Shown: one piece after another, positions 1 to 32,000 of the stretch
Layout: the number at the start of each line of letters is the position of its first letter
How positions within the stretch are numbered: position 1 is the stretch's first letter
Origin: an uncultured Gammaproteobacteria bacterium
GTDB lineage: Bacteria > Patescibacteriota > Patescibacteriia > UBA2591 > UBA6264
Direction of reading: 5' to 3'
Length of the DNA stretch: 32,000 nucleotides
Assembly (NCBI GenBank): GCA_964507075.1
Contig: CAZDOL010000006.1
Coordinates: forward strand, 1 to 32,000
Program-made: the position numbers and the translations under genes
Notes under the pieces: generated by a model
What the model was told of the DNA's origin: nothing
What the model saw: the letters and a program-made list of their open reading frames with translations, nothing else
The model's database searches: none

Positions 1-14
1 AATTATTATTTATT

Positions 15-1118
15 ATGAAAATTCCATTATCAAACCCTGATATTACTAAAAAAGAGAGGGATGCTGTTTTAGAGGTTTTAAAAACTCCTAATTTAGCTTT
101 AGGTCCTAAACTAAAAGAATTTGAGAAAAATATGGCCAAATTTGCTGGCCGCAAACATGCCATTGCCACTAACTCAGGAACATCTGGACTTCACTTAGCT
201 ATCAAAGCTTTGGGTGTTAAAAAAGGAGATGAAGTAATCACCTCTCCTTTTTCTTTTATTTCTTCTGCCAATTGTGCTTTATTTGAAGAAGCTAAACCAA
301 TTTTTGTAGATATTGATCCAAAAACATTAAACATTGATGTTTTGAAGATTGAAAAATCCATAACTAAAAAAACGAAAGCAATGGTGATTGTTGATATTTT
401 CGGGCATCCTGTAGATTGGAATCCTATTTTAAAAATAGCAAAGAAATATAAACTAAAGATTATTGAAGATAGCTGTGAAGCAATCGGAGCGGAATATAAA
501 GGAAAAAAATGCGGGAGCTTTGGAGATATATCTACTTTTGCCTTTTATCCAAATAAACAAATGACTACTGGTGAAGGAGGAATAATCCTTACTGATGACC
601 AGAAGATAGCTAACTACTGTCAAGCCCTGACCAATCAAGGCAGAAAAGTGGAAAACGGACAATGGCTTAATCATAGTTATTTAGGATATAACTATAGAAT
701 GAGTGACATAAACGCTGCTTTAGGGATTGCCCAGCTCTCTAGAATTAAAGAAATCTTAGGAAAAAGAGATAGAGTGGCTAAGTTATATAACAAAAAATTA
801 AAGGATATAGAAGGAATCACTCTCCCTTATGTTGCCCCTTATGCGAAAATATCTTGGTTCGTCTATGTTATACAAGTACAAGTTGCCCGAGATCGTGACA
901 AAATTATGAACGAATTGCGACGACAAGGAATTAGTTGTAGTAATTATTTCCAATGCATTCATTTGCAACCCTTATATAAAAAAATGTTTGGATATAAACG
1001 AGGAGATTTTCCTATTGCAGAAAGAATATCCGACAAAACCATTGCCCTCCCCTTTTATAGTAATTTGACAGAAAAACAAATTGATTATGTTGTCAAAAAA
1101 TTAAAGGAATGTCTTTAA
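15..1118 (+). CDS. DegT/DnrJ/EryC1/StrS-family PLP-dependent sugar aminotransferase
   Basis: 367-aa ORF. Family hallmarks are readable in the translation: NSGTSGLHLA, DSCEAIGA, and FYPNKQMTTGEGG (PLP-lysine context). Confidence 0.9.
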   Translation: MKIPLSNPDITKKERDAVLEVLKTPNLALGPKLKEFEKNMAKFAGRKHAIATNSGTSGLHLAIKALGVKKGDEVITSPFSFISSANCALFEEAKPIFVDIDPKTLNIDVLKIEKSITKKTKAMVIVDIFGHPVDWNPILKIAKKYKLKIIEDSCEAIGAEYKGKKCGSFGDISTFAFYPNKQMTTGEGGIILTDDQKIANYCQALTNQGRKVENGQWLNHSYLGYNYRMSDINAALGIAQLSRIKEILGKRDRVAKLYNKKLKDIEGITLPYVAPYAKISWFVYVIQVQVARDRDKIMNELRRQGISCSNYFQCIHLQPLYKKMFGYKRGDFPIAERISDKTIALPFYSNLTEKQIDYVVKKLKECL

Positions 1119-1146
1119 TTGTTGAAGTTGGACTTCCACATTCTAT

Positions 1147-1227
1147 TTAATATTGACCCCAGATAAAGGAAAGTAATTAATGTTGACGTCAGGGAGCGCG
1201 TTCCGCTCACTACTGGGGTCTTTTTTT
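1147..1227 (+). repeat. Mosaic intergenic hairpin repeat, copy 1. The outer frame is TTAATRTTGACCCCAG ... CTGGGGTC plus T7. It probably also terminates the aminotransferase gene.
   Basis: 1147-1192 matches 2324-2369 at 45 of 46 nt. GACCCCAG (1155-1162) pairs with CTGGGGTC (1213-1220). An inner hairpin GAGCG-cgttc-CGCTC lies at 1194-1208, and a T7 run at 1221-1227. Confidence 0.7.
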
Positions 1228-1239
1228 GATTAAATTATC

Positions 1240-1268
1240 TTGACAAAAAAATAGCGTTTGTATACAAT
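1240..1268 (+). promoter_or_regulatory. Sigma70-type promoter for the MNT/HEPN cassette, overlapped by paired palindromic operators
   Basis: TTGACA (1240-1245), a 17-nt spacer, then TACAAT (1263-1268). The palindrome TTGTATACAA (1258-1267) overlaps the -10. A second TTGTATACA lies at 1279-1287, with centres 21 bp apart. Confidence 0.6.
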
Positions 1269-1303
1269 AATAATACAATTGTATACATTTTTAACACAAA
1301 CTT

Positions 1304-1894
1304 ATGCTAAAAGCATTATTTTCTTCTAATACTCGCGTTAAACTGCTAACCCTGTTTTTTACTAATCCAGAGAAAGATTTTTATTTGCGAGAAATTGAAA
1401 AATTAATTAAAGAAAACATTACTTCTGTTAGAAGAGAACTAATTTCTTTAAAAAAAATAGGCCTTTTTGAAGAATATTTAAGGGGAAATAATAAGTATTA
1501 CAAACTAAATAAAGATTTTCCATTTTATTCTGAACTTAAAAATATTATTTTTAAAACCACTGGAATCAAAGGTGTTCTTGAACAAATATTAAAAAAAATA
1601 AAAAACATAAAACTATCTTTTATTTATGGCTCCTACGCGAAAGGCATTGAAAACGAAAAAAGTGATATTGATTTAATGATAATTGGCAGCCCCAATTATA
1701 CTCAAACGCTAAAATCTCTAAAAAATATTGAAAAAAAATTAAATAGAGAAATTGATTTTATTATCTACAATGAAAAAGAATTTGCGAAAAAATTAAAAGA
1801 TAATTATTTTGTCAGAACTGTTGTAGAATCGCCTAAAATTAATTTAATCAATAATGTCGATGAATACATTAGAACAATTATTAAGGGAAAATAA
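1304..1894 (+). CDS. wHTH-fused minimal nucleotidyltransferase (MNT-type antitoxin-like partner of HEPN)
   Basis: The N-terminus is ArsR-like wHTH (NTRVKLLTLFF...YLREIEKL...SVRRELISLKKIGL). The central region carries the NTase motif GSYAKG...SDIDLMIIG. The 3' end overlaps the downstream HEPN gene. Confidence 0.8.
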   Translation: MLKALFSSNTRVKLLTLFFTNPEKDFYLREIEKLIKENITSVRRELISLKKIGLFEEYLRGNNKYYKLNKDFPFYSELKNIIFKTTGIKGVLEQILKKIKNIKLSFIYGSYAKGIENEKSDIDLMIIGSPNYTQTLKSLKNIEKKLNREIDFIIYNEKEFAKKLKDNYFVRTVVESPKINLINNVDEYIRTIIKGK

Positions 1895-2318
1895 ATTAGA
1901 AAAAATCCCAATAAATTTTTCAGAAACCTATAAATTACTGAAAAGTGCGGAAGAAGATATATCTTTTGCAGAAAAAAATGCTGAAATTAATATAAAATGG
2001 AGTTTTACCATACTTTATCATGCTGGCATAAAAATTCTTAGAGCCCTACTTGTTAGCAAAGGGATAAGAACTAAGGGCAGGTCTCAACATGTTACCCTTC
2101 TACAGATATCAGAAAACTTACTTGAACAAAATTTAAAAGACTTGTTTAACTTTCTGGACACAATGCGTAGAAAACGGCATCATTTTATTTACAGTGCTGA
2201 CGAACATATTAGTCAAGCAGATTTAAAAAAAGCATTTAAGGATATTAGATATTTGTTCAGATTAATTCAAAAATATATTCAGTCAACCAATCCACAAAAA
2301 AAATTATTTAATAAATAA
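1854..2318 (+). CDS. HEPN-domain protein (toxin-like partner of MNT)
   Basis: 154-aa all-helical ORF with an Rx4H motif (MRRKRHHFIY). It overlaps the MNT gene by about 40 nt. An alternative ATG is at 1860. Confidence 0.75.
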   Translation: MSMNTLEQLLRENKLEKIPINFSETYKLLKSAEEDISFAEKNAEINIKWSFTILYHAGIKILRALLVSKGIRTKGRSQHVTLLQISENLLEQNLKDLFNFLDTMRRKRHHFIYSADEHISQADLKKAFKDIRYLFRLIQKYIQSTNPQKKLFNK

Positions 2319-2323
2319 TTATA

Positions 2324-2430
2324 TTAATGTTGACCCCAGATAAAGGAAAGTAATTAATGTTGACGTCAGACGTTTCCCCGTCGCTACGCTCCTCCTTAAC
2401 GACTGACGTCTAATGCCCACCATTAGGGTC
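2324..2430 (+). repeat. Mosaic intergenic hairpin repeat, copy 2. It has the same 46-nt left module as copy 1 but a different inner module.
   Basis: 2324-2369 is the shared left module. The hairpin GACGTCAGACGTT (2362-2374) / AACGACTGACGTC (2398-2410) has a 23-nt CT-rich loop. A small hairpin CTAATG-cccac-CATTAG lies at 2410-2426. The right frame is degenerate (TTAGGGTC, 2423-2430). Confidence 0.7.
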
Positions 2431-2470
2431 TTAGAAACTTTTCTTTAAAGATTATGAAGTTTTTTTATTA

Positions 2471-2530
2471 TATTGCACAGATATTGACATATTTGCACAG
2501 ATATTGACATATTTGCATAGATTTTGTACA
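2471..2530 (+). repeat. Three tandem 20-bp iterons (ATTTGCACAGATATTGACAT-like) upstream of the HTH-GHKL gene
   Basis: Units lie at 2471-2490, 2491-2510 and 2511-2530. The first two differ by a single base at their second position. The third has diverged (ATTTGCATAGATTTTGTACA). Confidence 0.8.
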
Positions 2531-2532
2531 AT
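2504..2532 (+). promoter_or_regulatory. Consensus sigma70-type promoter built from the iterons
   Basis: TTGACA (2504-2509, in iteron 2), a 17-nt spacer, then TACAAT (2527-2532, created by the diverged iteron 3). The ATG follows at 2551. Confidence 0.65.
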
Positions 2533-2550
2533 ATTATTCAGGTATATATT

Positions 2551-3279
2551 ATGGAAAAAAATAAAAATCTTTTAGCTATAAGTGAAGCAGCAAAGTTTTT
2601 GGGGATTTCAATAGACACCTTAAGGCGTTGGGATTCAAAAGGAAAACTTAAAGCACTCAAAAGCTCCGGCGGTCATCGTTATTATTCTAAGGAACAATTG
2701 GAGAATTTTGTATCTGACCTTAGGGCGATTGCCAGTATTTGGGCCGGAAGCCAAACAGCTTCAGAGTTGTTGTCAGATTACTACTGCTACACACAAGATA
2801 TTTTCAAAGCACGACTTGATAGAATGGCTTTTGACCTTGACCGCAATCCAACCACAAAAACTTTAACTTCCTTAATTATCGCAATAACAGGTGAGATTGG
2901 TAATAACTCATTTGATCACAACTTTGGCAATTGGCCAGATATACCTGGTATTTTTTTTGCCAGCGATATGAATAAGCGGATTATCGTCCTTGCTGACCGA
3001 GGTATAGGAATTCGGGCGACCCTTCTTCGTGTACGACCTGATTTAAAAGACGATATAATGGCCTTGTCTGTGGCATTTACTGAACATATTTCCGGACGTT
3101 TTCCGGAACGAAGAGGAAACGGATTAAAATTTGTTAATAATATCGCAACCAAAAATCCAATAGGCGTTTCTTTGCAGTCGGGTACTTCTGTAGCAGAAAT
3201 TGCCAAGCAAAACGGCATTCTAAAGGTTGGTTTGGCAGATAAATATATACGCGGCACCTTGACCGTGATAACATATTAA
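2551..3279 (+). CDS. MerR/excisionase-type HTH fused to a minimal SpoIIAB/RsbW-like GHKL (HATPase_c) ATPase or kinase domain
   Basis: N-terminus: LLAISEAAKFLGISIDTLRRWDSKGKLKALKSSGGHRYYSKEQL. C-terminal half: N-box EIGNNSFDH (E, N at +4, H at +8, as in RsbW/SpoIIAB), G1 DRGIGI, G2 RRGNGLKF. I moved the start from the ORF-track TTG at 2524 to the ATG at 2551, because 2524-2532 is the -10 element. Confidence 0.6.
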   Translation: MEKNKNLLAISEAAKFLGISIDTLRRWDSKGKLKALKSSGGHRYYSKEQLENFVSDLRAIASIWAGSQTASELLSDYYCYTQDIFKARLDRMAFDLDRNPTTKTLTSLIIAITGEIGNNSFDHNFGNWPDIPGIFFASDMNKRIIVLADRGIGIRATLLRVRPDLKDDIMALSVAFTEHISGRFPERRGNGLKFVNNIATKNPIGVSLQSGTSVAEIAKQNGILKVGLADKYIRGTLTVITY

Positions 3280-3284
3280 TTATT

Positions 3285-3554
3285 ATGCGAATAGAACTTA
3301 AAAAATTTGGCAGAGTATTGACTTCGCGTCCCGAGGGCAAAGAAGCTTTTGCGGCAATTCGTCCCACCCTTGACCCAAACGTTAACATAGTGGAAATTGA
3401 TTTTTCTGACATTATTTCACTTGCTCCTTCTTGGGGCGATGAATTTTTTACTGCACTCAAAAATATGTACAAAGAACGGGTGATATATTTGCCAACAAAA
3501 AACCAATCGGTAATAGAAACATTAAAAATTCTCAAAGAGGACAACGGACAATAA
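3285..3554 (+). CDS. STAS-like small protein (DUF4325-type), putative partner or antagonist of the upstream GHKL protein
   Basis: 89-aa ORF starting 5 nt after the GHKL stop codon. The segment VEIDFSDIISLAPSWGDEFF resembles the anti-sigma-antagonist LDLSxVxFxDSSG region. I recognise the family by recall, not by a search. Confidence 0.55.
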   Translation: MRIELKKFGRVLTSRPEGKEAFAAIRPTLDPNVNIVEIDFSDIISLAPSWGDEFFTALKNMYKERVIYLPTKNQSVIETLKILKEDNGQ

Positions 3555-3600
3555 AGTCCAGAAAAAAATACATGTCTTTAAGAGATAAAGCTTGATTTTA

Positions 3601-3716
3601 TTAATGTTGACCCCAGAGGAGTGCGTTCCGCCGACCAAGTGGGGACTTTTTAACGTCAACGTCAGACGTTTTCCCATCGCTTCGCTCCTCTTTAACGACT
3701 GACGTTTATATTTTTT
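3601..3716 (+). repeat. Mosaic intergenic hairpin repeat, copy 3 (two successive hairpin plus T-run modules), probably terminating the GHKL/STAS cassette
   Basis: TTAATGTTGACCCCAG lies at 3601-3616. GACCCCA (3609-3615) pairs with TGGGGAC (3640-3646) with one A-A mismatch, followed by T5. Hairpin AACGTCAGACGTT (3658-3670) / AACGACTGACGTT (3694-3706) is followed by a T-rich run to 3716. The inner GGAGYGCGTTCCGC module is homologous to 1193-1206. Confidence 0.7.
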
Positions 3717-3730
3717 GAATCTGAGTGATA

Positions 3731-3758
3731 TTGACAAAATCCGTGAATCTGCTATATT
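3731..3758 (+). promoter_or_regulatory. Sigma70-type promoter for the cupin gene
   Basis: TTGACA (3731-3736), a 16-nt spacer, then TATATT (3753-3758). A strong SD, AAGGAGGT (3782-3789), sits 4 nt before the GTG start at 3794. Confidence 0.6.
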
Positions 3759-3793
3759 GAGAGTAATAATATAAAAGTGCCAAGGAGGTACAG

Positions 3794-4294
3794 GTGAAAA
3801 TACATTTTTCTATTAAAGATGTTCAAGAGATTGAAACTCGCGGGCCATGGAGAACGAAGAGCGAGGGCAATTTAATGGTTCTTTTCTCCTTCCCTTACGA
3901 AATTGACATGAAAAGATTTCTCAGATGGGATGACAAAGAGCTGAAAAATATTCCAGACATCAGAGGACTGAGATATTACAGTGTCAGGAGCCTTCCCAAA
4001 GGACAAGTCGGAGGAGGAGAATTCCATAGAATAAGACAAGAAATTGTCTTCGCTACAGAAGGGTCTGTGCAATGGGAGTGTGAAGATCTCTCTGGGAAGA
4101 AAAAAATCACAATTCTTGCCCCTCAGAATGGGATCTGGCTATCACCTTTCATTCTTCATTCTTACAAAGTGTTAGAAGAAGGAACAGGGTTAGCGGTGAT
4201 TGCAAACACCACTTTTGATCCCGAAAACACTAAAACACATGACACATTTTCTCTCTCTGAATTTCAAAAACTTCAAAAAGAACATCAAAAATGA
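3794..4294 (+). CDS. WxcM/FdtA-like cupin (putative sugar 3,4-ketoisomerase-type glycan enzyme)
   Basis: 166-aa ORF with a GTG start behind a perfect SD. A cupin-like core is visible (GGGEFHRIRQEIVFATEGSV...LSPFILHSY). The family call is from recall of FdtA/WxcM C-terminal domains. Confidence 0.5.
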   Translation: MKIHFSIKDVQEIETRGPWRTKSEGNLMVLFSFPYEIDMKRFLRWDDKELKNIPDIRGLRYYSVRSLPKGQVGGGEFHRIRQEIVFATEGSVQWECEDLSGKKKITILAPQNGIWLSPFILHSYKVLEEGTGLAVIANTTFDPENTKTHDTFSLSEFQKLQKEHQK

Positions 4295-4308
4295 AAATCT
4301 TTCATACA

Positions 4309-4345
4309 ATGGACTATAAGAAATGCTTCCTATAGTCCATTTTTC
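4309..4345 (+). terminator. Intrinsic terminator after the cupin gene
   Basis: A perfect 10-bp stem, ATGGACTATA (4309-4318) / TATAGTCCAT (4331-4340), with a 12-nt loop, followed by TTTTC. Confidence 0.7.
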
Positions 4346-4369
4346 GTAGAAAAAACAGCATAAAAAACA

Positions 4370-4397
4370 TTGACCTTTTGGATAAATAATCTAAAAT
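4370..4397 (+). promoter_or_regulatory. Sigma70-type promoter for the CapD-type gene
   Basis: TTGACC (4370-4375), a 16-nt spacer, then TAAAAT (4392-4397). Confidence 0.5.
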
Positions 4398-4416
4398 AAT
4401 AAGAGATATTTAATTT

Positions 4417-6324
4417 ATGAAATCTGCATCTCTAAAAAATAAAATATTTCATAAAACAACTTTAAAGAAGACCATATTCTTTTTGCTTTGTGATACAATA
4501 TTAATAGCTTTATCTTGTTTCTTGGGATTTTTACTTCGTTTTGATGGGGCTATTGATCCTCAATATTTTTCAATGATTAAGGCCTTTGCTGTATTGGCTG
4601 TGCCTTTAACTATAGTATTTTTTACTGTAGAAAAATTATATTCTATCTCTTGGTCTTTTATCAGTATCAGAGAGATTATTAAATTAGGAAGAGCTATTAT
4701 ATTAAGTTTTGCTTCTTTGGGAGCAATTCTTTTTCTTCTTAAAGATCACGACATGTTTCAAGGATTCCCCCGCTCTATTGTCTTTATTTCCGCCTCTATC
4801 GCCCTTTTTACTACTGGCGCATTACGTTTTGCTAAAAGAATATATCTCTACGGCTTTAAGAATAAATCAAAAGGAAATGGCGAGAATAAAAATAAAATTT
4901 TAATCATTGGTGCTGGAGATGCTGGAGAAAAACTAGCTCGACATATCATTGCTACTCCTAATATACCATATTCCTTAAAGGGATTTATTGATGACAATCC
5001 CATGAAACAGGGTGTATTGATACATGGGATTAAGGTTTTAGGAAAAATCAAAGAGCTTCCTGAAATTATTTCTCGAGAAGGAATTAAAGAAATTATTATT
5101 GCTATACCATCTGCTCCACCCAAGGTTATAAAAGAAACCGTGGAGTTAGCCCGACAAGCAAAAATTGAAAAGATAAAGATTTTGCCCGGAACAAAAGAAA
5201 TTTTAGAGGAAAAGGTGAGCTTGAGTAATTTAAGAGAAATCTCAATTGAGGACTTGCTGGGTAGAGACCCGATTGAAATAGATACCTATGCCATTAAAGA
5301 ATACATTACAGATAAAATTGTTTTAGTCACTGGCGCTGCCGGATCTATTGGCTCTGTTTTATGTGAACAAATTTTAAAATTTAAACCAAGAAAGCTAATT
5401 GCATTGGACCAAAGAGAAACTGCTCTTTTTTACTTAAAAAGAGATTTAAATAAATTGTGGAAAAATTCATCTTTAGCAGAAAACCCACTAAATTTCGCTT
5501 TGGTTGATATCTGCGATAAAAACAAGATAGATAAAATATTTGAAAAATTCCACCCTAATGTTATTTTCCATGCGGCCGCATATAAGCATGTGCCAATGAT
5601 GGAAGACGACCCAGACGAAGCAGTAAAAAATAATATTTTTGGGACCTTAACAATCGGCCAAGCAGCTTTGAAATATAATACAGAAAAATTCGTCATGGTT
5701 TCCACTGACAAAGCCATAAATCCCACTTCTGTTATGGGAGCCAGCAAAAGAATGTGTGAAAAAGTATGTGTCTGGTTAAATAATAAATGGGGACAGGCAC
5801 CTTCGGAGCCAGTCCCCGGGACAGTCCCCTCTACAAAATTTTGTGCGGTAAGGTTTGGAAATGTTTTGGGAAGCCAAGGGAGTGTAGTTCCTATATTTGA
5901 AAAACAAATCAAAAAAGGAGGGCCTGTAGAAGTAACTGACCCAGAAATGAAGAGGTATTTTATGATTACTAGCGAGGCCTGTCTCTTGATAATGCAGGCA
6001 GGAGCTATTGGTCAAGGAGGAGAAGTTTTCGTGTTAGATATGGGTCAACCAGTAAAAATATTAGACTTAGCTAAAGAAATGATCCGTTTAGCAGGATACA
6101 AACCAGACGTTGATGTTCCAATTGTTTTTACGGGTATTAGACAAGGAGAAAAACTGTTTGAAGAAATCATAACTGCCAATGAATCCCCCACTAAACATGA
6201 AAAGATATTTATTTCCCATTTAGATAATAATGGAGATGATATGGAGAGAATCTTAAAAGAATTTGAACAAGCTTTATTGGAGATGAATCAAGAAAAAATA
6301 AAAGAATTATTGGATATAAAATAG
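4417..6324 (+). CDS. Membrane-anchored CapD/PglF/WbpM-type polysaccharide biosynthesis protein (nucleotide-sugar 4,6-dehydratase family)
   Basis: 635 aa. The N-terminus has hydrophobic segments. Two Rossmann motifs are present (ILIIGAGDAGEKLA and VLVTGAAGSIGS). Also present are YKHVPMME, VSTDKAINPTSVMGASKR and VRFGNVLGSQGSVVPIF. Confidence 0.9.
   Translation: MKSASLKNKIFHKTTLKKTIFFLLCDTILIALSCFLGFLLRFDGAIDPQYFSMIKAFAVLAVPLTIVFFTVEKLYSISWSFISIREIIKLGRAIILSFASLGAILFLLKDHDMFQGFPRSIVFISASIALFTTGALRFAKRIYLYGFKNKSKGNGENKNKILIIGAGDAGEKLARHIIATPNIPYSLKGFIDDNPMKQGVLIHGIKVLGKIKELPEIISREGIKEIIIAIPSAPPKVIKETVELARQAKIEKIKILPGTKEILEEKVSLSNLREISIEDLLGRDPIEIDTYAIKEYITDKIVLVTGAAGSIGSVLCEQILKFKPRKLIALDQRETALFYLKRDLNKLWKNSSLAENPLNFALVDICDKNKIDKIFEKFHPNVIFHAAAYKHVPMMEDDPDEAVKNNIFGTLTIGQAALKYNTEKFVMVSTDKAINPTSVMGASKRMCEKVCVWLNNKWGQAPSEPVPGTVPSTKFCAVRFGNVLGSQGSVVPIFEKQIKKGGPVEVTDPEMKRYFMITSEACLLIMQAGAIGQGGEVFVLDMGQPVKILDLAKEMIRLAGYKPDVDVPIVFTGIRQGEKLFEEIITANESPTKHEKIFISHLDNNGDDMERILKEFEQALLEMNQEKIKELLDIK
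5785..5831 (+). repeat. In-frame copy of a GC-rich intergenic hairpin repeat inside the CapD-type CDS
   Basis: 47 of 47 nt are identical to intergenic 31715-31761. It starts on a codon boundary and encodes KWGQAPSEPVPGTVP(S). Imperfect hairpin GGGGACAGGCACC-ttc-GGAGCCAGTCCCC, followed by GGGACAGTCCCC. Confidence 0.9.
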
Positions 6325-6346
6325 GTGCTTGGGGATTGGGATTTTA

Positions 6347-6379
6347 TGATGTTAACGTTTTTGACCACTGGGGTCTTTT
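6347..6379 (+). repeat. Collapsed or degenerate copy of the mosaic repeat frame (TTGACC|ACTGGGGTCTTTT)
   Basis: GATGTTAACGTTTTTGACCACTGGGGTCTTTT retains both ends of the frame seen at 1151-1227 but lacks the interior. Confidence 0.5.
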
Positions 6380-6408
6380 GCACGGGGTAAACCCGTGCAT
6401 TTTGTTTG
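6380..6408 (+). terminator. Intrinsic terminator after the CapD-type gene
   Basis: Stem GCACGGG (6380-6386) / CCCGTGC (6392-6398) with a 5-nt loop, followed by ATTTTGTTTG. Confidence 0.7.
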
Positions 6409-6433
6409 ACAAAAAATTTTACTGTTATATAAT
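6406..6433 (+). promoter_or_regulatory. Sigma70-type promoter for the abiE cassette
   Basis: TTGACA (6406-6411), a 16-nt spacer, then TATAAT (6428-6433). Confidence 0.6.
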
Positions 6434-6479
6434 ATAAATAACCATTTCATTTATTTTATAATAAACTAAAGAAACTGAA

Positions 6480-7124
6480 ATGAAAAAAGAAAGGAAACAA
6501 AAGACATTAAGCTGTTTTATGGTAGAAGAAGAACTGTTAGAAAGAGGTATTTTGATATTCTCTCCTTTAGAATTTAGACAAATTTTTAATGTATCACGTG
6601 ATAGTGCTACTTTTTTTATAAACTATAATCTGAAGAAAGGATTTTTTATTAAATTAAAAAATGGCTTTTATGCCCTTAAACATCACTTCCCTTCCGAATT
6701 TGAAATTGCTAATAGAATTTATTCGCCGTCTTATGTTTCGTTGGAATACGCAATGATGTATCATCATATTATCGCAGAAACAGTTTATTCTGTGACCTCG
6801 GTTACGACAAAAACAACTCGCAAATTTATTGTTAATAATGTATCTTATTCATATAATAAAATCAAAAAAATAGCTTTTACTGGTTATACAAAACAAACGC
6901 TAGACAAGAATATCGTCCTGATAGCTGAACCAGAAAAAGCTTTTATTGACTATCTTTATTTTGTTTCTCTCGGGAAAAAAGCTATCTATGATCGCATAGA
7001 TGTTAGTGGTTTAAAAAAGAAAAAGTTGCTTCATTATGCTAAATTGTTTGAAAAAATTTCGTTGATAAAATTATTAAACGATGTTTATGATAAAAGAAGA
7101 AGAGATAAAGAGATTATCTATTAG
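6480..7124 (+). CDS. abiEi: AbiEi-like antitoxin / transcriptional regulator
   Basis: 214-aa ORF directly upstream of an AbiEii-type gene and overlapping it by 44 nt. An N-terminal wHTH-like segment is present. The call rests on position and size more than on strong motifs. Confidence 0.65.
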   Translation: MKKERKQKTLSCFMVEEELLERGILIFSPLEFRQIFNVSRDSATFFINYNLKKGFFIKLKNGFYALKHHFPSEFEIANRIYSPSYVSLEYAMMYHHIIAETVYSVTSVTTKTTRKFIVNNVSYSYNKIKKIAFTGYTKQTLDKNIVLIAEPEKAFIDYLYFVSLGKKAIYDRIDVSGLKKKKLLHYAKLFEKISLIKLLNDVYDKRRRDKEIIY

Positions 7125-7815
7125 GGCCCAAACGAACCCTCAAATCATTGCCAGAGAATATGCACAACATAATTGCTTGTCCGAATTATATAGATTAAAA
7201 GGATCTGAAAATCTTTTATTTAAGGGAGGAACTGCTTTAAGAATCATATATCAAAGCCCGAGATTTTCCGAAGATTTAGATTTTACTGGCATAAATGGCA
7301 TCAGTTATCTTGAAATTGAAAATATTCTAACCAATACACTAAAAAATCTATCTGATTGGGGATTTAATATTGAGATTGATGAAGCCAAAAAAACAACTGG
7401 TGGATATTTAGCTAAAACAGTATTATCATTTTTAACATTTAAGATATTACTTAAAATGGAAATATCTTTCCGCCAAAATAGACAAAAGGTTGTAAAAGAA
7501 ATTTCAAGCATTGCGAATGAATATATTCCTAATTATGATATTATCCATCTTCCTCAAGAAGAAATAATAAATGGAAAAATAAGCGCTCTACTTGATAGGT
7601 CTAAGCCACGTGATTGGTATGACCTCTATTTCTTCCTTCGTCAGGGAATGCTCACCCCTAAACAAAAAAAGATATTGCCAAAAATTCTATCTGAACTTGA
7701 AAAGATAAAAATGGATTTTAAAAAAGAATTAAAAGAATTTCTCCCCTATAGCCATCAAATAATTATCAAAGATTTTAGGAATACTTTATCAAAAGAAATT
7801 AAAAAAAATTACTAA
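7081..7815 (+). CDS. abiEii: AbiEii/AbiGii-family (DUF1814) nucleotidyltransferase toxin
   Basis: LLFKGGTALRIIYQSPRFSEDLDFT is the family signature. A C-terminal KPRDWYDLYFF motif is also present. Confidence 0.85.
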   Translation: MFMIKEEEIKRLSIRAQTNPQIIAREYAQHNCLSELYRLKGSENLLFKGGTALRIIYQSPRFSEDLDFTGINGISYLEIENILTNTLKNLSDWGFNIEIDEAKKTTGGYLAKTVLSFLTFKILLKMEISFRQNRQKVVKEISSIANEYIPNYDIIHLPQEEIINGKISALLDRSKPRDWYDLYFFLRQGMLTPKQKKILPKILSELEKIKMDFKKELKEFLPYSHQIIIKDFRNTLSKEIKKNY

Positions 7816-7825
7816 TCTGATAACA

Positions 7826-8260
7826 ATGAAGGTCAAAAGATTACCGTTTAAAGAATATAAAAAAATCTATTCCACTGTGCCTCGACTATGTGTCGAGGTA
7901 GTTTTATTAACAAATAAAGGAATAGCTTTAACCAAAAGAGATATTCCCCCAGCTATCGGCAAGTGGCATATCCCTGGAGGCACAGTATTAAAAGGAGAAA
8001 ATCTGGAGAAAGCAGTAAAAAGGTTAGCTAAAGAAGAACTTGAAGAAAATATGGAAGTTCAAAAAATGCTTGGCGTAATTGAATATAACTTTACTAAATA
8101 TTTTGACCAACCAGTTGGTATCGCCTTTTTAGTAAAATTAAAGAATAAAAATTTACCGAGCAGTAAAGATAAAAAATATAAATTGTTTAAAGATATGCCC
8201 CAGAATATGATAAAAGCGCAGAGAGATTTTATAATAAAGCATAAAGATGAATTAATATAA
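7826..8260 (+). CDS. Nudix hydrolase, GDP-mannose mannosyl hydrolase (Gmm/WcaH/NudD)-like
   Basis: The Nudix box GKWHIPGGTVLKGENLEKAVKRLAKEEL closely parallels my recollection of E. coli Gmm ([28 protein letters not shown]), including the non-canonical R-L-x-x-x-E-L. It starts 10 nt after the abiEii stop codon. Confidence 0.65.
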   Translation: MKVKRLPFKEYKKIYSTVPRLCVEVVLLTNKGIALTKRDIPPAIGKWHIPGGTVLKGENLEKAVKRLAKEELEENMEVQKMLGVIEYNFTKYFDQPVGIAFLVKLKNKNLPSSKDKKYKLFKDMPQNMIKAQRDFIIKHKDELI

Positions 8261-8304
8261 AATACTAGTTATCCACAATTAATTTATTGACTTTTATCCT
8301 CTTT

Positions 8305-8366
8305 TGTAGTAAGTTAGTACCAGTTTACGACAAAACCTGTAGTAAATTAGTACCAGTTTACGACAA
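8305..8366 (+). repeat. Two 29-bp direct repeats (period 33 bp) upstream of the AAA ATPase gene
   Basis: TGTAGTAAGTTAGTACCAGTTTACGACAA (8305-8333) and TGTAGTAAATTAGTACCAGTTTACGACAA (8338-8366) differ at 1 position. A possible -35, TTGACT, lies at 8287-8292. Confidence 0.8.
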
Positions 8367-8379
8367 TTAACTAAAATTT

Positions 8380-9717
8380 ATGTTTTTAAATAGAAAAATA
8401 AATAAACATCTTCTATCCTGGAAAAATGCAAAAAATAGAAAACCACTAGTTATTAAGGGTGCTAGACAGGTTGGCAAGACTTCTATTGTTTTAAATTTTG
8501 CAAAAAAAGAATTCAATAATACTATTTATATTAATCTAGAAAAATCTGAACATTTGAAATATCTCCAAAATCCAATTTCGTTAGAAGAGTTCAAAAAAAT
8601 TATTAAAATTAATTTTCAACAAAATATAATTCCTGGCAAAACATTAATATTTCTTGATGAAATACAAAATTGCCCTTCTCTAATAAAACTTTTAAGATTC
8701 TTTAAAGAAGAATGGCCAAAAATTCATGTTATCGCCACAGGCTCTTTATTAGAGGTTATGCTTAAAAAACAAGGACTTTCGATATCCGTAGGTAGAGTAG
8801 AATATATTTATTTATATCCTTTGGATTTTTTTGAATACTTAGATGCTAAAAAAGAAAAAGAGCTTTTAAAATTCCTAAAAAATATTCAATTAGGGGAAAA
8901 AATTCCTTTAGCAATCCATCAAAGAACCATGAATATATTTCATGAATATACTATGATTGGAGGAATGCCTGAAATTGTAAAATTATTTTTAGAAGGAGTT
9001 ACAGCTGAAAAGTTAGAATCTATATATTCTTCACTTCTCGCAGGATACAAAGAAGATGTATACAAATATTCATCTGTTGCGAATGCTAAATATCTCAAAT
9101 ATGCTATTGAAAATGCACCATATTTTGCTGGGAATATTATTTCATATAAAAAATTTGGACAATTAGACATTAAAAGTAGAGAAATAAAAACAGCTTTTGA
9201 GCTCTTAAAAGATGCAATGATGCTTTCCCCTATTCCAGCGACACAATCGGTAGAGATACCATTGATTCCTAAAGAAAAAAAATCTAAAAAAATAATTTTT
9301 TTAGATGTGGGTTTAGTTAACCATCAAATGGGGATATTAAAAGAATATTTAAATATTAAGAATCTTAACTCTTTCTATAAAGGAAGGATAGCAGAACAAA
9401 TAGTTGGGCAAAATATTTTATCTCAATTTACACACTCTCCAGCCAAACTTTTTTACTGGGGGAAAGACAAGGAAAAGAGTAAAGCAGAGGTTGACTTTTG
9501 CCTAAATAAGAATGGGACGTTAATGGGAATAGAAGTAAAATCTGGGAAAACAGGAAGATTGAGGTCTCTGCATCAATTCGCTCAAGAAGTAAAAAATAAA
9601 CAAATTGTAAGAATATATAGTGGAGAATTTAAAAAAGAAAAAATTAAAATTAAAAATATAGAAAACGAACTAATTTCTATCCCCTTCTATCTAATTCCTC
9701 GTATTAAGGAATTATAA
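8380..9717 (+). CDS. AAA-family ATPase with a DUF4143-type C-terminal domain
   Basis: Walker A is GARQVGKTS and Walker B is LIFLDEIQ. A C-terminal restriction-endonuclease-like EVDFCL...GIEVKSGK motif is present. Confidence 0.85.
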   Translation: MFLNRKINKHLLSWKNAKNRKPLVIKGARQVGKTSIVLNFAKKEFNNTIYINLEKSEHLKYLQNPISLEEFKKIIKINFQQNIIPGKTLIFLDEIQNCPSLIKLLRFFKEEWPKIHVIATGSLLEVMLKKQGLSISVGRVEYIYLYPLDFFEYLDAKKEKELLKFLKNIQLGEKIPLAIHQRTMNIFHEYTMIGGMPEIVKLFLEGVTAEKLESIYSSLLAGYKEDVYKYSSVANAKYLKYAIENAPYFAGNIISYKKFGQLDIKSREIKTAFELLKDAMMLSPIPATQSVEIPLIPKEKKSKKIIFLDVGLVNHQMGILKEYLNIKNLNSFYKGRIAEQIVGQNILSQFTHSPAKLFYWGKDKEKSKAEVDFCLNKNGTLMGIEVKSGKTGRLRSLHQFAQEVKNKQIVRIYSGEFKKEKIKIKNIENELISIPFYLIPRIKEL

Positions 9718-9723
9718 ATATAT

Positions 9724-10464
9724 ATGATATTGTTTAAAATAATTCAACAATTTTTATTACCAAGTGTTTTTTTATTTGTGATTATTCTTATTGGTTTTCT
9801 TTTTCTGTTAAAAAGGAAAAAAATCGGCACAGTGTTTATTGTCCTTGGCCTCATATTATATTACCTCTTCTCTATCTCCCCTATCTCAGACTTAATTATT
9901 GCTCCTTTAGAGAATAAGTATCAACAAATAGAAGATGAGCAAGCATTGAGAGCTAATAAAGCTATTCTACTCTTGGGCGGGCCAGAAAGCGATATTCTAA
10001 GAGGAACAGAAGCAATAAGATTATCTATATTAAACCCAGAATTACAAATTATTATCACTGGTCAAAATTTTCTCAGCCAGGAAAAAAATCAAGCTTTAAA
10101 ATTAAAAAATCACTTAATTTCCCAGGGAATAAAAGCTGAAAATATACTATTAGAAAAGGAGTCAAGAACTACCGGAGAAAGCGCTAAAAACATCAAAATA
10201 ATGATAGAAACAGAAGAATTTTTCCTAATAACATCTGGATATCATATGCCTCGTTCTATATATTTATTCCAAAAAGAAAAAACCAATCCCCTCCCTGCTC
10301 CAACCGATTTCAAGGTCTATAAAAGCTTTAATAAAGAAAAATGGGGATTAAGATACAATAACTATAATCTATTAGATTTCTTCCCTTGCGCTCAGAATTT
10401 AAGAAATGTTAGCCTGGCTTTTCATGAATACTTTGGACTTTTATATAGCCAGTTTGTAGATTGA
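9724..10464 (+). CDS. DUF218 / YdcF-ElyC-family membrane protein
   Basis: Two N-terminal TM segments and the characteristic ITSGYHMPRS motif. It starts 6 nt after the ATPase stop codon. Confidence 0.75.
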   Translation: MILFKIIQQFLLPSVFLFVIILIGFLFLLKRKKIGTVFIVLGLILYYLFSISPISDLIIAPLENKYQQIEDEQALRANKAILLLGGPESDILRGTEAIRLSILNPELQIIITGQNFLSQEKNQALKLKNHLISQGIKAENILLEKESRTTGESAKNIKIMIETEEFFLITSGYHMPRSIYLFQKEKTNPLPAPTDFKVYKSFNKEKWGLRYNNYNLLDFFPCAQNLRNVSLAFHEYFGLLYSQFVD

Positions 10465-10488
10465 CAATAGGGTCTGTTGTGATAAAAT
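10461..10488 (+). promoter_or_regulatory. Sigma70-type promoter with an extended -10 for the small-protein pair
   Basis: TTGACA (10461-10466, overlapping the DUF218 stop codon), a 16-nt spacer, then TGaTAAAAT (-10 at 10483-10488). Confidence 0.55.
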
Positions 10489-10515
10489 AATTGATGTGTT
10501 TTAATTGACGAAAAA

Positions 10516-10854
10516 ATGAAAATTATTAAAGACAAAATTTCAATCCAAGAATTGAAAGAAATGGCCAAAAATATGTTTGGCGATTTAGTAAAAGCAGTAG
10601 TTGATGTGGAAAAAAGGATTATCGCCATTGATGCTGAATTACACTCTGACGAAGAAGCGGCATTAATTGAGGACGGTTCCCAACAAGAAAATCTTTGGGG
10701 AATCAATATTTATCCTGAAAATCAAGAAAAGCTAATTGAATTTGATTCAATGATCAACTTGCGTCCATCTCAAGGAAATCGCAGTAGAGGGGTAGATAAT
10801 CCAGAAATTCAAAAATTAATTATTGAAATAGTTAATGAGATAATTATAAAATGA
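10516..10854 (+). CDS. Small conserved hypothetical protein (DUF5674-like by recall)
   Basis: 112-aa ORF. Its stop codon overlaps the next gene's start codon (ATGA at 10851-10854). Confidence 0.5.
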   Translation: MKIIKDKISIQELKEMAKNMFGDLVKAVVDVEKRIIAIDAELHSDEEAALIEDGSQQENLWGINIYPENQEKLIEFDSMINLRPSQGNRSRGVDNPEIQKLIIEIVNEIIIK

Positions 10855-11183
10855 AATATCAACACCAAGAATTAGCTTCTGGTAAGTGGAGTAAATTAAC
10901 ATTTATAGAGCAAATGGCTAATATAGGAAGTGAGGTCGGAAGAACGATTACCTGGAAGAATCAAGACAAACCAAATTACAGCGAAAGAGCCTTTGAGCGC
11001 GCTTTAGAGCTTTTGCATCTCACTATAGCAGATATTAAGAATAAACATCATTTAAGGGGTCTGACGCGTCTCCGCGAAGCATTAATAGATTACTTCAGCT
11101 TTGATAATGAATTTAAATCATCTGACAAATTATGGCAAAATTACTTCTACGCCTTTAATTTTGCAGCCAGGCGTAATTGTTAA
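10851..11183 (+). CDS. Small helical hypothetical protein, translationally coupled partner
   Basis: 110-aa ORF with a 4-nt ATGA overlap with the upstream gene. I recognise no secure family. Confidence 0.5.
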   Translation: MKYQHQELASGKWSKLTFIEQMANIGSEVGRTITWKNQDKPNYSERAFERALELLHLTIADIKNKHHLRGLTRLREALIDYFSFDNEFKSSDKLWQNYFYAFNFAARRNC

Positions 11184-11210
11184 ATAAAATAATAAATATA
11201 ATAAAAAAAT

Positions 11211-12248
11211 ATGGATAATAACGAAAATAAAAACTATGACAATATTCATTTAAACCAAAACCGACCTCAATATTCAGGTCTTCCTAAAGAAGAAAAACCA
11301 AAAAACGAAGAAAAAAAACATCAAGAACATCATACAGACGAGGATGAAATTGATTTAAGGGACTATATCAATGTGCTTTTAAAAAGAAAATGGCAAATCG
11401 CCATAATCTTTGGAATTGCTGTAGTTATAGCTGGCATAATCAGTTTCTCAATGCCACTAACATTTGAAGCTAGTAATTTAGTGAAGGTTGGAAGCATTAA
11501 AAAAATACAATTACAGAACATAGATGATATTAAATCAGTTTTTAGAAGAGAAACTGTTTTGCAACAAATAAGAACAAAATTACAAGAACCGTTAGGACTA
11601 ACTGAAACAACAACTGGAACCATCTCCGAAATGTTTAGTATTAAAGAGGGAGAGAATGACGGTGATCAATCTGTTTTTATTGAAATTGACGGTAGAGCTC
11701 AAACTCCAGAAGAAGCTGTGGAGGTTGTTAATGCAGTTACAGACATATTATTAACCTATCATGGGAATATTTTTGCTGGAGCAGAAAAAACTTTTGATGT
11801 TGAAATGGAAACAATCACTAAGAGTAAAGAAAAATGTCAAAAAGATATTGTGAAAATCACCACTGATATTGCCAGAGTGAATTCTGATATATTAAAATAC
11901 GAAACAGAAATAAATCAAAGATCTAGCGCTTCTACTGAAGGACAGGGAAGAATAGCTGAAAGCTACATCAATCTTTTAGCTGAAACCAAAGATCAGAAAG
12001 AAAATAAGGAAGCTCAACTATTAAATTTAGAACAAAGATTAGTTATGTTAGATCAAGAGATACAAGTAAAAGAAAATGAAAGAATATATGAAACTAGATC
12101 TACTGAAGTTGAGGTTCCAGCGATTCCACCTGAAACCAGGATTGCCCCTAATAGAAAGCAAAATGTAATAATTGCTGGTATTCTGGGAATATTCATTGGC
12201 GTTCTTTACGCCTTTGCAGCTGAATATTTCAGTAAAGAAAAAGCATAA
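11211..12248 (+). CDS. Wzz/polysaccharide co-polymerase (chain-length determinant)-like protein
   Basis: The N-terminus has IDLRDYINVLLKRKWQI followed by TM1. A long coiled periplasmic-type region follows. A proline-rich PAIPPETRIAPNRK motif precedes the C-terminal TM. Confidence 0.7.
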   Translation: MDNNENKNYDNIHLNQNRPQYSGLPKEEKPKNEEKKHQEHHTDEDEIDLRDYINVLLKRKWQIAIIFGIAVVIAGIISFSMPLTFEASNLVKVGSIKKIQLQNIDDIKSVFRRETVLQQIRTKLQEPLGLTETTTGTISEMFSIKEGENDGDQSVFIEIDGRAQTPEEAVEVVNAVTDILLTYHGNIFAGAEKTFDVEMETITKSKEKCQKDIVKITTDIARVNSDILKYETEINQRSSASTEGQGRIAESYINLLAETKDQKENKEAQLLNLEQRLVMLDQEIQVKENERIYETRSTEVEVPAIPPETRIAPNRKQNVIIAGILGIFIGVLYAFAAEYFSKEKA

Positions 12249-12268
12249 AACATAATGACTAACAAAAA

Positions 12269-12303
12269 GGGACAGTCCCCGTTCGGGGACAGTCCCTTTT
12301 TTT
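12269..12303. terminator. Bidirectional intrinsic terminator between the convergent wzz-like gene and recA
   Basis: AAAAA-GGGACAGTCCCC-gttc-GGGGACAGTCCC-TTTTTTT. The 12-bp stem has one central A-A mismatch. An A-run lies 5' and a T-run 3', so it reads as a terminator on both strands. An extra GGGGACAGTCCCC lies at 12310-12322. Confidence 0.8.
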
Positions 12304-12324
12304 ATTAATGGGGACAGTCCCCTA

Positions 12325-13341
12325 TTATTGTTCTTTAATGGCTTGTAATATTTTTCCCTTCAATTCTTTGGCTAATTTGGGGTCATCTCTTAATGCTTTT
12401 TTTGAATTTTCCCAACCCACTCCTAATTTAATCTTTTCATAACTCAAAGTATTACCTAACTTTTTAACTAAACCATATTTAGCTCCTAAATTAAGCAAAT
12501 CCCCTTCCCAAGAAATGCCCTGGTCATACATAATTTCAAACTCACAGGTCTTAAACGGAGGGGCAACTTTATTCTTGGCAATTTTAGCTTTAACCTTATT
12601 CCCAATTACTTCATCACCCTTTTTAATTTGAGCTAAACGTTTAAGTTCAATTCTAACTGAAGAATAAAATTTTAAAGCCAAGCCACCAGTTGTTGTTTCT
12701 GGGTTTCCAAAAAATACACCTATCTTCATTCTGATTTGATTTATAAAAATAACTGATGTATGAGTCTTGCTCACAATGCTGGTTAATTTCCTTAAGGCCT
12801 GACTCATCAAGCGTGCTTGTAAACCCATATGTGAGTCGCCCATTTCTCCTTCAATCTCTTTTCTGGGGGTTAAAGCGGCTACTGAATCAATAACAATAAC
12901 ATCAACTCCATTAGAACGCACCAAAGTTTCTACTATTTCTAGGGCCTGTTCGCCCGTATCTGGTTGAGAAATTAATAAATCATTAATATTCACGCCAATT
13001 TTTTTAGCATATTCTGGGTCTAAAGCATGCTCGGCGTCAACAAAAGCAGCTACTCCACCTTTTTTTTGTGATTGAGCTATGATATGAAGAGCTAAGGTGC
13101 TTTTGCCACTCATTTCCTTGCCGAATATTTCAATAACCCTTCCTTTGGGCACGCCCCCTATTCCTAAAGCTACATCCAAAGAAAGACATCCTGTAGAAAT
13201 ACACTCAACTTCCATTTTCTTGGCTTCTTTTAATCTCATTATAGAACCCTCTCCGAATCTTTCTTTAATTTGATTGATAGCCACTTCTGTCGCCTTTTGA
13301 CGGTCAGTAAGTGGTTTTTCTTTTTTTGTTTTTGAAACCAT
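12325..13341 (-). CDS. recA: Recombinase RecA
   Basis: 338 aa with the P-loop GKEMSGKST and [11 protein letters not shown]. Full-length family resemblance. Confidence 0.97.
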
Positions 13342-13353
13342 ATTTTTAATGTA

Positions 13354-14001
13354 TTATTCTTGTAAAATTATTTGACGAAAAATTATTTTCTCTTGAGAGT
13401 GTTTTTTCTTAGCTGAAACTTTAATGGTGTTCAAGCCAGGCAATAATTTTATTTCCTGTTCAAAATTTCCATCATTAATTTGTTCAATTGGTTGATCATT
13501 TATAAAAACATCCGCTCCCAAATCAGCACGACCAGCAATTATTAGATACGACTCAGTGGTCACTAAATCCTGAGAAGGACTTAAAACCTCTAAATCAGAC
13601 GTGAAAAGAACTCTTTTAATGCTAAATCCAACATATAAAAAAATCAATAATGTAACGATTCCAATAAAATAAGTTTTAATATTAAAAATGCCCTGAGATC
13701 GATTTTTAATTCCTAATATGCTTGGAATTTCCGTATTTGAACTTTGACTAAACTCTTTTCGCCACTTCTCAATTATCTTAGAAGGATTTAATTTTAAAAA
13801 TTCAGCATATCGTTCTAAAAAACCCTTAGTATAAGTAGACCCTGGCAATTTATAAAAATCATCTGCCTCTAGATATTCTAAATATTTCTTGGCAATGCCA
13901 GTCTTTTTTTCGGCATCTTTCAGGGTCCATTTATGACTTTGACGCGCTTCTTTCAAAATACCACCAATAGTGCTTTGAGGAATTGACTTGGATAAAAACA
14001 T
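13354..14001 (-). CDS. RodZ-like HTH membrane protein
   Basis: N-terminal Xre-type HTH (WTLKDAEKKTGIAKKYLEYLE), a single TM segment, and a C-terminal beta-rich domain. Confidence 0.65.
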   Translation of the reverse strand: MFLSKSIPQSTIGGILKEARQSHKWTLKDAEKKTGIAKKYLEYLEADDFYKLPGSTYTKGFLERYAEFLKLNPSKIIEKWRKEFSQSSNTEIPSILGIKNRSQGIFNIKTYFIGIVTLLIFLYVGFSIKRVLFTSDLEVLSPSQDLVTTESYLIIAGRADLGADVFINDQPIEQINDGNFEQEIKLLPGLNTIKVSAKKKHSQEKIIFRQIILQE

Positions 14002-14004
14002 AAA

Positions 14005-14048
14005 ACATTAGAACATTAGAACATTAGAACATTAGAACATTAGAACAT
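14005..14048. repeat. Octanucleotide microsatellite (ACATTAGA) x5.5 filling the ftsK to rodZ-like gap
   Basis: Five perfect tandem units lie at 14005-14044, plus a partial unit. The repeat spans essentially the whole 47-nt gap between the ftsK stop codon (14049-14051) and the next start codon (13999-14001). Confidence 0.95.
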
Positions 14049-16211
14049 TTATAAGTCATTATTATTTGTTCGCTCTTCTGGCTCTCCTTCTTCTTCATAT
14101 GGTTTTTTATAAACATCGCGAGGCTTTGCTCCATCTGCTGGACCAATAGTGCCCTCTTCTTCCAATAAATCTAAAAGGCGCGCTGCTCGGGCGTAACCAA
14201 CCCTTAACCTTCTCTGTAAAAAAGAAGCTGAAGCTTTGCCAGCTCTAATAATTATTTCTCTGGCCTGAGGTAATAATTCATCTTCCTGTAAATCCCCAAA
14301 TTTACCACTGCCACCCAAAGAAGAATGCGATTCAATAATGCCATCTTCATAATTAGGTTCAGCAATATTTTTTAAATAATCAACTATTCCTTTAATCTCT
14401 TCGTCGGAAACATAAGCTCCTTGTATTCTCTTAGGTTTAGATAATTCAGCGTAAGTGAAAAGCATATCTCCCCTGCCCAATAACTTTTCCGCTCCAGAGA
14501 AATCTAAAATTGTACGAGAATCAGCACCAGAAACAACTGAAAAAGCTACCCGAGCTGTAATGTTGGCTTTTATCAAACCAGTGATAACATCAACTGATGG
14601 CCTTTGGGTAGCCATAATTAAATGAATGCCAATAGCTCGCGCCATTTGAGCTAACCTAATAATGCAGGCCTCCATATCTTGAGCAGCCACAGACATTAAG
14701 TCAGCTAATTCATCAACAATGATTACAATATATGGCAATTTATTATCAGGATGAGCATCATTATAACTAGAAATGTCTCTCTTCTTGGCCTCAGACAAAA
14801 CATCAAACCTTCGGTCCATCTCACCAATAGCCCATTTAAGGGCATTAATAGTCTTTGTAATGTCTGTAATAACTGGAGTTAATAAATGAGGCAATCCATT
14901 ATAAAGAGTCAATTCCACTCGTTTGGGGTCAATAAAGATAAATTTTAAGTCATCAATGGAATTCTGATAAAGCAAGCTAATGATAATCGTATTTAAAAAT
15001 ATAGTTTTACCAGAACCAGTTGCACCTGCAACCAATAAATGAGGCATGCGAGATAAATCAGCCAAGCAAATATCTCCCGCTACATTTCTTCCTAAAGCCA
15101 AAGTCAAATTATTCTTTCTTTGTTTGAAACCACTGCTACCTAAAATCTCTCTTAAGCGGATAATGGCTGTTTTTTGGTTAGGAACTTCAATTCCAACCAA
15201 TGATTTGCCTGGAATAGGAGCTTCAATACGAATAGGATGGGCAGCTAACGCTAAAGCCAAATCATTGCTCAGGCTGGTAATTTGGGAAAGCTTTACTCCT
15301 TCTGCTGGCTTAAGAGTATATTGAGTAACAGTAGGTCCGACTTTTATTTCTCTCATTTCCACTGGAATTGAAAAATTTTCCAAAGTTCTTCTAATAATAG
15401 AAGCATTTAATTTTGTATCGCCTCCTTGAGCTTTAGTGGAATCACTTTCTAATAAATTAAGGGGAAGGTCAACCTTGTGAAAACTTTTAGGAGAAGGAAC
15501 TGTTATTTCTAAATTCTCTTTTTCAACGTGATATGATTTTTCAGACAATTTAGAATCAGCAGCTGCTATTTCTTCAGATATTCTTTTTATGGGAGAGAAA
15601 AGCTTTCCACAAAATTTCCTTTTAGGCCTTTCCTCAACCTCTATTATTTCTTCCTGTTCTTCCTCTGCTTCTTCTTGAACTCCTTTAGGAAGAGGATTCT
15701 TTAAAAATTTAATTTTTATCAAACCCTCAAAAATAATGATTAAAGTTACTAAAAAAATACAGATAAAAATCAATGTCGTGGCCAAAATTCCAAAAGTATT
15801 TACCAAAAAATAGCTAAAAGCATAACCAATATAGCCACCTCCCTTGTTCGCGCTTAAAGCAGTTGAGTCAGAAACAAAATTAAGATGCATAAAACTCGCA
15901 CAAATCAAAAGTAATAAAAACAAACTAAGAACTCGGGTGCTAAACTTTCGCTGTTTCTCTTGAATTTTAAAATAATTTAAAAATAAATAAGCAAGTATTA
16001 ACAAAAATACTGGAACTATCCAGCCCACCCAACCAAACAGAAAAAGAAGTCCTTGAGCTAAAAAATTTCCCACTAAACCAGCTGCATTCAATAATCCCAG
16101 AAATAAAATAACCGCTAAAGTAATTAAAACAATAGCGATAATCAAATTCTGAGATTTGGATTTATTCTTTTTGACTTTAACTGACTTTTTTCTTACTTTA
16201 GGGCGAGACAT
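14049..16211 (-). CDS. ftsK: DNA translocase FtsK/SpoIIIE
   Basis: N-terminal TM segments, Walker A GATGSGKT, Walker B IVIIVDELADL, and a C-terminal gamma wHTH (SASFLQRRLRVGYARAARLLDLLEEEG). Confidence 0.95.
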   Translation of the reverse strand: MSRPKVRKKSVKVKKNKSKSQNLIIAIVLITLAVILFLGLLNAAGLVGNFLAQGLLFLFGWVGWIVPVFLLILAYLFLNYFKIQEKQRKFSTRVLSLFLLLLICASFMHLNFVSDSTALSANKGGGYIGYAFSYFLVNTFGILATTLIFICIFLVTLIIIFEGLIKIKFLKNPLPKGVQEEAEEEQEEIIEVEERPKRKFCGKLFSPIKRISEEIAAADSKLSEKSYHVEKENLEITVPSPKSFHKVDLPLNLLESDSTKAQGGDTKLNASIIRRTLENFSIPVEMREIKVGPTVTQYTLKPAEGVKLSQITSLSNDLALALAAHPIRIEAPIPGKSLVGIEVPNQKTAIIRLREILGSSGFKQRKNNLTLALGRNVAGDICLADLSRMPHLLVAGATGSGKTIFLNTIIISLLYQNSIDDLKFIFIDPKRVELTLYNGLPHLLTPVITDITKTINALKWAIGEMDRRFDVLSEAKKRDISSYNDAHPDNKLPYIVIIVDELADLMSVAAQDMEACIIRLAQMARAIGIHLIMATQRPSVDVITGLIKANITARVAFSVVSGADSRTILDFSGAEKLLGRGDMLFTYAELSKPKRIQGAYVSDEEIKGIVDYLKNIAEPNYEDGIIESHSSLGGSGKFGDLQEDELLPQAREIIIRAGKASASFLQRRLRVGYARAARLLDLLEEEGTIGPADGAKPRDVYKKPYEEEGEPEERTNNNDL

Positions 16212-16224
16212 AATGCAAAATTAT

Positions 16225-16249
16225 AATTCCTAATTTCTAATTCCTAATT
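16225..16249. repeat. Heptamer repeat (AATTYCT on +, AGRAATT on -) x3.5 just upstream of the ftsK start codon
   Basis: AATTCCT AATTTCT AATTCCT AATT. An 18-mer, CTAATTTCTAATTCCTAA (16230-16247), recurs at 31688-31705. Confidence 0.85.
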
Positions 16250-16317
16250 AAAACGAGGTTTCAAGGGGTTAACAAAAACGGACAATCCCCTTTTTGCAAT
16301 TATAATGATAACATTTT

Positions 16318-19300
16318 TTAGTCTCTTAATCCAGTGCCCGCGGGGATAAGACGACCAACAATAACATTTTCTTTTAGACCTCGCAAATAATCAGAATGCC
16401 CATTAATCGCTGCATTAACCAAAACTCGAGATGTCTCTTGGAAAGATGCAGCTGAAAGCCAACTGTCTGTAGAAAGAGAAATTTTAGTAATACCTAATAA
16501 TAATTCCCTTGCTATGGCTTTTTTACAAGAAGAATCTTTTAAACTTTTATTAGCATCTAATAAATAACCCTTTGGAACAATTTCTCCGGGCAAAAGATCT
16601 GTGTCTCCCCCATCTTCAACAAAACAACGAGAAAACATTTGGCGAATAATCATTTCCACGTGCTTGTCATTTAAATGCTGACCCTGAGAAGAATAAATAT
16701 GTTGAACCTCGCGCAAAATATATTTTTCCACTTCTCTTTTTCCACGAAGTCGATGAAGCTCATGTAAATCCAAACTACCATCTGTAAGCTGTTCTCCGGC
16801 TTTAACTTTGGCATTGTTTTCCACCCAAATACTACGATTGGTGGCATCAAATTCCACTTCTTCGTCAACACTATAAATAACAGTAATATTTCCTTTGTTG
16901 TCTATTTTGACTTGTCCTGCATTCTTTGCTAATATTTTCTTTTTGTCTTGAATAGCCAAAATTTCTTTCTTTTTTATTTTTTGGCCATCTTTAACCTTAA
17001 TTTCCCACTTTTTTTCCTTATCGTTGCGATGAATTTCTTTTTTATCAACCTCACATTTAATAATAATTTTCCTCTCTTGATCGTTATCAACCACTAGAGC
17101 TTTCCCGTCTGCGGGCGATAAAAGTGCTTGACCTTTACCAGAACGGACCTCAAAAAGCTCTTCCACTCGAGGCAAACCCTGAGTAATGTCAGTTTCAGCC
17201 ACACCTCCAGTATGAAAAGTACGGAGAGTGAGCTGCGTTCCTGGTTCTCCTATGCTTTGAGCGGCAACAATGCCTACTGGAGTCCCAATCTTAACGGGCT
17301 TATTATAGGCCAAATCATATCCATAACACTTAGCGCAAGTTCCCCTATGACTTTTACAGGTTAAAACTGAATGAATTGAAAATTCAGAAGGATTAATTTT
17401 ATTGATAATCCGAGCTTTTTCCCGAGTTATAATTTCATCTGATTTAATAATAATTTTTTTGGTTTGAGGATCTTTTAAGGTTTGGGCTGAGGTTCGTCCA
17501 AATAAACGGTTTTCCCATGTTTCCACCATCTCCTCATTATCTTCTTTTGTTAAACGTAAACCTTGGCTTTCTCCACAATCCTTTTCCACCACCAGTAAAT
17601 CTTGACAAACATCTACCATACGACGAGTTAAATATCCTGCTTTAGCTGTTCGCAAAGCCGTGTCTGAAGAACCTTTGCGAGAACCGTGTGAAGAAATAAA
17701 ATACTCTAAAGTATTATACCCCTCTTTTAAAGAAGACTTAATGGGTAGTTCAATTAATTTTCCACTTGGAGAACGAACAATACCCCTCATTCCCACCATT
17801 TGTACAAACTGCGACCATGAGCCACGCGCCCCTGATTCAACCATAGAAAATACTGAACTAAAAATAGGCTTATTTTCTTTAACTGACTCTGTAACTCTAT
17901 CCTTGGCATCAATCCAGGCTTCTATTGTTTTTAAATAACGTTCGTCTTCAGCCAAAAGTCCCATTTCATATTGAGAACTTATCTCTTTGACTCGTTTCTC
18001 TGTTTCCTGAATAATTTCATCTTTAGCTTTAATAGTAGGTAAATCATTCATTCCAAAAGAAAGCCCTGATTTTGTTAAATAACTAAATCCGTATTCTTTT
18101 ACTTTGTCTAAAATTTTTACTACTTCCTTTGAATTACCTTGATCTATGGCTTCGGTTATAATTTTTCCCAATTCTTTGCCATCAACTGTCTTATCCATAT
18201 CATAAAGTCCAGGAAGAAGAATAGAATTAAAAATCATTCTACCAACGCTAACTTCTCTAATTTTTTCGCCAACCCTAACTTTTATTTTTTCCTGTAAATC
18301 AATTTTACCTAATTCATAAGCCAACACAGCTTCTTGTTCAGAGGAAAAAACATGCATTTTTTCTTTTTTACCCTCTTTTAAAAAGGTCATATAATATATT
18401 CCCCAAACCATATCTTTTGTGGGGGTAACTACCGAACTGCCAGTAGCAGGTTTTAATAAATTATTGGTGGATAAAATAATATCTTTTACCTCCTTTTTGG
18501 CCATATCAGTAATAGGAACATGGACCGACATTGTGTCTCCATCAAAATCAGCATTAAAAGCAGTACAAACTAAAGGATGAATTTGAATAGCTTTTCCTTC
18601 CACCAAAACTGGCCTAAATCCTTGAATTCCCAGACGATGTAAGGTTGGCGCACGATTTAATAAAACATAAGATTTTTCGATAATTTCTTCTAAAATCGCC
18701 CAAACATCTTCTGTTTTCTGCTCAATAATTCTATTAGCGCTACGCACATTATGTACCAATCCTCTTTCAATTAGTTTAGAGGCAATAAAGGGCTTAAATA
18801 ATTCAATTGCCATTATTTTGGGAAGTCCGCATTGGTCAAGTTTCAACTTTGGTCCAACCACAATTACTGACCGACCAGAATAATCTACTCTTTTTCCTAA
18901 TAAATTCTGACGAAATCTGCCTTGTTTGCCTTTAAGGATATCAGCCAATGATTTCAAGGAACGACGCTGACCAGTAGAAGAAAGAACTGTTTTCCCAGAC
19001 CGCATATTATTGTCAAATAAAGCATCTACTGCCTCCTGAAGCATTCTTTTTTCGTTGCGTAAAATAACTTCTGGAGCTTTTAACTCATAAAGCCTTTTCA
19101 AACGATTATTACGATTGATAATCCGACGATATAAATCATTTAAATCTGAAGAAGCAAACCGACCACCATCAAGGGGAACTAAGGGTCGCAATTCGGGTGG
19201 AACAACCGGAATCACACTTAATACCATATCTTCGGGCTTGATTTTGTTGGAAATAAAACTACGAATATATTTTATTCTCTGAACCGCCTTTTTTCTTTTA

Positions 19301-20088
19301 ACTAAATCAGTAATAGTATTTTTCTTTTTTTCTAAATCTTTAATCATTTTTCCTATGTCAGCCTGAGCTAATAATTTAAAAATTGCCTCCGCGCCAATAT
19401 CAGCACTGAATATATGACCATATTTCAAAGAAAGCTCCCGATATTCAAATTCCGTTAACAACCTTTTTTCTTCTAAATCCATTATTTCTTTTTTTGTTTC
19501 TTTGTATTTGGTTCCTAATGCCAAGATATCATCATCTTCTGTTTTATTGCTCATTAATTCTTTTCTCTTTGTTTTATATTCTTTTTCCAGATTCTCAAGA
19601 AGTTCCTTTTTCAAATTCTGATGGACTTCAGTAATAATAAAATTAGCAAAATAAATTACTTTTTCCAAAGACTGAATGGATACTTGTAAAATCAGCCCTA
19701 TTTTAGAGGGCAAACTGCGTAAAAACCAAATATGAGTTACTGGCGCTGCTAAATCAATATGGCCGAATCTTTCTCTCCTGACTAAACTACGAGTCACTTC
19801 TACTCCGCAACGATCACAGACAATTCCTTTGTAACGCAATTTTTTATATTTTCCGCAAGCGCATTGCCAATCTTTAACTGGACCAAAAATTTTCTGACAA
19901 AACAAACCATCTCGCTCTGGCTTACGACTGCGATAATTAATAGTTTCTGGTTTAGTAACCTCACCATGCGACCAAGATTTAATCTGTTCAGTTGACGCTA
20001 AACTCATGCGAATCTCGTCAAAATCATGAGGTTTCCTTTGTTTAGTGTCATGTAACACTAAAGTTGAAATTGTAGATGGATTAGCCAT
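16318..20088 (-). CDS. rpoC: DNA-directed RNA polymerase subunit beta-prime
   Basis: 1256 aa with the catalytic NADFDGD motif (AFNADFDGDTMSVH) and an N-terminal zinc-binding cysteine cluster. Confidence 0.98.
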   Translation of the reverse strand: MANPSTISTLVLHDTKQRKPHDFDEIRMSLASTEQIKSWSHGEVTKPETINYRSRKPERDGLFCQKIFGPVKDWQCACGKYKKLRYKGIVCDRCGVEVTRSLVRRERFGHIDLAAPVTHIWFLRSLPSKIGLILQVSIQSLEKVIYFANFIITEVHQNLKKELLENLEKEYKTKRKELMSNKTEDDDILALGTKYKETKKEIMDLEEKRLLTEFEYRELSLKYGHIFSADIGAEAIFKLLAQADIGKMIKDLEKKKNTITDLVKRKKAVQRIKYIRSFISNKIKPEDMVLSVIPVVPPELRPLVPLDGGRFASSDLNDLYRRIINRNNRLKRLYELKAPEVILRNEKRMLQEAVDALFDNNMRSGKTVLSSTGQRRSLKSLADILKGKQGRFRQNLLGKRVDYSGRSVIVVGPKLKLDQCGLPKIMAIELFKPFIASKLIERGLVHNVRSANRIIEQKTEDVWAILEEIIEKSYVLLNRAPTLHRLGIQGFRPVLVEGKAIQIHPLVCTAFNADFDGDTMSVHVPITDMAKKEVKDIILSTNNLLKPATGSSVVTPTKDMVWGIYYMTFLKEGKKEKMHVFSSEQEAVLAYELGKIDLQEKIKVRVGEKIREVSVGRMIFNSILLPGLYDMDKTVDGKELGKIITEAIDQGNSKEVVKILDKVKEYGFSYLTKSGLSFGMNDLPTIKAKDEIIQETEKRVKEISSQYEMGLLAEDERYLKTIEAWIDAKDRVTESVKENKPIFSSVFSMVESGARGSWSQFVQMVGMRGIVRSPSGKLIELPIKSSLKEGYNTLEYFISSHGSRKGSSDTALRTAKAGYLTRRMVDVCQDLLVVEKDCGESQGLRLTKEDNEEMVETWENRLFGRTSAQTLKDPQTKKIIIKSDEIITREKARIINKINPSEFSIHSVLTCKSHRGTCAKCYGYDLAYNKPVKIGTPVGIVAAQSIGEPGTQLTLRTFHTGGVAETDITQGLPRVEELFEVRSGKGQALLSPADGKALVVDNDQERKIIIKCEVDKKEIHRNDKEKKWEIKVKDGQKIKKKEILAIQDKKKILAKNAGQVKIDNKGNITVIYSVDEEVEFDATNRSIWVENNAKVKAGEQLTDGSLDLHELHRLRGKREVEKYILREVQHIYSSQGQHLNDKHVEMIIRQMFSRCFVEDGGDTDLLPGEIVPKGYLLDANKSLKDSSCKKAIARELLLGITKISLSTDSWLSAASFQETSRVLVNAAINGHSDYLRGLKENVIVGRLIPAGTGLRD

Positions 20089-20117
20089 ATATTTAATTAT
20101 TAATCATCGATCATTAA

Positions 20118-23100
20118 TCATTTTATTTTTCTTCCGTTTTTAATCATTTCAATATTCAAACAAAGACCTTTTAACTCTCGGATCAAAACATTAAACGACT
20201 CAGGAACATTAATTTCTTTTACCATATCACCCTTAATAATGGATTCGTAAGCTTTTGTGCGCCCAATCACATCGTCAGATTTAATGGTTAACATCTCCTG
20301 TAAAGTATAAGCAGCGCCATATCCTTCCAGAGCCCAAACCTCCATTTCCCCAAATCTTTGTCCGCCAAATTGTGCTTTCCCGCCTAAAGGCTGTTGGGTG
20401 ATAAGAGAATAAGGGCCAATAGAACGCTGATGAATTTTATCTTCCACTAAATGATTCAATTTTAAAGCATAAATATAGCCGACTGTAGTTTTATTTTTAA
20501 ATTTTTCTCCAGTTTTCCCGTCATAAAGATACATTTTGCCATCAGCTGAATAGCCTGCTTTAACTAACTCTTTACTAATCTCTTCTTCTGTGACTCCATT
20601 TAAAACTGGAGTAGCTGCCCTATAATTTAATTTTTTGGCAGCTAATCCTAAATGAGTTTCTAAAATCTGCCCAATATTCATACGAGAGACAACGCCCAAA
20701 GGGTTAAGAATAATATCAATCACTTGACCATCATCCAAATAAGGCATATCTTCTTGTGGAACAATTTTAGATACCACTCCTTTATTGCCATGGCGACCAG
20801 ACATTTTGTCTCCAACCTGAATCTTCCTTAAATCAGCAACTAGGATTTGAATAGATCTAATTACGCCTGGTTGTAATTTGTCACCATTTTCTCTAGAAAA
20901 TATTTTAATTCCTATGACTTTACCATGTTCGCCGTGTTCAAGGTAAAGAGAAGAATCGCGAATATCTTGAGCTTTCTCGCCAAAAATCGCCTTTAAAAGT
21001 TTTTCTTCTGCTGTTAACTCTGCTTCGCCACGAGGAGTAATTTTGCCAACCAAAATGTCTCCTGATTTTACTTCTGCACCAATTCTAATAATTCCCTCTT
21101 CATCTAGATCTTTTAATTTTACTTCACTGACGTTGGGAATGTCACGGGTAGTCATTTCCAGACCAAACTTTGTTTCGCGAATATCAATCGTATGCTCATC
21201 AATGTGCAAAGAGCTAAATTTATCATTTTGCACCAAACGAGAAGACAGCAAAATAGCATCTTCAAAATTTCCCCCCTCCCAAGACATAAAGGCGCAAAGA
21301 ACATTATGACCCAAAGCTAACTCACCATTTTCCATTGAGGCCCCTTCAACTAAAATATCTCCTGCTTTAAATTTCTCTCCCATAGCAACCACCGGTTGTT
21401 GATTAAAACAAGTATTAAAATTAGAACGATCGTATTTTTTTAAACTGTAATTCTGACTAAGACCTGATTTATAGCGCAAAACAATATGAGCAGAATCAAC
21501 TTCCATGACCTTTCCGTCTTCAGGAGCTTCAAGTAAATGACCAGAATCCCGAGCCGCCCTACCCTCAACGCCAGTACCAACCAAAGGAGTATCTGGTTTA
21601 ATTAATGGAACAGCTTGACGTTGCATATTACTGCCCATTAAAGCTCGAACCCCATCATCATGTTCTAAGAAAGGAATAAGTGCAGTAGCCACGCTCACAA
21701 TCTGATTAGCAGCTATGTCAGTAAATTCAACTTCACTTGTTTTACAAAAACCAGGATGACCATAAATCCGAGCCTCTACAGTGTTATTAATAATCTTATT
21801 GTTTTTATCAATAGCCGACGTAAAAGGCATTAAAATATGTTCTTCTTCTTCAAATGCATTTAAAAAAGTAATTTCCTTGGTTATTTTTCCTTTAATTACT
21901 TTATAGTAGGGGGTTTCAATAAACCCATATTCATTTAAACGCGAATAGCAAGCTAAATAATTAACCAAACCAACGTTTGGTCCTTCTGGGGTAGCAATAG
22001 GACAAATCTTGCCATAATAAGTTCTGTGCACATCACGCACTTCAAATCCAGCCCTCTCCCTAGATAAACCACCAGGACCAACAACAGTTAATCTTCTTTT
22101 ATGCTCTAATTCAGAAAGTATGTTGGTTTGATCCATGAATTGAGAGAGCTGAGAAGACATAAAAAATTCTCTAATTACTCCCACAATTGGCTTAATATTT
22201 ATCAATTGTGCTGGTCCGTATTTTTTAGACTCAATAAGACCCATTCTGTCGCGAACAATCCTTTGTACCCTTAACATCCCCACTCTCATCCTATTTTGTA
22301 CTAATTCCCCAATAGCCCTCACCCTACGATTAGATAAATGGTCAATATCATCCGCAGGAGTTTGTCTAACATTGAGTCTAATCAATTCACTTATAATGGC
22401 TTTAAGATCTTCTGGCCTGATAGTGCGCTTGGTTATCTTGGGATCTAAATGAAGGCGCTGACTCAATTTATATCTTCCCACTTTACTGAGATCATAACGG
22501 CTATAATTGAAAAACATAGCATATATTAAAGACCTAGCATTATCAGCAGTTGCCAAATCTCCTGGTCTAATTTTACGATAAACCTCAATTAAACCTCCGT
22601 CTTCTGAGGCCGAAGGATCTTTATCTAAGGTATTCTGGACATATTTGCTATTTATAATTTCTTTGTCTCTTTTGAATAAATCCAAAATTTCCTTATCTGA
22701 GCCAAAACCAAAAACTCGCAAGAGCGCAGTAGCGGGAATTTTCCTTTGGCGATCAATTCTTACCCAAATTATTCCCTTGGTGTCGGTTTCAAACTCCAGC
22801 CAAGCTCCTCTATCAGGAATAACCTTGGCACTATAATAAAATCGACCCTTAAGACGAGTACGAGCAAAAATAATACCAGGCGATCTAATTAATTGCTGAA
22901 TAATAACCCTTTCAATCCCATTAATAATTAAAGTCCCCTTGTCAGTCATCAAGGGGATGTCTCCAAAATAAACATCTTGTTCTATTTTCTTGCCTGTTTT
23001 TTTGTTAATTAAACGCACCTTTACTGTTAAAGGTGCTTCATATGTTAAATTTCTATTTTTACTAATAATTTGATCAAATTTTGGATTCCCCAAAGAACAA

Positions 23101-23288
23101 TTTAAAAAATGTAATTCAAAATTTTTGCCAATCAGGTCTTCAATCGGCGAAAATTCTTTTATTAATTCTCCTATTCCTTGATTTAAAAACCAATCATATG
23201 ATAATTTCTGGTTTTTGGTCAAATCTGGCAAAGTGGCATTAGAATTAATGGTAGCTTTTGAAAAAAATTTACGTTTTTGAGAAAACAT
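20118..23288 (-). CDS. rpoB: DNA-directed RNA polymerase subunit beta
   Basis: 1056 aa with GDKMSGRHGNKGVVS and PFMSSQLSQFMDQTN-type motifs. It lies directly upstream of rpoC. Confidence 0.98.
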   Translation of the reverse strand: MFSQKRKFFSKATINSNATLPDLTKNQKLSYDWFLNQGIGELIKEFSPIEDLIGKNFELHFLNCSLGNPKFDQIISKNRNLTYEAPLTVKVRLINKKTGKKIEQDVYFGDIPLMTDKGTLIINGIERVIIQQLIRSPGIIFARTRLKGRFYYSAKVIPDRGAWLEFETDTKGIIWVRIDRQRKIPATALLRVFGFGSDKEILDLFKRDKEIINSKYVQNTLDKDPSASEDGGLIEVYRKIRPGDLATADNARSLIYAMFFNYSRYDLSKVGRYKLSQRLHLDPKITKRTIRPEDLKAIISELIRLNVRQTPADDIDHLSNRRVRAIGELVQNRMRVGMLRVQRIVRDRMGLIESKKYGPAQLINIKPIVGVIREFFMSSQLSQFMDQTNILSELEHKRRLTVVGPGGLSRERAGFEVRDVHRTYYGKICPIATPEGPNVGLVNYLACYSRLNEYGFIETPYYKVIKGKITKEITFLNAFEEEEHILMPFTSAIDKNNKIINNTVEARIYGHPGFCKTSEVEFTDIAANQIVSVATALIPFLEHDDGVRALMGSNMQRQAVPLIKPDTPLVGTGVEGRAARDSGHLLEAPEDGKVMEVDSAHIVLRYKSGLSQNYSLKKYDRSNFNTCFNQQPVVAMGEKFKAGDILVEGASMENGELALGHNVLCAFMSWEGGNFEDAILLSSRLVQNDKFSSLHIDEHTIDIRETKFGLEMTTRDIPNVSEVKLKDLDEEGIIRIGAEVKSGDILVGKITPRGEAELTAEEKLLKAIFGEKAQDIRDSSLYLEHGEHGKVIGIKIFSRENGDKLQPGVIRSIQILVADLRKIQVGDKMSGRHGNKGVVSKIVPQEDMPYLDDGQVIDIILNPLGVVSRMNIGQILETHLGLAAKKLNYRAATPVLNGVTEEEISKELVKAGYSADGKMYLYDGKTGEKFKNKTTVGYIYALKLNHLVEDKIHQRSIGPYSLITQQPLGGKAQFGGQRFGEMEVWALEGYGAAYTLQEMLTIKSDDVIGRTKAYESIIKGDMVKEINVPESFNVLIRELKGLCLNIEMIKNGRKIK

Positions 23289-23434
23289 ATAGCAAAAGGC
23301 ACTAAAAATTCCCTCAGAAAAAAATCTGAGAGCTTATTATTTTAAAATTGAATCAAATTTATAAACAAAATGAAAAAATTAAATAGCTCTAATAAAAAAA
23401 ACAATTATAAACGAAATTGTTTTTGTTATTGTGA

Positions 23435-23463
23435 ATAATAACTGAAAAATACGAATTTGTCAA
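23435..23463 (-). promoter_or_regulatory. Sigma70-type promoter for rpoBC
   Basis: On the - strand: TTGACA (23463-23458), a 17-nt spacer, then TATTAT (23440-23435). An AT-rich 8-10 bp hairpin (23399-23422) follows in the leader. Confidence 0.5.
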
Positions 23464-23478
23464 ACATTTTCCTTTAAA

Positions 23479-24813
23479 TTATCCACAAGTTATCCCCATA
23501 TCCATTAAAAATTCCTTAACTATTTTTCTGTCATCCCAAGCTATTTTTTGTCCATTTGGACCCATAATCCAGGGTTCAGACCCCTTGCCTGTAATAACCA
23601 CAACATCCCCTTTTCGAGCCATAGCTAAAGCTTTTTTAATTGCTTCTCCTCTGTTAATAATTTTTTGAAATTTTTTGCTCTTAACGCCAGAAACTATTTG
23701 ATTGATAATTTCATTTGGGTCTTCATTGTAAGGGTCTTCATTGGTGACAATAATCTTATCACAATATTTTTCAGCAATAGCTCCCAAGAGAGGTCTCTTT
23801 TGTTTGTCCCTTCCTCCCCCAGCTGAACCAAGGACACAGATTAATTGTTGATTATTGGTTGTTAATTCTTGATTTCTAAGGGTTTGATATACTTTTTCTA
23901 AAGAATCTGGGGTATGAGCATAATCAACAATAACTTGGAAAGGATAGTTAACCATAACTTCCATTCTGCCAGGAATTGTTTTAATTTTAGATAAAGCCTG
24001 CTTGCAAATGTTTAAATTTATTCCCTGTGACAAGACAAAACAAATTGCGCTTAAGCTGTTATAGATATTAAATTTGCTCAATAAATTTAATGTAAACCCT
24101 AAACCCTGAACTGTAAACTTTGACCCCTTTGAATTTAATCTTATATCCTCTGCTTTAATAACTTTCAAATTTTGTCCAAGGTTTAATGTTTCTCGTTTAA
24201 AGTTTATTCCGTATCCATATTCTTTGTCAAATTCAAAATCTAAAAAATAAGAACTGTTCTTGTCATCTAAATTAACGATATTAACTTTTGGGATAATTCG
24301 GTCCTTGATTGTTTTACGACATCTTTGGCTTATGTGTTGAAAAAGTTTTTGTTTTGCTTGGCGATATTTTTCAAAACTTCCATGCGATTCAATGTGCTCT
24401 GGCGATAAATTAGTAAAAATACCAATATCATAATTGATACCCAAATGTCTACATTGACTAACGCCCTGAGAAGTTGTTTCTATTATGGCATATTCACACC
24501 TATTCTGAAGCATTTTTCTTAAAAATTTTTGCAAAGAGAAACGACCTAACATAGTCATTTTTCTTTTATTGATAAACTCTTTCCCGGCAATCTTAAAATT
24601 AAATGTAGTGGTTAACCCTACTCTATGTCCTGCTTCTTCTAAAATTTGACAAATTAAATTAGCAACCGTAGATTTGCCAGCCGTACCTGTAATGCCAATC
24701 ACAATCATGTGACGACTTGGATAGCCGTAAACAAAAGCTGCTAAATGAGCCAAAAACCAGTGATAAAATTGCCAGAAAGGCCTAGGAATTATTTTTTTTA
24801 ATATTCTCTTCAT
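23479..24813 (-). CDS. Mur ligase family protein (MurE-like UDP-MurNAc-peptide ligase)
   Basis: P-loop GITGTAGKST, then ETTSQG...FTNLSPEHIESHGSFEKYRQAKQKLF, and the C-terminal domain motif NEDPYNEDP. The N-terminus is hydrophobic rather than a canonical MurE domain 1. Confidence 0.7.
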   Translation of the reverse strand: MKRILKKIIPRPFWQFYHWFLAHLAAFVYGYPSRHMIVIGITGTAGKSTVANLICQILEEAGHRVGLTTTFNFKIAGKEFINKRKMTMLGRFSLQKFLRKMLQNRCEYAIIETTSQGVSQCRHLGINYDIGIFTNLSPEHIESHGSFEKYRQAKQKLFQHISQRCRKTIKDRIIPKVNIVNLDDKNSSYFLDFEFDKEYGYGINFKRETLNLGQNLKVIKAEDIRLNSKGSKFTVQGLGFTLNLLSKFNIYNSLSAICFVLSQGINLNICKQALSKIKTIPGRMEVMVNYPFQVIVDYAHTPDSLEKVYQTLRNQELTTNNQQLICVLGSAGGGRDKQKRPLLGAIAEKYCDKIIVTNEDPYNEDPNEIINQIVSGVKSKKFQKIINRGEAIKKALAMARKGDVVVITGKGSEPWIMGPNGQKIAWDDRKIVKEFLMDMGITCG

Positions 24814-24836
24814 TTATGTCTCGCTAAATTTTCAAT

Positions 24837-25112
24837 TTATTTCTTATTTAACTTCCCCTTCCTAAATATTTCTAATCTTTCATTAATTACCCGTTGGATG
24901 TTCTCTGGCCTAAGCTCATATATGGAAACACCCATAGTCGTATCTTCCAATCTTATGTCGGGTGAAGTAAACAACACGTAAGGAGGAGTTTTCTTATAGC
25001 CCTCTTGAATGCCAAGGTAATTTAACCCCAATCCTTCTATAATTTCTCTGCATTCTTTCTCAGACAATACTTTCTCCATATTAAAAATTTTTTTATTTTC
25101 ATCAAATTCCAT
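24837..25112 (-). CDS. Hypothetical small protein
   Basis: 91-aa ORF in the gene-dense - strand run between scpB and the Mur ligase. I recognise no family. Confidence 0.45.
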   Translation of the reverse strand: MEFDENKKIFNMEKVLSEKECREIIEGLGLNYLGIQEGYKKTPPYVLFTSPDIRLEDTTMGVSIYELRPENIQRVINERLEIFRKGKLNKK

Positions 25113-25160
25113 ATATTTTACCTATATTATTGATTTATTTGGAAGCTGAGCTTCCAAACT

Positions 25161-25742
25161 TTACTCCTCTTCGTTTAAGTTTCTATTATTTAATCTTTCG
25201 TAATCTGGGAGTTCCTGAACATCATTGATTCCAAGGTGTTTGATAAAATCTACACTAACAGAATAAATATTGTTATCATAGTCTATTTGTTCTTCGTTGG
25301 CTTGAAGTTTATCATCCTTTGCGACCACCTTATTCACAACCTTCTCTATTATCAAACCCTTTATAAGAAGATGGCGGAGAATAATACTACAATTTATCCC
25401 TCTAATCTTTTCTAAGTCCAATTTAGTTAATGGTCCCCGATAAGCAATGATTGACAGTGTCTCTAAGGAAGCTGGGGTAAGTTCTTGGCAAACTTCTGTT
25501 TTTAAAAATTTCTGCACATATTCACTATTCTGAGGATTAGTCACCATTTGTAATGATTTGTCATTGTTAATAATATTTATGCCTCTATCAGGTTCTTTAT
25601 ATTCTTCAACAAGTTCATTAAAAATTTCTTCCAAATCATTAACATTTTGACCAATGTTTTTAGCTATTTCTTTCTTGTCTATTGGCCTGTTTGCTATAAA
25701 AAGCAAGCTCTCAATATTGGATTTTAATTCTTGATTATTCAT
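25161..25742 (-). CDS. scpB: Segregation and condensation protein B
   Basis: ESLLFIANRPI...LETLSIIAYRGPLTKLDLEKIRG is typical ScpB. It sits adjacent to scpA. Confidence 0.9.
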   Translation of the reverse strand: MNNQELKSNIESLLFIANRPIDKKEIAKNIGQNVNDLEEIFNELVEEYKEPDRGINIINNDKSLQMVTNPQNSEYVQKFLKTEVCQELTPASLETLSIIAYRGPLTKLDLEKIRGINCSIILRHLLIKGLIIEKVVNKVVAKDDKLQANEEQIDYDNNIYSVSVDFIKHLGINDVQELPDYERLNNRNLNEEE

Positions 25743-25754
25743 ATTTTAATTAAA

Positions 25755-26474
25755 TTATATTTTTTTATTTAAACTATTCTTAGAGGTTATATTAATATCT
25801 TCAAAAAGTCCCTTTTGATCAATCTCAATCTTGTGACATTTCATCAATTCTAAAATAGCTAAAAACATTACTGATTTCTCGGCTTTTGATTTATTTTCAA
25901 TTACTTTATTAAATATAAACTGCCCTTTCTCATGCAACAAAGACAACATTTCATTTATCTTACTTTTTAAAGAGAAAACTCTACGCTTAACGGTTTTTAA
26001 AGACAATCTGGCTTGCTCTTTAATAATAAAAATAAAACTCCCAAAATTTTTTCTCAAAACATGAGAGTTAAGATTATGTGGAAAATTAAAGGCAAAAACA
26101 ATCTTTCCAGATAATTTATCTTTACTAAAACAACAACGTGGATTGGAAAAAAGTTCTCCTACTTTTTTGGTAGCAGAAACATATTCTTGATAAAGCCTTA
26201 ATTGATTTACCAAACCACGAGAATCTTCTTCGTCTTCGTCTAAAATCTGTTCTGGAAGCAACAATTTGGATTTAATGAGAATGAGTTTAGCAGCTATATT
26301 CAAAAAATCAGCTAATTCTCCCGTCCTAATTTTTTCAATCTCTTTTATGTAACCTAAAAACTGATTAGTCACCTGAACTAAAGCAATTTCCGTAATATCT
26401 AATTTTTCCTTTTCAATTAAATGCAACAACAAGTCAAATGGTCCTTGAAATTGAGGAAGATTAATATTGTACAT
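25755..26474 (-). CDS. scpA: Segregation and condensation protein A (kleisin)
   Basis: The FQGPFDLLLHLIEKEKLDITEIALVQVTNQF N-terminus is typical ScpA. Confidence 0.9.
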   Translation of the reverse strand: MYNINLPQFQGPFDLLLHLIEKEKLDITEIALVQVTNQFLGYIKEIEKIRTGELADFLNIAAKLILIKSKLLLPEQILDEDEEDSRGLVNQLRLYQEYVSATKKVGELFSNPRCCFSKDKLSGKIVFAFNFPHNLNSHVLRKNFGSFIFIIKEQARLSLKTVKRRVFSLKSKINEMLSLLHEKGQFIFNKVIENKSKAEKSVMFLAILELMKCHKIEIDQKGLFEDINITSKNSLNKKI

Positions 26475-26564
26475 AAAAATATTAAAACAAATGTTAAATC
26501 TTATGTAAAATAACGTTGAGATGCGATATAACGCGTGATAATAAAATATTTAAATACAGGGTTA

Positions 26565-26643
26565 AAATTTTAGAAAAACATACCATTTAATGGCACGAGA
26601 AGGGTCCTTAGAGCAATGTTGCAAAAGACCAACCCGACGGGTT
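26565..26643. repeat. Stop-codon-abutting repeat, copy X (downstream of alaS, upstream of scpA)
   Basis: About 79 nt are similar to 30105-30182. The last 36 nt (26608-26643) are identical to 30147-30182. It ends 4 nt from the alaS stop codon. Hairpins on the - strand are AACCC-gtc-GGGTT and GGTCTT...AAGACC. Confidence 0.85.
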
Positions 26644-26647
26644 TGTA

Positions 26648-28468
26648 TTAATTAAGGATGGCTTTTATTCGGCGGATGCCGGCGCTACTGGATTTTTCTT
26701 TAATGATTTTGAATTGTCCTAATTCCTTAGTGTTTTTGACATGAGGTCCGGCACAAATTTCCATACTAAAAGGAAATTCTGAGCTTGTAGAAGAACTATC
26801 ACCGATTGTGTAGACTTTGACTATTTCTGGATATTTTTCTCTGAAAAAAGCTAAAGCCCCCCCTTCAATTGCTTGCTTATATGGCATTTCTTTCATTGTG
26901 ACAAGAAGCGCTTCTTGTATTTTCTTGTTTACAATTTCTTCTATTTTAATTTTTTCTTCTTCTGTTAATTTCTGAGAATAAGTAAAATCAAATCTAAGGC
27001 GTTCGGGGTTGATGTCTGAGCCAGCCTGATGGACACTATCTCCTAAAACTTCTCTTAATGCCTGATGTAAAAGATGAGTGGCAGTATGTAGCTTGGTAAC
27101 CTTTATTTTAGATTCTTCGCTTTCAACACTATCAATGCCAACTCCCCCAAATTTATTCTGCACTCCCGCTTTAGAAATCTCTTGATGTTTTTTAGATTCT
27201 CTTTCAACAGCATTTTCATCTATTTTCAAATTTTCTTTTCTAGCTATTTCTCCCGTTACCCCAGGATGAAGACCATAAGTATCGTATAAATGAAAAACTG
27301 TCTTAGGGTCAAGAAAATTTTGTTTCTTGGAATGTGCTTCTTTAACTATATCTTTAAGTCTTTTCAATCCTATGGAAGTAGTTTGATTAAATTTATTTTC
27401 TTCGTTTTCTATTGTCCTTAAAATGTCATCTTTATTTTCAACTAATTCTGGATAAAAATTAGAATATAAATCAATGGCTGTTTGGGCTATTGGGAGTAAA
27501 AATTCTTCTTGGTCGTTAATCAACTTTGAGCAACGCATTGCTCTTCTAATAAGACGCCTTAAGATATATCCCCTGTCTTCTTTGCTGGGCAGAATGCCAT
27601 CTGAAATTAAAAAACAAGCTGCCCGAACATGGTCAGCAATAATTCTTTGATATTTTTTGTTAATTTCATCGACATTAGCAATTTCTTCAATCTTATGCAT
27701 TAAAGGTAAAAATAAATCTGTTTCATAGTCAGAGGGCTTGTTTTGTAAAACGCAAGCTAATCTTTCCAAACCCGCGCCAGTGTCAATATTTTTAACTGTT
27801 AATTTTTCATAACTTCCATCTGCTGTTTTATTATATTCCATAAAAACCAAGTTCCAAATTTCTACAAATCTTCCACAACTACAATTTGGTCCACAATTAG
27901 GCTGGTCGCATTCTTTAATTTTAAAATTTAATCCTCTGTCATAATATATTTCCGAACAAGGGCCACAAGGACCGTTGCTACCAATTGGCCCCCAAAAATT
28001 ATCTTTTATTCCAAAATAACTTATTCGTTCTTTGGGAATCCCGTTTTCTAACCAAATTTTTTCAGCTTCTTTGTCTACCTCTATTCCTTTAGTTCCATCA
28101 AAAAGAGTAACCCAAATATGGGCAATATCTAAATAATAATAATTGGTTAATAGGTCCATTGCCATTTGAATTGCTTCTTTTTTAAAATAACCATCAAAAG
28201 ACCAATTACCTAACATCTGAAAAAAGGTATGGTGAAATTCGTCTCCGACTTCCTCAATGTCTGAGGTGCGAAAACATTTTTGAATAGAACAAATTTCACT
28301 ATCAATTGGATTAATTTTTCCACTCAAAAAAGGAATAAATTGTTGCATGCCAGCAGAAGTAAAAAGCACGCTCTGATCAGCGGGAATCAAAGAAGACGAG
28401 GGCATAATTTTATGCCCCTTTTTTTGGAAATAATCTAAAAAAATTTCTCTAATTTCACTAACTTTCAT
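26648..28468 (-). CDS. alaS: Alanine--tRNA ligase, short form (catalytic plus editing domains, no C-Ala domain)
   Basis: FTSAGMQQF, the WNLVFMEYN region, and editing-domain motifs HTATHLLHQAL and CAGPHV. It is 606 aa, against roughly 870 aa for classical bacterial AlaRS. Confidence 0.93.
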   Translation of the reverse strand: MKVSEIREIFLDYFQKKGHKIMPSSSLIPADQSVLFTSAGMQQFIPFLSGKINPIDSEICSIQKCFRTSDIEEVGDEFHHTFFQMLGNWSFDGYFKKEAIQMAMDLLTNYYYLDIAHIWVTLFDGTKGIEVDKEAEKIWLENGIPKERISYFGIKDNFWGPIGSNGPCGPCSEIYYDRGLNFKIKECDQPNCGPNCSCGRFVEIWNLVFMEYNKTADGSYEKLTVKNIDTGAGLERLACVLQNKPSDYETDLFLPLMHKIEEIANVDEINKKYQRIIADHVRAACFLISDGILPSKEDRGYILRRLIRRAMRCSKLINDQEEFLLPIAQTAIDLYSNFYPELVENKDDILRTIENEENKFNQTTSIGLKRLKDIVKEAHSKKQNFLDPKTVFHLYDTYGLHPGVTGEIARKENLKIDENAVERESKKHQEISKAGVQNKFGGVGIDSVESEESKIKVTKLHTATHLLHQALREVLGDSVHQAGSDINPERLRFDFTYSQKLTEEEKIKIEEIVNKKIQEALLVTMKEMPYKQAIEGGALAFFREKYPEIVKVYTIGDSSSTSSEFPFSMEICAGPHVKNTKELGQFKIIKEKSSSAGIRRIKAILN

Positions 28469-28472
28469 TCTT

Positions 28473-29942
28473 TTATTTGTTATTCTTCTCTTTTTCCGTG
28501 CGATTTTTCTTTAAACATGTTTTACAATAAACAGGCCGAACGCCGTCTGGAACAAAAGGAACTTGAACTGTAACTCCACAACCCGAACACTTGGCTTCAT
28601 ATTTTACTATTTTCTCAGCTGGCAAAAATTCGCCAGGCTTTATTACGCCGCTCCAACGAGCTATTTTTTCTTCTACTAATTTTCGCGGTTCTGCATATCG
28701 TTCTCTAGAAACTTTAATTATCTTTTGTGCATTACCCTCTGGTTTAGATAAAGGAGGTAAGGTTAAAGCGGAAAATGGTTCTGAGGTGAGCCCATCTATC
28801 ATTAATTTAACATATATATTATATTGATCTAAATCTACTAAATCCTCTTCTTCAAAACGTGGTACAAATTCTTTTGCCAAAAAATCAGCATCTTTAGCTC
28901 CCACCCTAAAAACAACCATAGTTCCTACGTTGCCAAATATAGCATCTCTAACCCGAGAAGTGTCCTTAACTGTTAACTGGTCAATATATTGATGAGCTAA
29001 AATTAAATTTAAATGATATTTTCGAGCTTCAGACAAAATGTCAGCAAAGGATTCAGTGGCAAAATTTTGAAATTCATCAACATAAAGATAAAAATCTTGT
29101 CTTTCCTCTTCTGGAATATTAATTCTACTCATAACGGCCATCTGAATTTTGGTAATCATCATTGCTCCCAACAAAGCTGAAGCATCCTCTCCGATTCTCC
29201 CCTTAGAAAGATTCATAATTAGAATCTTTTTGTTATCCATTATCTCTCGCAAATTTATTTTTGACTTTACTTGACCTACAATGTCTCTAATTAAAGAAGT
29301 AGATAAAAATTGCCCCACCTTATTCTGAATTGGAGCAATTGCCTCAGCGCGCAAACGGTCTGGATATTTGGGATATTCATTGGTCCAAAAAGATTTCACT
29401 ACTGGGTCTGTTAAGCGATCAACAACCTTTTTTCTAAATTCCTTATCAACCAATATTCTCATAATTCCCAAAAGCGTGCTTCCGGGATATTCCAATAAGG
29501 CTAAAATTGTATTTCTTAATACATACTCTAAGCGAGGACCCCAAGAATCAGCCCAAATTTTCTTAAAAACACCGACCAAACCAGAGGCCACCAAGTGACG
29601 TTGGCTGGCATCCACCTGCTCTAAAACATTAAGAGCAAAGGGGTTTTCTGTATCTGCTGGATTAAAATATATAACATCATTGATTCTATTTGCCGGAATA
29701 AAATCTAAAGCCCTTTCAGCCAAATCACCATGAGGATCTACAATAGCAACTCCATGACCCATCTGAATATCTTGATAAATCATATTTTCTAATGTCGTTG
29801 ATTTGCCAGTCCCAGTTTTACCAATTAAATACATATGGCGCCGACGATCTTGGCGCTTAATTCCAAATTTTTTACGAATATTTCGATAATTTGTTTCTGC
29901 AAAGAGGACTATTTCATTATCGTTTTGCGAAAAATCAGCCAT
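28473..29942 (-). CDS. T4SS coupling-protein-like (TraD/VirD4/TrwB-type) P-loop ATPase with a C-terminal CxxC-x17-CxxC zinc ribbon
   Basis: Walker A LIGKTGTGKST and Walker B FYLYVDEFQNF. The C-terminus CSGC-GVTVQVPFVPDGVRPVY-CKTC has exactly 17 residues between the cysteine pairs. I prefer the start at ATG 29942 (MADFSQ), which has a TATAAT 7 nt upstream, over the ORF-track start at 29978. Confidence 0.7.
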   Translation of the reverse strand: MADFSQNDNEIVLFAETNYRNIRKKFGIKRQDRRRHMYLIGKTGTGKSTTLENMIYQDIQMGHGVAIVDPHGDLAERALDFIPANRINDVIYFNPADTENPFALNVLEQVDASQRHLVASGLVGVFKKIWADSWGPRLEYVLRNTILALLEYPGSTLLGIMRILVDKEFRKKVVDRLTDPVVKSFWTNEYPKYPDRLRAEAIAPIQNKVGQFLSTSLIRDIVGQVKSKINLREIMDNKKILIMNLSKGRIGEDASALLGAMMITKIQMAVMSRINIPEEERQDFYLYVDEFQNFATESFADILSEARKYHLNLILAHQYIDQLTVKDTSRVRDAIFGNVGTMVVFRVGAKDADFLAKEFVPRFEEEDLVDLDQYNIYVKLMIDGLTSEPFSALTLPPLSKPEGNAQKIIKVSRERYAEPRKLVEEKIARWSGVIKPGEFLPAEKIVKYEAKCSGCGVTVQVPFVPDGVRPVYCKTCLKKNRTEKEKNNK

Positions 29943-30104
29943 AGTCTTTATTATATTAAGATTAGAGAAAAAAAACAAGATGGAACTTGGGGATTAAAAA
30001 TATATACTAATGATGATTTTTGATAATTAATTAATAAAACATGTCTGATATCAGCAGAAATGCGATATAAGACGTTATGAAGAAATGAAAATGCATGTCC
30101 CCAC

Positions 30105-30182
30105 AATTTTGAAAAAACATACCCTTTAATGACACAAGAAGTGGTCTTAGAGCAATGTTGCAAAAGACCAACCCGACGGGTT
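30105..30182. repeat. Stop-codon-abutting repeat, copy Y (downstream of the wecA-like gene, upstream of the T4CP-like ATPase)
   Basis: Homologous to 26565-26643. It overlaps the wecA-like stop codon (30181-30183) by 2 nt. A short additional shared block, ATGCGATATAA, lies at 30060-30070 and 26521-26531. Confidence 0.85.
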
Positions 30183-31257
30183 AGTATTTTTTCTTTTTGG
30201 GGAGGAAATATATTAGGAAGCTGCCGAGAATCACTAATGCTAACAGGGCTATAGCTTTGCCTTGAGTTTGTAAAAAAAGAGCAATAAAACCAAAAATCAA
30301 AGCAATGGACCAATAAAAAATAACTGCCATGCGATGTGAAAGACCAGATTCAAGTAAACGAAAATGAAGATGCTTTTTGTCTGCACTAAAAACAGAATGA
30401 CGTTTTTCAAAGAATCTCTGGAAGACAACACTAATTAAATCTAAAACAGCTAAACCTAAAATTAAAAAGGTTGTAGCAAATTTACTACCCGAGATTATAG
30501 CCAAAACACCCAAAAAAAACCCTGCCAAGAGGCTACCACCTTCTCCTAAAAAAATTTTAGCTGGATGAAAATTAAAAATTAAAAATCCCAAAAAAGCGCC
30601 TGCCAAAATTAAAGCCATAGTTGCTATATCTGGCTGATAAAATTGCGTGAATAAACAAAGAGCAGTAATGCTTAAAGCACCAATAACTGTAACACCTGAA
30701 ACCAAACCATCTAAACCATCAAGTAATTTAGTAGAATACATTAATAATAATAACCAAAAAAAAGTTAAAACATCGGATAAAGGAGTAAAATAATAAGGAA
30801 CTCCATTTAATCTAAGTATTTCAATCTTGATTGTATCAAAATATAAATAACCAGAACCAAAAGGATTATTCATAAATGTAATGCCTATTCCACTAATAAT
30901 TATAGCTAAACATGCTAAGACAGGCCAAATAAATTGTTGAACAGGAGATAAATGATATTTGTCATCTAAAAAACCGCCGAGCATTAAAAATGAGGCGGCA
31001 ATTATTATACCGATTAAGTGCTTATTCAATGGAACCAATCCTGGCAACAAAGAAAAATGTTTAGCAATTAATAAAACAATAAAGAATGAAAGAAAAATAG
31101 CAACTCCGCCCATAAGTGGAATTGCCTTAGTATGAATTTTTCTTTTGTTGGTTTCTGGCCTATCTAATATATTAAATTTAATTGCGAGCCATCGTATAAA
31201 TGGTGTTAAAATCAACGACAGAATAAAACTAACAAGAAAAAAAATTAAGAATAACAT
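30181..31257 (-). CDS. Glycosyltransferase family 4 polyprenyl-phosphate sugar-phosphate transferase (WecA/MraY family, WecA-like)
   Basis: About 10 TM segments. Motifs are HTKAIPLMGGVAIF, FLDDKYHLSP and LLDGLDGLVSG. It lacks the MraY-type GTPTMGG motif. Confidence 0.8.
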   Translation of the reverse strand: MLFLIFFLVSFILSLILTPFIRWLAIKFNILDRPETNKRKIHTKAIPLMGGVAIFLSFFIVLLIAKHFSLLPGLVPLNKHLIGIIIAASFLMLGGFLDDKYHLSPVQQFIWPVLACLAIIISGIGITFMNNPFGSGYLYFDTIKIEILRLNGVPYYFTPLSDVLTFFWLLLLMYSTKLLDGLDGLVSGVTVIGALSITALCLFTQFYQPDIATMALILAGAFLGFLIFNFHPAKIFLGEGGSLLAGFFLGVLAIISGSKFATTFLILGLAVLDLISVVFQRFFEKRHSVFSADKKHLHFRLLESGLSHRMAVIFYWSIALIFGFIALFLQTQGKAIALLALVILGSFLIYFLPKKKKY

Positions 31258-31266
31258 AATAATGCT

Positions 31267-31298
31267 CTAATGTTCAAATGTTCTCATGTTCAAATGTC
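31267..31298. repeat. Degenerate octamer repeats (CWMATGTY x4), reverse-complement orientation of the 14005-14048 unit
   Basis: CTAATGTT CAAATGTT CTCATGTT CAAATGTC. CTAATGTT is the reverse complement of AACATTAG. The repeats span the ruvX stop codon and the last 8 codons of ruvX. Confidence 0.7.
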
Positions 31299-31672
31299 TG
31301 ATGGTCAATATAATCTTGCAAAATAATGCTTGCTGCAATAGCGTGATTTTCTTTATTTGATGAGAAATTGTTGGCCATCTTACTCGTAAATCTTTCGTCA
31401 AAAATAACAATTGGTAAATCAAATTCTTTTTTGCATTGTTTAATAAATTTCTCTGTTCTCTTTGTTTGTTCGCTACTATTGCCAGATAGACTAATTGGAT
31501 GTCCAATTATTACCTTTGTTATTTTTTGTTTTAAAATAATTTCTTGCAAATCTTTGAATAATAAAGAAATATTCTCTCCTTGTATTGTTTTATATGGTGT
31601 AGCTATCCTTGTTTGCAAAGGAGCAATGGCTAATCCAATATATTTGGCGCCATGGTCAATGGATAATAACAT
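31274..31672 (-). CDS. ruvX: RuvX/YqgF-family putative Holliday junction resolvase / pre-16S rRNA nuclease
   Basis: 132 aa. The N-terminal LSIDHGAKYIGLAIA motif is typical of YqgF. Confidence 0.85.
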   Translation of the reverse strand: MLLSIDHGAKYIGLAIAPLQTRIATPYKTIQGENISLLFKDLQEIILKQKITKVIIGHPISLSGNSSEQTKRTEKFIKQCKKEFDLPIVIFDERFTSKMANNFSSNKENHAIAASIILQDYIDHQTFEHENI

Positions 31673-31682
31673 AAGTTAAAAT

Positions 31683-31703
31683 AATTTCTAATTTCTAATT
31701 CCT
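31683..31703. repeat. Heptamer repeat (AATTYCT) x3 just upstream of the ruvX start codon
   Basis: AATTTCT AATTTCT AATTCCT. It shares an 18-mer with 16230-16247. Confidence 0.85.
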
Positions 31704-31714
31704 AAAGATGTCCA

Positions 31715-31786
31715 AAATGGGGACAGGCACCTTCGGAGCCAGTCCCCGGGACAGTCCCCTCCAGCTCCTCTTTAACGACTGACGTT
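31715..31786. repeat. Composite intergenic repeat. The 47-nt GGGGAC hairpin element is joined to the right half of the ACGTCAG hairpin module. It probably terminates map.
   Basis: 31715-31761 is identical to 5785-5831. 31764-31786 (GCTCCTCTTTAACGACTGACGTT) is identical to 3684-3706. The repeat overlaps the map stop codon by 2 nt. Confidence 0.9.
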
Positions 31787-32000
31787 ACATTTTTGTTAAA
31801 ACTTCGGCGCCAGATTTGGTAACTAAAATTGTATGCTCAAAGTGAGCAGATAGACTGCCATCATTAGTAACAATTGTCCAGCCATCCTTGAGTGTTTTGA
31901 CTTTCCAATCTCCAACATTAATCATTGGTTCAAAGCATAGAGTCATTCCTTTCTCTAAAATTATTCCAGTATGGGGACGACCATAATTCAGAATTACAGG
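31785..32000 (-). CDS. map: Methionine aminopeptidase type I, C-terminal 71 codons (5' end outside the window)
   Basis: My own translation of the - strand: PVILNYGRPHTGIILEKGMTLCFEPMINVGDWKVKTLKDGWTIVTNDGSLSAHFEHTILVTKSGAEVLTKM*. The FEPM, DGWT and SAHFEHT motifs are present. It is absent from the ORF track because no start codon lies in the window. Confidence 0.85.
   Translation of the reverse strand, partial: PVILNYGRPHTGIILEKGMTLCFEPMINVGDWKVKTLKDGWTIVTNDGSLSAHFEHTILVTKSGAEVLTKM

Follow-up and report, generated by a model that had tools for sequence, protein, structure and literature searches.

A two-gene operon of Patescibacteria that pairs an HTH-bearing, GHKL kinase-like protein with a lone DUF4325 domain: a predicted autoregulatory operator and candidate kinase–substrate circuit

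The locus considered here lies in the window (the whole stretch of 32,000 nucleotides that was analysed, positions 1 to 32,000 of contig CAZDOL010000006.1) and raises the question of what a kinase-like protein with its own DNA-binding domain controls, and what part is played by the small protein encoded directly behind it. In a preliminary description, made from the sequence alone, the pair was read as a DNA-binding variant of an anti-sigma kinase and its antagonist, possibly belonging to a conflict module and acquired horizontally. The locus and its homologues were evaluated for gene layout, protein relatives, operator and distribution.

Locus layout and context

The pair forms a two-gene operon, kinase-like gene 1 followed by the small gene 2, with a gap of 5 nt between the open reading frames; both reading frames and the gap agree exactly with the preliminary description. 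The coordinates of all features are collected in Table 1. The upstream neighbours MNT (1304–1894) and HEPN (1854–2318) were also confirmed, FdtA-like and CapD-like sugar genes lie directly 3' of the pair, and the nearest further toxin–antitoxin-like cassette is AbiEii (7081–7815). An Rfam scan of positions 1–8500 returned no RNA family.

Table 1. Features of the two-gene locus, in positions of the window or in residues of the gene 1 protein.
Feature	Position	Strand	Remarks
Mosaic intergenic repeats, upstream copy	2318–2412	+	Context only, outside the conserved module
Operator array	2473–2532	+	Predicted; three head-to-tail 20-bp units, core TTGCA(C/T)AGAT in each
Sigma-70-like promoter	2504–2532	+	−35 TTGACA 2504–2509, 17-nt spacer, −10 TACAAT 2527–2532
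Gene 1	2551–3279	+	242 aa, ATG start
Gene 1 HTH	residues ~7–55		BldC/excisionase-type, MerR-like
Asp22 codon	2614–2616	+	Start of recognition helix; predicted specificity residue for operator position 3 (C)
Gene 1 helical linker	residues ~56–100		W64, C79 and F85 near-invariant
Gene 1 minimal GHKL domain	residues ~100–242		Bergerat-fold, kinase-like
Gene 2	3285–3554	+	89 aa
Mosaic intergenic repeats, downstream copy	3595–3708	+	Context only, outside the conserved module
Terminator-like hairpin and T-run	3626–3652	+	Closes the two-gene unit
Separate promoter of next gene	3731–3758		3' of the terminator-like hairpin

The hairpin repeats described on both sides of the pair are real: a unit of 59 nt (2354–2412) recurs at 3650–3708 with 86% identity, and ATTAATGTTGACSYCAGA occurs 5 times in the window, where 0 occurrences are expected. 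They are, nevertheless, not part of the module, being absent from every homologous locus of other genomes. A role as integron attC-like elements or cassette boundaries was considered and rejected, and the repeats are treated as genome-specific intergenic sequence because they are confined to contigs of the same organism.

The pair has a GC content of 38.8%, compared with 33.3% for the window (97.6th percentile among windows of the same size), and the earlier counts by hand on single 60-nt lines, 25/60 and 28/60 in the pair against 12/60 in its neighbour, are exact. The horizontal acquisition deduced from them fared less uniformly: a recent event in this genome is weakly suggested, whereas transfer as a trait of the family is not supported: in 68 loci the GC content of the pair follows that of its host (r = 0.80).

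The two proteins and their characterised relatives

Residues 8–54 of gene 1 were assigned by Pfam to MerR/HTH_17 (E = 5e-13). The AlphaFold model of the protein (pLDDT 90.3) gave 177 Foldseek matches with E < 1e-3, the top ones all being GHKL ATPases, namely the ATPase domains of Hsp90/TRAP1 and topoisomerase II/VI-B, not anti-sigma kinases. All of the motifs quoted earlier are present, the N-box in GEIGNNSFDHN, G1 in ADRGIGI and G2 in ERRGNGLKFV, as is IDFSDIISLAPSWGDEFF in gene 2. Across 50–69 diverse homologues, the residues E115, N119, D122, H123, N124, D149, G151, G153, R188, G189, N190 and G191 of the ATP-binding motifs are invariant. With N-box, G1 and G2 all found, motifs and model place the C-terminal domain in the GHKL/Bergerat-fold ATPase superfamily, and the proposed HTH–GHKL fusion was thus upheld. 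The ~45 residues that separate the HTH from the helix in front of the N-box are modelled as helices, with no STAS domain. Pfam found no GHKL match in the window's own gene 1 protein, and PDB sequence and profile searches returned nothing for the kinase domain or gene 2.

Gene 2 consists of a lone DUF4325 (STAS-like) domain, with neither an output nor a DNA-binding domain. The window's protein scores just below the Pfam cut-off of 23 for DUF4325 (PF14213; 22.3 bits, E = 1e-4); its membership was accepted at the family level because most of its 120 close homologues (70–99% identical) reach the cut-off and carry PF14213. The model (pLDDT 93) has a beta-alpha-beta-alpha-beta-alpha layout; Foldseek returned no significant PDB match for it, the best being a STAS protein (E = 0.53), and its highest TM-scores (0.55–0.62) are to the STAS domains of RsbS/RsbR. 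Helix 2 (residues 48–65) begins with the invariant segment P48-S49-W50, in which Ser49 is kept in 80/80 sequences.

The closest characterised relatives of the pair, judged from sequence profiles, are VapK/VapS and CapK/CapS, nearer than SpoIIAB. VapK and VapS belong to the VapKSC toxin–antitoxin/anti-phage system, and CapK-CapS controls the transcription of immune operons (Chambers et al., EMBO J 2026, PMC13373217). With hhalign, the kinase family matched VapK with E = 1e-5 over 136 columns including N-box, G1 and G2, and CapK with E = 1.6e-3, limited to the N-box-to-G1 region. For the partner, the gene 2 family profile matched VapS (E = 4e-4) and CapS (E = 4.5e-4), and VapS itself is a DUF4325 protein in Pfam (E = 2.7e-17), which, together with the Pfam evidence above, bears out, at the family level, the STAS-like partner first suggested. 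The earlier remark that the architecture has no assigned function holds for the exact architecture, but not for its relatives CapKS and VapKSC, published in 2026.

The kinase domains of VapK and gene 1 are homologous (N-box NSFEH in VapK, NSFDH here), the partners are both DUF4325 proteins encoded behind the kinase, and a conserved serine stands at the N-terminus of STAS helix 2 in both. [quoted passage not shown] Similarly, CapK-CapS shares with the pair the combination of a GHKL kinase with a STAS-type substrate (roles predicted for the present pair), the N-terminal HTH on the kinase, the autoregulation of the operon (likewise predicted here) and the kinase-then-STAS gene order; CapK, however, is an HTH-STAS-GHKL protein of 362 aa, whereas gene 1 is an HTH-GHKL protein of 242 aa. 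CapK phosphorylates CapS at Ser54; in VapS, S48 is predicted to lie where VapK could phosphorylate it, and the S48E and S48A mutants behave accordingly (PMC13373217). Gene 2 Ser49, at the start of STAS helix 2, falls on CapS Ser54 in the alignment with CapS and is the predicted phospho-acceptor site.

The likeness to SpoIIAB/RsbW claimed in the preliminary description stood as regards the GHKL fold and has to be corrected as regards kinship, since the hhalign value for SpoIIAB (E = 0.034) is weaker than those for VapK and CapK. Classical partner switching, in which an anti-sigma kinase and its anti-anti-sigma partner would control the sequestration of an unlinked sigma factor while the HTH served autoregulation only, would account for the alignment of the N-box-to-G1 region with SpoIIAB and for the conserved serine of gene 2, which opens helix 2 as it does in SpoIIAA. 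Common to the pair and these modules are also the minimal size of the GHKL domain, the N-box of the form E-x-x-x-N-x-x-x-H and, as a prediction for gene 2, the STAS-type fold of the partner. HATPase_c_2 (PF13581, SpoIIAB/RsbW-type) matches weakly in 10/50 gene 1 relatives (best E = 1e-3), and one source labels a homologue 'anti-sigma regulatory factor'. Sequence similarity to SpoIIAB/SpoIIAA and RsbW/RsbV is, nevertheless, marginal: the window's protein has no HATPase_c_2 match, and with hhalign nothing in the gene 2 profile resembled SpoIIAA. The two genes stand in the opposite order to spoIIAA-AB and rsbV-W, in agreement with capK-capS and vapK-vapS, and the antagonist of SpoIIAB/RsbW is an upstream canonical STAS protein (PF01740/PF13466), whereas the partner here is a downstream DUF4325 protein. 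Unlike those modules, the pair has no linked gene for a sigma factor or a PP2C phosphatase: among 150 flanking proteins, the 25 commonest Pfam families include no sigma-factor family, no phosphatase and no VapC/PIN, and no neighbour is conserved. Unlike SpoIIAB/RsbW, the gene 1 protein has a DNA-binding domain of its own. Classical partner switching is, for these reasons, considered improbable.

The operator and its reader

Upstream of gene 1, the units 2473–2492 and 2493–2512 are perfect 20-bp copies of TTGCACAGATATTGACATAT, and the third (2513–2532) matches at 14/20 positions. The sigma-70-like promoter (11/12 match) is assembled within these repeats, as had been described for the three iterons. 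For comparison across genomes, 80 loci were kept, each from a different contig. In most of them the consensus TTGYATAGATTT recurs over the promoter as phased direct repeats, and the motif was found to be enriched >170-fold upstream of the homologues (79 loci), TGCATAG occurring 64 times and TGTATAG 51 times against 0.3 expected for each. The spacings were 10 bp in 19 cases and 19–21 bp in 54 cases, and in the homologous loci the cores were placed ~−9 and +10 from the −35 hexamer. When the loci were counted with ~8 kb on either side, 166 matches were found in the upstream 160 nt, compared with 106 in the remaining ~936 kb (both strands).

The operator base varies with residue 22 of the HTH. Aspartate was found with C (TGCATAG) in 32/32 cases and other residues with other bases in 35/35 (Fisher p = 7e-20), with ~10 independent co-switches of residue and base on the kinase-domain tree. 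The resulting code associates Asp with C, Gln, Ala, Met, Thr or Val with T, and Asn with G; homologues with a MarR-type wHTH at the N-terminus have palindromic operators instead. The conservation of the motif across genomes and its covariation with the HTH argue strongly that the iterons are a real autoregulatory operator, as the preliminary description had supposed.

The best PDB sequence matches of the gene 1 HTH are to BldC (6amk/6ama, E = 2e-3); the score against NCBIfam HTH_BldC, 27.4 bits, is far under the cut-off of 77. BldC of Streptomyces has a MerR-like HTH and binds direct repeats head-to-tail as multimers (PMC5859096). In the operators of both proteins, direct repeats follow one another in helical phase and vary in number, but BldC is a stand-alone protein of 68 residues with the consensus AATTxxxxC, whereas the HTH of gene 1 is fused to a kinase-like domain and is predicted to read TTGYATAGATTT. 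PADLOC matched mad1 to the HTH only (residues 7–62). Membership in the MADS defence system, in which the mad1 HTH goes together with the methyltransferase and other mad genes, was rejected because the match is confined to the HTH. The window has no other mad genes, and mad2 matches just 2/150 neighbours of the homologous loci.

The homology of both proteins to CapK and CapS might indicate that the pair responds to DNA damage and controls an immune or stress operon next to it. At one locus, L032, a second operator array stands upstream of HTH-Fic and NUDIX genes adjoining the pair, and NUDIX is the most frequent neighbour family (5/150 flanking proteins). No conserved operon lies downstream of the pair, however, and in the window the terminator and the separate promoter isolate it from the next gene. 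Arrays are nearly confined to the pair's own promoter, with 2 other clusters in ~0.94 Mb. A metagenome-wide scan for operator pairs gave 80 readable loci, 30 of them upstream of a gene 1 homologue; the others include catalase genes of unrelated organisms and are indistinguishable from chance AT-rich matches, so that they define no regulon. Gene 1 also has no internal STAS domain, the part of CapK/VapK in which the ssDNA-binding groove is formed, and gene 2 lacks the wHTH that makes CapS a repressor and binds palindromic operators, whereas the operator here is a direct repeat covarying with the HTH of the kinase itself. Deletion of the CapK HTH had no detected effect (PMC13373217). A controller of the CapKS type is therefore regarded as very improbable, slightly more so than partner switching.

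Distribution and proposed function

The pair is present in at least 568 species, almost all of them CPR/Patescibacteria and mostly uncultivated, and complete CPR genomes such as CP011214.1 and OY970181.1 carry it; the family comprises 301 clusters at 50% identity. The proposed check of synteny was borne out, the DUF4325 gene lying directly downstream of gene 1 in 77/79 loci. No third gene or neighbour is conserved, 548 neighbouring proteins falling into 470 clusters. The suspected enrichment next to defence genes is not supported, the neighbours being heterogeneous.

These data bear on a further reading, a toxin–antitoxin-like or abortive-infection module in which one protein would inhibit growth, e.g., the kinase through an essential target in the host, and the other would neutralise it; the STAS protein would then be a pseudosubstrate or antitoxin, as VapS is, and the HTH would provide autoregulation in the style of type II toxin–antitoxin systems. 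An autonomous, autoregulated two-gene operon with no conserved neighbour, the modest size of the family and the MNT/HEPN and AbiEii cassettes of the window are consistent with it, as are the AbiEii, integrase, ResIII and Fic genes that adjoin some homologues and the precedent of VapS, a DUF4325 antitoxin under a related kinase. The same applies to HTH-less versions of the kinase, which also pair with a bare DUF4325 protein, without an output domain, in non-CPR genomes. Against this, no toxin-like domain is present, VapC/PIN is missing from the commonest neighbour families, and the PADLOC match to the HTH is not accompanied by any clear enrichment of defence genes. The pair was not found in 72,556 plasmids or 50,697 phages, and a single match was obtained in 2.9 million viral contigs. 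Additionally, the 80 loci come from 80 different contigs, the GC content is generally host-matched, and housekeeping neighbours (PolA, GAPDH, HrcA and RecG) are as frequent as mobile ones. This reading is considered rather unlikely, with better prospects than the two discussed above.

The locus is instead probably an autonomous, self-repressed operon, a minimal CPR-type kinase–substrate pair of the CapK-CapS/VapK-VapS class. In this operon, the BldC-like HTH of gene 1 would read the phased TTGYATAGATTT repeats lying across the −35 hexamer and the spacer of the promoter from which it is itself expressed. It would probably bind head-to-tail along a single face of the helix, and RNA polymerase would thereby be occluded. 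The reading of the operator by the HTH is strongly supported by the comparative evidence, from which the binding as such would follow. By homology and from its invariant residues, the GHKL domain is expected to bind ATP-Mg, dock the gene 2 protein and phosphorylate Ser49, and the bound or phosphorylated partner may alter the oligomerisation of gene 1 on DNA and so set the level of expression. The STAS domain with which CapK and VapK sense ssDNA is missing from gene 1. The existence of HTH-less kinases paired with a bare DUF4325 protein implies that DNA binding cannot be what the pair does at its core, and that the proposed model therefore misses an output. Beyond autoregulation, this output may consist of a small number of further promoters with operators, or of a protein encoded elsewhere on which the STAS protein acts.

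A more far-reaching version, possible but doubtful, holds that in CPR bacteria the kinase itself is the DNA-bound repressor, arranged head-to-tail on phased repeats by its BldC-like HTH, with the bare STAS protein as a phospho-toggled anti-repressor or co-repressor. The built-in DNA-binding domain would then replace the sigma factor, giving a complete partner-switching circuit within one operon of ~1 kb, which organisms with very few regulators could use for sensing stress or energy in general.

The genomes of CPR/Patescibacteria are tiny, few regulators can be recognised in them, and genetics is lacking. The pair, as a conserved and self-contained candidate signalling operon, is one of the few regulatory circuits of these bacteria open to dissection by sequence analysis. 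From the code relating residue 22 to the operator base, the specificity of DNA recognition can be predicted in a form that is directly testable. The family would extend the kinase–STAS principle of CapK/VapK to a minimal form in which it is the kinase that has taken over DNA binding, and for much of DUF4325, a family so far uncharacterised, the likely role is thereby that of a kinase substrate.

Locus and transcription unit

The preliminary description had proposed a gene encoding an HTH::GHKL kinase-like protein (gene 1), followed by one for a DUF4325-type STAS-like partner (gene 2), and the observation as a whole was confirmed, its interpretations of domains and operator being supported and open to sharpening. 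Every peptide motif that it quoted was found in the two ORFs, which are separated by 5 nt. The promoter assembled from three 20-bp iterons was likewise recovered, two perfect repeats and one matching at 14 of 20 positions forming a near-consensus promoter. Because of the promoter position, the start of gene 1 was placed at the ATG at 2551 and not at the upstream TTG at 2524, and the homologues start at the same position. The pair is followed by a terminator-like hairpin and a separate promoter for the next gene, and is therefore its own transcription unit.

Features of the window around the kinase-partner pair
Feature	Position	Strand	Remarks
DegT aminotransferase	15-1118	+	sugar gene
Mosaic intergenic repeats	1146-1220, 2318-2412, 3595-3708, 31774-31786		two modules, recurring after successive genes
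Iteron units 1 and 2	2473-2492, 2493-2512		perfect 20-bp direct repeats TTGCACAGATATTGACATAT
Iteron unit 3	2513-2532		degenerate, 14/20 match
Promoter of the pair	TTGACA at 2504, TACAAT ending 2532		near-consensus, 17-nt spacer, made up by iteron units
Gene 1	2551-3279	+	242 aa
Gene 2	3285-3554	+	89 aa, same orientation as gene 1
Terminator-like hairpin and T-run	3626-3652		after gene 2
Separate promoter of next gene	3731-3758		11/12 match
FdtA-like	3794-4294	+	sugar gene
CapD-like	4417-6324	+	sugar gene
ORF without family assignment	6480-7124	+	overlaps AbiEii
AbiEii	7081-7815	+	
NUDIX hydrolase	7826-8260	+	4.3 kb downstream of the pair
Wzz	11211-12248	+	sugar gene of surface-polysaccharide locus
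Accessory cassettes	within 15-12248	+	MNT/HEPN, HTH-GHKL/DUF4325 pair, ORF + AbiEii, NUDIX, AAA_14/DUF4143

A surface-polysaccharide locus with interspersed accessory cassettes, all on the + strand, occupies positions 15-12248. Upstream of the MNT/HEPN pair (1230-1300), two palindrome copies, TTGTATACAA/TTGTATACA, lie downstream of a TTGACA promoter and probably serve this TA-like cassette as its operator. The mosaic hairpin repeats flanking the kinase-partner pair were found only in contigs of the same organism and also occupy other intergenic regions of the window; they do not belong to the module. Their first module, ATTAATGTTGACCCCAGA...TGGGGxC with a T-run, has a terminator-like look, the second is a 59-nt hairpin (GACGTCAGACGTT-23 nt-AACGACTGACGTC), and REP-like or MITE-like elements are candidate classes.

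The hand counts of GC in the preliminary description were exact on recount, and the pair is indeed GC-rich locally (38.8%, GC3 ~33%, vs 33.3%, GC3 ~25%, for the window; 97.6th percentile), as is the adjacent FdtA-like gene. The horizontal acquisition read from this composition did not extend to the family: the GC of the pair tracked that of the host in 68 other loci (r = 0.80, mean difference -0.013), and the deviation is therefore a local feature.

Operator and recognition code

The role of the iterons as an autoregulatory operator gained support from motif enrichment upstream of 79 homologues and from covariation with residue 22 of gene 1. Within the 130 nt upstream of these homologues, TGCATAG and TGTATAG were observed 64 and 51 times, respectively, vs 0.3 expected for each, and the operator consensus was TTGYATAGATTT. 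The copies were always in direct orientation, with a spacing of 10 bp in 19 cases and 19-21 bp in 54, corresponding to one or two helical turns, and at least two were present in 54 of the 79 loci at the chosen threshold. The cores lie at about -9 and +10 from the start of the -35 hexamer, so that the -35 and the spacer are covered. The operator PWM gave 166 matches in the upstream 160-nt segments vs 106 in the remaining ~936 kb (both strands), where two clusters only were found. One of these two extra arrays in ~0.94 Mb of flanking sequence lies in a homologous locus (L032:4948-4990), where two TGTATAGGTT copies with a spacing of 23 bp precede an HTH-Fic gene and a NUDIX gene beside the pair, and may be a regulon member. 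Three metagenome contigs (L099, L145 and L149) also showed the operator-pair pattern, in each case 34 nt ahead of the same catalase-like ORF and with no gene 1 homologue near it; these sites probably belong to an unrelated organism, in which an AT-rich pattern was matched by chance.

Loci lacking the consensus carried variant repeats instead, which tracked residue 22, where the recognition helix starts (Asp in the window). Asp was accompanied by TGCATAG-type cores in 32 of 32 loci, Gln, Ala, Met, Thr or Val by TGTATAG (23 loci), Asn by TGGTAG (4 loci), Asn or Ser by GAGTAG (4 loci), and Gln with an RNWE helix by TTATAAG or TTACAAG (4 loci). The rule had no exceptions in 67 classifiable loci (Fisher p = 7e-20, a value inflated by related sequences), and parsimony on a kinase-domain-only tree gave about ten independent switches between Asp and other residues, with an operator switch at each. 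The chemistry is plausible, in that a carboxylate would pair with the N4 of cytosine, and an aliphatic or amide side chain with the methyl group of thymine. Where the homologues have a MarR-type wHTH, they carry palindromic operators in place of direct repeats, the swap of DNA-binding domain thus accompanying a change of operator architecture; in L065 (6350-6513) and L081 (7615-7778), palindromes TAGTTTATAGTA...TACTATAAAC lie over the -10 region. The closest solved HTH to that of gene 1 is BldC (DNA complexes 6amk and 6ama), which forms head-to-tail multimers on direct repeats of variable number (PMC5859096). Strong comparative evidence leads us to infer that gene 1 would repress its own promoter.

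The two proteins and their relatives

Residues 8-54 of gene 1 were assigned by Pfam and NCBIfam to a MerR/HTH_17/excisionase-type HTH, with no other match in the protein and none to Pfam in its C-terminal half; HATPase_c_2 was weakly matched by 10 of 50 relatives. The proposed HTH::GHKL fusion was borne out by a confident AlphaFold2 model built from an alignment of 69 homologues (pLDDT 90.3, pTM 0.82), for which Foldseek returned 177 PDB matches at E < 1e-3, the best all being GHKL ATPase domains (Hsp90/TRAP1 and topoisomerase II/VI-B). The N-box (E115, N119, D122, H123, N124), G1 (D149, G151, G153) and G2 (R188-G-N-G-L-K193) were invariant in 50-69 diverse relatives. The HTH and the GHKL core are joined by only ~45 mostly helical residues in the model, among which the near-invariant W64 is, speculatively, a candidate sensor.

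For gene 2, the DUF4325 part of the assignment stood at the level of the family: the protein of the window scored 22.3 bits, just under the cut-off of 23, and most homologues exceeded the cut-off. The STAS fold was less firmly placed, as the model (pLDDT 93), a beta-alpha-beta-alpha-beta-alpha sandwich, gave no significant PDB match in Foldseek; both the top match (E = 0.53) and the highest TM-scores (0.55-0.62) were to STAS proteins. Ser49, within P48-S49-W50 at the predicted N-terminus of helix 2, did not vary in any of 80 diverse sequences.

Two systems were recently described in one paper (2026, PMC13373217). In the first, CapK, an HTH-STAS-GHKL kinase activated by ssDNA, phosphorylates Ser54 of CapS, a STAS-wHTH repressor, whose dimer dissociates, de-repressing transcription; the two lie upstream of immune operons. 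In the second, VapKSC, the STAS-GHKL kinase is accompanied by an antitoxin of STAS type and a toxin of PIN type. With sequences from Appendix Table S2 of that paper, the kinase-family profile matched VapK at E = 1e-5 over 136 columns including all three ATP motifs, and CapK at E = 1.6e-3. The gene 2 profile matched VapS (E = 4e-4), a clear DUF4325 member (E = 2.7e-17), and CapS (E = 4.5e-4), with Ser49 aligned to the proven acceptor Ser54. A classical anti-sigma switch acting on an unlinked sigma factor finds some echo in the kinase-profile match to SpoIIAB, which at E = 0.034 was weaker than those to VapK or CapK, and is improbable (SpoIIAB and SpoIIAA queries were confirmed against PDB 1til, E = 2e-68, and 1auz, E = 1.5e-71). 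The pair is probably an autorepressed kinase-STAS switch of the CapK/VapK class, predicted to work by phosphorylation, and this is the most likely mechanism. Unlike CapK and VapK, gene 1 has no internal STAS domain, and their ssDNA-binding groove (W68/F54) therefore has no counterpart in it; gene 2 lacks both the wHTH of CapS and the toxin-blocking tail of VapS. It is the kinase's own HTH that would read the operator, whereas deletion of the CapK HTH had no detectable effect (PMC13373217).

Distribution and neighbourhood

An exhaustive kinase-domain search gave 301 clusters at 50% identity, in two forms. The longer, of ~240-260 aa, has at its N-terminus a DNA-binding domain that is mostly MerR-like but in some cases a MarR-type wHTH; the shorter, of ~190-200 aa, lacks it. 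A scan that took one genome for each species found relatives in at least 568 stretches, and among the matches listed almost all carried CPR/Patescibacteria labels, including Parcubacteria, Microgenomates, Peregrinibacteria, Kazan and Berkelbacteria. No member of the family was found in 72,556 plasmids or 50,697 phage genomes, and a single one was found in 2.9 million viral contigs. The synteny expected of the two genes held, a DUF4325 gene lying directly downstream on the same strand in 77 of 79 loci, with one of the two exceptions at a contig end. HTH-less kinases of non-CPR genomes adjoin a bare DUF4325 gene, and no conserved third gene was found with these pairs. Downstream of one HTH-less homologue (L211:656-1591), a 312-aa protein joins a weak N-terminal DUF4325 match to a C-terminal SLT lytic transglycosylase domain, which, from this single locus, suggests that the output domains attached to DUF4325 can vary.

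No conserved gene besides the pair was found, since 548 flanking proteins fell into 470 clusters, the largest in at most six loci; control of neighbouring genes in the manner of CapKS is very improbable. Pfam and PADLOC censuses of 150 immediate neighbours were mixed, with AAA_14/DUF4143 (4), ResIII (3), AbiEii (2) and integrase (2) as well as PolA, GAPDH, HrcA and RecG. NUDIX hydrolases were the commonest (5 of 150), and the window also has a copy. Some of these neighbours would suit a TA-like conflict module, a reading that is unlikely; no immune operon, toxin, sigma factor or phosphatase was linked to the pair. As a CapK/VapK-class switch, the pair is new in architecture and of a recently described kind, and it matters for its breadth across CPR bacteria and for a recognition code open to direct testing.

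What the first reader, a model, noticed from the sequence alone, without database searches (positions are those of the whole stretch)
5785..5831. Exact 47-nt intergenic hairpin repeat inserted in-frame in the CapD/PglF-type dehydratase gene
The GC-rich element AAATGGGGACAGGCACCTTCGGAGCCAGTCCCCGGGACAGTCCCCTC occurs twice with 47/47 identity. One copy lies in the map/ruvX intergenic region (31715-31761). The other lies inside the 4417-6324 CDS.

In the CDS it begins exactly on a codon boundary and encodes KWGQAPSEPVPGTVP. This falls between the conserved ...GASKRMCEK... helix and the VRFGNVLGS motif. By my recollection of the family, that linker is short and variable. The reading frame continues intact.

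This resembles the Rickettsia palindromic elements, which are known to insert in-frame into protein genes. I am not aware of it being described for this kind of genome. Perfect identity of a coding copy and a non-coding copy argues for recent mobility or gene conversion.
Basis: partly seen in the sequence, partly recalled or inferred. Interest (0 to 1): 0.65.

Follow-up and report, generated by a model that had tools for sequence, protein, structure and literature searches.

The report
Palindromic repeat inserted inside an enzyme gene
A short GC-rich hairpin repeat (a REP-type selfish element) sits in frame inside a sugar-dehydratase gene of an ultra-small Patescibacteria bacterium, adding a floppy loop to the protein; the phenomenon is known in other bacteria, but I found no description of it in this group.

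Summary
The 47-mer occurs twice with 47/47 identity, at 5785-5831 inside the PglF/CapD-type gene and at 31715-31761 between map and ruvX.

The coding copy is a lineage-specific, in-frame insertion in a loop that is 6 residues long in most homologues. Two length alleles recur in eight independent assemblies, so it is not an assembly artefact.

The element is built from a near-palindromic unit, GGGGACAGTCCCC. The same family is inserted in frame in other Patescibacteria genes: a DegT aminotransferase (up to three times), the RecA tail, a glycosyltransferase and a second CapD loop. The same units form a terminator-like hairpin at 12268-12297.

The exact 29-nt core also lies in frame in pheT of Pirellulales. 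Unit pairs occur in more than 15 phyla. In three loci they bracket a REP-associated tyrosine transposase (RAYT) gene, the REPtron layout.

Best reading: a REP-family element that sits as a tolerated passenger in a permissive protein loop. It was either inserted recently or is kept uniform by gene conversion. Intragenic REPs and Rickettsia palindromic elements are already described, so this is a new member of a known kind. No RAYT was seen in the Patescibacteria DNA sampled. The mobilisation step is therefore inferred.

The parts
4417..6324 (+). Host gene: membrane-anchored PglF/CapD/WbpM-type UDP-sugar 4,6-dehydratase (635 aa)
   Evidence: Pfam Polysacc_synt_2 at 5.6e-111 plus CoA_binding_3. 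PDB 5BJU (C. jejuni PglF/WlaL) at 9.6e-84.
5785..5831 (+). Coding copy of the 47-nt repeat, in frame, encoding K457-P471 plus 2 nt of S472
   Evidence: Absent from orthologues P0002, P0003 and P0005-P0009.
5789..5817 (+). 29-nt core hairpin GGGGACAGGCACC-TTC-GGAGCCAGTCCCC, with two A.A mismatches
   Evidence: Fold. The exact 29-mer occurs in 33 metagenome contigs. It differs at 4 positions, one of them a compensatory pair, from the simple hairpin unit-TTC-unit.
5817..5829 (+). Trailing 13-nt unit (CGGGACAGTCCCC), read as G-T-V-P
31715..31761 (+). Intergenic copy of the 47-mer in the map-ruvX spacer. Identity to the long CDS allele of L001 extends to 31710-31761 (52 nt).
   Evidence: The terminator scan finds nothing here.
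31764..31799 (+). Member of a second repeat family (GCTCCTCTTTAACGACTGACGT...) that abuts the intergenic copy and overlaps the map stop codon
   Evidence: Family D3. The same juxtaposition occurs in a different context in L017.
12268..12297 (.). Two units forming an A-run/hairpin/T-run structure between convergent wzz-like and recA genes; looks like a bidirectional terminator
   Evidence: -35.9 kcal/mol for 12256-12330; terminator-like on both strands; 6 sites found against 0.5 expected. Orthologous spacers in relatives carry unrelated stems.
12310..12322 (.). Solitary unit GGGGACAGTCCCC. The orthologous site in L007/L008 carries a 29-nt core with one mismatch.

Best explanation
The 47-mer is a copy of a REP-type (repetitive extragenic palindrome) element. 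It is built from the near-palindromic unit GGGGAC-A-GTCCCC and arranged as nested hairpins: unit, AAAAT, 29-nt core hairpin, unit.

One copy landed in, or was copied into, the 6-residue loop between the helix after the catalytic STDK motif and the VRFGNV strand of a PglF/CapD-type dehydratase. The family has no stop codon in any of its six frames. In sense orientation it encodes Gly/Pro/Ser/Thr-rich peptides. Insertions whose length is a multiple of three therefore survive in permissive loops as passengers with no function at that site.

The copy is young, or is kept uniform with other copies. It is identical to an intergenic copy, and its 5' end is polymorphic by 15 nt in the population. Older copies at the same site in other lineages have decayed.

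In intergenic positions the same units serve as terminator-like hairpins.

What is shown: the in-frame insertion, the family membership, insertions in several genes and phyla, the within-population polymorphism, and the RAYT-REP bracketing in other taxa.

What is inferred: that spread depends on a RAYT (HUH/Y1 single-strand DNA transposase) acting in trans, and that the insert is neutral for the enzyme.
For: Insertion in the host gene:
- 47/47 identity, none expected by chance.
- A 14-residue gap against PglF 5BJU exactly at the repeat.
- Among the 60 of 120 homologues where the WLN...FCAVRFGNV anchors matched, 44 have a 6-aa loop; most of the rest show a similar short xQKNxTK loop by eye.
- Insert-bearing orthologues are scattered on a neighbour-joining tree. 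P0013 is nested among KQNSTK sequences.
- The insert is the coil 459-471 with pLDDT below 50, between helix 439-459 and strand 474-480.

Age and polymorphism:
- 640-aa and 635-aa alleles occur in 3 and 5 protein records from NCBI, JGI and ENA.
- The alignment of 15,175 nt at 99.6% identity has only 15 gapped positions, which equals the 15-nt allele difference in the element.
- 46 nt are identical between L001 and L002, while flanking third-codon positions are 52% identical.
- Decayed copies occur at the same site in L003 and L007.

Other genes:
- In-frame copies in DegT (L003 and L011 once, L006 three times), while the window's own DegT has none.
- In-frame copies in the RecA tail, a 486-aa ORF, a GT2 glycosyltransferase and a second CapD loop.
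- 9 of 16 unit clusters in 169 kb of Patescibacteria DNA lie in coding sequence.
- All six frames are free of stop codons.

REP identity:
- RAYT-like genes are bracketed by family hairpins in L166, L097 and L131.
- Several GTDB genomes contribute multiple loci.

Other phyla:
- The exact core lies in frame in Pirellulales pheT and is absent from 116 of the 120 orthologues examined.
Against: - No RAYT gene was found in the window or in about 170 kb of Patescibacteria loci.
- The family lacks the GTAG or CGTC terminal tag of the catalogued REP superfamilies (PMC3733652).
- I could not identify a target-site duplication or a defined element end.
- Repeated hits in the same 6-residue loop in at least 5-6 lineages are more than random insertion plus selection easily explains. 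No target motif was established.
- The map-ruvX spacer is 100% identical over about 160 nt between strains whose flanking genes differ by about 10-14%. This fits recombination or conversion as well as it fits transposition.
- Neutrality for the enzyme is untested, and the structure model is only moderate (mean pLDDT 66.7).
Confidence: 0.78

Rival explanations
1. There is no transposition. Copies spread and stay identical through gene conversion or template switching between hairpins, or through homologous recombination of imported DNA. The coding copy was templated from an intergenic copy through microhomology in the A-rich loop codons.
For: - The intergenic copy and its flanks are 100% identical over about 160 nt between strains that are otherwise 86% identical.
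- At orthologous sites, simple, composite and single-unit forms replace one another: the DegT site in L003 against L006, the CapD site in L003 against L001, and 12310 against L007.
- The hairpin is flipped in situ in the pheT of L014 against L015.
- Loops grow by nesting.
- No RAYT was found in the Patescibacteria DNA sampled.
- The empty site contains CAAAAT, and the element contains CCAAAATGG.
Against: - Conversion needs a pre-existing homologous tract. It does not explain first arrival in a loop that is KQNxTK in sister lineages.
- The flanks next to the insert in L002 are not donor-like.
- The family is bracketed around RAYT genes elsewhere.
Confidence: 0.3
2. The unit is a DNA-uptake signal, like the DUS of Neisseria or the USS of Haemophilus. 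It would accumulate because Patescibacteria depend on DNA uptake. Inverted pairs would double as terminators, and coding copies would be tolerated in loops.
For: - Pairs of units form terminator-like hairpins, as DUS pairs do (my own knowledge).
- The unit is strongly over-represented: 14 near-matches against 0.07 expected in the window.
Against: - Density is low: 5 exact 11-mers at 3 sites in 32 kb, and 16 clusters in 169 kb.
- Coding copies are whole-hairpin insertions of 30-110 nt, not substitutions.
- The same sequence occurs in more than 15 phyla and next to RAYT genes, whereas uptake signals are lineage-specific.
Confidence: 0.04
3. The inserted peptide or the mRNA hairpin has been recruited for a function in this gene. 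It could be a flexible surface loop that alters oligomerisation or partner binding of the dehydratase, or an internal RNA structure that modulates expression.
For: - The reading frame is kept, and the insert is maintained in two alleles across samples.
- All Patescibacteria coding copies examined carry the A-version on the sense strand, giving G/P/S/T-rich peptides.
Against: - The nearest orthologues do without it.
- Copies at this site decay in other lineages.
- The same DNA is read in other frames in other genes, giving unrelated peptides: GTGTFGASP, GDRHLRSQSP and RGLAPKVPVP.
- No U-run follows the hairpin, and the terminator scan is negative.
- The sense-strand bias can come from purifying selection against the Cys/Leu/Trp-coding strand.
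Confidence: 0.07
4. The coding copy is an assembly or binning artefact, for example a chimeric join through a repeat.
For: Short exact repeats can mislead assemblers. No reads are available here.
Against: - The flanks are collinear with orthologues on both sides, and the frame is preserved.
- The same two alleles appear in 8 protein records from NCBI, JGI and ENA assemblies on contigs of 9-61 kb.
- Related inserts sit at the same codons in many independent metagenomes.
Confidence: 0.01

Closest known systems
REP elements / REPINs with their RAYT transposases (REPtrons), including the intragenic REPs catalogued by Di Nocera et al. 2013 (PMC3733652)
   Same: - A 20-40-nt imperfect GC-rich palindrome.
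- Occurs as singletons, dimers and clusters.
- Mostly downstream of genes and between convergent genes.
- Copies in frame inside ORFs that encode 7-50 extra residues, with several per gene in some genomes (Opitutus terrae, about 70 ORFs).
- A Y1/HUH transposase gene bracketed by the repeats.
- Families shared by distant phyla.
   Different: - No GTAG or CGTC terminal tag.
- The unit is itself a palindrome, so arms can pair in several registers, and hairpins are nested up to three levels.
- The sequence was not found in the text or supplements of that catalogue. Its figures are not held, so absence from the catalogue is not proven.
- The host here is a reduced Patescibacteria genome in which no RAYT has yet been seen.
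Rickettsia palindromic elements (RPE)
   Same: Palindromic repeats that sit in intergenic DNA and, in frame, in many unrelated protein genes, at positions compatible with the fold (PMC10969869). RPE-4 and RPE-6 are themselves CGTC-type REPs (PMC3733652).
   Different: - RPE-1 is about 100-150 bp and encodes a conserved peptide. This element is 29-57 nt and is read in different frames in different genes.
- Different phylum.
- No sequence comparison with RPE consensus sequences was run.
SPRITE and other terminator-like interspersed repeats, and uptake-signal pairs that act as terminators
   Same: A small interspersed hairpin with A/T-rich flanks that looks like a bidirectional intrinsic terminator (12268-12297; GCAAAA-core-TTTTGC in pheT).
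   Different: The two 47-mer copies lack a T-run and do not pass the terminator scan. Coding insertions are frequent.

Membership tests
REP / REPIN-RAYT systems | Short (about 20-40 nt) imperfect palindrome repeated in the genome | tested here: met
   A 29-nt core and 13-nt units at three sites in the window, and 16 clusters in 169 kb of related DNA. Several loci per genome in many GTDB genomes.
REP / REPIN-RAYT systems | A RAYT (Y1/HUH transposase) gene flanked by the repeats (REPtron) | tested here: inconclusive
   Met in L166, L097 and L131: Pfam Y1_Tnp, NCBIfam NF047646 as best hit at 63-80 bits, and hairpins within 250 nt on both sides. Not found in the window or in about 170 kb of Patescibacteria loci. 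The whole genome is not available.
REP / REPIN-RAYT systems | Conserved unpaired GTAG or CGTC tetranucleotide at one end (superfamilies of PMC3733652) | tested here: not met
   The flanks of more than 150 copies show no such tag. The common flanks are A-rich on the 5' side and T-rich on the 3' side, often ...ATG/CAT....
REP / REPIN-RAYT systems | Preferential location downstream of ORFs, between convergent or co-directional genes | tested here: met
   Window 12268-12322 lies between convergent genes, and 31715 lies 24 nt after the map stop. 50 of 156 GTDB hits lie within 60 nt of a 3' end by a crude ORF test.
Rickettsia palindromic elements | In-frame insertion in several unrelated protein genes with the ORF preserved | tested here: met
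   CapD (two loops), DegT, RecA, GT2, a 486-aa ORF, and PheT, IleS and an EgtB-like gene in other phyla.
Rickettsia palindromic elements | Sequence homology to an RPE family consensus; occurrence in Rickettsia | not tested
   No RPE sequences were on hand. The host is Patescibacteria by the names of homologues. Membership is not claimed.
MITEs | Terminal inverted repeats plus a target-site duplication, derived from an IS element | tested here: inconclusive
   The element is one palindrome. Comparison of filled and empty sites showed no clear duplication, and the junctions are blurred by codon changes.
DNA uptake sequences | About one copy per kb, lineage-specific, arising mainly by substitution | tested here: not met
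   Three sites in 32 kb, whole-hairpin insertions, and occurrence in more than 15 phyla.
Intrinsic terminators | GC-rich stem followed by a T-run | tested here: inconclusive
   Met at 12268-12297 on both strands. Not met by either copy of the 47-mer.

The most novel reading that the evidence does not exclude
A single REP/RAYT lineage is spreading between phyla. Its 29-nt hairpin is base-for-base identical in Patescibacteria (33% GC) and Planctomycetota (about 60% GC), which would imply recent cross-phylum transfer, perhaps between episymbionts and hosts or through DNA uptake.

In Patescibacteria the REPs may persist and move without a resident RAYT. They repeatedly colonise the same protein loops and grow by nesting new hairpins in old loops. 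On this reading they are a steady source of in-frame indels that remodel surface loops in ultra-small genomes.
Probability: 0.25. Interest if true: 0.7.

Novelty: new member of a known kind. Interest (0 to 1): 0.5.

Why it matters
Patescibacteria genomes are small and densely coding, and are usually described as streamlined. A REP family that occupies about as many coding as intergenic sites shows that selfish DNA still shapes their proteins. It hits the same loops repeatedly and is polymorphic within populations.

There are practical consequences:
- GDSP/GTVP/GQSP-type peptides in their proteins are repeat-derived and should be masked in alignments and phylogenies.
- The repeats can break or mislead assemblies.
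- They mark permissive loops in enzymes.
- They offer strain-level markers.

The identical 29-mer in two phyla, together with the RAYT-bracketed copies, gives a tractable case for studying how REP-RAYT systems move between distant hosts.

Tried and rejected
- Rfam scans of the whole window (gathering threshold) and of 31600-31900 (E up to 10) gave nothing meaningful. No tRNA or tmRNA was found.
- A full-text literature search for the unit returned only eukaryotic primers and similar. No paper linked REPs or MITEs with Patescibacteria.
- A protein search with the element's six-frame peptides failed. A 22-aa query is too short. A 112-aa concatenate found 25 candidates and none scored. This wasted one capped search.
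- BLAST of the 57-nt element against the plasmid and phage collections gave only chance-level partial hits. The exact core is absent from viral contigs.
- I first thought the unit might be unique across bacteria. Control scans of three other patterns in viral contigs gave 1, 4 and 0 loci against 7 for the target. One of the three was mis-designed and not a palindrome. Nested-palindrome hairpins are therefore a general class, and the target is only modestly enriched.
- A crude test for 'inside an ORF' in GC-rich loci over-calls, because stop-to-stop ORFs are long there. Only cases checked by translation are cited.
- Relatives of the RAYT in viral contigs (L184, L185) are not flanked by this hairpin, so the association holds for a subset of RAYTs only.
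- The uptake-signal, adaptive-peptide and chimera readings were considered and ranked low (see the rival explanations).
Full report
**1. The observation**

The 47-mer AAATGGGGACAGGCACCTTCGGAGCCAGTCCCCGGGACAGTCCCCTC is present at 5785-5831 and 31715-31761, both on the + strand, with no mismatch. Shuffled sequence gave no match.

The window is about 33% GC, so the element stands out in composition.

Position 5785 is the first base of codon 457 of the ORF 4417-6324, and the segment reads KWGQAPSEPVPGTVP.

The second copy lies in the 112-nt spacer between the stop codon of a methionine aminopeptidase fragment and the start of ruvX, both on the - strand.

The predicted RNA or single-strand fold is a 29-nt hairpin (5789-5817) with two A.A mismatches and a three-base loop, followed by a 13-nt near-palindrome.

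**2. The host gene and the insertion site**

The ORF is a membrane-anchored PglF/CapD-type dehydratase: Pfam Polysacc_synt_2 at 5.6e-111, and PDB 5BJU at about 1e-83. The alignment to the PglF crystal sequence has a 14-residue gap exactly at the repeat.

Among the 120 best homologues, the loop between WLN and FCAVRFGNV could be measured in 60, and in 44 of these it is 6 residues long (KQNxTK). Most of the other homologues show a similar short loop by eye. This includes orthologues that are 83-91% identical.

An AlphaFold model built on 21 sequences has a mean pLDDT of 66.7. It places the insert in a coil with pLDDT below 50 (residues 459-471), between helix 439-459 and strand 474-480.

The net gain over the ancestral loop is 13 residues.

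**3. Not an artefact, and polymorphic**

The 90% identity cluster of this protein has eight members from NCBI, JGI and ENA assemblies. Five carry the window's form (NKWGQAPSEPVPGTVPSTK). Three carry a form five residues longer (ESGDSPKWGQ...).

The locus L001, which carries the long allele, aligns to the window over 15,175 nt at 99.6% identity. The alignment has only 15 gapped positions, which equals the 15-nt difference between the alleles in the element. The long allele matches the window's intergenic copy over 52 nt.

**4. Anatomy of the family**

GDSP is the reading of GGGGACAGTCCCC in one frame, and GTVP is its reading in another.

The full element is GGGGACAGTCC-AAAAT-[GGGGACAGGCACC TTC GGAGCCAGTCCCC]-GGGACAGTCCCC. 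It folds as one long nested hairpin of -37.5 kcal/mol.

The core differs from the 'simple hairpin' (unit-TTC-unit) at four positions. Two of them form a compensatory pair, and two create an A.A mismatch.

Forms replace one another at orthologous sites:
- CapD carries a decayed simple hairpin in L003 and a pristine one in L179. It carries two tandem hairpins in L178 and the composite in L001, L002 and L180.
- The DegT site carries the simple form in L003 and L011 and the composite in L006.
- The solitary unit at window 12310 corresponds to a 29-nt core in L007 and L008.
- One copy in L006 has a third hairpin nested in the core loop.

No frame on either strand contains a stop codon.

**5. Other genes**

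In about 169 kb of non-redundant related DNA, I found 16 clusters of units with at most one mismatch. Nine lie in coding sequence and seven are intergenic.

Coding hosts are:
- the DegT/DnrJ/EryC1 aminotransferase, with one insert in L003 and L011 and three in L006, while the window's own copy at 15-1118 has none;
- the C-terminal tail of RecA (L004);
- a 486-aa ORF (L024);
- a GT2 glycosyltransferase and a second loop of CapD (L178).

All coding copies examined in Patescibacteria carry the A-version on the sense strand.

**6. Recurrent hits in the same loop**

On a neighbour-joining tree made without the loop, insert-bearing orthologues are scattered. Examples are P0013 within a KQNSTK clade, the window with P0001 next to the insert-free P0003, and P0010, P0032, the group P0033/P0038/P0040, and P0107.

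Another lineage carries a different hairpin at the same place, CCCCGTTA...TAACGGGG (L181).

Between L001 and L002, whose host proteins are about 70% identical, 46 nt of the element are identical. Third-codon positions in the 300 flanking nt are only 52% identical. The element is therefore much younger than the gene divergence, or it is kept uniform.

I could not define a target motif or a target-site duplication. The flanks are A-rich on the 5' side and often T-rich on the 3' side.

**7. Intergenic role**

At 12268-12297, two units between an A-run and a T-run lie between convergent genes. They score as terminator-like on both strands.

The orthologous spacer in relatives has the same A-run and T-run frame but unrelated stems. 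The family hairpin has therefore replaced an ordinary terminator stem here.

Neither copy of the 47-mer passes the terminator scan.

**8. Beyond this phylum**

The exact 29-mer occurs in 33 metagenome contigs in about 23 distinct contexts. Most of these have 44-68% GC.

In two Pirellulales contigs it lies in frame in pheT, at the same site but in opposite orientations, flanked by GCAAAA and TTTTGC. Of the 120 pheT orthologues examined, 116 lack any insertion there. It also lies in frame in an EgtB-like gene and in an outer-membrane-like ORF.

The hits cover more than 15 phyla and include cultured isolates. Many genomes contribute several loci. One case lies in frame in the IleS of a Sphingorhabdus.

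Control patterns in viral contigs gave 1, 4 and 0 loci against 7 for the target. Hairpins of this build are therefore a general class, and this one is only moderately commoner.

**9. What it is**

One AT-rich contig (L166) has 15 exact units (21 allowing one mismatch) in 4 kb. It also has an ORF that matches Pfam Y1_Tnp at 3e-13, with the NCBIfam REP-associated tyrosine transposase model as its best hit.

Searching that protein and its relatives against all 1.43 Mb fetched found five more RAYT-like genes. Three are in Planctomycetota (L097, L131 and the fragment L061), one in Actinomycetota (L065) and one in Aminicenantes (L135).

- In L166, L097 and L131 the gene is bracketed within 250 nt on both sides by family hairpins. 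This is the REPtron layout.
- In L135 the brackets are a sister hairpin with the same GGGGAC...GTCCCC base.
- None was found in the window or in the Patescibacteria loci.

**10. Comparison with what is known**

REPs, their RAYT transposases, and REPs lying in frame inside ORFs are described. Di Nocera et al. 2013 list about 70 'decorated' ORFs in Opitutus terrae. They equate RPE-4 and RPE-6 of Rickettsia with CGTC-type REPs (PMC3733652). RPEs are reviewed in PMC10969869.

This family lacks the GTAG or CGTC tag. Its sequence is not in the searchable text or supplements of that catalogue. I found no paper on such elements in Patescibacteria.

I therefore file it as a new member of a known kind, and not as an RPE.

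**11. Verdict**

The insert is best seen as a REP-family passenger in a permissive loop. The step 'mobilised by a RAYT' is inferred from other taxa. Gene conversion or template switching remains a serious alternative for how copies are made and kept identical.

Three things remain unexplained:
- the base-for-base identity of the 29-mer between phyla;
- the repeated use of the same loop;
- the absence so far of a RAYT in this lineage.

Noticed in passing
window 1147-1192, 2324-2369, 3600-3660; 2354-2412 and 3650-3708; 2388-2423, 3684-3719, 31764-31799: At least two further GC-rich intergenic repeat families occur: TTAATGTTGACCCCAG...GTAATTAATGTTGACGTCAG (46 nt, 98% identical) and AACGTCAGACGTT...GCTCCTCTTTAACGACTGACGT (59 nt, 86% identical). 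They form their own hairpins in the spacers around the NTP_transf_2/HEPN and MerR-like genes. One member abuts the intergenic 47-mer, and the same juxtaposition occurs in L017 in another context.
   Followed up: partly
window 26566-26649 and 30105-30188: An 84-nt repeat, 89% identical. Each copy lies just downstream of the 3' end of a - strand gene (alaS, and the MraY-like glycosyltransferase family 4 gene). It contains AAACCCGTCGGGTT.
   Followed up: no
window 13993-14048; inverted imperfect copy 31240-31303: A tandem 8-nt repeat, TAGAACAT, about six copies, lies immediately upstream of the HTH_25 (RodZ-like) gene start. A related inverted array lies at the ruvX 3' end and the MraY-like gene start (families D1, I1, I2).
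   Followed up: no
window 12249-12324 and the orthologous spacers in L003, L004, L006, L007, L009 and L011: The wzz-recA convergent spacer keeps an A-run/hairpin/T-run frame in every relative, but the stem sequence is unrelated from lineage to lineage. Terminator stems appear to turn over.
   Followed up: partly
L014 1538-1566 and L015 1951-1979: In Pirellulales pheT the same 29-nt hairpin occurs at the same codon position in opposite orientations, with identical GCAAAA/TTTTGC flanks. This indicates an in-situ flip of the asymmetric positions.
   Followed up: yes
L166 1-4000 (IMG/VR contig UViG_3300008418_000052, 33% GC): A contig labelled as viral carries 15 exact units in 4 kb, a RAYT-like gene, a RelB/YafQ toxin-antitoxin pair and an SLH-domain protein. 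It may be cellular DNA rather than viral.
   Followed up: partly
L180 about 1790-1860: The CapD orthologue P0022 is split by a frameshift about 60 nt downstream of its copy of the element. This could be a sequencing error or a pseudogene.
   Followed up: no
window 31560-31900 against L027: The map-ruvX spacer with the repeat is 100% identical over about 160 nt between two strains whose flanking coding DNA differs by about 10-14%. This suggests recent recombination or unusual constraint.
   Followed up: partly
window about 12200-12400: Cumulative GC skew peaks where gene orientation switches from + to -. This could be a replication terminus or simply the junction of convergent operons.
   Followed up: no
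window 1304-2318, 6480-7815, 8380-9717, 28473-29978: The polysaccharide gene cluster is interspersed with toxin-antitoxin and defence-type genes (NTP_transf_2/HEPN, AbiEii, AAA_14/DUF4143). A TrwB/TraG-like coupling ATPase with a C-terminal zinc finger lies further along.
   Followed up: no
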